Source: Thalia democratica
Lineage: Eukaryota
DNA length: 64,000 nt
Direction of reading: 5' to 3'
Assembly (NCBI GenBank): GCA_965202585.1
Contig: OZ241827.1
Span: 58,032,001 to 58,096,000 of the forward strand
The notes under the pieces were generated by a model that had not been told where the DNA came from, ran no database searches, and saw only the letters and a list, made by a program, of their open reading frames with translations. The position numbers and the translations under genes are program-made. Shown here piece by piece: positions 1-64,000 of this stretch; position 1 is the first letter of the stretch, and the number at the start of each line of letters is the position of its first letter.

Positions 1-90
1 ATTTTCTTCTTGTTGCTTTTAAGTTCAAACTGTAGCTCTTCTAATTCTGAGTTCAATTTGCTGTCTGCACTACACGCATCTTGTTTCCAT
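1..90 (-). CDS. Internal exon of an unidentified gene continuing beyond the left edge (coiled-coil-like: WKQDACSADSKLNSELEELQFELKSNKKK)
   Basis: Minus-strand acceptor aatttcactatcacag at 91-106, then one open frame running off the window; acidic/Leu heptad-like content. Confidence 0.55.
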
Positions 91-2788
91 CTGTGATAGT
101 GAAATTTAATAAAATAATTAAAAGTGTGTTGTAGTAAATAATAAACTGATAACTTACAGATATCGTTTTAGTATATTGACATAATAATCAAGTTCAGTTT
201 TTTTTACTAAAGATAGATTTACTGATTAAAACAATGTTTTTTTTTTGTTTTGAAACAAAAAATGCTCATTGTTTTTCACATAAGTAAATTTTAAGAGTGT
301 TTAAGACAATAGTTTAAGTTATTTTGTAACCATAATGTAAATTTTGTTGTTTTCAAATGACTGCCAGGGGGCGTTAGACGGTTGGTTCTCAAATCAACAC
401 AATAAAACTATAACAATGTTTGTTATTGCGCTCAGTTAGGCCATAAGACCATTGATTATAAGAACTTTTTTATTATTTTCTTTTTATAAGATCTTAATGT
501 TTATTTGCATTATTGTATTATATTGTGCTTACTTCGGCCATAAGATCGTGCAAGAAGCACATAACAATTTAAGACTCTGAGTAACTAGAAAGACCTATTT
601 TGGTATTTAAGATTGTGACATTCAAACACTTTAAGAACATTTATATTTGTAGAACTTTAAGTTTATTTGTTGTGTTTATTTTCGCGGTTTTATTCTGCTG
701 ATATATTGGCTGCTTTTTCACTTCTAATTTCATTTACATTAAAATCACATGTTCAATAAGCTCAGTTCATTAAAGAAATTATTTATATTAAGTTTGTTAC
801 ATACTTAAAAATTACAAAGTTAAACCTGATGAGTAAGGTAAATCTAGTAAAAGCCTTAAGAGCTAAACGCGGTTTAGCACAAAAAAGGGGACTTCCCGCA
901 ATTAAAGGTGGTTCCTACCACAGGCCCTCGAGGACTAAATTTTTTTTGTATACAACATAGAAATGCATTATGACAAACATAAAAGTAGTTATAGTTGTTT
1001 TTTATCTTATTTAAAAATTTAACTTTTAGTTTACTTTTCTGAACAAATTCAAATTTTTCTATGAAATATTTTGTTTTATGCGATATTTGTTTTTAGGGAA
1101 TAAAATTAATTTTTAGTAGTTTAGAGTTTTTCTGTCTTTTCTAATTATAGTTTTAAGACTATCTAGTTAACAAAAGTAAGTTCATTAGCGAAATACAAAT
1201 TTTCTTTTAAATCAACACCTTTTCAAAAAATATGGTTTAAGCAAGTAAAAAAATGTAAAATATTTGCTTTGATATTCCTTTAAATGTTACGTCATATTAT
1301 TCGACTTCCTATTTTTACTACTTAATTTACAGTTGTAAAGAGAAAAAAAACATTCATTCAATTTTTTTTCAATTGAATTTAGGGGATCTACTTTAATAAA
1401 GTTTTTTTAATTTTTATTACTTATAAAGTCTAAACAATCAAACCTAAAAGTTTTTAATTTTGTTTTCGTTTTTATAGGTTAGAGTTAACACGAAAAAAAG
1501 TATAACTTTGTTCATTTTTACATGTTAATTTCAGAACAATAGTTTAAAGATTTTAAGAATATTTTTATCTAAGATAGCTCTATTTAAGATTTTATTAAAA
1601 GTGTAGATGTATAATTTATTGTAATACTCAAAGAAGTTTAATACAAATTTGTATACATGTTAACATTAAATGTAATTTTAGAAATTAAAAACCAAGTTGT
1701 TGCTACGTTCAGTTTGAGTTTGTTTAAAGTTTATACAGAATAGAACATAACTGTGGTTTAGTAAGGTTTTATTTTCATTAAACTTAAAACTAGTTTTCTT
1801 CATATTATTTTAGGTTTTTTATTTTTCAGCTTTAAAGTATTATCTAATATAAAAAAATTATTAAATTCGCAACTACTCTGGTTATTTTTGTCTTATACTA
1901 ATTTGGTTTTATTTTTAAATAATTTTTGTAATTGTTTTATCAAGTACACCTTATAAGTTTTTAGGTAAAAAAATAGGTTTATTTTAGATTCAAATAAATA
2001 TTTATTTAAGCTTTTAACCAAATAGGTTATTTTAATATTAGTTATGTTTATGTCTTAACTACGTGGTCTCCAGTAACTTACTAACTGACAGCTTTAGTTA
2101 CAAGTAGCTACAATTATAAGTTACAAAACTATTTCTTAAGTTATGAATAAAACACACTTTGAAAAAATGCAATTTACTTTATTTTCAATAATAATTCTTA
2201 GTTCTGAAGAAACAAACTATTAAATCACGACACAAATAAAATCTATAAAAAGTATCAACAATCGTAAAGTTATATCAATACTAACATCAACTCCGCGATG
2301 TAGACGTTTTCTTGATTCTCGAAATTTGTGAATAAAACGTTGAACTTAATCGAAACTTGATCGTAACGCGGAATAACTAAGCAACTAACTAAGCAACTAA
2401 CGCGTATTTGAAAGACAAACGCAAATATATACGCATTGAAATGAAATTAACTCCTTAAAATAAAAAAATTGTTTGTTTTTAATAATGGAAGAACGTCACG
2501 AAAACTGCGTAAAACAGTTTACAACATCCGCTTTAAAATAAGAAAATGTATTATTAATATCATTACATTATTTCTTTTTTAATTTTCAATTTAGTGTTTA
2601 AAGCCTAGTTTTAAATAATTTAAATCCTTAAAATCTTGCTTAACTTTAAACTTTTTTTAAGTGTAAAAAGCGCGGATGAAAAAAAAAGTAAGAAAAAGAA
2701 ACTTAATAACTTATTATCTCAAATATTACATAATTTACAAAAACTAAGATAAAACACAACATAAGGACAAAGTAACAATGATAGTCAT

Positions 2789-2940
2789 TTAGTTGTCTTC
2801 TGGCTTATTGTCCTTAGGCTTGTTGTAATCGGGCTTCTTGTTCTGGGGCTTTTTGTCCTCAGGCTTGTTGTGCTCGGGCTTGTTGTCCTCGGGCTTGTTG
2901 TCTTCAGGTTGTTATCCTCGGGCTTCTTCCTCTCTGGTGG
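2789..2940 (-). pseudogene. 15-bp tandem repeat encoding (K)PEDN pentapeptides; decayed coding relic
   Basis: Nine units of AAGCCYGARGAYAAY ending in TAA (2791-2789); variation is mostly at third codon positions; 1-bp deletion at about 2908/2909 shifts the frame; upstream frame has stops. Confidence 0.6.
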
Positions 2941-3659
2941 TTAGTAGAGGCTTATGAAACATCAATTGGATCATTGACAACGTCTTGTTCTTTTAGGAAA
3001 CATTTGACTTTCTGTCTTCTAGCTGGTTTGTAGAATCAGCAAAACACCACATCGATTGGCTTTGGAAATAATGAGAGCAGGAACTTTTGATTGTGACGTC
3101 ATATAATAAACACAAAATCTTCATTCTTTCTTTTGTCTATTGTCGTACTTATAAACAAAAAAACGTTTAAAGTTTCATGCAGTAGCAATGTGTTAGGTGT
3201 CCTTAAAAGCTGTGGTTATCAAACGACAATCAATTATTTGCTTCAAACAACTTTAAAAAGATACAAACGCAACAATTTATTTAACAACCGACAACTGCTA
3301 AATTTAAGGGGAGTTCAGTTTTGATTTCTTTCAAACGGAAAATTTTAACACAACTTTATACTTGAACTTGAAACGAGTAATAAATTGTAAAAAATGACTT
3401 ATCTTTTTACGACTAAGAAAGATGAAAACTCATTCAAACATACTTTTAAACTTCAGCAACATTCTGATTTAAAACAAATACAATCTATACTTTAGAACAA
3501 TCAATCAGCAGATCAATCAATAAACTAGTAGTAGTAAACAAATAGGAAAATTTGTTTTATCAGCTAAAACTCAGACGTTATTGAGAATAACTATTCTGCT
3601 GTTGTAATTCTAAATTTTAATGCGGTTCTTACTTTACATTTCTATGCTTAGAAAAATAT

Positions 3660-3975
3660 AATAACTGCGCTCTCTTGGCAACTTATAAAATGCAATTTTG
3701 TACTAAAATACTGCGTCCCCTGACGACTTATGTGAATTGCAACATCTTCAAAAGAACATTGTGCGCTTGAGTAAAAAGACTGTGCTTTTTATAATCGAAA
3801 TACTGCGCCCCCATGCGACCTATGTTTGTTGCAACATATATTATGCACTTAACTAAAAATATTTATCTTTTTATGATCGAAATACTGCGCCCCATGCGAC
3901 TTATGTTAATTGCAACATATATTGTGCACTTAGAAGAAGAAATATTATGCTCGTTAGCAAATAAAATGTGCACCT
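3660..3975 (+). repeat. Degenerate tandem repeat, ~82-92 bp unit, about 3.5 copies
   Basis: Recurring aaatactgcgcccc(a)tgcgacttatgt..ttgcaacat at about 3706, 3798 and 3880, plus a partial copy at 3661. Confidence 0.85.
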
Positions 3976-5680
3976 AAGCACTAAAAAAGCATATATAAAA
4001 GTATAAGTAGAAATAACCGCAAAAATCATATAGTATTTTTAACAAAACATCCCGGACATCAAGCTTCTCTTTTAACAAAACTCAATAAACCACTACAACA
4101 CACTTGTATTATAATTGTAGACTTGCTGTTTCAAAGTAAAAAGTATTTCACACAATTTTTCTTACTATAATCATAGTAAAATGACGTAAAGTAAAGTATT
4201 ATCGCAAAATATACTGTCAAAATTTTAAACTCGTTAAAAAGTTGTTTAGTTATAAACTAAAGTTTTTTTTTTCCGCTGCGTTTATTAATTGATAAGGCAC
4301 CTGGTTCCTTATAGAAGATTCCTAAAATTTAGGCCACACATAATCTCCAATTATCCCGTTACAGGGATGTTATTAAGAGGGGTAATAGGGATTAGTAAAA
4401 TAGATTAGTATAACATTCAAAACAACACTTATATTTTACTTACATAAACTAAACAATACAAAGATACAATTACATCACTCTATACGAGAACTAAAGTTAA
4501 ACACACATGAAAACATTAGTTCTTAAATCTAACGTGTTTAAAATGCATTTTAACTTAAAGCACACTAATAACTGCCGAATGCTCTGCCAAAACTGCTACT
4601 GCAAGTAAATGCAAGTAAAATTCCGTTTTATAAGCACTGATACAAATGTAACTCCTAACAATAAAAAATGTTTGTTTTTTCAATACTGGAAAACGTCACG
4701 AAATCTGCGTAAAACAGTTTACAACATCCGCTTTAAAATAAGAAAACGAAATGTTAATATCATTACAAGCTAAATGTACGCTGGCAAGTATTATGTATCA
4801 AACAAAATATATTTGTCTACAAATACATAGTAATAATGACCTTTAGATTTTAGTTATGTATGACGTATTAATGTGATGTTTAGTTCACAAAACAAAATTG
4901 TTTGTTTTCCTAAAAAAATTAGATTTTAACAAGAAATTATTTTAAATAACTTTAAGTTAACACTATTATAAAAACTTTCTAAGTTATTTTGAACTTATTA
5001 AAATCTAAAGTAGTTAGTACATTGCATATTTTGTAATCTAAAAAGCTATTAAACTGCTTTGAAATACAAAAAATTAAAAGTTTTAGTTTAGGCTTTGAAA
5101 ATATTTTTTGTTGTAAAAAAAATAAAATTCTTATTAATAAGCAAAAAGCTTTAATGATAACTATTAAGCAAACATAGTTATACAACTTGTAACGTAAGTA
5201 ATTAAATTTAAAAAATTAAAATTAGATTACTTACTATGTATTTTACTATAAAGGATATAATGATTTAACTCAAAATTATGTTATATGATAATTCAAATAA
5301 CTATTAAAGTTTTTTTAACAAAATAGTTAATTTGTAAACTTTTAATTTATTTACAGTATAATAGTTTGTCATTCTTTAAGGTGATCATTAATAACTATTT
5401 TAGTAGTTATTTAGCAGTAAAAACAAAAAAAAAATTTTATATTTTTTAATTTAGTATATATTTATAAACAAAAACAAAAAAATCGTAAATAACTTGTACA
5501 AAGATTGTTTTTATTAATATAAGTATTTATTAGTATAAGTAAACATAATACCTTTAAAAAGATTGACATGTTTATATATATTTTTTTTTTCTAATCAATG
5601 TATTTAAAGTATGTTTAAAAGTAAACTTTATTTATTACCAAGTTATTGGATTACGTATTGCAGAAAACGTTTATAGTAAA

Positions 5681-5780
5681 ATGCAAAAATTTGGTAGCAT
5701 TTTCTTACTTATAATATTGGCTCATCTAACGACACAAACCAAACATGAATTCTATATCAAGCATCATAATGTGACATTAA
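5681..5780 (+). CDS. Candidate first coding exon (signal peptide) of the LDLa-7TM receptor gene
   Basis: ATG 5681: MQKFGSIFLLIILAHLTTQTKHEFYIKHHNVTL, then donor A|GTATTT in phase 1, matching the phase-1 acceptor at 6860. Confidence 0.55.
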
Positions 5781-6859
5781 GTATTTAAAATCGTTATTTT
5801 TTTTTAATCGACGGTTGTTTATTAGTTTCGCTAGTTAACATTTATTGTCGAAAATAATTTAACTTAACTTGTTAGTCTTCTTGTTAGTATTCATTTTTTA
5901 TTTAATTCATCTATTACACCAACGATTCTTAGCCTGGGGTAAATTTACCCTAGGTGAAAAATTGACTTGTTTTATAGGGTAAATTTTATTTACTATAAGT
6001 TATTTAAATTAATGTTTGTTATTTGTATTTTTAAGTTATGAAATTTTATTAATTGTAAATTTTTAAGTTTAGATCTTACGATTTTTTATGTTAAGTAAGC
6101 TAAAGTTCAAAAAATATAGCATTTTTCCTCAAATTATAACACTATTCTTTTTATTGGGGGTAAATTTGATAGTTGCCATCCAAAAGAGGTAAATTTGCTT
6201 TAAAACTTCCACGATCAGATAATATATGAAAAAGATTAAGAACCGCTGTTTTAAACAATTTACATATTTTTTTTTTCTTTGTGCTCAAAAAATATAAAAT
6301 ATCTTAATTAACAAAGACATGATATATTTATAATTACTTAACTTTTAATACCTAAATTGATAATTAATTTAAGTTTAAAAACTCTTAACACATTACAAGA
6401 ATTTTAATTTTTATTGACTCTTATTCAAACTAGTCAAATTTAATTATAACTGTTTTTTTTTTTAATCATTCTAGATAAGCGGTTTTTAACTTTTTTTTAA
6501 TGTTATACCCCTTTTTGGAAGGTAATAAACAAACTTACCCCCAATTTACAAAAAAGCGTTTAATTATGAAAAAAAAATATAGGCTTTTTTAACTTTAAAT
6601 TTTGTTTCAAAACGGTTTGTTGTAACTGTAATACATTACTTAATCTGTTTTAAAAAAATATTAAATTAGCAGTTTTTTCTAAATACTTAAAAAAATTCCA
6701 GCACCTCTATTAAAAACACCATGTGTCACCGTTGGTAAACATATGTTTAGAAAAAACACATTCACACGAGTAGTACTGAAAAACTTAAGCTTATAATAAT
6801 TTTGATTGTTTTCGGGGATTAAAGGTTAAAAAACGTACGAATAACTTGATTATTTTCAG

Positions 6860-7064
6860 AACCAGAAAACTACATTCCAATAAAAAGTTGTGCTGAAAAT
6901 GAAGTGGAGTGCAGCAATTCATACAATTACAACATATGTGTTAGAGAAGAGGTAAAAGACGTGGCTTGCGCGCAGTACAAAAAAGATCTCTGTTATGATG
7001 ATGCTATTTTTGTTCTTACAGTTAAGACGACAGATGATTACATATTTGACTCCTTTACTAATCA
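6860..7064 (+). CDS. Exon 2 of the LDLa-7TM receptor gene (degenerate LDLa-like Cys module)
   Basis: Acceptor ttttcag; PENYIPIKSCAENEVECSNSYNYNICVREE...; donor either GAG|GTAAAA (6951, phase 0) or CA|GTATGT (7064, phase 2). Confidence 0.55.
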
Positions 7065-8479
7065 GTATGTATTTGTTGTTATTATTTATAAATTCAAAAC
7101 TATCCTCTGTTGCAAAGTTTTGGTCATAAGTAGGTTTTTAAAAATATGATGTTATACAATAGTTTAAAGACAAAAGTCGAAATTAAATAGCCTTAAAAAC
7201 AAATTTTAAGCATTGAATTAATATTTCAATGCTTTAATATTTTTATAAACTAGCGTAAAATATATTAGCTAAGAAAGACATTGAAAGCATAATCTGCTTG
7301 TCCCGAGAGACTTAAAAAAAGGTAGAATTTTTACTCTAGCCTAATACTATATTATACTAGCGCGGCTTGAAACGGGAGTTTTGCAGTTTTATGAATGTTC
7401 TTGCGTAGAATACTTGAATTTTTGTCGTAGTTAAACGGCTTAGTTTTTTGTTTATAGCTAGTGCGTTTTGCATTTGCAAATTTATTCACTTTTATTTCCG
7501 GTTAACTATCATTGTTTGCAATAATAGTGACAATTAGCTACAATTAAAGCAAACGCTCTTTTGTTTTAGCAGACGCTTTTTAGATTCTTTGTGAACAAGA
7601 TTTCACTGATTTTTAAAATAGTGTATTTGTGACTTGGTAAGAAACAAGAACTAGAGAACTGTTTACCAGAACGTGTTTCGGTCTAGTTGTAAACGTCACT
7701 TAGATTGTAATTTAGCTAACATATGCGTTCAGCTTTCGGTGTTGTTGGCGACTGTTACTAAGCATTGCACTTATAATAAAGTCCACTGACTTCAGTAAAA
7801 CCACTAAGCAACGAAAACAAGTGTATCTCAATACACTTTTTAGCTTTCGTTGATCGCTTACAACTGTTTTTTCGAACACTACACTTCTTCAGTGGGTCAA
7901 TTGACCTCTGTAAGAACCGCCGAAAAACTAAAAAAAAAGTATATTGGTTTGTATGTATTTCCAGTTTTCGTTAGTTTTTTGACAACATTTTCTAAAGTAG
8001 AAACTTCTATTGTAGTTCAACCAAAGCAGACTTTTAGACTATTTATACGCTACAGGTCTTAGCTTGGCTCTGACTTAAGTAAGAATTGCGTAGAACTGTA
8101 AACAAACGCTAATACATTTAATAAAAGTTGCCCTGCAAGCAAACCGTTGAGCTCTGACTTGCACGTTTGTGAGTGTTATTTTTATTGCTTTATGGTCAAT
8201 TTATATAATAGATTTTAAGTGCTGAATCTATATTTTTAGTATTATCGGTAGAACGTAGTTAAGTAATTTTTTTATATTGATAGTATCAGTATGTAATGCA
8301 TTGGCAATGCATTCCTGATAAAAAGTAGTTTCTTGAATATTAACATGAAACTGAACGGCCAATAACTAATCAAAAAGTTTGAAAGTTGCAAGTCACTTGT
8401 AATTAATTTTAAAATGCGTTCTTCCTGATGTAAAATAATTAATGAAATTCTTTTTTTATACTTGCTGTAAATTCACTTC

Positions 8480-8690
8480 TTATTGGAACACAGGTTGTAG
8501 ACTTGGTTTTGAGTACTTAAAGCAGTTTACTTACAACTAATTTGAGTTTAATTTTGCTGCTTGTTTGAACACAGGTTGTGCATTTGGTTCTGAGTGGTCG
8601 AAGCAGTTCATTTATAACTGATTTGAATTTGCTGCTTGATGGAACACAAGTTTTGTACTTTACTTTGAGTAGTTGAGTTAGAACCCAGCA
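8480..8690 (+). repeat. Degenerate tandem repeat, ~76-81 bp unit, about 2.5 copies
   Basis: gaacacaggttgt...ttggtt(t/c)tgagt...aagcagtt...tttgctgcttg repeated from about 8485, 8567 and 8641. Confidence 0.8.
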
Positions 8691-9247
8691 GTTTGTTTCA
8701 GTTTAACGTAAAACAACATTTCTAACTTCTTTTATACAAATTTCAAATATTACATTGCTAAGTTATATATTTGACTAATTTGCCAATTTTCTAGAGTTGT
8801 ATTTATTTATATTGATTTTAAACCTGAATAAAATCAGTATTTAAAATTGCTGCTTGTCTTGATTTTTTTTATTATTTGAAGTTATCTTAGACTCAAAGCC
8901 ATATCTAACATAGACCCTAATTATAAAGCCCCTCCAGTCTAGATGTAGCTAAATTCCTTTTAGCAAAACCTTCATCGCAGTTCAGCATAGCAATTTATGT
9001 GACTACCACTCTGGGGCATTCCCCTCGTAGTTTTCAAGTAAATGGTATTTTGTTCTGTATTAAGTTTATAAAGTAAGGTGTACATTAAAGTCAATAAGGT
9101 TAAATTAAAAATTTACTTTCTAGGCTGTACTAAGATAATATATTCGGTTATATATTACAATCATGATAAACGAAGTTAAATAAGTAGTATATAGCTAATA
9201 TTAAAAGTTATATTAGACATTACATTAAATCATATCTTGACCACTAG

Positions 9248-9300
9248 ATAAACTTAAATATCTACTGCCAATCGGCTGAAAAGACGTCAGATAACAGTAG
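9248..9300 (+). CDS. Possible small exon of the LDLa-7TM gene (INLNIYCQSAEKTSDNS)
   Basis: ccactag acceptor and strong AG|GTATGC donor; phase 0 to phase 2 would bridge the 6951 donor to the 10118 acceptor. Speculative. Confidence 0.3.
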
Positions 9301-10103
9301 GTATGCTCGTAAAAGTACTTACCAACACAATGTGTTATCAGACGATAATGTAATAGCAGAAGATTTTAACATTTTATAAAATTCTTAAAAACTAGTAAAG
9401 TTGCTTTTGGGTTTTCAAAGCTCATTTTCATAATTGCCTCCTTGACATAAAAAAAAAAAAAAGGTTTATTAGATATCGCCTATTTACTGAGTTGCTTGCT
9501 TCATATTTATTTCCACCGAATGACAAAAAGCCCCAAAAATGGATAATAACTATTACTTTGGTTGACCCAGTAACAAATGACTGCATACAACTTTCTTTTT
9601 GTTTATTTGGACATAAAGTGCAACCATTGCTTTTTTACAGTTGCTTTACTTGTCTTAAAAGAAATACCAGTGAAGAACGTCCTTTGTTTGGATTTAACTT
9701 CAGTAAAAATGAAAACAGAAAAACATTAAATAACAGAATTGTAGATAGCTTTAAAACCGTAAGTTTAAAAAACATATATGTATAATAGACTAAAAAATTC
9801 ATTAGCTAGATAATAGTAGAGTGCTCAAATAAACGTGAGCGATTATAAAATGATAATACATTGAGAACAAACGTTTATCTGTACTACTGAGGTTTAACTG
9901 CTAAACAGCTCCTTAGGTACATTTTTTTAATTAACAGTCAAACCTCGATAGTACAAATAAACGTTTGTTCTAACCGTATTATCACTTTTAAAAAGTGATA
10001 TGAATTCTTAACGGTTGAGTGACTCTTTTATTGTGTTTTAAAGTTTTTAAAACTAAATTTGTTGTTCTTTTTTGAATTTTTTCCAATTTAAGTTAATTAA
10101 TAG

Positions 10104-13086
10104 ATATCAAAAACTAGTTGTGACCCCAAAACTGAATTTGAATGCACATCCGGCAGTATAAAGTGCATTCTAAGAAGTTCTGTAAACGACCACGTGAGAG
10201 ATTGCAGTGATGGATCGGACGAAAATGTTACAAACTTTGACTGTTTTGAGTTTGAGATTAAGTGTAGATGTAAGATTAAGTGTAGAATAAATAGATGTAT
10301 TTCTTATGATAAGGTAAAAGATGGTAAACAAGATTGTTTAAGTAACAAAGACGAAAATGTGTTTATACATAACTGCTCTCATAGTCAGTTATTTTTGTGT
10401 TTAGACCATAGCAGATGCTTACCAAAAAGATTACAGTGTAATGGAGTTATAAACTGCATTGATGGATCTGATGAAATAGAAGGGTGTAAAAACTATACAA
10501 CTTTTGGACGATATTTTTTATTAAACGAAACTATTGTATACGATTTGTCTAATTTTGTAGTTATTTTTACAAATGAAAGCTTCACTGATATAATAAATGT
10601 CGACCAAAGTAAAATGTTAAAGAGAACTAAATTATTTTTCAAAAGTAATAACTTTGGTTTAAAATGCAAAACAATGATGTTTAACGATTTATTTCCAAAA
10701 CGTGAAGCTGACTTTATAACACCCTACCTTAATATAGTACCTCAACCAACTCGAAAACTATCTAATAAGTCGTTCTGTGCTTATGAGGAAGACAAGTGTT
10801 TTGACCAAATTGGAAATTTCTACTGTTTTCGATGTTTTGATGGCACAATTATTCTTAAACGTCAAGTATGTGATGGAGTAATAGATTGCCCTGACTTATC
10901 TGATGAATGCCCTTGTGAAGCATCTGAAGTTAAGCAGCAGCTATGTGACGTGTTTTACAGCAACAACAGGTTGTACAGCAGACAATTTGATTTTGATATC
11001 ATTTGTAATTTAGAGATTGACTTGCCAGGTGGTATTGATGAAAAATTTTGCAATACTGCAATTAAAGTTAAAAGGTCGAGTGTGGTAAAATGTGCTCATG
11101 GTAAAACAGCTTTTAATAGTTCAGTAAAAGTATTATCAAACCATTATTTTCTTGTAGCTATATTCTTTTCCGGCCTTTTTCCAAATCCTGGTCCAAATCG
11201 TTGCTATCACTCAAATAAAAACAAATATGTATTTAAAAGTCAAAAACTGTATACTTTATCAAATGAATACGGACTAACCTCAAATGGTATTTTTGAGTGC
11301 CCTTACTTAGAAGATGAGTGCTCACAAGAACACTTTCTTACTTCTATATTCGGAAAACATACATGTTATTACACTAAGTTGTATCGTTTCATTAGGTGTT
11401 TTAGTTTTCTTTTCAAAAACTTAGAAGTGTTTTCTATTACCGGTATACTAAACGAAGATGGTTTAGCTCCTGACAAAACATTTTATTTTATTGATTTAGT
11501 TTTGTACAATATTCCTCTGAGTAATGCTAAAAAAGCATCCGATATTGAAGTATCTTTAAATAATCAAAGTTTCATGTTTTCATTCACAAACAAACCACGA
11601 AACTTGAGTTTTGTATTTGATGAAAAAGATTTGTACGGAACATGCAAAAATAACTTACTGGACTGCCCATGGTTTTTCAGGTGTGAATCTAACGAACTTA
11701 TTGACATTTAAAAAGTATGTGATTTAGTGTATGACTGTAAAGATCAGTCTGATGAAAAATATTGTTCTAATTTAACTCATTTTAATTGTACTGAAGGCTT
11801 TCCCGTTTCAATAGACAGAAAAAAAGTCAATGATGATGAGTTAGATTGTGACGATTATTCCGACGAGTGTAAGGAAAATCCGATTAGTTCATCAAAAGAA
11901 ATGATAAAAAACTCAGTTTTAAACAAATTTATTTGGTATACTTTAACAGGAATACTTCTATTTAATACAATAGTAATAGTTAAAAATTTAAAAAAATTAA
12001 GTTGTATTAGTAATAAGCACTCAGCAAAGTATTATAATTTGGTATTTGTTTTGAACTTATCGTTTTTTGACATTATTTTTGGATTTGTTCTTAGTGCAAT
12101 AGCAGTCTCATCAAACAAGTTTTCAGGAGTTTATTGCACAAAAGATCTTGAATGGCGATCAAGTTCAAGTTGTAACGGAATAGGGGCTTTAACATTAATC
12201 TCTTCTCAGACTTCTTTAAACATTCTAGTAGCAATGACAGGTTTTAGACTGTATACTGTTTATAAACCTTTTAGAATTTTAGACGTTGAAAATACCAGAG
12301 TGATATTTGTCATGATAGTTTGTTGGGTTATTCCAATATTAATATCGTTAATACCAATAACTTTTAAAAAGGAATTTACGCAGGAGTTTATTATATCAAG
12401 CAATTTATTTTTTTCAAACAAATTTGTTAACCGAATTGTTAAACCAAACGAGTTATTAAAATTAGCTGAAAACATTGAGAATGTTTGGACAGCTTCCATG
12501 ACAAACGATATACCACCTTCAGAAAGCATTTATGAAATCAGGGATTTGAATAAATGGTATTTCAATTCAGAAACGTTTAAAAATCGGTATCCAAACACCA
12601 GTATTGATATCAAAAAAGTTTTTGGATTTTATAGCTCTTCTGCTGTGTGCCTACCTGACTTTTATTCAGGTTCTTCTTTTATTTCAAAGTATAATGTAAC
12701 TTTGATGAGTTTTAATTTGCTGCTAGTTACTTTTATCTCAATCGGGTACGTCTTAATTTTATAAAAATAAAGTCAACTAACACTGAGAAACTTTCTGAAA
12801 ACAAGTCTAAAAAAGAAAAAACTATGCTTTGGAGAGTATCTCTAATTGTAGCAACAGACATAGTTTGCTGGCTACCTATAATTTATTTTCTTTTAGAAGT
12901 TTTCTTGGATACCAAATTCCTGACATTGTACATTCAATAACATCAATAGTTCTCTTACCAATCAATAGTTTACTTAATCCGGTTATCTATTCAAAACTAG
13001 ATGTTCTTTTGGTCAAAACTGTTAAGAGTCTGCTTACAAAATTTAATACACAAAAAGCAACAACTAAAAAAGTAAACAAGTTCTAG
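10104..13086 (+). pseudogene. Main exon of a multi-LDLa, LRR-less class A GPCR (LGR type C / GRL101 / RXFP-like 7TM); disrupted by one stop and two frameshifts
   Basis: About 8 LDLa-like modules (e.g. CDPKTEFEC..VRDCSDGSDE; CNGVINCIDGSDE; CDGVIDCPDLSDEC; CDLVYDCKDQSDE). 7TM motifs typical of LGRs: NLSFFDIIFG, CNGIGALTLISSQTS, GFYSSSAVCLP, LIVATDIVCWLPI, LLPINSLLNPVIYS. In-frame TAA at 11709-11711; 1-bp losses in T runs at about 12757-12760 and 12882-12884. Acceptor at 10104 (phase 0) or 10118 (phase 2). Confidence 0.85.
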
Positions 13087-16035
13087 TGAAAAAGTTACAA
13101 CTGTTTCAAGCTTATGATTTTTCAATAAAGTTCTAAACTTTTTTTGTCATAGAGGTATTTTTCCATACGTGTTATTCTTATTTTGAAATTACTCTAAAAA
13201 ATTAAGCTGAAAATTTTTAAGAAAAACTTTCATAGTAGTTAGAGTTTTGACTTGGCTTTTAATTAGTATTATAAAAAGTAGTTAAGTATTTGATTTATTC
13301 TTGTCTTACAAACTTATGTATAAAAACTTAAAATGAAAATATTTTATTAAAATACTAAGAATTTCATTTTTTGCAAATGTTTAAGGATTTTATGTTTTAT
13401 GTTGGAAAGAAACACTTTACTAAAAGAAAGTTTAGTATTACAATATTAAACTAAGTCAAATAATTCACTTATGATAATATAATTTTTTTAGTAATTAATT
13501 TTTCAAGTATTTTCTGTCATTGGTTGTGTTAAACTTATGAAGTGTTATAAAATGAGATCATTTTAAACGATATAACTTACATTTTTTGTGCTTTACAAAT
13601 AAAAATTTAACCAAGTTTAAAACAAGTTAAAAAAATGTTAATAAAATACTTTATGTTATAATACTGTATTAAACTGTAACTTTTATATTTTTTTCTGTGA
13701 GAAGTCTAGTCTTTATTTTAAAAACCTTTTAAGTTGTTAAATGTCAATTAATTAGTTTAATTGTTTTAAAACTTATGTTACAAACAATTAAGCACTTAAG
13801 TGTGATCTTAACAATAAGTAATAAGATTGAAAAATTTTACAACCGTATTTTTATCTAACATTATTTTTGCTTTATTTTTTTGTACCTTTTTCATTGAAAT
13901 AAAATAAAGTTTAGTAGTTGATGCTTTTTTTTTTTTACTAAATATCAATACTAAAATTATTAAAAAATTATATTATATTGCAGAAAAAAACTAGAAATAG
14001 ATAAACATGGTAATTTTTAATTTTTTGTTAGTTAAAAAACTCAGCAGCAAAGTATATATTTTTAAATTAAAATTAAAATAGTAACTAATACTTTTAATAT
14101 CACATCAAGTAAATTAGAAATAAAATGCTTTTTATCATTTCGAAAATGTTAGTTTAGATTTATAAACAATTAATTAAAAATAACAGTTTCGATATATTTT
14201 CTTTAACAAATTATAATTTAGTTATCGAGCGTAAAACAATAACGTTTTTCTTTTGTTTACTCTAGCAAAAAATTAAATATCTGTTAACAAAAGCTTCAAA
14301 TATTTTTCAACTTGTTTAAAACATTAAAAAATTATTGATAAAAAAAAGCTTGTTTCAGTACTTAAAAAGTAATCAAAAATAACTTTATTAATTAAGTCTT
14401 AAAATAAAGTACTTTATTTAAAGTATTCTGGCTTAAAAGTTGTTAGTATTATAGTTTAACTTGGTTTATGTTAATTTGTATAAAGCGCATTGTTTAATCT
14501 TTAATCAAGTTTTGCAAGGCCATTAGCCTTCTTTAAACAAATTTATTTTTATCTTTTGCAGATGTATAAACATTTTATTGTTTAAAAATTTAAATTAGTA
14601 CAGAAAAACAAATTTTGAAGTTTAGTTGTATCTTAACAAAATTTAAACTTAGTTTAATTAATAAAATATTTTTTTAAATAAAATATTTTTTTTTAATGAA
14701 AGAACTCGCAAAAAACATGACTATTGTTTCAAGTCTGTCAAATAATTCGAAATTTAAACTAAAACTAAAAAAAAACAAGAAAATAGCATATAATTCTATA
14801 AATTTTAAAGTATGTTAACTAATTTCTACAGCACCAATATATATACAAAAATAATATTTTTGTTCCGCCCAAAAACTTACTTCTAGTACAAACTTTTACT
14901 AATCTTTATTAAAAAATGTTATATATTTTGAAACGTTTTTCTAAGTTCATGTTTTAAAACAAATATTATTAACAAGTTTTTTGTGATTTAGTTGAAAATC
15001 GTTACAAAAATTTATAATTACCAATAACATTAGTTATAGTTTCAAGCAACTTGTACTTAAATTTATGCAATTTTAGATCGTATAACTAATTATTAAAAAT
15101 TTTAAAGTCTGATATCTAAATGATTGTACAATTAAAAAGTTGTAGTATTCTAAACATCAAATTAAAACTTATGTTTTTGTTTTTATACAACGGAATTAAA
15201 AATATTATGATATTTGTTTTTTTAATTAGCTTTATTCTAGGCAGCATACAAACAGGCAATAAAAAATTAATTGTGTGTAAAAATCAATAAAAACTCAGCT
15301 TAAAATACTTCTTTTAAAAATATATAAAACATAAATAAACAAAAAAAAAAAGACTTCATTTTTAGAACAACTAAAATCTTATTTATTGTTCATTAAATCA
15401 TCAAAAGCAACTTCACTTTTCGTTTAACATTTTCCTCTTAAGATTTATTATTGACTAAAAGTTTTAGAAACTTTTATCTCTTTAAAGTTATAAACTTGCT
15501 TTCATGAGAACCAGCAATATAATCTTAAGTTAGTTGATAAATGAGTAAAAGTATACAGTATGAGACGGAGGCACAGTTGCTAGACTTTTATAGCTATATA
15601 TTGCCCTTTTATGAGTTTTATAGGAAATTTAAAGTACAAAACATTTTAATTGTTTAGTGTCGCCCCAGAGCTAAGTTTGACTTTCTTTGACTATCAAAAA
15701 TAGCTTACAGTTAAAAATTTACAGTATATTGCTTTTCTCTTACTTTTTTAGTTTATGAAAGTAAACTTTTTCATAACTATATACTTAAATGTAGCTTTTG
15801 CAACCGAAAAACCTGATACTATTTTGTTGGTAATTGAAAAGTTAATTTCAAAATATATTATTTATTAAAGTAGTTACGATTTCCGAATTCACATTTCGTA
15901 AATTCGCACAGTCGGTTAATTTTGCAAAATACGAGTTCGCACTGCTCCTTAAGTTCGCATTTTAAACAAAAACGTTTGTTTAAAATGTATAACTACTTTT
16001 AATATTAAGTTAAATAAATTGAGGTTAAACATATA

Positions 16036-16865
16036 CAGTACACTACCGCTTAAGTACGCAAATTGAACCCGACCAAAAAGTGCGTACTTAGCACAGGTAG
16101 TGCGTACTTTTTGACGATATAGTATAATATGAAATTTAGTTGTTTGTTTTCTTTCTTACAACTAGCCACCAAATAATTAAGCCAAATAAACAAGTCATTT
16201 ATTTTAAATAACATTTAAAACATAATTCTAATTTGCAAATTTTTTAATAGATTTTAAAATGATTTATTTTTTTTATAAAAAGCTTCTACATAATTAATAC
16301 ATACATTTAATATAGAAAGTCAATGTCAGTCAATGATTTTAAAAAAATATTAAGCTACATTTTGTTTTGTTAGAGGGAAAGTACAAAACTACTTTGTGTT
16401 TACCAAACATTTTCAAAACATCAATGTATGTACATTTAAATTAAATTATGACTTAACTATTTTGTATATGTAGGTTTTTTTCACTTTGTCATCTAGATTT
16501 ATTTATTTTATAGCATTACAGCTCAAATATCATTATTCTTTTTACTTTTCTGCAACCACTACATAAGTATTTAGTTTATTAACATTTAATAACAGGACTG
16601 TCTCAATCTCAGGCCACTTGGCCTACTCAGGATTACTCACCCTAGTTTAAAAGTTAACAAAGTATCAGGCTAACTCAGCAGGTTGGCCATTCTACCTGGA
16701 AACATAAAATAATCTGGAGAAACTTGATGATTGAAAATTTAGGCAAAAAAACTGGAATTTCTTGAAGTTCTAGTATAACATCCTTTACTTTGTCTTTCTG
16801 GATAAGTGTGTACTTAAGGCGTGATACGTACCAAAAAAAGTGCGTACTTAAGCGGTAGTATACTG
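16036..16865 (+). mobile_element. Non-autonomous DNA transposon (MITE), Tc1/mariner-pogo type, copy 1
   Basis: 25-bp TIRs CAGTA(C/T)ACTACCGCTTAAGTACGCA, TA on both sides, subterminal aagtacgcact repeats, no ORF; 830 bp. Confidence 0.9.
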
Positions 16866-19315
16866 TATACTATTTTAAATACAGTCATTTCTTATCAATT
16901 GATTTTTATTTAAGATACTTAAACGAGATATAATAGAAGGAAAGATATCATGTAGAAATTGAATTATGTTAAATAGTCTAATCAACAAAAATTATTCGTT
17001 AGTTCCTATTTTCAGTGGTTTTTTGTAAATTCACTCTTATAAAAAAGTAATAAATAACTAAAATTATAAAAATAAAAAGTTACACATTTATCTTAAAATT
17101 TTATTGAAAACTTACCCCATCAAAAAGCTGTGAAACATATTGTATTCAATTTTTATATTATTTTTAATACTTAAGTTGTTGAACAGTAATTTTAACAAAT
17201 ATAACCTTTTTTAAAAAGTGATGTAACAGTAAAATTTACTTATAAACAAGAAAAAGCATAAAAGCATTTTTTAACATAAGTTGAAGCTGGTGTTATAATA
17301 AATTTTGTTCATCATAATAATGAAAAACAGTACGATTAGAGCTATTAAAAATAAAATACTTCATTGATACTTCTTAAAAATAACTGTTAAAAAATAGAAA
17401 TTAAAAGTACTTAACATTTTGTCTTACAATTAATTTGTTATTAATTTATGTATGAAATTTTTAAAAAATCAAACAATTTGTTCAAATTTACCACTGTTTT
17501 TACAACAGATATTAGTTTATGTGACTAGATAATCTGTAATATATTGATTATTATGAGTAAAATAAAATAAAAGTCAAGCACTAAACAAATTCAAGTTTAT
17601 GTAAACGTCACGTGATAAAGTTACACGTGTCAAGCACGTGTTGTACGTGTTGTTCTTAATCTATTTTATAATAAAATACTTTATAAGAAAACAGTTTCTA
17701 CAAATTAGTCATTTTTTAAATCTATTTCAGTCAAAATATTTAATTTTTAATAGTTTATACTGTTAGTTTTAAGAAATTTTCCAACCTTATTTATATCAAA
17801 TTTATTAGCTAAGTTGAGCTTTAACTTTGCTAATACAGTAAGCTGCCAACTCAGTAAGCACTTCCTAGGTACGAACTGCCGATATGGTACGCAATTTTTA
17901 TCCAAAAAATAAGCTGTGATCAAAAGCTTTTTTCAATGAAAAATTTAAAACCAAACACAAGATGACTATTAAAAAATCATTAAATTATAACATAAAATAT
18001 ACTTAATTAAAATTAAGTTAATTAAAGTTAAACTAGTCAGAATAAAATTATTGACTAATTTATTTCAAATAAAAACCGCTTGTTAAAATAAATATACTGC
18101 AGTCATTTTATTTAAAAACAATAGCAAACATTCGATATAATCTTTTATAACCTACGATCAAAATATAGGAATAAAAAAAGATTGATAAACGAAAATAATG
18201 AACACTTCAATTAGCATTTACATATACAATGATTAAAGTATAAATGTAAAAAACGTTTAAAAATAAAATCTAGAATAGAATTTAGACAAACAAAAACAAT
18301 GAACAGTGCAATTTGACAATTTATATACCCATGATTGCAACATAAATGTAGAAGCGTATAAATAAGCCAAGTTAACGAAAATAAAATAAAAGCTATTGAC
18401 ATTTTTAAAACTTTTGATTGAAATATAAACTTCAAAAGATTTTACTTAATACTCGTTTGTAAACTTTAGTGGCATTTAACGTGTTTGTATAAGGCTTAAT
18501 GATAGAAATTAAAGACAAAAATTTCCCAGGTACCCATTTCGCGCTGTGTTCAACGTGGGGTTGTGACTGAATTAGCAGACAGTTAACGTTTTATGTATAA
18601 TAACAGTTTGATTTTAGAAAAGTATAAAATAAAACTAAATAAAATGCAAACTTACAATCTTATGCTATACTAAACGTAAGAAGTACTTTAAATAAAACAC
18701 ATCTGTTTAGGATATAAGCAGTTTATTGGGCAGTGAAATGAAATGTAAGAGTAAAAGAAAACAAAATATGATTTGTTTGGATCAAAATAGTATGATAAAC
18801 AAAAAATAAAGAGTTTAATATCTTAGAAACAAAAAGTACTTTTAGATTTACGAAACTAATTATATTCATAAAATCATAACTACTGAGATTTAAAGCTAAT
18901 TTAGTTAGCTTATCGTTTGCTTTAAAGGAAAAGGCTGTTTCGATAAACAATTGAAGAAAATTAAAAAAAGTTATTTTAAGTAGCAGCACACTAAACAAGA
19001 AACACAAGTAAATTTCTATAACTAAGTTAAATAAGAAACTAATTAGGACTATAACACCTTTTAGAATTTAAAGGCAGTGTTTATTAACTTTAATAGTTAA
19101 ACTTTCGTCAGAATAAAATCCTTATAATGCATTAAAAAAAGGTTCAGCAAATTTTAATGCTTTCACATTTAAAATGCTTAAAGTGTCATAACTCAAAACT
19201 ACCATTAACTACAGCTTCAAAAACTTATAGAAATAAAAGTAAAGTAAATTTACATAAATAAAATATGCTTATGATATTTCTTGGTCATTTCTATAAAATT
19301 AAAATTAAAAAATAT

Positions 19316-19556
19316 CTAAATTTTTCCCTGCACCCTCACAAGATTTTCGCTGCAGGGGATTATGTTGCATGGGGCGGAAACCTGAGGCCGTTTCGTCGCT
19401 AGGCAACGCCCCCTGGCGGTCTGCTTTGGCCTGCCCTTGTAGTAGCAGCCAAGAATTCTCGTTTTTATGCCATGGCTGCCGCATGTTGCCGAGCAAACGG
19501 ACCAGGGACTCGGTCTCCAAACTGGCTGACATCGGATGTTTGGACAGCTTTGTTTC
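19316..19556 (-). CDS. ADAMTSL E33 (TSP1 #13; last exon found)
   Basis: [17 protein letters not shown]...CNIIPC; in-frame TAG at 19318-19316; a possible GTGAGG donor follows 19340. Confidence 0.85.
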
Positions 19557-22500
19557 CTGGTGAAAATGCTTTGTTATAACATTTTTAGTTTTTACTTATA
19601 AAAATATTGTGTTAACAAGAAAGATGTGAAGTATCTTTCTTGTTAACACAATATACAATGAAATAAACTGGTTTTAATCGTTAATAAATGACGTATTGTT
19701 TCTGCAGCTTTATTATTACAAACGTACTTTTCTGGTCTCGGCAGGTTTTTGCAGTGGGACTTTTGGACGATTGTGCCGTTGTTAGCCACGCAGTGGACCT
19801 GCCTCAGTTGAATTCCAATTCTGTTTCCGTAACACTTCTTGCTACACTGTTGGTTTGTAACTTAGGTTTCACAAAAAGGTTACTTAGTTAATTTGTTGAT
19901 AAAAAAGAAAGAACTAAAATACATATAAGATTAATTAACCAGCTTTTTTGAACTTTTATACTGAAGCTGTATCAAAAGTAGAATTCTAAAAAACAGGTGA
20001 GTACGATAATTTCAACTCTTCAAAGAAACAACTGAATCTAACCTGTTTCCATGGTTTTGGCTTCCACTCAGGGCACAAGTTACTGAAGCAGGTTTGTCTT
20101 TGTGGCGGAAGTTGCTGGTTGCTATGGCAACTTTCCATGGCAACCTGACGAACAGTTCCGTCTGACATGAGAACCACGCAGGATATTTTTCTGAATCTTG
20201 TTCCATTTCCGCAATCAACTGTACATTTGCTCCATTCGTTTGCGTAATATCTGTAATAACATTTGGTGTTATTACTTTGTTTCTAATAAAGAGGTATTAA
20301 ACGGTTGTTGTAGTACTTGTTAAAGACTTGAACATAACAAATATTTATGTTACTGCTCTTTAAACATAACATTTTAAATGAAAATACGTTAAAAAGTACG
20401 CAATAGTATAGTGCATTAATTTTTGTGGTTTTAAAATGATATTATATGTAAATTTTCTGTAATTTGTGAAAAGCCTAAAATTGGTTACAAAATTTAAACG
20501 TAATGCTTATTGTTAAAAAAAATGTAAAAAAAAAATTATGAGACAAAGTGTAGTTTTAGTTCAAAGTATTCTTTTTTACATAAAAATTAAAATGCGTTAA
20601 AAGTTAAATAAAAACCAGATATGAGTGATTAAGAAGTCAGCACTTGACATTAAAGACCAATTATTTCCTGTAAAATTTTCCTGTAAAAATTAACATGTTT
20701 GAACTCTAATCCGCCTAATCAGGTAATAATTTCTACGACATAAATTTGTTGAAAAATGTCAAAAATGCTATGATTATTTTTCTAACTTCAATTTTTTTTC
20801 ATAAATGTTTTTATAGTTCAGTATTTATAAAGGCATAAAGAAATCGCACGTCATTTTATACGTACTCCGCATGTTTATTAAATATTTTTTCTAGACATAA
20901 ATAAAACTTGTTTTTATATTGTTTGTAGAACAAAAAATAAAAATATTTGTTTGTAATGTACTTGTTTGTATGTTGTTTTAATAAAGTTAAAAATAGTACC
21001 AACTGTGGCGGACAGTCCTGTCTGTTGCAGGGCCAGGTTTCAACTTGCGGCTTGGCCACTCCTTTGCAGTACCAATCGTTCACCGTCCTTACTCCGTCTT
21101 CTATGCACACCAGCTTGTCAGTGATGGTTCCCGCGTTCCCGCACTTTGTACTGCATTCCGTCAACCCCTCCTTTCGGTACTTGTATACTGAAAATAAATA
21201 AGAAAGCTGAGTGCAAGGCAGTTTTTAGGCTTTAGTAGTCTTTATGAAACTTTAATTTTTCAATCAAAAACTTCATATTTTTTGTTTTATAAAGCTTTTT
21301 CAAAAACTTTTAATATAACAAACAATATGTATGTTTGTAAATTATTATGAAAAGTGATATTAACGGTATAAAGCATAACACGAATGTTTAACAATATCAA
21401 CAAAAATTAAAATAAAAAAAAAGTTTGTTTACGTATAATGATAGTAAAAAATACCTTAAAATACAGAAGTTACCTCAAAAGATACCTCAAAAGTATAAAA
21501 CTTCAAAGTAAACTTACTGGTAATTTTCAGTTGAAGACTGGCATCTGCCGATCCTGCTATGTTTGTTCCCTTGCAAGAGTAATCGCCAACTGAAAAGTTG
21601 TTGAAGTTGCTGATTGAAAGAACTTTGTTGTTGTGCATCAGTCTGTATTTAGTCGAATTGTTTGTTGTTTCTATAGCGTTTCCTTTGAACATCCATTCTA
21701 TTGTTAGTTCCGGATACCCAGTCAATGGACAACCTATATGTGTCATTATCTAAACTACTTGTCTTTACTATTTGTTTAATAAGTTTAGTCAATAATATAA
21801 CCTACCCATCATTACAGTAGAGTTCGCTTTAACTCTGTAAATTGGACTATTATAATCGGTTAATAAAAGTTCTGGAAGTCCATTCATTTCGTTTGAGCTT
21901 AGAACTACTCCATCATTTGTAATATGAGGCGGGTCTGTTTATATTATATAACCAGTTTTAAATAAAACTTTAACTTTATATCGACTAAATATCAAAACTT
22001 AAATACATTCAAACGAACTTTAACAATTACAGTACTAAAAAAGATAAAATTCTCTACAGGTACTCTAGAATCAATAATTTAAGGGTACAGTAAGTACTTT
22101 TAATATCAAAACTATTTGATTGAAACTAGTTTGATGAAAGTGAGAGAGAAGTTTTAAGTCACAAAAATTTTATTCATATCCAATTACCTTTTTATTTCTG
22201 ATAAATAGTTTTGTGGTAGAACTGTAATTAGATGTAGCTATTCTAAGTATAAGCTGTAACTTTGTTTTTTGAAAACAAACTAGTTATAGTTGATGTTGTA
22301 AAGCTAATAAAAATTTATATTTAATAATTATTTTACATTACGGTGTTTTTGAAGATATGCTAATAGTTACAAATTTTAAAGCAGTTTATATTTATACTCA
22401 CCAATAATTTCTAGTATGGTTGCTTGGTAAGAGCTACCAAAGGGGTTTGTTGCTAAGCAACTAAAATGTCCCGTATCAGTTAAAGTAGTGGGAAATATTT

Positions 22501-25500
22501 CCAAAGAATTATCGATTAAAATTTGCGAGTTTCTTTGAAGACCGTTGACGTCTTTGTTCCATTGAACAAATGGTTCTGGTGAGCCTGGAATATTTATTTT
22601 TAATAAACATAAAACTTGTCATGAAATAAAATTTTGTCTTTAGTCCTTAAATAAACTTTGAAATTAATCAATGTTTCTACTGTGTGATTTTAATAAAACA
22701 TCATTGTTGAAAACTCAATGTTGCTACACACAATGTACAAATTAGATATAAATTTAATTTTAAACTGCAATAGCAGCTGCTTTGGGTGTAATTTTCATTA
22801 TTTTTTGACATAATGTACAAAATGAAAACTCGTAAAGTGTATGTAATACAACTTGCGTAACTTTTTTATTAAATATAGTCTGGCGGAAGTTTTGTAATGC
22901 TCTGACTTACTTTCTAAATCTTGTAAGTTTGCGTAATTTAATAACGTGAATGAATGAATTGAATTATAAACTACTTAGTTAGCTAATGTAAATTTTAGCC
23001 GTTGTCTGTTTGTGAATTAGTAATAAACATTTAAAAAAAGAAACTTATTCTCAAAACTAGCGTTAAAAAAAAAATTCTAATGAGTTAAGAAAAAAGTCTT
23101 ATCACTTAGAAAAAAAAGTGAAAATTTTATACATTATAAAACTTAATATTTCACTGTAATAACCTCTAGTCGGGCACCTGATAACAACGCGGGCCCCTAA
23201 TCTTGCCCTGACATGCGACCCAACTGTCACTGTCAAGTCCATGGACACAAAATCGTCAACATATCTGGTGGTGGACACAACTGTTGGTTTGTTGGTGACC
23301 GTCAATGAAACCATTCGGCTGTCATTTCCCCACTGATTGGTTGCCATGCAAACGTAGTTGCCAGCATCTGATGTTTCGGGGTTGAAAATTCTCAGGGATC
23401 CATCACCGAGCTTGATCATTCTGTTTTAAGATTTAATATTTTTATGTGTTTAACTATGAATGTTTATAAACTAGAACCTATTTCAAGTGTCTACATTACT
23501 GTTCAAGTTCCGACAACGCTAGTTTCTACAAAAAAATGTAAGGGGCCATAACTTCGAAAAATAGTTTTAGTTTAAAAAAGGCCAACTTAGTTATAATAAC
23601 TCTAGTAAATAAAATTATAATTGTGAATAAACTGAAAAGTTGTTAAGAGAAAAAAATTAAATAATAAAAAAATATATATTTTAATAAAATCTCTTTTAAG
23701 ATGAAATATTTTCTTTCTATGTTTAACTATGATTGATTAAAAATTTAAACCTAATTCAAGGGGTTAAATGAATGTTTAATTTCCGACGAAGCTGGTTTTT
23801 ATAAAATTGTAAAGAGCTATAACTTCAAAAGTATTTGTTATTGAAAAAACTCATTTAGTTATTATAACTCTAAATGATAAAACTATATTTGTGAAGAAAT
23901 TGAACGATTATTTAGGATAAAAAGTTAAGTAATAAATACAAATATGTTTTAGTAAACTCTAATATTGCTTTTAACTCTATCTTAGAACTAAAATATTTTT
24001 AAACAAATAACAATGTGCATGTAAGTCTTATTATTTACTTTACTAAAATGCATAATTCAAAATAACTACAAGTTATAAGAACTTCAGATGTCGGAATTTT
24101 AATTGTCAGAAATTGAGTAGTCGTAAACTCATTTCATGTAGTGTAGATAAAGTTTGAACAAAAAAGCTGTGTAACTAATAAATCAAACCTGTCGTTATTT
24201 TTAATTTCTTGCCCGTCTTTCATCCACTTCACTTTAATAGGGTATTCCCCTGTAACCTCGCACAAAATGGTCACCCGTCGCGACCCAACAACCACCACCG
24301 ACCCTCCGACGTTGACTATGACGTCATCATTGTACTGAAGGGGGTCGATAGTCGGTGCAACATGGATAGATGGCGCCTTTTTCACCCTATTTTCGTCGGT
24401 AGGGGGAGGCGTTGTCGTGACAACCACAGTGGATTGTTTCGAGTCCAACGGAAGGTGCTTTCGTTCTCTGTAGCCTGAAATTACGTTTTAATTTAAGAAA
24501 AATAGTTAAAGTAAAATGCATGTTTTGTTGAATGTGTTTAATGAAACTGAGAGAAATTTGAAAAGTTTTTCAAATTTTACTAAACTTATTGAGACGTCAG
24601 AAAGTAAATCATTTCAAAAGTATAAACATAAAACTCTATAACTTTTAAAAGTCTAAAAAATCTAATGGCATATTTACTTAAATAACCTAAAAAGTCAGTT
24701 TTAGCAGGCACAATCTCTTGTAGTTGGACGACTTTGTAATCGTTGACTATGTGAGGTTTCTTTCTAATTACCTTCTTGTTCACAGCTTTAGTTCCAGCTG
24801 CGAGCCTTAAATGCTGCAAAAGTTTAAAGTTGAAACGCGAAGTTGTGTGTATACATGGAATTTTAATACAATTAACTTGTGCAATGGAAGTCGCTCCTAT
24901 GCTAAGAATTTACTGAACAGATATTTTAACTTATTGGGTCGTGTTGTTACAAACTTTAAAAATAAAAATTACCTAATGATTTTTGAAATCAAATTAAATT
25001 TTTTTATTAGTATTTTGATGCAAATGTTTAATAATTCAAGGAAGCTTTTTAAGTTTGTATGTAAATTTCGTAAACGTAAAAAGTGACAAACTTTTCTATC
25101 GCTGTAATTGGTAATGTATTGTTGAAAAGCTTGACCCCCTTCTTGCAAATGGTTCTCTTTGACTTGCACTAAACCTTTGTGTGATCCGCTGGCAGCTTCT
25201 AAAGGTTAATTAGATACAAAGTTAATATTTAAAGTTTTTAATTAGTTGCTTTTCATGTTCTTACACGCATTTTCATGCAATATAAAGCTGTCATATGTAA
25301 ATCGACGCTATTATTTGCTTTTGAACTACTGCAAACTTTTAAAATGCTAAGCTTTATTATTACTTTCTATTATTAATAGCTTAGAAAAATACTATACAGT
25401 TCTTATTTAAAACAAAATTTTTACGGAATGTGAAAAATTTTGCAACCATAAATTTTTCAAATCTTTTGTTGAACTTGTGTTACAAATAAAGTTAACTTTT

Positions 25501-28500
25501 AAAGCTTTATTAGTCTACAAAGGGTTACGTAATTCAAAATCTCATTCAAACCATGTTAAGTGCATAAAGAGAGAATAAAAACGTTTTTTATGAACCCGCT
25601 TTATAAAGCTCTTTAATTTTTAATTTATAATGCAGATCTCATTAAAAAATTGTACATCATTTATCAGCATATAAATCAAGTTGTTGATCAAAAAATTAAG
25701 TTTGAGAAATTGCTGTTTATTTTAATTGAACACAAAAGTACAAGTGACGTAATTTATAAACACAAAGATTTGCATTCAGAAAAGATTTCTGATGTCTAAA
25801 AAATCTAATTTTGTTATTTCAAAATCTTTAATTTAATTAATTACTGAGTTTTTAAGCTAATTTTATTTTTCACTTATTATACAGCATCTTATCGGCATTA
25901 AAAAAGTTTAAACTTTTAAAGTAACATATTGTATAGTAACAAACTTTCGAATTTAAGTATAATTTATTTTACAAATAAAGTACTTAACGCAAAACAGTCA
26001 TAAACTTAAATTAAGTTGATTAAATTTTTGTTATTGGTGATTAGGATTACTTAACATAAAATAAAAATAAACTTTTGTTAATGAGAACGAGCAGCTTGCT
26101 CCTGCCATGTCCTCCCTGGCACTTAACCACCTGCCTCCTCCTCATCCTGATCTTGCTCATCTTCAGATTGCCCCCCTTCGTCACCATCACCTTCCCCCGC
26201 CTGCTCTTCACCCTACGCTTGTTGACGAACCACGCGTGTTTTGATGGCGCACCGCTGAGCAAAATAGAACTAATTAGCTGGGAGAAATAACATTTAAGAT
26301 CACCGCAATGTAAAAATAGCTTTAATTAGCTCCAAATGGAAGACTGATGTCCGAAAATATCGCCCATTAACGAAACATCACAAAATTTGCACTGCATTAC
26401 TCAATATAGCGCGCCAAACTATATGAGACCCTTTGAAGCCAAAATAGCAAAAGTTGTTTGCAGATATTTGTTTATTTTTTAATGTAAAACTAGGCCACCG
26501 TCTGAAGTTGTTGGGCAAACAGGAGGCGAAATTTCCTTTGATTGATGTCACCTTGTTTGCCCACTTGCCATCAAATAATCAAATGAGCAAATAAAGAGGC
26601 AGATAATCAAAGCTAATTGCCTCCATCGTTCTCTCCCGTTTGCCGATAAGCAAACTTTATTTTGTAGCGCATTGACCTTGCACGTGACGGTGTTTATTGT
26701 TTGCATTAAAACTCACTTTTTGAAGCTGCACTTGGCGATGATGGTGGTTCCAGGGATGACGAAGGCCTTCAGCGGGAGGGTCAGTTGGAGGGGGATTTTT
26801 CTGGCCGATTTTTGTACGAATACTCTCAGCCCTCCGTTGATCTTGGTCGGGTTGGGCCTTCTTTGGATGGTTGTTTGCCCTTCTTGATTCGAAGCTGTAA
26901 AATACTTAATTAGAACAATATACAAATTACTTAGACGTAGAAGACTTCAAAAGGTAATGAATTATATTTAATTAGACACATGGTTGACTCACCCAAGCTG
27001 GACATACATTTCCTGTGCAGTGAGCAACTCCTTCTGACCGGAAGTGCTTTCAGGTTTTTGCAGTATTTCGATTTCGCACTAGTTTTGTGCCAATTTCCGT
27101 ATTTCATGTACATGCAGACAACTTTTCTTGTTTGCCAACCTTTTCGTAACTTTGTGCAGTCGCCTTTGCACTAAAAAAAGATTTCAGCTGTGCATTTTGA
27201 AGTTTTTGAAAGTAATTAAAAAAGTAAATTAACAAACATAATGTTATTTATGAGTTATAGTAATAAATGCCCAGTAGTAACATTTTTATATAAAAATATT
27301 TTAAAACTGTTTAATTGTTGCTAATTATGTCAATTACAGGCAAGATACTTAATAAATTGAAAAATATATATACTTCACTCCAATCTTCCGCAGTAAATTT
27401 CGGTTCGCACTCTTTAACTTTGCACTTTCTCCTTGTCAACCGATACGGTTTGCTCTTGGAACAATATTTTGAAGGCACCTGAATCAATTTGCCTGTTCCT
27501 GTTCTCTGCTTGCACAGGAACGAAACTTCACGAAACCCGTTGCCACATTGCTCAGAACACTAAAATTATTACTTTTTTTCAATGAAAAATTCTCAAAATA
27601 GGTGAGTAGGCTCAATTACTAGGCTAAGCTCAATGAATGATCTTAGTCTTTTAACCTTGTCAAATGTTCAGATCTCGCTTAAATTGGTTTAATAATTTAA
27701 GAAAAGAATCTTACTATCAAGAATATATTTAGGTATGTCAATAGATTTTTAAAACTAACCTTTCCGAGACCAGACTTCATCCAGACAGGGGGACAGGTGG
27801 CAAACCCGCAAGGTTCAACCGACTGAGGTTTTGGGTTTGGGCACATGATTTCAGGCATGACGTCATCGTTGGTGACGTGGTGAGTGGAATTTTCAGGCAT
27901 GAACTTGCACGTGACAGATCTTTTTCTGATCCCTCTGCCGCACATTTTCGAACACGAACCGTACTGACCTATTTCCCATCTGAAAAATTATTGGAAGGTT
28001 TTCAATATATTTTTAGTTTATTATATTATTTAAAAGTTATTATAAGGAGAGCCTATTGAAAATATTAAAACTAGTTTAATTCAACTTACTTTTTATTTTT
28101 ATTTATCAAAAATGTTACTTTAAAGGCTATGTTTTAATTATAAACATAGATACATTCAGCTTTTTTAAAGACACTTATATAATAACTATTAAAAATTCAA
28201 ACTATATCATTTAGTTTTTTTTTTCTAATCAAGTTGTAATAAAATGTTTTAGTTATGTTTAGATAAGAATAAATAAACTTATTTCATACAAACATACCAA
28301 ATCAGAATTTTTTTGTTTAAAGTCAGCTTAAGTATGAAAAAACTGCAAAAAGATATGACATCAAAAATTAATTAGAACAGGTAAACTTGTTTTATAATTA
28401 TTAAATGCGTTATTACACTATTGGCTCGTATGTAGCTTATGCAAACATTAATTTTATAATAAGTATTTTAAAGTTTAATGAGTTTATACGAAGCAAACAT

Positions 28501-31500
28501 ATAAAAGTTTACTGAACTTAATCCTCTATATAAACAAGTTGTGAAGTGTGTTTTTTCTCATGTACTACTTTATTGGTTGTTATTGTATTTTAGCCTTACT
28601 AAAGACATCAAACTTTTGTACTTTGCGTATAAATTTTCTCATTTAAAACAGGAGGCTTAAATGACATCACAGTAAAAAGTTTTCATTTGACACTATATAA
28701 ACCTTGTAGCAATCAATTTTTTTATTAGGTACAACATAATTAGTTTAAAGTTAATTAGTCATGACAATACTAAAAACTGTTTAGAATTGTTTCTTAAAAG
28801 TACTTACCTAATTGGGATACTTTGACAGGGTCCAATAGCAACTAAAAAAACCGCCAAGTTACAATAATAAGCACTTAAAAAGATTATGTTTGTTTTATAC
28901 ATAACATTCCGAAACTGCTAAATGTAAGTGAAGTTAGTTTGCTTTATTTTCAACTAAAACTTCAATTTGGAAACAAAATAAATAAGTTATATCTATGCAA
29001 AGTAGTTGTTATAGAATACTTTCTAATAAAATATTTTGTTTCAAAAACGTTTAAAAGTACTAAGCTGTTTTGTATTGCGATATAAAAGTTTAAATTTTTA
29101 CAAAAAAAAAAAACTATGATATATAGAATACGAAGTTAAATAGCAAATTAAAAACAACAAAACTAATTTTAATTTTACAAAATTCTCCGACCTTGTTAAC
29201 AACCAACTTAACAGTATTTAGTGTAAATACTACTTTTGTGTTTTTTATATGCTAAAGCTTCTTTGTTTAACAATCCTTATATAGACTGATTTCAACTTTT
29301 TCTGCAGAAAGCTTAGATCAAAGTTGTCATAAAATTCACTACTACTTGAAATTGAATTGACATCATAATGAACATGCTTTCGTGTCTATGCAATTTTATA
29401 AGTTCATTCAAAATAAAATTTTATTGTTTTTAGTCTCGTGTAAACAGCTTACATCACTATATTGATGCAGTTGTCATTGAAAAATGTTTTGAGAAGATTT
29501 TTAATTAAAAGCGCCACAAAGCTTTGAAAAGATCAGTTGAAAATAGTATGAAATATGAGTAAGTTTTTTTAATAAGAAGGTATTTATATTTAGATTTCAA
29601 ACTTTTCACACGAAATTGTAATGTTGACAGAAAACAAAAACATTGACGAATACAATGTGTTACTAAATCTGTCTGTCATAAACTTCAGCTTTAAATAAAA
29701 TTGTTTCAGCTTAAGTCTGGTTCAAAGGTAAAAAGCTACTTTTAGACCTCAAGCTTTAAATTTGATTGAAAAACTTAAAAGTAAAACGTAGTTACTAAAA
29801 TTATATTATTCTCCGATGAAGTCTTTGAAATCTTTCTTTTATATTCTGGAAACAAAAACAACTGAAATATCACATAAAACAATGAAAATGTTGTTTCTTA
29901 AATGTGAATAATCGAAAAAATTAACATTATACTAATTAGTTTTTTTAAGAACAAATTACCTACAAAAAGTATTTTTAAAGTTTTCTATCTTTTTAATTTT
30001 TGCAACAAAATATCTATTGTACTATTTAACATCTTTTAACACTAATTCAGTTTAATCAAGTGCAATAATTAACTAGTTTTGAGCACTGCGACTGATTTGA
30101 AATTCTGCAACATGTTCTCACAACTTTATATACCTTGCTATGCTAACAAAGTCTGCGACAACTGAACGTTCAAACAAATACAAAAGGTATTTATTGCCGT
30201 TTTAAAAATGTTGAAAACGCTTTCACCTTTTTCTGTGTCTAAAAACCAAAGCAAACACGAGTTGAATGGCAAAGAACAAACGAATTTAATAAATATTTAC
30301 TCACATTCGTTCTAATTCTCCACAATCTCTTATTTTTGTTTACCTACTTCCGAACTACACCACTTCACTGCCTACGATTAAAACTTTTAAAACTTTTCAC
30401 GTTTTTTTTTCTATACACGGGTAATTCTGCGTAGAATCACAAGCATAGGGCTGTTTGTACAGCGAAGCCATCTTGACTGGGCTCAATGCCGGAAACGCGT
30501 TCTGTTTGGTTAGGAAAGTGCGCATTTGGTGTCGTAAATGTGCCTTTTATTTTTGTTTGGAAATTTTGACCGGTCGCATTTATATATTCGTGAAGCGTTT
30601 GTTGCATACGCTTTTCAACATATAAGTAAAGTTTACCTACGAAACCAGTTTTTATGTGTAGAACGTAAATGCTCTGCACATGAAAGAAGCTTTATTTATA
30701 CTTCGGAAATGTCATACAATTTACAATTTTAACATAAGCGCCAACATTAAAGAACTTTTCAGAAAGCACAAAGAGTTTATAAAAGTTATGGAGAAAAAAA
30801 TAAATTAAAATTGTATATTTTGTCTCAATTATGATTTAAGTTTAATATTTTAAATAGTTTTAAATAACTGTTATATACTCTATGTAAAGAACTACAATTA
30901 AACCGTTGTAACCTCAGTTTAATAAAGATAAAGTTCATCATTAATGATCCGGCTTGATTAATTTTTTCACCTGGCCGTTTTTGCACAGCAGTTTCAAAAC
31001 ATTCAGAACCGGAGAGCGCATTAATATATTAGCGAGCGCAGCCGACCGCATTGAGTTGTGAAATCAACAACTCTCACGCCGATCCGCATGAGTGGTCACC
31101 AACGAAAAAACACAAAGTGGTGGGGGTTTGCTCTCGATGGTTTCAGAACAGCGTCTCGTCGGTTGATTAAACCGCGCTAATTCGTTGCACTGGAGTGATG
31201 GATCACATCAGTATAAATACATCATACCGCTTCCTATACAACCGAAATCGACCTTATATGCCACAATGCAGTTGTAATACTGCCGTTCATAAACAGTATC
31301 CTGCGCGTGACAGTTTAGTGATAAACAAACCGTACTCATAATAACTTAATGGATGTCATTTTGTTGCTGAGTTTGAACGGATAAGAGCGTCGTTGCTGGC
31401 GATTTAATTGTGAATAAAAATGCTTTTATCAAATCAGTGGTTTTTAGTATTTTAAATTCAATTGTTTGTAAAAAATTTGCACGACGATTTATCATTATCA

Positions 31501-34500
31501 GTAATATAAATATTTCTAATATTATATAACAGTGCGGTAACCATCTTTTTGGAATTTTTTTTTATTTTGCTAGTATTTTTAAACTTTCTTTTTTTTATGG
31601 TAGTCTTTATAGTATAATTTCGTATAGAAGTAAGCATCTTAAAAAAAAAAATGCTTTACTTTTAAATGTATCACACTGGTATAAGTTTTGAATTTCTAAA
31701 CTTTGAAATTTAGCTGTGAACAACGAAATTATTTAAAATATGCATTTTTTCACCTACAAAATGCGAAAAAAAAAACTGAAAATACTTCTATTTATTATAA
31801 ACAATTGACGTTATTTATTCTAATAACTAAATACAGTAGACTACCGCTTAAGTACGCACTTTTTTTGGTACGCACCCCGCCTTAAGTACGCACTTATCCA
31901 GAAAGACAAAAACAAAATTTTATATATTTTTAACTGTGCCGTTATATATACAATTTATTTATCCAAATAAAAGATGTTATATTAGAACTTCGCAGAAATT
32001 CCAGTTTTTTTGCCTAAATTTTTAATCATCAAGTTTTTCCAGATTATTTTATGTTTCCAGGTAGAATTGCCAACCTGCTGAGTTAGCCTGAGACTTTAAC
32101 AACTTTTAAACTAGGGTGAGTAATCCTGAGTAGTCTAAAGGGCCTGAGATTGTGACAGTCCTGTTATTAAATGTTAAGAAACTAAATACTTATGTAGTGG
32201 TTGCAGAAAAGTGAAAAAAAAGTAAGGATATTTGAGCTTAATATTCTTTTTTATATCATTAACTGACATTGACTTTCTATATTAAATGTATGTATTAATT
32301 ATGTAAAAACTTTTTATAGAAAAAATAAATCATTTTAAAATCTATTAAAAATTTTGCAGACTAGAATTATGTATTAAATGTTATTTAGAATAAAAAGACT
32401 CGTTTATTTGGTGGCTAACTGTAAGAAAACAAACAACTAAATTTCATATTACACTATGTCGTCAAAAAGTACGCACTACCCGTGCTAAGTACGCACTTTC
32501 TGGTCAGCTTCAATTTGCGTACTTAAGCGGTAGTCTACTGTAATACATATTCAGAGTAAAGTATTGTAAAAAATAACTTTAAACCAATCCCTAACTATCA
32601 AGATAAACTTTTTCATAAAACTTGTTTTTAGTTCGAGGTATTTAAAATAGTATGGATACTGATAAAGCTTCTTACACTTGAAACTAGATAACTATTGTTT
32701 AGTTATTTATCTATCCTTATTTACAACCTTTAAAATAAACTTAAACATCTACCTGGAACAAAACAAAAATAAAACAGTTTATAAATTTTAAACTGACATA
32801 AAAAATAACTCAAAAACCTATTAACTTCCAATTACCTAAGTCTTTTAATAACCTAATCTAGTCTCAGCAGCTACTAAATAAAATCTGAACACAAATTAAT
32901 CGAGCTTGTGTCTTTTGTCGAGTAGCTACTGTTAACACACAGCGCAGCCATCGCACTATTGTGCTACAACAGAGCCTGCGACAAAAACAAAAAAGAAAAA
33001 AGGTTTTTGTGTGTCGGGGTGGTCGTAGTACAACAAATTGTTGAAGTGGCACAGAAGTGCAACTCGTTGTTTTTTCATGACAAAAGACCACTAATGAGTT
33101 TTTATACGAACTTGTGTGTATTATTGCCGCAACACGATTAATTTACTACGAGTTGGTCTATGACGTAACTTTTTTAAATTTTTGGAAGAATTAAGACTTT
33201 TGTTCATTTTTTTTTGCACAAAAAAGACACTTATTTGTCAGTTTCGTTTTGGTGTATGTTTTATATTTAATTACAAACTTTCATAATGTAAGCTTAGTAA
33301 CAATGATGCCTGCTTTCTAAATTTGGAATTGTTGAGCTAATATGCTTTTGATCATAAAAGGAAGTAACATTAATTAAATCTGCGTTGGTTGATAATTAAG
33401 AAATATGAACATCTAAAAGCCTAGTAAAAACACATAAAAAAACTTTTACAAACGCAAGGTTGTTTAACCGAAAACTTCAGTGTATTAGCAGTGCAGTGCG
33501 TTATGGGATTAGTGTCGTTTTAAAACAATATAAATACAAATTTTCATAAGATCTGACACCGGGCCAAATTAAAGGTGTGCCGACGAACAAAGCTGAAAAC
33601 CTCAAAATTTAATAACCAAGTTGAAACTTTCGCGTTATACTAAACCCTTAAATTATTATTTTGATTTTACTTGAGCTTTTAGCGTTTCTAACTGGTAATG
33701 TTTCGTGATGTTCGGAAGTTTTCATAGGTCTTTAGTGCTAACTTCGATACAAAACCGTCTTATTACAAAATCGTCATAAAGTTAATTTAAAAAAAAAAAC
33801 GTTCATAGTTTTTCGCAGTTTTTTTTTTGCTGCTATTTGTATACTTCTTATACTTGGTTTTTCATTAAAAAAAATTGATTTCAAAAGACTTACGACGTTA
33901 TTTTTGACTTTAAAAGTATTCAATAAACTTTTTTGACTTATAAACTAAAAATCAAAACCTACAGTGCCTAAATAGCATTACTACTAGTAATAAAGGCATG
34001 CTTAGCTTTCTAAATAAAAGATAATAATATTTGATTTAAAAAGATCTCTATGAATTTTAGCTTTTAAATAGTTTTAAAACTAAGTTATAATGTTAAAATG
34101 AAATTTCTTTATATAGCGAAATAGATTACACAATCACATTACATAATATTTTATTATCGAAAGATGTTTTATTGTCAAACACAATTAATACTCGTTTAGG
34201 GTTGTAAAATGATGTTGTTTAATCTCATAAACATTGCTTTTATTAGGTAAAATAATACTTCAACTCCTAAAAACTTCAAAGGAAAACTTTTTAAAATGAC
34301 TATTAAAAAAACCTCAAGTTTTTATTTTCTTTAAAAAATACTTTTTGTAATAAATTTATTACAAAAATAAACATATTGTTTGCAAACAACAAAATAACAT
34401 TTTAAAACAAACTTGATAGTTTAAACTCTCGGTAAACGTTTATTTATTTCTAAAGAAGATTACATTGAAAAAAACTAGTTTATAGTTTTTTATTCTATAA

Positions 34501-37500
34501 ATTACAAAATATATTACGTTATGCTATCTTAAACCAAATTTTAAGCTATGTTTTTTATCATATAGCTTATTTATAGTCTTCAATTAATTTAGGGTCTATT
34601 ATCAGCATGAATTTTCTGCAACAATTAATTAAAAAATAGTTTTACATGACTTATTGTAACTTTAAATATTTTTTTACTAATGTGAAAAGTGTTTACAAAT
34701 AGTTTTACTTAACAACATAAGTAATACTAGCTTTTTTTACCTAATTCCTTTTGAACTGTTAAATGACAAAATGCAAGTAAAAATCGTTAAGATGACAGTA
34801 ATAACTAAACAAATAGTATTAATCTAATTATGCTTTGTGACAAGAAAATTTGTTTAATTTATAAAAGCTTGTACATTAATGACTAAGCATACACAACATT
34901 TTTCACATTAAATTTTTTAAAGTTTTCAAACCATGTAATTTTAACTTTAAATGTGTTTTCCTAGGAAACAAACTCTCTTACACAATTTGAAAATAAAAAT
35001 ATTAATTGAAATTTATTTTCATATATATAACATCAAATATCAATTTTATATGATTTTTGTATTATAAGTATAAATAAAAAAAGCATGAAGTTTGTGATTA
35101 ATTAAGTGAAAACATCTTAAAATTACACAAAAAAATAGATTACGTAAGCATATTTGAAGGTTTAAAATGGGTAGATCTTTTTATGGTTAATTTTCTATCG
35201 AGCTATACCGGGTACGATTTTATGTATATAATTGCAGTAGTTTTGCAAAAAAGGCTCCAATATTTTGATGACATCGTATCTTATTTTGGGTAGTCTACTT
35301 TTTAAAGTCATACAAAAAAGTTACAAAAATACGTCGCGCTGAAAAGTAAATTGAACAATCTTGCTTCATTAAAATTCGTACTGCTAGTTTTTGGAGCTTT
35401 ATTTTTGTAAACACAAGAATAAGTGTCTCTGCCAATAAAAAAACACACTTTCAAGGTGATTTTAATTGTAAACAAATACAAACACGTGCATAGAAAGAAA
35501 AAGAAAACTATTTAAATTTTTAAATGTAAAGTTGTTTAATTTACTTATCAACGCGAAGTATTTTGTAACTTTTTTGCACAATTTTTCAAAGAAAACTACC
35601 CAAAATAAGGTATGACGTCATCAAAATATTGGAGCTTTTTTTTTGCAAAATTGCTGCAACTAAAAGTATTCAATATTTAAAATAACCAATAAAAAGTCCT
35701 ACCGGTTCAAAATGCTCATTAATGTAAAACCACAAAATTATCTTAATAATTTAGCTTTCAAAAATTTCAACATCTTATTTTTGCGTTACCGTTCATTTTA
35801 TTTTTGATATTTTTAAACCAAACTTTATAATTGATAGATGTCAATTATAGGAACGTGTTAATTTGATTATAACACTCTACCGTGCAAAGCTAATAGATGA
35901 TATCGACGAGTGTTTAAGTGTTAAATGATAGAAATAGACCAAAAAGCAAAAACACATAAGAAACGCTGTGCGAAGGCCAAGTAACCCGTTTTTTATGCAA
36001 ATATTTACATTTGATTATATGTTCGAAAATATATGTAGTTTTAGCTCGCTCTGGTATTCTAATCACAAAAAAAGCTCTTTGTTTTTTATTTTTTGTTGCA
36101 ATTTGTTTATCCATTTTTTCTTAAATATAATTGTTCTATTCAAATATTAGAAAAGAAGTCTATATTCAAAATTTTCTTTGAATCGACCAACCTGAGTAAG
36201 TTTTAAATAATAAATAAACAAAAAAAAACAGACTTTTTTAATGATATATTTCAACTATAGGTTTAATAACAGGTTATTTTTGTTTTAAAAATTACTTAAT
36301 TTTTAAATATTCATTAAAACCGGTCAGAAACACCATTAAAGATAATTTTTTGTAAATAATTTTTTTCAAGCAACGTCAAAATATTTACAACTCGGTCATA
36401 CTTTTTTTTCTAGTTTAGAAAGTATTTCTTAAAGTATTTCTTTTAGAAAGTAAAAACAAAAACTAAGAAAAAAACAAAATATATTTTTTATCTTAAAAAA
36501 ATAGCAAACTAACTGAGCTCTGACTTCACGCGATGCCTCGTTCACCAGTTCAACAGACCTCCTTTTATTATTAAGCGGGAAACTACTTTCTAATGGAAGC
36601 CTTGTACCTGCATTCCCGCTTTCAACCCCCGAGCCGTTTGATAGCGGCTTGTTAGCCGTGGAAAAATCGCCGGTCGGTTGCCAAGAAACGGCGGCGAAAA
36701 TAAGGTTGCCGTGGAGACGCAGTTCGAGCGAAATGACAAAAACGATGACAATTTTGTAAAATAAAAATCTGCTGCTACTTCTAGCTGCTGACATTGTTTT
36801 CAATTTTTTGATATCATCTGACTACTTGAACAATTACTCGGTGCTCTGCTTTGCTTGAGTTCTGCCTCATAATTTGTTGATAAGCATGCTCGTATACTTT
36901 TTTACATTCAACAAGGTTTTAATCGCTGAAATGGTGATTTTGATTAATCAAAATTAATTATCAACCAGTTGGGCAGAGTCCAAGTTATATGCTTTTTTTT
37001 AATTATGTTACTCTTACTAATAGGTTTGATAAAGCAGGAAGCTAATGAGATTAAAATTGACTACAATGTAATTCTTTTTTTATTGACGTCTAGTCGGTAA
37101 TATGCGATGGAAAATTAATTAATGTTCTTGTTTACCTTGCTTTGGGATCGGTTTTAATAAGTGCAAATTTTCACATTGTGTAATGTACGCTGTCATAGCT
37201 ATTGGTGTGTCAGCAATTATTTAGTTTGTACTTGATGCTACAAGTTCTGCTTAGATTTGCAAAAATCATTCATAGCAAGTAAAGCTTGCATACAAAACAG
37301 GTAAATTAAATTACTTTTAAACTGTAGTCCAACATACTTAAAACAATAAATAACAATTTAAGTCATTCTAGGTAAAAAAAAGTCTAAGTTAATAAAAACT
37401 TAGCACTTACTAAAAAAACTACCTAAAACATATTACACTATTGAATTTATTTCTTTTGTCTTTCTGTTTTATAAAATTTTTAAAGAGTTGAAGCCCGATA

Positions 37501-40500
37501 ACTACCTAACTTAATAGAAAACTTTTACTGGTATATATTGTGATTTTATCTTTTTTTGACAATTTCTTTAATGTAAATTCGACTTAAAGAAATTATAAGG
37601 AAGGTTTCTAAACTAATCTTTATTAACCAAGGTTTAATTAACAAAATAATATTAAACAATACTATTTTTGTCAGTACTTTAAAAACATGTTACAGTCCTT
37701 AAATTTCATCTACATTCTGAAAAAAACTTAAAAACAAAAATGCAAGTTCTTAGCTTATAAGCTGAGCAAAAACTGTTTTACTCGAAAACTTTCTTGTCTA
37801 ACTCGGCTCGTACAAAAATTCCTATGCAAAGCCTTACATACTCACAATAATTTGTGAGCAAAGAAGTTCTAGCCTTTTTCCTTTACATGGAAAGTTATCT
37901 CATGTTCGCTATTTACCTGTACTACAAATGCTGTTATTTTTCTACAATTTTTCGTCTAAAACAATTTATGTAGTTTCATAAGTTTTAAATCGTGTTGTTG
38001 AATTATAAAGAAGCTTTTGTTTACAAAATACTTCTGTGTAATGTTTTTAGAAGTAATCTATGTACATAGCTGTCTTAGTTTTATATAAAAGTTATCAAAC
38101 TAAATAAGTAGTTTATACACGAAAGTAGTTCGAATATATCACTAAAGTCCGTTGTTTTAATATTTTAAATGTTAAAATAAAAGTATTAAGCACTTACTAT
38201 AAAATGATTGGCGTTTTAACGTTTTTAATTTTTTTTAGTTTTGTTAAAAAGTTTTAAAAAGTTGTAAAAAGATTAAGTTGTCAAATTATCTACAGTATAA
38301 CTAAAAATAACAGTGTGTCTTTGATGTTATTTTTATAACAAGTATTTTTATTAAATCTGTTCTATTAATTAAATTTTTTGTATCGAAATGCTTAAAGTTC
38401 AACATTAGGCCTCTTTTTAAAGATTTAAAAAAAGATTATAGTTTATAACTATTATAATTTGTAACGTAATTCAAAGTTGATTTTACATATAAAATATTTA
38501 AGTGTCAAAATAAACAGAAAAGCAGCAAAAAATTGAATTTAAACTTCAAATGTATTTTAGGTCGCCTTCAGAACATCACTGGCAGCTTTTCAAATCTTAT
38601 CAGCTGACTCAAGTTAAAGCAGTTTCAAAAGAAACCCTTTATCCCTACTTTGCCGAACAAAAGATATCTAAATTGCCTACATGAAAGGTATCGTTTCGAG
38701 GCAAAGGCATGAATACATTGAGGTCAACACTTCAAAAGGATGCTTGAGAAAAGTTTTGAGTGATTGAATTTTACCAGTTTGGAACTGCTCTTGGCGTTGA
38801 CAGCTTCTTACGTATTAGAGCTGCTCGATAAGAGTCTCTAAAGAAGCGAGATAAGATCTCAACAACATCAATCATAAGAGTTAAAAGTTCCGATCAAAGA
38901 AACTATATTCAAGCATAATAACGCTTATATTTTACCAAGCTTAGAAGTTAGTAAACTTTTAATACAAGTTGCGTACTAACTATAAACATTTTTAGCAATA
39001 TTTGTTCAATAATCTTTATAACCTTCGTTTTACACTTTTTTCATCAATTTAAAAACTTAGCTGAATACAATATTTGTTTGAATTTTTGATATATACCAAC
39101 TAGTTTTTCAAACTAAAGGTATTTCAACTTGATTTCAAATAATTTGATTTCTCTATTTAAGTTTTGAGTTACTTTTAAAAAATATTTGTGTTGCTTTTCC
39201 TTTGTCTATTATCGATTCAATAGCGTTTTATTTGACTTACTTTGATCGTAACGTTAGGTAATTTAATTTTAGTAAGGTTATGAGTGATACATGATACCTG
39301 AATACTGTTACTTAAGCAGTGCGTGGTGAAAACAGGCCAATTACACGACCCTTTTGTTCCCATCAGAACACTTCAACAATGAATTAAGTCATATTTTACC
39401 AATTGTCAATTTTTACAGGCAACCAAGAAAACCTTACTTACATTTCTCATGCAGTTTTGCTTCACAAAATAGAAAAACCGCAACCAAATAGACTAAAGTA
39501 AATAAAAAAAAAGTTACCTGGTCTCGTTTTCAGTTTTTGGTGGAACGGGACAGGGGTCCCTCTTGCAGGTGGCCAGCTTCGGAAGGGGATGTTTCGATCG
39601 GTCGCATCTGCTGTCTGCTGCCAGGCGATTTGAGAGGTTGTCGTAGCAGAACGGTATTGACACCGACATTCCTGTGAAAATATGTTAAATGAAATTTTAT
39701 CGTTTTTGAAAAAGTTTTTTTTCAGTTAGATGTAACTTAAGCATTATTTCAAACTCTAATATTTTCATATAAAATATCTTTTTTTTTTCTACAGTCCTAT
39801 GAATGCTCGCAAAAACTAAAAGTTTCATAATTCATTGTTTACAAACAAAAACTTTTAATAATGCTGTAAATTTTGATAAAACTTTCAATGTTGAAGTAAA
39901 ACTGTGTTGACAGTGTCAATTCATCGTCATTCCTAGCATACTTTCACGGCATGAAAACAGGTTATGAGCTTCATCCTTTTAGAGTCGGATCAAAGCCGCG
40001 ATGTAATTGCAACCCGATACGATGGAGGTATTTTCTTAGGTGCCGGCCCAACAACAAACAGGTGCCAGCGTATCGAGTTGTGCCGAAAATATCGAATTAT
40101 CCGCTCGTAATTGCCTCGCTCCATGCCGCCAACAACGCCAATTTGTCCGAACGACAAACGTTTTCGAATATCTGCAAATCCCTTTTCGCCCGCTCTAAGC
40201 CCTCGCTTAAACTGAGGTTTTAATTTCACGTTGCCATGGAGTGCTTGTCTGAAATTGTGCTAAAGTGCAAACGCCAAAGTGGACAGTTTGGTGTCTGGAC
40301 ACGCAAAGTTGGGTACAGACAAAAGGTAATGGCGTGCAGAAAAAGTGCTAATTGTATAATTTGTTGGCTGTTAGACAAAATCTGGCTTTTTGCCTTTTTT
40401 TACACGAAATGGCGCAGTAAACTTTATTTTACGTTAGAAGTAAAAATAGTATCTAAATGTCTTATAGTTGTCTTTATTGTGCATTTAAATTTACATAATA

Positions 40501-43500
40501 GCAAAGTATATTTATATCTAAATTAAAGTTTAAAAACTAACGTTTATCATAAGCTTAAATAAAAAAACAACTATATTTTTTATAGAATAAAAAATAGTAT
40601 GTTTAGGATAGAAATATTTAGAGTAAATAACACTTTTAAAAAATGCGTTACTTTTTTTCTGTTAAAACAATTAAAACAGTAACTTTTGGCCATGTAATCA
40701 AAATTAATTTTTTTTAGTAAAACGGTTTAGAGGTTACAAGTGTTTACTTGTTGCAAAATGCTTTACACGGATTTCTGATCAAATAAGTATTAGTGAAAAG
40801 TTTCTAGGTAACTTAAAACTGCTATAATGCTTACTAAGCTAAAGGTTATCTAAACACGTAGAAATTTACTAAGTAGAAAACAAAATATTACATCAACAAA
40901 AATATATAACTAATTTATCATCGTTTTTAATTATTTTTTCAATTTTAAACTTAAAAGTAAATTTATGGCGGCTAATTAAGCTATTAATGTTTAATATTCC
41001 AAAATCCTTTTTTAATGTGTGATAAAAATTAACAAGCTAAGCTGTATGCTACGCATCGATTTTATTAAATTATAGTTTAGTTATATACATATGTTGTGAT
41101 GATTAACGATTGAAATAAACTCAAGATCAAACAATTTTTTTTGCCTATTTATTTCATATACTAAAAAAATATATATAAAATGTAAACATCATACCATAAG
41201 CTAATTTTAAGTAGTTAAAACACTTGTTTTATTTTAAACTAAAAAAATCTAAAAAACAAAAGTTAACAATGTTACACATTTATTATTGAAAAGAGATTGT
41301 TAAAATACTATTTTGTTATTTTCATATCAATCTTAATTAATAAAAGTGTGAACTGTTTAGGTATAATTAATTTACCCTTTTTGAAGTTTAATTTTGATAA
41401 ACACAAGTAATTAACTACTGTATATATACTTACAATATACCTACCTGTATATTTTTTTTTATTACACTTTTAACATTAGAAAAAAAATATTATTAATTAA
41501 TTCTTATCTTAGGATTATTAATCTTAAACCTTTTTTTGACAATTTATACATAAAGTTTCTTATTGTCGACTACTCTATCAAAATATTCCAATTTATTTGT
41601 GTTTATAAAAAATACACACATGTTGTCATACTTTTACATCTTGTTATCTTTTTATTTGTTATAAATTAACAGTTGTGATTGATTTTTTTTTTAAAAACAC
41701 AGACAGAAATATTAAAAAAAAACTATTTGGTGCCGAAAAGAGTTTTTTCGCATTTAATAAGAATTAGGAAAGAGTTAAATTTTAGGTCAATCTAAAATAA
41801 TAAAGTATGTTTAATCTGTGAAAGCTTACAAAAGATTACTGATGAATATTTTAACTAGCAAAACGCGTAGCTTGCACGAGAATATTACTAAAATATTTTA
41901 ATTTTTTACTTATTTCATTTTACAAAACACCAACAACTGAATATAGTAACAACTTTAAAGTTGTAGATAAAATACATAGACACAATATAAAATAATACAA
42001 TAATAAAACAACAATAGTCATATGTGTACTACCTTTTTAAATATCCGCAAATTTTTAGAACAAATATAGATAAATCTGTGTATTTGAAACATGTAAATTT
42101 TAAAATCTCACCAAATCCACAAGTGACGCTGCAGCTTGTCCACTTGACAAACCTCCACACAAACTCCTCCTTGACAACCACCACCTCCTTCTCGATCACC
42201 CTGACAACAGATATCGGCGACCCCATCGCCTCATTCACCCGCCGATGCGTGTCGAAGGGACACAAACCCAAAAAGCATTTCTGCAATTATTAAGATTGCA
42301 CATTTTTCTTTTATAAATGAATTTCAAGAATTGTTTAGATATAAAACAAAAAAAAAACAATAACTTTACAATTAATAAAAGTTTTTTCACTGTGAAACTA
42401 ATTTTCGAGTAAAGCAGTAATTCAGTCAAATTTAGACATTAGCTAGCATTAAAGTTATATTTAAAATAAACATTTGAGAGGTTTGAGCGAAGTCCCCTAT
42501 CGGCTTTGTGACGCTTGTAAAATCACCTTCTTTTAAATGCCGGTCTTACACAAACTACAAAACCCTCAATCTCCGAAGCAAACATTACAACTGCCGTTTG
42601 TTTAATCAAGAGTTCACAATCCAACTACAACACGACATTTGGGGTATCGGCTCTTATCGCAACTGATAATCTAAAATCAAACTCGGATAATTTTTAAAAT
42701 TCAATTTAGCTTATTAATGATGCCGTTTATAAATGGGAAAAAATTTGCCGCAATAAAATGTTTTGTTGTCAGTATGTTGCAGAAATAGATTAAATTTTTC
42801 ATAAAAAACTTTTAGTGTGTGCAGAGGTAAGTTTATAAGTTTATCTGATATTTTACTCGATAAAATCAAACAAAATACTCAGTGGCTTTTAAGTTTAAAC
42901 ATGACTTTCCTAAAATTTAGTTTACATGCTATTTCTTAGTTTGAGCTAGTTGATAAAATCAGTCAAAATACTTTGTACTTTTTAAACTTAAAAACTGCCT
43001 CAATAAAACTTTAGTTTATGTGTTTTTTTAAAGCTTTATAAGTTTTGAATTGCTCAGAATTGGTTTTTATTGTATAAAAACTTATTAAGCTTTATAATTA
43101 AAAAAAAATAAATAAAACAGATAACAGTTTTATATCAGCAAAATTAGATTAAACAAAGACAAAAGGAAATGTCTCCTCCTACAAAATTTTTAAAACGAGT
43201 AAAAAAAATACTCAAAAATAAATTTTGAAGAATATAAATTAGTATTAAGAAAAAAATAAACTAAATTTAATTTTTTTTAAATTTAAACGTAATAATTTAA
43301 AATTATTATTAAGTTTCTAACTGAGGATATTACTTTTACTTATAAGTACCATCTTTTTTTATAAGTTTTTTAAATGCATTTTTATCCTTTAATTTTTTGA
43401 TAATTAAATTTGTTTTTAACACAAAGTCACCACTAGATTTCAACATCACAAACATTTATAAAGTACTTTATTTGCTTTAGTCATTTCTACTTTAAATACC

Positions 43501-46500
43501 TCAGTGTGAACGGGAGCGGGTCCCCTGCACCTGGGTTCGCTCTTGTACAATTCCTCCTTTCTAGTGATCCCCTCCTCCACACATTCCACCCTCCTCGTCC
43601 TGAATCCTCCCATCCCGCAAGATTTCGAACATGCGCTCCACTCCCTAGCCTTCCATCTGTTTGTATTTAAATTAGAAATACTTTTGCTAAAATGGTTGTG
43701 AAAAAATGTTTATAATAAAGTTTTGGTTTTGCATAAAGAAAAATTCTCTGTTTAGGTTTTAGTCTGAAAAAGTTTAACAGCTGCTGCGTTTTTCAGACTA
43801 TGAAAGTTAGTTCGTTAGAAAAGACTTAAGTTGAGGGAATTCGATAAAGTTTGTTTCTGATACAAAATAAAGTTTATCTTTATTGAATTAGTGTAAATTA
43901 AGAGTTTTACAAAAAGACTAGTTTAGTTTTTGAATTATAGAATAATCAAGCTTAAAAGTATTTAACTTGAATTATTTACGATCAAAGTAGGTTATTAAAG
44001 TTTTTTTTTATTTAGCATAACTAAAGTAGCTTGAAAACTTACTTGGCAACTGGAGTAAACTTCAATACTGTTGAAGGTTTTTTCTGTTTCCTTTTCTTTG
44101 ATTTTGTTGTCCGCAAGTTTTTCCTGGCGTTCTTATCTAGAAAAAATCACTCTAGTTGCTAAAGTAAAAGTTGTTTTAAATCATCTTCAAATATACCTTT
44201 TAGTGATGTTCAAAAACTTATAATACATCAACTAAGCTCACAATAAGGTATCACTAAAACAAAGTTGAAAAATAAGTTTTATCACATTTTCCACTCAATT
44301 AAGCAAAAGTTACATCTGCAAGCATACGTCATTAAACAAAGTTAACAATTAAGCTTTGTTGCTTACAGTTAATTGAATTACTAAAACGTTTTCTAAATTA
44401 AATGAGAGCTTACTTTTATAAAATCTGTGTTTTGAACTACTATTTTTAACATTGAAACTAAAACATATAATATTTTTGAAACATAAAAGCCATTAAAAAA
44501 CTGACTAGCTAATATTTAAATATAGTTTATGACTCATCAAATATATAAGGATACTTCAAAAAGCATAATTTTACGAAATTATAGAAGTTACTAACCCTTC
44601 TTGCAAACTGTGTTGCACTCCATTACAGTGTTGGGTTGTCGTCTTGTTTCACAATTAACTGTAGGAGTCGCTCTGTTGTCGCATATGATGTACCTATTTC
44701 GCACTCCACTACCGCAACTAACACTACACTGTTCATTTAAGTAAATAAGTTAAGTAAAAATCATGTGATGTGTCCACTTTTTTAAGTAAACAAAAAACGC
44801 TTTATGGTTGTTTAAGTTTATTGTATTGAGTATAATTAAAGTAACAAATTAATACTTTTTGCTTATAAATTAATCTATTTTTTAATTAGTATTAAAAATA
44901 ATATTAAGCTGATAACTTTTTTCAATGAGTTTTATTTGGAAATTTTTTCAAGCTTTGCTTTCTTTAGAACTTTTTGTTGCAAAAAAAAAAAAAACGATCA
45001 ACTTACATCGGACCAGTTTCCAACGATCCACTTCGGGCACTCGAACGTGTTGCACGCTTCAATAGTTTCCGGCTTCACAAAGTTGCCGCACTCCGACTCG
45101 TCCTCATGGATCCTGACGATGTCTCCGTTGTACTTCTCCTCCACGCACCTGATCGTCCTCTGCAGCGTCCCGTTCCCGCAACTCACGCTGCAAGCTCCCT
45201 TCTCGGTCGTCCTCCAGCTACAAAATCGAGTCTTTAGCACCACGAAGCGGAAAGATAACATGATTAAACTAAACAGTATGTAGTTTTTTTTTTTGTATTT
45301 TTAATTTTAAGTGATGTAGCATGCTCTAGCGGTTAAAATAAATGTGAGAAACAACTCACGTGTGTATGCTCGAGTATTCGTAGTGTTGTTCTGGGTACTT
45401 ATAAAATCTGTTGTAATAAAAAATCAATAATTTAATTAAATTTTAAAATGTTTAAATTTAAACTTTAAAAAAACTTTAAAGTAAATAACAAAATACTAAA
45501 ATGTTCAAACTTTTGTTTTGTAACCACTTTGTCGAAAAAATAAATATTTTTACTTAAATATATATAAAAAGACGTTTGCTTTTACGTTTTATCATAAACA
45601 ACATACCTGATGCCATTGATAGAGGGGCGCGCTTCCTTGCATAGGGGTAGCACGCATTTCACCTTGTGTACTTTCGCCTCGCCCAAACCCTCCTCAATGC
45701 ATCTGGAGTCGGGAAAAATTTCCGAGCTGTTCGAAGATTTGCACACTGGCATCATTTCTTTGTAGCCTTGAATATATTGGAGTAGTGTGAAAATGTATAT
45801 ATTGACTTAATTTCTTTATTTAAAGTAGAGAATTTCAGAGATATTTGCTTTTATTACTAATTGCTAATGAAGTTTAAAAAAAAGTAATTTAAAATCTCAA
45901 ATCTTAACTATAAGCAATAACTGAGGAAAATTTACCAATAAAAAAAGGTTTTTATTAACGTGTCGTTATATTGAATATTTATTTCAACTGGTTTTGTTTT
46001 TATGCAATAGCAAACGTTTATATAAGTTTGTTGAAAAATTTAAGTAAATTGATACTTTAGTGAGTATTACGGTTTATACAAAAATATATGTTGTGATTTA
46101 ATTTTAATCCAACTAATCCATTTTTATGAAATATATTCTGCATAAATTAAACTAAGTAGTTCATTTATAGGTATTTTAGTTTACGCACGATATCTTCACA
46201 AAACTTAATTTAAACCGCAATAGTTTTATATTACTTTGGTTCACAAACCGCATTAATCATTTGCAACATTTTGGAAAAATAATGTTCTTTAAATTGAACA
46301 ATTTAAAGAACAGAAATTACCGAAGACAGAAATTAACTGAACTAGTTAAGGTTTAAAGGTTTTGAGCTTTTTTCTCTTCTTTAAAGTAAAAAAATAAAAA
46401 AATAAAAAATTAGTTTTAAAACTACAATAACGCTTTTAATAGTTTTACAGAACAAAATTAGAATAATATTAAATTGTATTTTCCGAATAATTTTTGTTTA

Positions 46501-49500
46501 GTTTAAGCTTGGCAATGAATTTTAACATTAGACTATGATAAGTTTGTTATTGGCAATTTTTATTTTAATTCTTAATATTTATTACTAAAACTTAATGATT
46601 TTTGGACACGATATATATATTTTATTTTTAAAGATTGCATAACTTTTTTAATGTATTATTTTTTTTCAGGCAGGTAAAGATATACTTTATGGAATTCATA
46701 GTTGCACAGAATGATTAATGTTACATAGAAAAATCAAAAAATACTAGAGTTTTTCACTTTGCAACTTAGTTAAGTAATTAAACAAAATTTTAATTCATAG
46801 AAGTACATATTATAATCTTCTAATTATATGCAATGTAGATTACTTAAAAAAACCGCTTCAAAAAATTATTCTTTTTAGTATATATTTTTTTTCTTTCTTT
46901 GTTTATTAAAATATCTAAAAGTTGTTTAATGCTAAGTTAAAATACTTATAAACTATAGTGTATACAAGCGAATTTTTTTTAAGTATTTTTTACAAAATTT
47001 TTGTTCAAGGTTCAACGATTTTTGAATACAGTCAATTTTCAAATGAATATTTAAAAAAAAGACTTGTTTGTATAATTAGTTTACTTAAATAAGTAGAAAA
47101 AAATGTATATACCATTTTTTAATTGGTGTGTACATAAGCTTTTTATAATATTCTAAGTTTTTAACGTTAGAAAAAGCATTAATTAATCAAATATAAAAGC
47201 TTCTGTTGAGAATCCAGAAAACATAATAAACAAACCAAACCACAATAACAAACTTGTAAAAACAATCAGTAAACTGTACCACAGTTACAAATACTATTTA
47301 CTATTTAATATAAAAAGTGTGACTCACCATCGCCGCAAGTGGCTGAACATGGAGCGTGGTTGCCAGTAGCAACGGCTAACGACCAGATGACGGGTTTCAG
47401 TTTGTAGTATTTGTATCTGATGGTTCTGGCGCCCTCGTGCGGATGCTTGCATCCCTGAATGAACGGGCACATTCTGTTGACCAACATCGTCTGTCGTTTT
47501 ACCTAAACGTTTTCAAAGCTTTTATCTTTAATCAGCTTTAAGTTGCTTTGATACTTTGCTAAACTTTAAAAGAACTTAAAGAACCAGAAACAACTTGCTA
47601 CACTGCAAGACTTTTGTTTGTTGTATACATATGTATGTTTTTTGTTAGTAGTTTGTAAATGTTAGTGCACTTAATTTTTTTAACTTGCTATATAATACTT
47701 TTTTTATGTACAAAAAAATTTTAAACACAACTTTTTGTGAAATTTTCAAAGTATAAATTTTACTTGTATGACGATGAATTATATTTAAATAGCTGTTTTT
47801 TTATATTTATAAAAAAAAAGTTTATTTCTGCCTTTTATGGATACACATTTATTAATGTATTTTAGCTGTAAAACTAAATTTATGTGTATATTTTAGTCTG
47901 AGAAAGTATGGTAAACTATAATTTTGAAATGATACAAGCTTGTACTATGCTTAAAAACATGTCTTAACATTTTGGCTATTATACTGAAAAATTTACTTCG
48001 TAAGGCTTATTGGAGCTTGTACAAAGTATAAATTATTTAATTACCGGTTTTTGTTAGATAATCTTTTTGGCATTTAACACTGAACGTAGAAAGTATTTCT
48101 ACTAAATATTGTCAAGAAACTTATGTTTAAATAACTTTAGATTAATTGAAATTCTTGCGCGAAACATTTAAAAATAATATACCTAAAAAGCTTTTATTTT
48201 ATGTGCCAAGTCTTATAAACTTAATTACTATGTTAACTATTACAAAACACATTATACCAACAGTATTAAGGTAGTTACCTAGTTTTGTTTGTTTTTTAAC
48301 TATCATTGACAGTAAAACTTCATTGAAAAATTTATGTATTAAAGGTTATGCAAACTCAAACTTTTTTTTATACTTTATACTTCTATGCTGATTTAAGATA
48401 AAATATTGCTAAATAAAAAATTTTTTTTATTAACTTTAACTTTTTATATGCCTTAAAATATATTCAAGTCAATTTAAAATTTCGTAATAAAAGCAACTTT
48501 TAGTTGAGTTAGATTAGTTTAGCTTAAAGTTAAAGAATTTCATAATTTAAAAACATAACTATAGTTAAGAAAAAAAACTTCCAGTTAGTCATTTCAAATA
48601 TAACAAATGGAAAGTTTTAGTTTTTTAAGAGTTTTTGAGGTTCTTAAATTTATAACTTTAGATGTTTTGAAAATTTTAAAAATAAAACAGCAAGTTTTAT
48701 GTTTTTTTACAGTTTAAGTTTTCTTTTTCTTTAAAAATATTTCATGTAATCTTTGTAAGGTCATAAGCATTCGCTTTATAGTTTTTGAAAAGAAAACTTT
48801 TATTTTGTTTACTAAATAAATACTAACGCTTATAAAGATTTAGAATTCACAAAAACAATCTTAAAATCAGGTGATACTTTTAATTACTTAGGAAATTACT
48901 GTTTATTTAAAATGATAAAATTATATGGAACCCTATTAAAAAGTGTGAAAGCACATGAATAGATTTCACTAGTAATACAGCATGCAAACTTACTACAACT
49001 TTCGCGTTTTCTTTTATCGGCCCTGCGAGAGAGTAAACAAAGTCGTCCAAATTTGACAGCTCCTCGGCATCAGCTAGCGGTTGTTTTGCTTCTTCGTTCA
49101 CTTCTATCATGCTTTTCTCTTTAGATACTATATCTGCAATGTAGTTTGTTATGTAAGCCGAACATAGTTGTCGTGTATTCGTAAATTCTAAGAAGCTTGC
49201 ATTTTTACATTTTTTAGTAATAATTATGTAATGATTTTCTATTTTTATTAAAGTTAAAGAGTATTAAAAAAAAACTTGAACAAACAGCTGTTTAAAAATT
49301 GAACGAAATTAAGTAAATATGTTATGTAAATGAGCGACAAAAAAGTTTTTTGTAATGTTCATAACGACAAGAAGCTTAAGTAAAATTTCAAATGCTATCA
49401 GTGTAATACGTTAAAATGTTAAACTAATTTACCGAAGCTAACATCCCCAGAAACTATAATGTTTGTGCTTGATGCTGGAATCTCTGTGATTGTTTCTGAA

Positions 49501-52500
49501 AATGAACAATTATGATAAAGTTTTAAAAATTTTAACAAAAAATTACCGTTGTATTATATGTTTTTACTTTTTCAAACTTTTTTTAACAATATGATAGATT
49601 CTGAGAAAAACTAGCATCAGAACTACTAACAAAAATTGTAAACTATTATAGTTAATGCATATTAATTTTCATTATACTAAAACATTATACCAAATTATCT
49701 AACACTTAGTACTTATGATAGATTTTTTCAAATATACAAAATTTCAATTTTAATAAGTTATAACTGTTTTTGACAAACCTGTTTAAACTTTTACATACGA
49801 GTAAAAGGCGGTGAACTATAAAATTATAAAATTATTTCATTTATTTGTTAACTATATTTTATAGCTATAATTTAATGAAGTATTCTTCTTAATTTTATTT
49901 TTTTTATACGTAAGAAATAGAATTTTATATATTTATAAATTTACGGCAGCAAAATTGTATGTGTAAATTCATCAAATGATCAATCTTTAGATCAAAATAT
50001 TTTTGTAAATGTCAATTGTAGTAAGGTTAACAATTTAACATGTGGATAATTTATTACAGATATAAAGTCAGCAAAATAAAATATCGAATTACTTGGAACT
50101 AAAACGAGTAGGTATTAAAATAGTTAGAATACTACTAGCAATATAAAAAAGTGTAAATTATGATGATTAAGGAGTTGAATACAGTTTAATAGCCTTGTAA
50201 ACTGATTTAAAACTCAATTTAAGTATTTTCTAAGTATGCACTTCGTAGAATATTATAAATCATTAGGTTTATACTCTTCATACGATTGTAAACATATTAA
50301 CTTTACATTACTGCCTCAATGTTTTAGCAATAAGTGTTTTTTTATTTTATTATTTCTTATAATTTTCAACTTTTTTAAGATATTGACAGTAACTTGTTTG
50401 CCGTTGCAACCTAGATAAGTTTTTTTTTTTTTAGAAATATATCGCTCTTTGTAATATTTAAAATTTTATTTTTTTTAATCAAAGCTGATTAAATGCATGC
50501 AGAAAGTATCTTGTAAAATGTTTGAAAATATTTTTCTGGATTTAAAAATATGTTTATTAGTAATGATAAAGTTTTTTTTATTCTCAATGCTGATAAGTAA
50601 ACGTTTAATTTTTTTTTTTTTGAAAAATTTTTGAACACACATTTTTTACAACCAATATAATTAAAACCGAGCATATTTTATTCATTATATTTACGTACCG
50701 TTATCACTTGATGACGTCACAATACCGCTGATCAATCTGCATGAACTTCCGTCTCCTCCGCAAACTCCGCATTCGTCATAAACTTCTCCTCCGTACAACA
50801 CTCCGTCGCATCCCGCCCGCTGTGGAGTAGAAACATTTTGTTTGAGTTTAAAAACAGTTTTAGGTGCGTTATAAACAGCTTGCTGTGTTGTTTTGTGAAA
50901 AAAAATTGAATCTTACTTTAAAAATTAATAAAGCGAACATTTTTATGTTTCATGTTTTAAACCAGTTTTTTATACCAGAAACTAATAAAATCCGTCCTAG
51001 TAGGAATCAGTAGTCTATGAACTTTTATTTTTGCACATTTTAGACTAAACTGTGAAATTTTTAGTATACATGTTTTTTTTTGAAAAAAAGCAGCCGAAGA
51101 AAAAGTAGAACATTTTTTTTTAATTGATGAAAACTTTGCTAAAAGAATTATTTTGTTTAAGTAAAGAACAATCAAAACAGAAATGCTCTTAGCATTTGTT
51201 TATGGCTATCAAGTTTCTGTGTGACTCAAGATGACTACAACAGGAAAGTTTTCAGCAAACAAAGTAGAACCAACAAACAAAAATATCCGGTAATGCTATA
51301 ATTCAACAATCTGCAAAAATACTATTGTTTGAAGAGTATTCGGTTCTGTTTAGATAGAAATACTCAGAAATGGCTTCTTGCAAAACTGTTTTTTTTTTCA
51401 CTGTATTTTTTACGCAATTATTTCAGCTACTACTGAAGTTATGTTCAAGAATAATCGCGTCTTGTGATTACAAAACGAAAAAACATGAAATCGGTATGTA
51501 TGATAAACACACACCAGTAGAAATGTTTCTTTGCAATTTCGAACTTGGCTATGGCTTATTCCGAATAATTTGATTTCGACCACTGTAACACGTTTTAAAC
51601 CGTGTTAAAGCGAAAAAATCTCAACTCAATACAATTGTTTTTGAATTTCCGTATAAAAGAATTTTATTTCACGATTTAACAAAGCAAACATTTACATTAA
51701 CAAATCACATATGCAAACCACATAGACATATAAATTGCAAAAAACATGATAATTCTTGCTATTTTGCTAAACAAACGATTTAGCAAACGAGCCTAGAAAT
51801 TCTTGTTTCAATTACAGTTTTTCTTTTTTGTTGTTTTTTAGTTTTTGATGAGAAACGAGTTTTACTTTTCGTCATTTGTATAAAATTGTAAATTACTCCA
51901 ACTTTATTCGGATAGTTTTATAAACATAATGATAAAGTAATGCGTTATTATTTTTTACTTTGCCAACCATATAAGGTTGAATAACTTATATGACAAAAAA
52001 TTTAATGATGGGAACAATAATCACGTGAATGAAGATATTTATTATATTTATAATTTTCACTAACCAAAATATACGCAATCTCTTTATGAACGCTGTATTA
52101 TTGCTTATTATTCGCAACCACAAGTTTTTTTCTGTTTAAAACAACCAAAAAAGAAAACCCAAACAAAGGAGATTACAGTTGTCAATTTTATTTTAAGCAA
52201 TAAGCACACAGTAGCATAACTACACTGATGGAATTTTCTTGCCGAATTACGAAAATCCAAACGGTATTTTAATCAAGAGAATGGCGGCTTTTTGTTTTGA
52301 AATAAAATCCTCAAATTTTCTCACACCAACCCTACTTGATATAAAAAGACGAACTTTTTCGTTTCAAGTGCGCAAGGAAATCCCAGCGTTTTAAAACAAA
52401 CTGTTTTCATAACTGATAAGGCACTAAATGCCAAAGGAGAAAATGTGAACTTAGCACTCGGTTTAATCTAGACAATTAAAAATTTAGATGGAAATATGTT

Positions 52501-55442
52501 GGTGTCTGTCATGAGGCTGATTAAGAAACTCGTTTATCCTTTTACTGTTTCAAATTCAAGCAAAAAACAAACCACACAATTGTTTAAAACATGATTTTTA
52601 TACATTGTTTAATGTTGTGATGAAAAGCGTTTTTGGAATTTTTTTAAATTATTTTATAAAGAGAAAACTTTAAAGCCTATGCTGAAGTATTAAATTATTT
52701 ATTCACTCACTTCGCATTTTCCTTCGATGCAAACGCCAAAACTCTTTTGCGCCTGGCAACGGGTTCCGTCAACTACCTTGTCGGTTACCATGGCAACCTT
52801 GCCCGTCACGCTCGACCTGCAGTGGAGGGAGCAGTGGGAGTTGAGGTCCTTCTGCAGCCTTTGGTCGATGAGGTCGGAGGTGGTCAGCACGGGAAGCGTC
52901 CACTTTTGAGTTGCCGAGTTGAAACTTTCGCACTGGCGTTGTCTGAATCTTACAGAGAACTGCGGGCAGTCCTGCAATTTATTTTTTAAATACCAAACTA
53001 GCCTATATTTTTAATAAAAAATATCTAGAAGTTAATTTTTTGTTTTACGTGTAGAAGCTAAATAAAATGAAGTGTTTTAAATAAGATGGTCTTTTAATTG
53101 TATGTTATACCAATTCAGCTAATAAAGTTAATTAAGCTTCCTTTTTAAATATGTTTTCTTAAAATTTTTAATAAAAGAAGACTGCAAATTAAATTTTTGT
53201 CTGCATGTAGTTTATGTGAGTTTAAAAAAAAACCTTTTTATTTCTGATAAGTTGTTATATCTCTAACTATTTCAATGGTTTTTAACTGTGTTTTAAAAAT
53301 TGTTATTTACAATTAGTTAGTACCAAAAGAGTTCATGCTTCAGTTACATCTATCTTTTTAATTAAAATCTAAAAATAACAATTAATTCTAAAATTTTGCT
53401 CAGTTTATGTTATTACCTTACGAACATGACTAATTAAAGAGTAGCAGTGTAAAAATTACGTTATAATGATGAAGGGTTAGCACCATTAAACATAAAACTA
53501 ATATAGTAATAACATCAATGGAAGCCTGCATAATGGACTTTGTTGATGCAAGAATTTGGTAGGACTTATACAAACAAAACGTTGTGAAACTTTTTACTTT
53601 GCTTAAACCCGGCTACTGTTTTCAAGCACCGCAGTTATCAAGAAACTTTCAAATACTTTAATACCCTTATTGGGCCCCAACACACTGGAAAGTGTTTGCT
53701 TTGCGCTTATGAATGTTTTTCTCATGTCTGCGGGTTACTATGACTCACAACAACATAACTGACCTTACTATGACCAAATAGTTTATATTAGTATTTTCTA
53801 ACTTTTACTTCTCTTAAAAACGTACCTCAGTCGAGCATAGTTTGTATCTATGATTGTCTCCAATGCATGTTCTGCAAAAAAAAAACATGTGTTAAAACAA
53901 CTTCTAAACCAAATTAAAAATAAGCTTTTTTGAATCTTTATTTATGCATAAATAATTTCTTTAACACAACAAGGGAACCTATGTAAAGTTTTTATTTTAC
54001 AGAGTAACATACTTTTATGGTTTTAACAAACGGTGCAAAATTTAAAGTGTTACAAACATTTGTATAACAGAAATTTGTACAAAAATTACACCGTAAAAAA
54101 AAAATTAAATTTTTTGATGAACTTGCTTTTTTGTTAGATCAAACAGTTTGTAAAGATCAAACATTTCTATTGAACTAGAACTTTATTGTGTTTATTGTGT
54201 TTTTGACTCTTTAGTTTAAAAAAAGTCTTTAATAAAAGTAAAATAGTTAAAAACCACAACTAAAAGAATTAAAAAAAAAATTCTAACCCATTCAAACAAG
54301 ATCTTGAAGATTTAGAAATTCCAAAACCACACGTTTTTGTACAATCTGACCAATTTGACCATTCTGACCAAAGATTTCGCTCCTGTTAATATTAAAAATT
54401 TAGTATAGTTGATATTTGAATATTTCACTACAAGCTTAGTTTGTAGCTTTGTTTAAAAATCTGAACAAACTTTTAATGACTTTATAAACGTAATAATCAA
54501 CCATATTGTATGATAAACTAAATACATGCAATATAGTTAATGCAACTTACAAACATTAAAAATATTTCAATATATACTTTATAATAATAATTTAATAATA
54601 ATAACCTATAAGTAGGTCGATAAACAATTTGTGAAAGCTCAAAAACAAACCAATAATTGACATTTGAAATTCATTAATCATAATAATTGATGCTTTACAA
54701 TAATAGATTGACATGTAAAGATTTAATTGTATGAGAAAAAAAAAATTAAAGAAATCAAAAACATTTTTTTAAATATTTTTAAATCCTTAATAATTTTTAA
54801 AGTTTTGAAAATTTTCAATCTTACATGTTTGACTACGCTGTGCCACGCTTCGTCATCGCCGCTTCCCCCTGTCACGTCATAATCTTCGTCGTCTGACGTC
54901 ACGAATTCATCTGCCTTGACTATTATCTACAAAAATAAAAGTAAAATACAAGGGGTATCATGCTCAGTGCGATCAGTTTCTAACCGATTAATAAAAACTT
55001 GCCAATCATTTAAATCAGATAAAATTGGAATCCCCGCTAAGCTCATGTTACGCTTGCAATAAATTGAAATTAATTAAATGTACTTTTAATTGTTTAGTTG
55101 TTTATGGTCAGTTTTATAAGTTGAGTTTCTATAAAGAACCGTCACTTAAGTGCTATCAAAAACCTTCGCTTTATCTAAATCTTCTTGTAACTTAGGTGTA
55201 ATATTTTCAATTACTTACTTTTGTAGTTTATGCTTTTAAGTGCTTTTTAATACTATTTCTTACTTTTTATATGTCTTATTTTAAGAATATATGCATTAAG
55301 TTGTAAAAAACTATTTAAACAAGAAATTTCTGTTCCCCGTTGTTTAAAAAGTCATCTTTTAAGGCCATTCAAACATTATAAAACACTTAAGAGCAACGTA
55401 AACAACAAAACACAAAGTTGCAAAGGCACGCAATAATCTCAT
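19316..55442 (-). CDS. ADAMTS-like secreted ECM protein (punctin; ADAMTSL1/ADAMTSL3/MADD-4 family), long isoform, 33 exons, about 1720 aa
   Basis: Exons E2-E33 all have GT-AG ends with matching phases and sum to 5130 nt including the stop. Order: SP, TSP1, Cys-rich, spacer, 5 TSP1, 3 TSP1, 4 Ig, 4 TSP1 (13 TSP1 + 4 Ig, as in ADAMTSL1). No metalloprotease domain. ADAMTSL1 vs ADAMTSL3 orthology cannot be resolved by eye. Confidence 0.92.
19728..19846 (-). CDS. ADAMTSL E32 (TSP1 #12)
   Basis: CSKKC...GIQLRQVHC; phase 0/2. Confidence 0.9.
20043..20250 (-). CDS. ADAMTSL E31 (TSP1 #11)
   Basis: [19 protein letters not shown]; phase 2/0. Confidence 0.92.
21004..21187 (-). CDS. ADAMTSL E30 (TSP1 #10)
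   Basis: CSTKCGNAG...CNRQDCPP; phase 1/2. Confidence 0.92.
21518..21733 (-). CDS. ADAMTSL E29 (Ig4)
   Basis: [13 protein letters not shown]...[12 protein letters not shown]; phase 1/1. Confidence 0.92.
21806..21934 (-). CDS. ADAMTSL E28 (Ig4 start)
   Basis: PPHIT...VKANSTVMM; phase 1/1. Confidence 0.85.
22402..22584 (-). CDS. ADAMTSL E27 (Ig3)
   Basis: [10 protein letters not shown]...[14 protein letters not shown]; phase 1/1. Confidence 0.92.
23164..23420 (-). CDS. ADAMTSL E26 (Ig2 end, Ig3 start)
   Basis: GSLRI...[11 protein letters not shown]; VIRCP; phase 2/1. Confidence 0.93.
23437..23960 (+). repeat. Degenerate tandem duplication, ~265-bp unit x2, intronic
   Basis: tgtttaactatga...ttccgac...ataacttc.aaaa...tagtta..ataactcta present twice, from about 23437 and 23704. 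Confidence 0.75.
24189..24474 (-). CDS. ADAMTSL E25 (Thr/Pro linker, Ig2 N-terminal half)
   Basis: [21 protein letters not shown]; phase 1/2. Confidence 0.92.
24687..24813 (-). CDS. ADAMTSL E24 (linker)
   Basis: Phase 0/1 bridging exon; ttttgcag acceptor. Confidence 0.75.
25092..25198 (-). CDS. ADAMTSL E23 (linker)
   Basis: Phase 1/0 bridging exon; GTTTGT donor. Confidence 0.7.
26073..26254 (-). CDS. ADAMTSL E22 (Ig1, polybasic)
   Basis: AWFVNK...GNLKMSKI...VKC; phase 2/1; weak GTTTAT donor. Confidence 0.85.
26717..26894 (-). CDS. ADAMTSL E21 (linker, Ig1 start)
   Basis: [13 protein letters not shown]; phase 1/2. Confidence 0.88.
26993..27170 (-). CDS. ADAMTSL E20 (TSP1 #9)
   Basis: CKGDC...GWQTRKVVC; phase 0/1. 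Confidence 0.9.
27374..27559 (-). CDS. ADAMTSL E19 (TSP1 #8)
   Basis: [16 protein letters not shown]; phase 0/0. Confidence 0.9.
27760..27979 (-). CDS. ADAMTSL E18 (TSP1 #7)
   Basis: [16 protein letters not shown]; phase 2/0. Confidence 0.92.
31834..32540 (-). mobile_element. Same MITE family, copy 2, inverted relative to copy 1, intronic
   Basis: Perfect TIRs CAGTAGACTACCGCTTAAGTACGCA, flanking TA; interior is the reverse complement of the 16036-16865 interior; 707 bp. Confidence 0.9.
35166..35710. mobile_element. Foldback/MITE-like element with long imperfect inverted arms
   Basis: 35231-35358 is roughly the reverse complement of 35532-35660 (gctccaatattttgatgac...cttattttgggtag...aaaaaagttacaaaa); weaker symmetry extends to about 35166/35710. 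Confidence 0.75.
36514..36794 (-). CDS. Alternative first exon with its own signal peptide (short ADAMTSL isoform, about 1093 aa)
   Basis: ATG 36794: [29 protein letters not shown]...NNKRRSV...EVRAQ; donor CA|GTTAGT in phase 2, compatible with the E18 acceptor. Confidence 0.7.
38562..38917 (+). mobile_element. Probable decayed L1/Tx1-clade non-LTR retrotransposon ORF2 fragment (post-RT region)
   Basis: One frame reads [23 protein letters not shown]...EKF*V...[16 protein letters not shown], resembling the Tx1/L1 pattern W...LSxRGxxLxIN...F.W...GGxGL...A.R; several stops. Confidence 0.4.
39518..39671 (-). CDS. ADAMTSL E17 (TSP1 #6 end)
   Basis: [15 protein letters not shown]...CKRDPCP; phase 1/2. 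Confidence 0.9.
42112..42280 (-). CDS. ADAMTSL E16 (linker, TSP1 #6 start)
   Basis: [14 protein letters not shown]; phase 0/1. Confidence 0.92.
43500..43656 (-). CDS. ADAMTSL E15 (TSP1 #5)
   Basis: [17 protein letters not shown]; phase 2/0. Confidence 0.92.
44043..44136 (-). CDS. ADAMTSL E14 (basic linker [10 protein letters not shown])
   Basis: Phase 1/2 exactly bridges E13 and E15; GTAAGT donor. Confidence 0.8.
44596..44728 (-). CDS. ADAMTSL E13 (TSP1 #4)
   Basis: [16 protein letters not shown]; phase 0/1. Confidence 0.9.
45007..45217 (-). CDS. ADAMTSL E12 (TSP1 #3)
   Basis: CSVSCGNG...[16 protein letters not shown]; phase 2/0. Confidence 0.92.
45360..45407 (-). CDS. ADAMTSL E11 (linker [15 protein letters not shown])
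   Basis: 48 nt, phase 2/2, GTGAGT donor. Confidence 0.75.
45607..45766 (-). CDS. ADAMTSL E10 (TSP1 #2 C-terminal half)
   Basis: Phase 1/2; GTATGT donor. Confidence 0.85.
47328..47502 (-). CDS. ADAMTSL E9 (spacer end, TSP1 #2 start: CSATCGDG)
   Basis: IRYKYY...W...CSATCG; phase 0/1. Confidence 0.9.
48994..49133 (-). CDS. ADAMTSL E8 (spacer: ...[14 protein letters not shown])
   Basis: GPx(T/K)E spacer motif; phase 1/0; GTAAGT donor. Confidence 0.85.
49433..49495 (-). CDS. ADAMTSL E7 (spacer: [12 protein letters not shown])
   Basis: IPAGATNI-like spacer motif; phase 1/1. Confidence 0.85.
50699..50819 (-). CDS. ADAMTSL E6 ([25 protein letters not shown])
   Basis: Hallmark [18 protein letters not shown] motif; phase 0/1. 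Confidence 0.95.
52711..52971 (-). CDS. ADAMTSL E5 (Cys-rich module: FRQRQC...VVDGTRC...CIEGKC)
   Basis: ADAMTS Cys-rich signature; phase 0/0. Confidence 0.92.
53826..53871 (-). CDS. ADAMTSL E4 (end of TSP1 #1: [15 protein letters not shown])
   Basis: ttttgcag acceptor, GTACG donor; phase 2/0. Confidence 0.85.
54288..54382 (-). CDS. ADAMTSL E3 (TSP1 #1: [17 protein letters not shown])
   Basis: WxxWxxW and CxxTC motifs; phase 0/2. Confidence 0.9.
54825..54926 (-). CDS. ADAMTSL E2 (acidic N-terminus [34 protein letters not shown])
   Basis: ttttgtag acceptor, GTAAGA donor, 102 nt, phase 0/0. Confidence 0.8.
55404..55442 (-). CDS. ADAMTSL candidate exon 1 (signal peptide [13 protein letters not shown])
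   Basis: ATG 55442; joined to E2 gives [21 protein letters not shown], a classic signal peptide. Weak phase-0 donors at 55407, 55404 or 55398. Confidence 0.5.
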
Positions 55443-55489
55443 AAATTTCAAATTCCTCAAAATTAAAACAAATTGCTGAACAAAAGGAG

Positions 55490-55850
55490 CAAGCGGCAAA
55501 AATGATTGAGACAAACAAAAACTTGCGTGACTGCGCGCACATACTTGCTACTGCTATGGTTGGCGAGCAAATAGCACGTGGTGAGAAGTAGTTACGTCAC
55601 AAAGGCCCGCCAAAAGCCACTGTTTGTGACGTCACTGTTGTGTATCGAAGACAAGTTTTGTTTACGGCGACGTTTACCGCGCAACCGACTTTGCTTTGCT
55701 TTTTGTTTGGCGATTAGCGACAGTTATGTTTACTTCTGTCTTATCAACGAATTACGCGCGAGGTTTGTGTGTTTACCTGCGCACTTTAATTTGTGCTTTA
55801 TTGAGCAGATTATCTTGTTTACTGATTGTTAATTGTTTATGAAGGTGAAT
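55490..55850. promoter_or_regulatory. CpG-rich island upstream of the ADAMTSL signal-peptide exon; candidate promoter/5' region
   Basis: Sharp rise in GC/CpG; perfect CRE palindrome TGACGTCA at 55627-55634; GC-box-like ggcccgcc; CACGTG E-box. Confidence 0.4.
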
Positions 55851-58800
55851 GACTTGTCTGAATTTAATTTTGCGTTTCAATGTAAACTGATGCTTGCTTG
55901 TTACAATTATACGCAAAGTTTTTTTTTACATCATGCAATAAAATCCATCAATCTACTGAGCCAATTCTTAATTTAGTACCCAATTTATTTTGTTTACAAA
56001 AACTTGATGTGATCGATATTTTTTTTTGCTTAGGGTGCTTTTAATGCAGCGTTAAATTTCTGTAAATGAGCACGAAAAAATTTAATTATTCAGACACATA
56101 TAATCAGGTACCTTTTAACAATCTATCAATCATTTAACATTTACTGACAGATGGGTTTATGATACCACAAAGATATTTCAGCATATTAACTCATCTAAAA
56201 CTGATGTAAATTGAAGATCCTTTTAAGCTTCCAAATATGAAAATATTGAAAACCCAAAATTTAACTTTCAACTTTCTGATTCACGGCTATTCTTAAAACT
56301 TAAAGCATTTAAACTAACCCATGAATAATCATTTTACTTAAGTTAAAACAAATATATTTAACATTGTTTACCAATTTAAGTTATTTTTGATAACTACCGA
56401 TCATTAAAGAACCTACTTTTAAACATAACATAATGTGTGTTATCGCATCAAAGCATAGGAAAATGTCAAAATTTCACCATTGTCTCTCAGACTTAAGCTG
56501 TTTTACTATATATAACAAAGCGAGTGTCATGTAATATCTTGTCATTTTGCTGAGTCACCAAACAGCAGACGATGTTATCTTGCACACAGTTATTAATTGC
56601 TATAATTAGGAGCGCGCTTTATTTCAAGATTAAATACTTTCTGTTGGCTCGGTCGCTACAGAGAGTAAGGTAGCAGCAAATGTACAGCTGTAAGCTTATG
56701 AAAATAAAATTTTAAGAAACCCAAACAAGTATAAAAAAATAAAAATGTTTTTATTGTTAAGGTAAACTAGATTTAAGTTTAAGTGAGCATAAAAAAAAAC
56801 AAGTTGTATCTCTTGGAAGTTTAATCTGAATTAGACGTTGTAAATATATTTCTAAAGAATAAAATTCCAGAAGCAAATGAATTTATTTTAAGCTTAACAA
56901 AACTTTCTCCACGTAAACAAAATGACAAGCGTAGGCGTTACACGAACAGTCACGAGTTTACAGCGAAATGACAAATGTTTATTTGAATTGTATTTGAATT
57001 TTATTTGCTTGCAACCGCACAATCCTTCTCTGTCACAACTCGAGTACCTTTTAAACAGTTCACTTTTCACTTTTAATTTTTTAGTTTTTGCATTTAAGCC
57101 CAAATATTGCCAGCAGTTTACATTAGAAATTCCCTTTCTAGCACTTAAATTTTTTACCATCAGAGAATTTTTCGTTTTGGGTTTGTCTGCCGTTGCTTAA
57201 AAAAATGAAACGTCTGGAAAGGGTTTTGAAGCTGAAATAAATTCTTCGACCCTGAAAGAATCTTATAAAAAGAAAGTTTTTAAAGCTGGCGTGGTGAAAA
57301 TTTTTAAGAAGCTGTCATGCGACTTAATCTCATTCTTCTTCGAGAGGCGAGTAAAACGCCCCTCTGATAAAAAGGAAAAGTTTTTAAAAAACACAAAAGC
57401 GAGTGCACTTCAAACTGTGCCACCTACTGAAATAAGAAATAATTTTAAAAGTTTAATCTCGCCATGCCTTTCCCTTTCGCAGAGAGCTACTTCACAATGT
57501 GCTAGTATTGCAATTAAATACAGATCAAAATTAAATCTGGCGTTGCCATTAAAATCCATTCAAAATATAAAGTAGCAAAGTAGCACAAGAGAGCTGAGCG
57601 GTTGAAGTTATATGAGATGATGAGAAAAAGTTAGCTCGTAGGTGGCTCGTTGATTTAATCACTGAGGAAAGCAATTGTAAATAAGATCTCACAAGCAGAT
57701 AACCTTGGCTGACTTGCGTGGTGCTAATAACACGATTTCACAGCAAATTTCAAGTAATTAGCTGCTAAACTGCTGTTTTGTAAACATCAGGCGTCTTAGG
57801 TGGCTTTGAAGCTGATGTGTTTCCAAAGAAAAATATTTGTTTAATTGGGTTTAATTATCCAGTAATAGCTTTAAGTTGTTTTAACACTCGAAGTAAAATT
57901 CATTTGAGTGCAAAAAAAAAAAACAATTAATAATATAATGTTTTTCCCCTAAAAAGCGTCTAAACGGTAAACATTAAAATACACTTAAATTTATAAAGTA
58001 GTTTCCGACTTTTTAGCTGTTTATCCACTAGTAAAACTAAAAGAAAATCAAAATTTTTAATAGAAAGCCAACAAATGATAAGCATGAACTCGGGATTAAG
58101 CGAAATCCGCAGCATGGCAAAAATCCTGAACAAAATTCTACCTAAAAAAAAGTAAAAATAAATCAACTAAAATTGCGCGCGTGCCTTGACAGGCCACTGC
58201 TTCTACTTCTGCTGAATTTTAAAACTAAAATTAGAAATTCGAGCCATGAACTTGCCGCGAACGGAAACATTCGAAAGTCGAGTATCACGGAGTGAATTAT
58301 TTTTGACCAGAAAAAAATAAAACTTTGCTTACAAAGCGCGCTGTAAACAAAAAGCGTGGTATGAATACGTGGTGCTAAAAATAAAGAAGTTTTTTGTTTC
58401 ACTGTGCTTTTTTTACTAGGCTAAATTTTTAACAGCTGTTTTTTTTTTTGTGTTTTTGTAACTAGTGCAGTTTCATTCGTGTTTAAGTGTTTACTTGGTA
58501 CCTGTTTAAGCCTTAAAGCAAACAAGTTGTTGGAACAAAAGCCGTTAAAATATAAAGCTTCTGTTTTCATTTCTCAGCAAAAAAAAAATTTGCATGCAAA
58601 TAACGTTTATTTCATTTAATCCGTGTGTTAAGCATTTGTTTAACCCGCAGTAGGCAAGCTTAAATTTCGAGCAATGAAATAACTGAAAAGATGCTCACAT
58701 ATTGCACGTGTTTCGCTGTATTAACGTTCAAACTGCAAACAAGTCAGCTGAGCACAATGGGCTCCTTTACATCAGTTTACCCTGGCAATTTCTCTTTTGT

Positions 58801-59402
58801 GCGAGAAACTACTGCCTCAATAAAAATCAACACAATCAAATATTTTGCATATTTTTATCTGTGTGTACTTTTTTTTATAGAAAAAGACATATGGCATGAT
58901 CGGTTTTTAGTCGTGCAAGAAGAAATGAAGCTTTGTAACGAACTTTTTTAAGCGTTCACGAGCTAAGTTTTTGTTTCAGCTAGGTATATGTGAATAAAAT
59001 AATATTTTTGTATGCTTTGTTTACAAAATAGTTAACACAAACATATACTTAGCTTCTCGTAAAAACCGGTTAGAAATTCAAAAATTGATTGAAATCCATT
59101 TAAGGTAATGGTGATTTAATTTAAACTCAGATGCGCAAAAATTGAAATAAGAGCTTATTTAAGTTAATAAATTTGTTATGAAATGCTTCTGAGAGGTAAA
59201 AGGGTATACTGTGTAACTGAATACTATAATTTAAAATGTCTGAAACTAGTTGGAATTAAGGTAACAAATATTTGTGTGGTATCCTGTTATAAATTGTTTT
59301 ATAGCACTAAGTGTGTTTTGAATTTTAAAACATTTATATGAGGAATACAAGTATTTTCTATTTGTTTCTACAATAAAACAAATGTTTAAGCACTGCTTTG
59401 GT

Positions 59403-59446
59403 TTATTACCTGGTTTCGGTGAGCCTTAGCCGACCTTTTCAAATAA
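59403..59446 (-). ncRNA. Minimal type-I hammerhead ribozyme (U3-A8 variant core)
   Basis: RNA UUAU-UUGAAAA-GGU(CGGCUAAGGCUC)ACC-GAA-ACCAGGU-A-AUAA: 4-bp stem I, stem II, palindromic stem III, GUA cleavage triplet. Confidence 0.7.
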
Positions 59447-59710
59447 TTTCAAAACAGTAAATAACATTTAGACATTGGCAGTAATGTGAATCTGAACTCA
59501 TTGATGCGTAAAAAATAAATAAACATTAACTATTCAAATTTTAATGAAAAATGCATAATTAGGTGAACTAAATATTGGTATTAATTAATAAATAAAAATA
59601 AAAGAAATTAAAAAACTAAATGCAGTAATATAAACGAAAACACAACAAATTCTTAACAAAATTCTGAAAAAAACTAACGGATGATTAAAATGCTAAAAAT
59701 ATTTAAATTA

Positions 59711-60904
59711 TTAGGTTTTAGACTCATTCCAATAGAATAATAAAAATTTGTTTTTGTGCCTGCAAGAACTCATTACTTCTGATCTTTTATTAATACAGTT
59801 CTTATCTGCTTGTAGGATCTTTAATGCTTCTTTCAAGCACAACCTGCACGTCTCGATTCTCGGTCTTGATTCATATTCTTTTTCCAGTATTGTCCAAGTC
59901 AATTCAAAATTCTTATTTTCGTTCTTCAATGTGTGGATGTATTTTGATAGCTCAGTTGCTTGTTTGTATTGAATGTAATTTCTATCTTCTGGGTTGCTAT
60001 TTATTGTTGTTCTGTGGGTTGCCACTCTTTTTTTAAATTGGTTGGCGCTTAGACCAATATATGATTTAGTTGCATTGTCAGTTTTTACTGTGGCCTGGTA
60101 TATGACATTTTTTGCTCTACAGTTACCGCCTTTCAAAGGACATTTCACTTTGTTTCTACAGTTACATGTTTCATCTTCATCATTCTTGTTGCAGTTTGTG
60201 AGCTTCTTGTTATGATTCTTTATGATTGTCTCAATGTTTGGTAAACAGCTGTAACTTAATTTGATGTTGTTCTTATTCAAGTATTTTTTGAATTTACTGT
60301 CTACTCCGAAGTATTTGTTTATTATTTGGAGAAATTTCTTGCCAATGTTTGTTTTTATTGATTTGCAGTATGGTGGATTAAACCATATTATTTTTCTTTT
60401 TCTTTTTCTAGGCCGTTTCTTTCCATCATCTTCATCTTTGAACTTTATTTTGTAATTATAGCCACTTAACTTTATTGCGTCATTGTAATCTTTACTTATT
60501 TCATTGAATAGATTTTCATTGCTAGAATTTTTGGAAAGTCTTTCTTCTATCATTTTTGGGATTTGTTTCAGTATTGCTGGAGGGTGGTTGGACTTTGAAT
60601 TAATATATATAATTTTGCTGTTTTCTTTTCTATATGGTTGGAATGTGTGATTGAAGCTTAGGTCTAGATAGTTAATTTTACGTGAAGGATTTTCAATATC
60701 TAACTTTATTCCCATTTCTTTTGATATGTTGTGCATGGATTTTTTAATTTTCTCTATATCAATATTACTTTTGTTTTTTTCTATGACCATTAAGCCATCG
60801 TCGCGGTACAGTCCTGTTGTTAGGTTTGGGAGCGCATTCTTGAGTTTATGTAGTATATAGAGACCTACTAGTTCGCATATTTCCGCTCCATGCTTACCTC
60901 CCAT
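59711..60904 (-). CDS. Penelope-like RT C-terminal half plus GIY-YIG endonuclease (truncated ORF, 397 aa)
   Basis: GAEICELVGLY, catalytic YRDD, NHPP, IIWFNPPY, CNCx5Cx6C knuckle, VIY-x12-YIG, FKKR..H, CRLCLKE, INKRSE..CRH; no internal stops. Confidence 0.92.
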   Translation of the reverse strand: MGGKHGAEICELVGLYILHKLKNALPNLTTGLYRDDGLMVIEKNKSNIDIEKIKKSMHNISKEMGIKLDIENPSRKINYLDLSFNHTFQPYRKENSKIIYINSKSNHPPAILKQIPKMIEERLSKNSSNENLFNEISKDYNDAIKLSGYNYKIKFKDEDDGKKRPRKRKRKIIWFNPPYCKSIKTNIGKKFLQIINKYFGVDSKFKKYLNKNNIKLSYSCLPNIETIIKNHNKKLTNCNKNDEDETCNCRNKVKCPLKGGNCRAKNVIYQATVKTDNATKSYIGLSANQFKKRVATHRTTINSNPEDRNYIQYKQATELSKYIHTLKNENKNFELTWTILEKEYESRPRIETCRLCLKEALKILQADKNCINKRSEVMSSCRHKNKFLLFYWNESKT

Positions 60905-63900
60905 GGGAATTTGTTTCTACAAAATTCAATTATAAAGGTATAAATTTTAAATTTTTTTGTAAAATTGGTTTTAAAGTTTAATACAAACTAAAACTTCCCA
61001 GCTGTAATTTAAAATAACATTAACATTTAAATGTTTAACTTTTATTCCAATAACTTGTTTTACAACATTTATGATATAGCAATCTTATTAAAACCTACTA
61101 AAGTTAACCTTAACAGTTTAATTAAACTTGTAAAAACAATTGCTATAGTGGTTTTAAGTTTCTTAAAGCTTTAACTTTTAAATATTAAAGTTTATACAAA
61201 GCTTAGTAAGTATGAGAAATGTCCTAACAGAAATCAAAACTTCCTTCAAAACAGCTCTTAACTATTCATGTACTTTTCTTATTTATCTCATGTGTTCTTT
61301 TATTGATCCTAGTTGTTAAAAATAAATTTGTCTATATATAGATGTTCAAAAATACTTATAATATACTTTTGTTTATGAAATGAATATTTTTTATTAGCCT
61401 AAAGTTTTTAAATAACTTTAAGTTTCGTATGCAAAAGTTCTTTGCTTTTTTTCTTAACTTACAAACTAACTTGTTTCGTTTAATTGTTCCTAGCCAATAT
61501 GTTTATTTAAAAATGCTAATAATACTAATACTTATAAGTGAATTTTCTACAATAAAAATAATGTTGATGAGTAGCTAGCTATTTTTTATAAATATTTTGA
61601 AACACGTCAAAAATGTTTGCAGCAAATTTAACATGAATAAACTAAACTATAAAATAAATTTATTTCATAACACATCTTTATAGCAGCAGATTATAAAGTT
61701 CAAACTGCTTATAAATTATTTATGTGTGCATACTTCAATAAGATTTTCAATAAAACTGTTTCAAACCAAGCCACTTTCAGGCTTCATTTTTTAATAAAAA
61801 CTTGTATATGTTAAAAATTAAATCTTAAAGCTTTACTGATTAGAAAACAATATTTGTTTATAAAATATCAAATCTGACTTTTTACTAAAAACTCAGAGCT
61901 TAATCAAAAGTACTAAAACAAAACTTATCGGCCACAAAAACCATTAAAGGCATTAAATGAGATTTGATGTTTATGTTTCAAAGAAAAAAAACTTCGACAT
62001 TGTTCATGCGTAACGCTTTTAATTGATTTATGTTTGCAGTTATCATGTTTTAAAATTCTCTAGCAAAAAGTTGAAGGGAAAATAAGCAGCGTTGTTATCA
62101 ATTTACTTTTATTTTTTATCTTATTTGTGCTCTCTGTGCGCACATCAACAAAAAACGCAAACATGCAAACTGTTTAAAAAAAAAAGTAGTTGTTATCAGT
62201 TTGCCGTTTACCAAACAAATAAGAGTGTTGCTGAAACAAAACAAAAACATTTCCTATTTTGTTCCGATCACGTTTTTGTGCCGAATTTCGCTGGAATTCG
62301 TTAATTAAATTACCATGCTTAGTCATTTAAGTTTAACACAAACCTAAACACAAGGACGTACGTAAACAATCGGAAGGCAGTTTTTAAATTAAATAATTTG
62401 ATTTTAATGATTAGAAGCATTAATTATTCGTCGTTAAACTCGCTGTTTTGACACATTTGGAACTTCCTTGAACCTACATGCAGATGTTCAACTAGAGTGA
62501 AAAATTACAAAAAAAAAAAAATAAATGTATTGAGAAACGCTCTCACTTGTTTTGGCCCATAGTTAATACTGAATGGCTTAACATGCACCTTCTCAGTAAG
62601 CAATTGTTGCGTCATAATGTTTGCACAAGAATTTAATTTCTGGCCACAGCTTTCTGAGAAGCTGTCTGGTGGGCGCAATTTGACACTGTTCCACATAATC
62701 TCAGGGTAAAGGACAAAACACAAAGTGCTTGGTTGCCAAGCGACCAGGGGATTCGCTGACGTCTGAGAGACTTTAGAAAACAATTTGTGATGCGATTTGA
62801 ATGGATTGTGATGTAATTTCGCCGTAATCTTTATCCCTCTCAAGCCCCCATTAAAACAAAAGCAGAGGAGATAAACGACAAAAGTGATGTTTACGACTGA
62901 GGTCGGGTAAAGCTTCAGACATGCAGATTTCAAAGATTAAATTACTGGCGAAAGACAACAGTTGCTTCTCAATAAAGCAAGAGACCGGTTAAGACAGTTT
63001 TTATATTGAGCTTCTTCGCTTAAATCTTTCAAAACAGTTGTACTTGCATTAGCTTTTGAAAATCTTGTTTTTATATATAGTTTATGTTGTGAAGACTGTG
63101 CTTATAGTGATATGTGTCAAACATAAAACTTAACGTTACTTTAAACTAAGTTTCTATAATGTTCTCAACAGCTATTAAGAGTGTTAAGAGTGTTAAGAGT
63201 ATTTTTATATATATAAGTGTCTAAAAAAATCAAGAAAAATAATCTAATGAATACGAAGTTTTGAGATCTTTTGTAGATCATAAAGGTTTATTAATTAAAA
63301 GATATTTTACTAAATTAGTCTATACAAGCACTGTTAGAGAGTTCAACTTAAAACACTAACAGTTATATCAAAAATCAACTCAAAAAATTCCAAAAACATA
63401 TTCTTAACGAACCCTTTTCAGCCGTTAAAACTTTCTCAGAAAGAATTTAGCATTGCAAAATGATGACAAATAAATCATATCAAACTAGCTATTAGGGAGA
63501 GTTATCTCTACACGCTGTATGACATTAGAAACATGCCAGGCAGGCCACATAAAAGAAGGCTCAGCTGCGCAACCAATAACAAGCAGGCAGAGCTGCCTGT
63601 CAAGTAACAATATAGTGGACTCTTTGTTCTGCCATCTCGCTAAATAGCCGGTGCTTGTGACTGACGTTTGATTACGAGATAATTGTGTTGAATGGCGAAA
63701 GTGTTGAGAAACTATCAAGACGACGCAATCGGACGTCAAATACAAAGCAACAGTGTTTTGAGGACCAGAGGTCAGCCAAGGTGCAAGGCGACGCCGAATA
63801 TTTTTATCGAGGTCCGCGCTTTCATAGGACGGCTTAAATCGCTTGCTACATAAACACAAAAGTGCTACTGTTCGCAGCGAATTACCGTTGTGATACGAGG

Positions 63901-64000
63901 ATAACCATCAGAAACCTTACTAAACCCAAATCGCGCTCGAGCTCAAAATAAGATAAAAGCTGTCGAGTATTAAACAAACACTTCACAGCAGCGGTGGCCA

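Follow-up and report, generated by a model that had tools for sequence, protein, structure and literature searches.

In Caenorhabditis elegans, punctin isoforms secreted by the motor neuron decide whether a cholinergic or a GABAergic postsynaptic domain is formed in the muscle, and the encoding gene, madd-4, has vertebrate orthologs in ADAMTSL1 (punctin-1) and ADAMTSL3 (punctin-2). The long worm form has TSP1-TSP3 as its specific part, and the short form, MADD-4B/Punctin S, consists of TSP4-TSP7, Ig, TSP8-10 and PLAC (PMC13142758), that is, of seven TSP-1 repeats, one Ig domain and PLAC (PMC9083331). In the literature examined, such a long/short punctin design via alternative promoters is described for the worm only. 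Mouse Adamtsl3 has three splice variants, two of which carry a truncated C-terminal PLAC (PMC13668732), and a limited literature search yielded no description of a vertebrate ADAMTSL1/3 form that is shortened at the N-terminus through an internal promoter. The use of several promoters to produce long, medium and short secreted isoforms with shared C-terminal domains is known from cle-1/collagen XVIII (PMC13142758), which, because it belongs to a different gene family, is a mechanistic precedent only.

A short form built on the same general plan, backed by transcripts and with a conserved frame, is now seen in a distant marine animal, at a locus within a window of 64,000 nucleotides, the whole stretch of DNA analysed here. 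The evidence makes it probable that the gene has an alternative first exon that brings a start codon of its own and is driven by an intronic promoter, which would give an N-terminally truncated isoform of ADAMTSL1/3 type. Both the worm gene and the new gene are ADAMTS-like, with TSP1 arrays flanking the Ig region; in both, the 5' exon of the short form lies downstream of the long-specific exons and is joined to shared 3' exons, and both short forms lack TSP1 repeat 1, the cysteine-rich and the spacer modules and retain seven TSP1 repeats plus Ig (PMC9083331, PMC13142758, PMC11385328). However, of the 10 worm repeats the short form begins with TSP4, of the 13 repeats here the new one begins with TSP1 repeat (TSR) 7, and the long-specific part holds three TSP repeats in the worm and six here. 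The original prediction had suggested that both starts may lie at the same domain boundary, and this does not hold: the worm layout is four TSP, one Ig, three TSP and PLAC, whereas here three TSP are followed by four Ig and four TSP, and PLAC was not found. In the worm, the promoter, its neuronal control by UNC-30/PITX and the clustering of GABA receptors have been demonstrated experimentally, whereas for the new gene we infer promoter and function. The parallel with MADD-4B is architectural only.

The host gene lies on the minus strand and encodes 13 TSP1 repeats, an ADAMTS cysteine-rich module and four Ig domains, as judged by Pfam and a motif scan. The features were drawn from open stretches, Pfam matches and splice-site listings; several exon borders and the 3' end are approximate:

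42112..55596, minus strand: part specific to the long isoform (Pfam, motif scan, translation of 55596-55390)
near 55540, minus strand: putative signal peptide of the long form (translation of 55596-55390)
53010-50694, minus strand: ADAMTS cysteine-rich module (Pfam ADAMTS_CR_3)
47349, 45192, 44728, 43631 and 42133, minus strand: TSP1 repeats 2-6 (motif scan)
39518..39671, minus strand: exon E17, the last long-isoform-specific exon, with the second half of TSP1 repeat 6 and a short linker
27760..27979, minus strand: exon E18, the first shared exon, with the whole of TSP1 repeat 7
19340..27759, minus strand: rest of the shared body (Pfam TSP1_ADAMTS and I-set, motif scan, splice-site listing)
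from 27559 and from 27170, minus strand: TSP1 repeats 8 and 9 (Pfam)
26894-21518, minus strand: four Ig-like domains (Pfam I-set)
CSxxCG at 21155, 20225, 19846 and 19499, minus strand: TSP1 repeats 10-13 (motif scan)

TSP1 repeat 1, recognized by a WSxWSxCSxTCGxG-type motif at 54343, is preceded at a distance of only about 1.2 kb by the signal-peptide-like start and is followed by the cysteine-rich module, for which the ADAMTS_CR_3 match on 50694-50912 (E 3.9e-05) was above the cut-off. The ADAMTS spacer gave no Pfam match on the open stretches 49422-49553 and 48910-49263, and the module is split over exons. The Ig block is formed by I-set matches in four exon groups between TSR9 and TSR10, with TSP1_ADAMTS matches on either side of it. 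A motif scan of all minus-strand frames of the window found no metalloprotease motif (HExxHxxGxxH), in line with a family that has neither a metalloprotease nor a disintegrin domain, a pattern scan found no Kunitz cysteine pattern, which would mark papilin, and downstream of 19340 neither a PLAC cysteine pattern nor a Pfam match was found, although a PLAC that is split over small exons or lies outside the scanned stretch would escape such a scan. By its domain architecture, the gene is an ADAMTSL1/3-type (punctin) matrix gene of a marine animal: its long form looks like vertebrate ADAMTSL1 and ADAMTSL3, in which TSR1 and the cysteine-rich module are followed by a spacer (putative in the new gene), a long run of TSRs, a group of Ig domains and a final TSR array. 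Human ADAMTSL1 and ADAMTSL3 have 13 TSRs. The domain count bears out the predicted downstream order of three TSP1, four Ig and four TSP1, beginning at the seventh repeat. An automatic exon-chain model of the shared part (801 aa) skipped domains, was truncated and was discarded.

The 11.5-kb intron between E17 and E18 contains the alternative first exon and the sequences that precede it:

36514..36794, minus strand: protein-coding portion of the alternative exon (93 codons and 2 nt)
36506..36513, minus strand: splice donor gttagttt of the alternative exon (border CA/GTTAGT)
36795..36873, minus strand: 5' untranslated part of the alternative exon (RNA contigs, alignment)
36874..37125, minus strand: upstream block, probable promoter of the short isoform (conservation; putative function)

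The ATG at 36794 opens a frame of 93 codons plus 2 nt that ends with the last exon base at 36514, and an in-frame stop lies just upstream (36824-36822). The E17 donor (ACCAG/GTAACT, last base 39518) leaves two nucleotides, phase 2, and the E18 acceptor (tttttcag/A TGG GAA, first base 27979) provides the third base of the codon; the alternative exon likewise leaves two nucleotides, and CA + A gives Gln. The predicted 281-nt frame, its GTTAGT donor, the phase shared with the E17 donor and the E18 acceptor, and the N-terminal peptide quoted as the translation from this ATG are all found in the sequence as described. E18 opens exactly at domain position 1 of its TSP1_ADAMTS match (positions 1-55, E 1.1e-10), and E17 matches positions 23-55 of the same family (E 0.041). 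The exon has a GC content of 47%, in contrast to 32% and 21% in its flanks. Because ATG-initiated frames of at least 93 codons arise in 7.4% of 1000 local-composition shuffles of the 11.5-kb intron (at least 121 codons: 0.6%), the open reading frame alone is only modestly unusual, and the weight of the case for the exon comes from the RNA junctions and from conservation.

The encoded peptide begins with a basic N-terminus, and its hydrophobic core spans residues 15-23; about 65 additional residues are unique to the short isoform. Hydropathy of the N-terminus peaks at 3.5 (nine-residue Kyte-Doolittle), and the hydrophobic run is broken by Lys14. The N-terminus resembles a signal peptide and may be cleaved, and the short isoform would probably be secreted. 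The similar appearance of this N-terminus (SRKFLFVSIIF) and that of the long form raised the possibility that the exon is a duplicate of the long-form first exon, but blastn found only chance matches of 7-11 nt. The KRR/S processing-like site that had been proposed is present as a motif, but furin cleavage requires Arg at P4, so that the missing Arg excludes a furin site; in the most divergent relative, L003, the motif is replaced by SRKLGRK, and it may be a dibasic site at most. Neither the exon peptide nor a 130-codon open stretch matched Pfam, and Rfam gave no match on 35800-40600; thus, the peptide corresponds to no known domain, and no known RNA family accounts for the conserved upstream block.

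RNA evidence was taken from assembled Logan contigs of two marine metatranscriptome runs, X1 and X3, from mixed whole-plankton ocean samples. In both, the contigs join 36514 exactly to E18 at 27979, the very junction that had been predicted, across a donor-acceptor span of 8.5 kb. The junction was read from the loose-end letters of contigs matched to the start of E18: beyond the loose ends at 36514 (X3) and 36517 (X1), the letters are those of the initial 18-27 nt of E18 in reverse complement. The E18 letters are identical after E17 (39518) and after the alternative exon (36514), so that one acceptor is served by two donors, and an E16-E17 joint at 39670/42111 (cut +1) is present in X1, with record 14 of X3 covering both exons. 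No joint of E17 to the alternative exon was present among the loose ends listed, which are the minority of all loose ends. Depth, given as assembler word depth and thus a poor measure of expression, is 80 and 42 (X1) and 25-36 (X3) on the alternative exon; E17 has 87 and 42, and the intron around the exon has 0-2. The variants of X3 at 36549, 36577, 36579 and 36585 and five gaps in its 5' UTR contig match the haplotype of L001, one of three related marine-metagenome contigs, and X1 carries a synonymous T>C at 36516 that is shared with a second, L002; therefore, the junction is used in two diverged lineages. The alternative 5' exon is transcribed and is spliced in frame to E18.

Transcripts also extend upstream of the ATG, as had been expected: record 13 of X3 covers 36711-36873, without a loose end, record 2 of X1 reaches 36821, and RNA depth is zero at 36900-37099 in both samples, so that the RNA has its 5' limit at 36873, in contigs of a kind that seldom reaches the cap. 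About 250 bp upstream are 86-94% identical in L001 and 78-86% in L003, in contrast to about 50% for the intron beyond the donor. By analogy with the control of madd-4B by UNC-30, TGATTAATCA at about 36950 was considered as a PITX-type site, but it is kept in neither L001 nor L003 and was rejected. The short isoform likely has its own promoter, and this falls short of proof because spliced-leader trans-splicing could also form the 5' end. In that case, exon and junction would be real, the 5' end would stem from trans-splicing or other processing of the long pre-mRNA, and the ratio of long to short form would be set by RNA processing, not by transcription. Record 2 of X1 stops precisely at 36821, immediately behind a TAG that might be used as acceptor, which fits this reading, as a branch of this kind would interrupt a de Bruijn contig. 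However, the X3 contig continues without a break to 36873, and its depth is exon-like, whereas the rest of the intron has a depth of 0-2; L003 has lost all three AGs of 36826-36818, yet conservation is strong in the block further upstream; and an A-rich, TATA-like AAAAAGTATA (36902-36893) precedes the 5' limit of the RNA by about 20-30 nt. We therefore regard 5' end formation by trans-splicing or processing as unlikely.

With a promoter of its own, the short isoform would arise as follows. Transcription would start inside the 11.5-kb intron, most likely at about 36875-36885, from the conserved promoter. The exon carries a leader of 80-90 nt, the ATG at 36794, the signal-peptide-like N-terminus and the roughly 65 unique residues, and 36514 is spliced to the E18 acceptor at 27979 in the same phase as E17. 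In the domain map, the short form lacks TSR1 and the cysteine-rich module and keeps the Ig domains and the C-terminal TSRs; the predicted product, whose length had been put at about 1093 aa, would be devoid of TSR1-6 and of both the cysteine-rich and the spacer module, and would retain TSR7-9, the four Ig domains and TSR10-13. If it resembles Punctin S of the worm, it might act as a separately regulated secreted matrix or synaptic organiser from which the N-terminal ADAMTS-type module has been removed.

The same exon is present on all three marine-metagenome contigs, and the frame, which had been expected to be conserved in relatives, is open throughout L001, L002 and L003. The donor is invariant in L001 and L002, and in L003 a phase-2 GT at the equivalent place would give an exon of 257 nt, 24 nt off the 281 nt of the window. 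It might nevertheless be argued that the transcript yields no functional protein, that an intronic promoter or enhancer fires, that splicing to E18 is incidental and that the open reading frame is tolerated, not selected. In this regard, dN/dS of the unique peptide is 0.63-0.80, by which measure selection on it is weak, and its last third is not alignable in L003. Upstream ATGs are found in the leader, one at 36870 (18 codons) that is kept in all four sequences and one at 36817 (5 codons) that is lost in L003. The peptide also has no Pfam family and no homolog outside the lineage, and frames of such length occur in 7% of the composition-matched shuffles. On the other hand, the coding indels across the three contigs are only +6, -6, +3, +6 and -3, so that all four or five of them preserve the frame, whereas a multiple of three was found in only 1 of 12 non-coding indels. 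The window and L001 have the phase that fits E18, and so has L003 if its plausible donor is used; the nine-residue hydrophobic core of the signal-peptide-like start is kept in the window and in all three contigs and is almost invariant even at the nucleotide level; the exon joins exactly where the TSP1 domain begins; and in two samples its RNA is as abundant as that of the long-form exons. Taken together, a merely incidental transcript is quite improbable. A junction created by chimeric assembly or by DNA in the RNA libraries, as could be suspected of assembled contigs (not raw reads) from mixed-organism samples, is next to negligible, since exact GT-AG borders were obtained from two samples that differ in haplotype, the junctions E17-E18 and E16-E17, which are undisputed, behave alike, and coverage extends evenly over introns in the DNA-like runs X5 and X8 but is confined to exons in X1 and X3.

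An alternative first exon of this kind, backed by RNA and conservation, is in the first place an isoform annotation. The described vertebrate variants are C-terminal, whereas the form reported here is truncated at the N-terminus. A synaptic role of the short isoform, as in the worm, may be considered, which raises the question of whether the short form marks particular neuron classes. For other animals, the findings point to the intron before the last three TSRs preceding the Ig block as the place to look.

A further possibility is that the long/short punctin switch, with a separately promoted, secreted short form that is devoid of the N-terminal ADAMTS-type module, is ancestral in bilaterian ADAMTSL1/3-type genes and is not a nematode speciality. 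If this were true, and if the animal is a tunicate, the switch would have been retained in a chordate, and a hitherto overlooked short isoform, made from an internal promoter and with a synaptic role of its own, would be expected for vertebrate ADAMTSL1/3. At present, an ancestral switch is doubtful. Homologs of the exon peptide were sought with a word index and, exhaustively, with phmmer among 1.84 billion representative proteins, and were found only on three closely related marine contigs (P0001-P0003); therefore, an ancient origin of the exon gains no support from the homolog search. The additional matches were of low complexity and lay in unrelated long proteins. As a minor observation, the eight-nucleotide donor of the alternative exon is identical to the donor of E18 itself.

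Both splice joints onto E18 of this punctin-type gene exist in RNA of two samples with exact GT-AG borders: that of E17, the exon upstream of the 11.5-kb intron, and that of an alternative first exon within the intron. The stretch was found by word search in marine metatranscriptome runs of two samples (X1/X2 and X3/X4) and in DNA-like runs of two organisms (X5, X8), and the region 36300-42299 was compared with contigs of X1, X3, X5 and X8. Exons and introns are covered alike in X5 and X8, while X1 and X3 are confined to three blocks, 36514-36873, 39518-39672 (E17) and 42114-42282 (E16), with a depth of 0-2 elsewhere. Ahead of an X3 contig that begins at 36514 stand 18 letters that match, in reverse complement, the opening 18 bases of E18. 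An X1 contig aligned from 36517 has TGG ahead of it, followed by 27 bases of E18; TGG replaces TGA through a synonymous T>C at 36516, a variant also present in the marine metagenome contig L002. In both X1 and X3, E17 runs at 39518 into identical E18 letters. Word depth is 80 and 42 (X1) and 25-36 (X3) for the new exon, and 87 and 42 for E17. The predicted splicing of an alternative 5' exon into a short isoform is thus borne out by the 36514>27979 junction. The X3 variants at 36549, 36577, 36579 and 36585, together with five gap letters within the leader, fit the haplotype of metagenome contig L001, which has a 5-nt insertion in the leader, and X1 agrees with L002; therefore, the junction is in use in two diverged lineages.

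Features of the gene and of the alternative first exon
55390-55596, minus strand: probable first coding exon of the long form, beginning M-CAQSRKFLFVSIIFAACSF
near 55540, minus strand: signal-peptide-like start of the long form
54343, minus strand: TSP1 repeat (TSR) 1
between TSR1 and TSR2, minus strand: ADAMTS cysteine-rich module
5' of the 11.5-kb intron, minus strand: TSR2-6, TSR6 divided over E16 and E17
last base 39518, minus strand: 3' end of E17, ACCAG/GTAACT, two bases of a codon left over
36902-36893, minus strand: A-rich TATA-like run, 5' of the RNA limit
36794-36514, minus strand: coding part of the new exon, ATG at 36794, 93 codons plus 2 bases
first base 27979, minus strand: 5' end of E18, tttttcag/A TGG GAA, giving the codon's third base
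3' of the 11.5-kb intron, minus strand: TSR7 (the whole of E18), then TSR8 and TSR9
between TSR9 and TSR10, minus strand: four Ig-like domains
3' of the Ig-like domains, minus strand: TSR10-13

The original prediction of an intronic ATG exon with a phase-2 donor, in the phase of the E17 donor and the E18 acceptor, agrees with the sequence, and the peptide it quoted is the exact translation of the frame from ATG 36794. A stop lies in frame shortly 5' of this ATG (36824-36822, minus strand). The exon is closed by the donor CA/GTTAGT, with 36514 as its last base on the minus strand; like E17 it ends with two codon bases, and CA+A across the junction to E18 encodes Gln. The donor of E18 has the same eight bases, gttagttt, as that of the new exon, and the GC content of the new exon is 47% versus 21-32% in the surrounding region. 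When the 11.5-kb intron was shuffled 1000 times with local composition kept, 7.4% of the shuffles contained an ATG ORF of 93 codons or more, and 0.6% one that reached the 121 codons of the real ORF. These features are genuine, yet not compelling by themselves.

The domain order from Pfam and motif scans is that of the ADAMTSL1/3-punctin architecture, and the predicted count of 3 TSP1, 4 Ig and 4 TSP1 in the short form is correct. The motif scan of the window found neither a metalloprotease motif nor a Kunitz pattern; no PLAC domain and no obvious terminal exon were found after TSR13 (19340 and downstream, minus strand). The start of E18 coincides with profile position 1 of TSP1_ADAMTS, and therefore the short form starts on a clean domain border. 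Its N-terminus, with 2-3 basic residues and a 9-residue core of mean hydropathy 3.5, is what suggests that it would be secreted. A copy of the long-form first exon was rejected as its source: the putative signal peptides are alike by residue, without nucleotide similarity.

An exhaustive search of 1.84 billion representative proteins gave only three relatives of the new-exon peptide, all on unspliced genomic contigs of marine metagenomes: P0001 (on L002; 95% identity), P0002 (L001; 84%) and P0003 (L003; 62% over residues 7-73). L001 shares 91-94% of its bases with the window in the 250 bp upstream, in the leader and in the coding part, and intron identity falls to 53% within about 20 bases past the donor. 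For L003 the values are 86% (37001-37125), 92% (zone round the RNA 5' limit), 81% (first 70 codons) and 50% (intron). Coding indels are +6 in L001 and -6, +3, +6 and -3 in L003; among non-coding indels of both contigs, 1 of 12 is a multiple of three. L003 has a phase-2 GT at the corresponding site, giving a coding part of 257 nt, 24 shorter than the window's. The hydrophobic core is the best-conserved stretch of the peptide, and the final third, including the KRR-S motif, is not kept in L003; with a dN/dS of 0.63-0.80, residue-level selection is weak.

How the 5' end of the short transcript arises is best read as initiation at a promoter inside the intron that would drive the alternative first exon. 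This reading is based on the RNA 5' limit at 36873, up to which RNA is unbroken (X3 record 13, without a loose end), the silent stretch 5' of it (no RNA at 36900-37099), the strongly conserved upstream block and the TATA-like run. In the joint table for 36300-42299, E16>E17 is the sole exon-exon joint, and none links E17 to the new exon. The chief alternative is trans-splicing of a spliced leader to the long pre-mRNA, for which one X1 contig that stops at 36821, directly after a TAG, could be adduced; however, an X3 contig goes 52 bases beyond 36821 at exon-level depth, and L003 has lost every AG of the region. The leader also contains an upstream ORF (36870-36814, minus strand; 18 codons, TGA end) whose ATG is 3-10 nt away from the putative start of the transcript. 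This ATG and a TGA stop are present in all four related sequences, with the ORF 12 nt shorter in L003; the element may belong to the core promoter or control translation.

The short punctin isoform adds a case to the known long/short arrangement. In C. elegans, alternative promoters give long and short forms of madd-4 (PMC11385328, PMC6920096). MADD-4L has 10 TSP-1 repeats, a cysteine-rich module, a spacer, one Ig and PLAC, and the short form has 7 TSP-1 repeats, Ig and PLAC (PMC9083331); TSP1-3 are long-specific, with TSP4-7, Ig, TSP8-10 and PLAC making up the short form (PMC13142758). Both short forms drop the ADAMTS-type N-terminal module and retain seven TSRs plus Ig. However, three TSRs precede the Ig block here versus four in the worm, so the domain boundary is not, as had been proposed, identical to that of MADD-4B, and six TSRs are long-specific here versus three. 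For vertebrate ADAMTSL3, the variants described in the literature covered are C-terminal (PMC13668732), and a limited search found no report of a short form from an internal promoter. The new-exon peptide has no homolog outside the lineage, and therefore nothing argues for common descent of the worm and Thalia short forms; an independent origin is no less likely.

Within the E16-E17 intron lies a GC-rich block (39970-40230); each strand has open frames there, of 79-90 codons, and neither Pfam nor Rfam gave a match. The block is well represented in the DNA-like runs, RNA contigs reach a depth of only 5, and the E16>E17 joint bypasses it. An open frame of 401 codons at 59714-60916 (minus strand) had no match in a Pfam search. 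At 10194-12764 (plus strand), two long ORFs of 505 and 345 aa lie side by side, with a stop in between. Their Pfam matches (E 2e-13 and 5e-08) are to LDL-receptor class A repeats and to a 7TM domain of the rhodopsin family, which suggests an LDLa-containing GPCR gene of the relaxin- or LGR-receptor type; a short intron may split it, or a stop may interrupt it.
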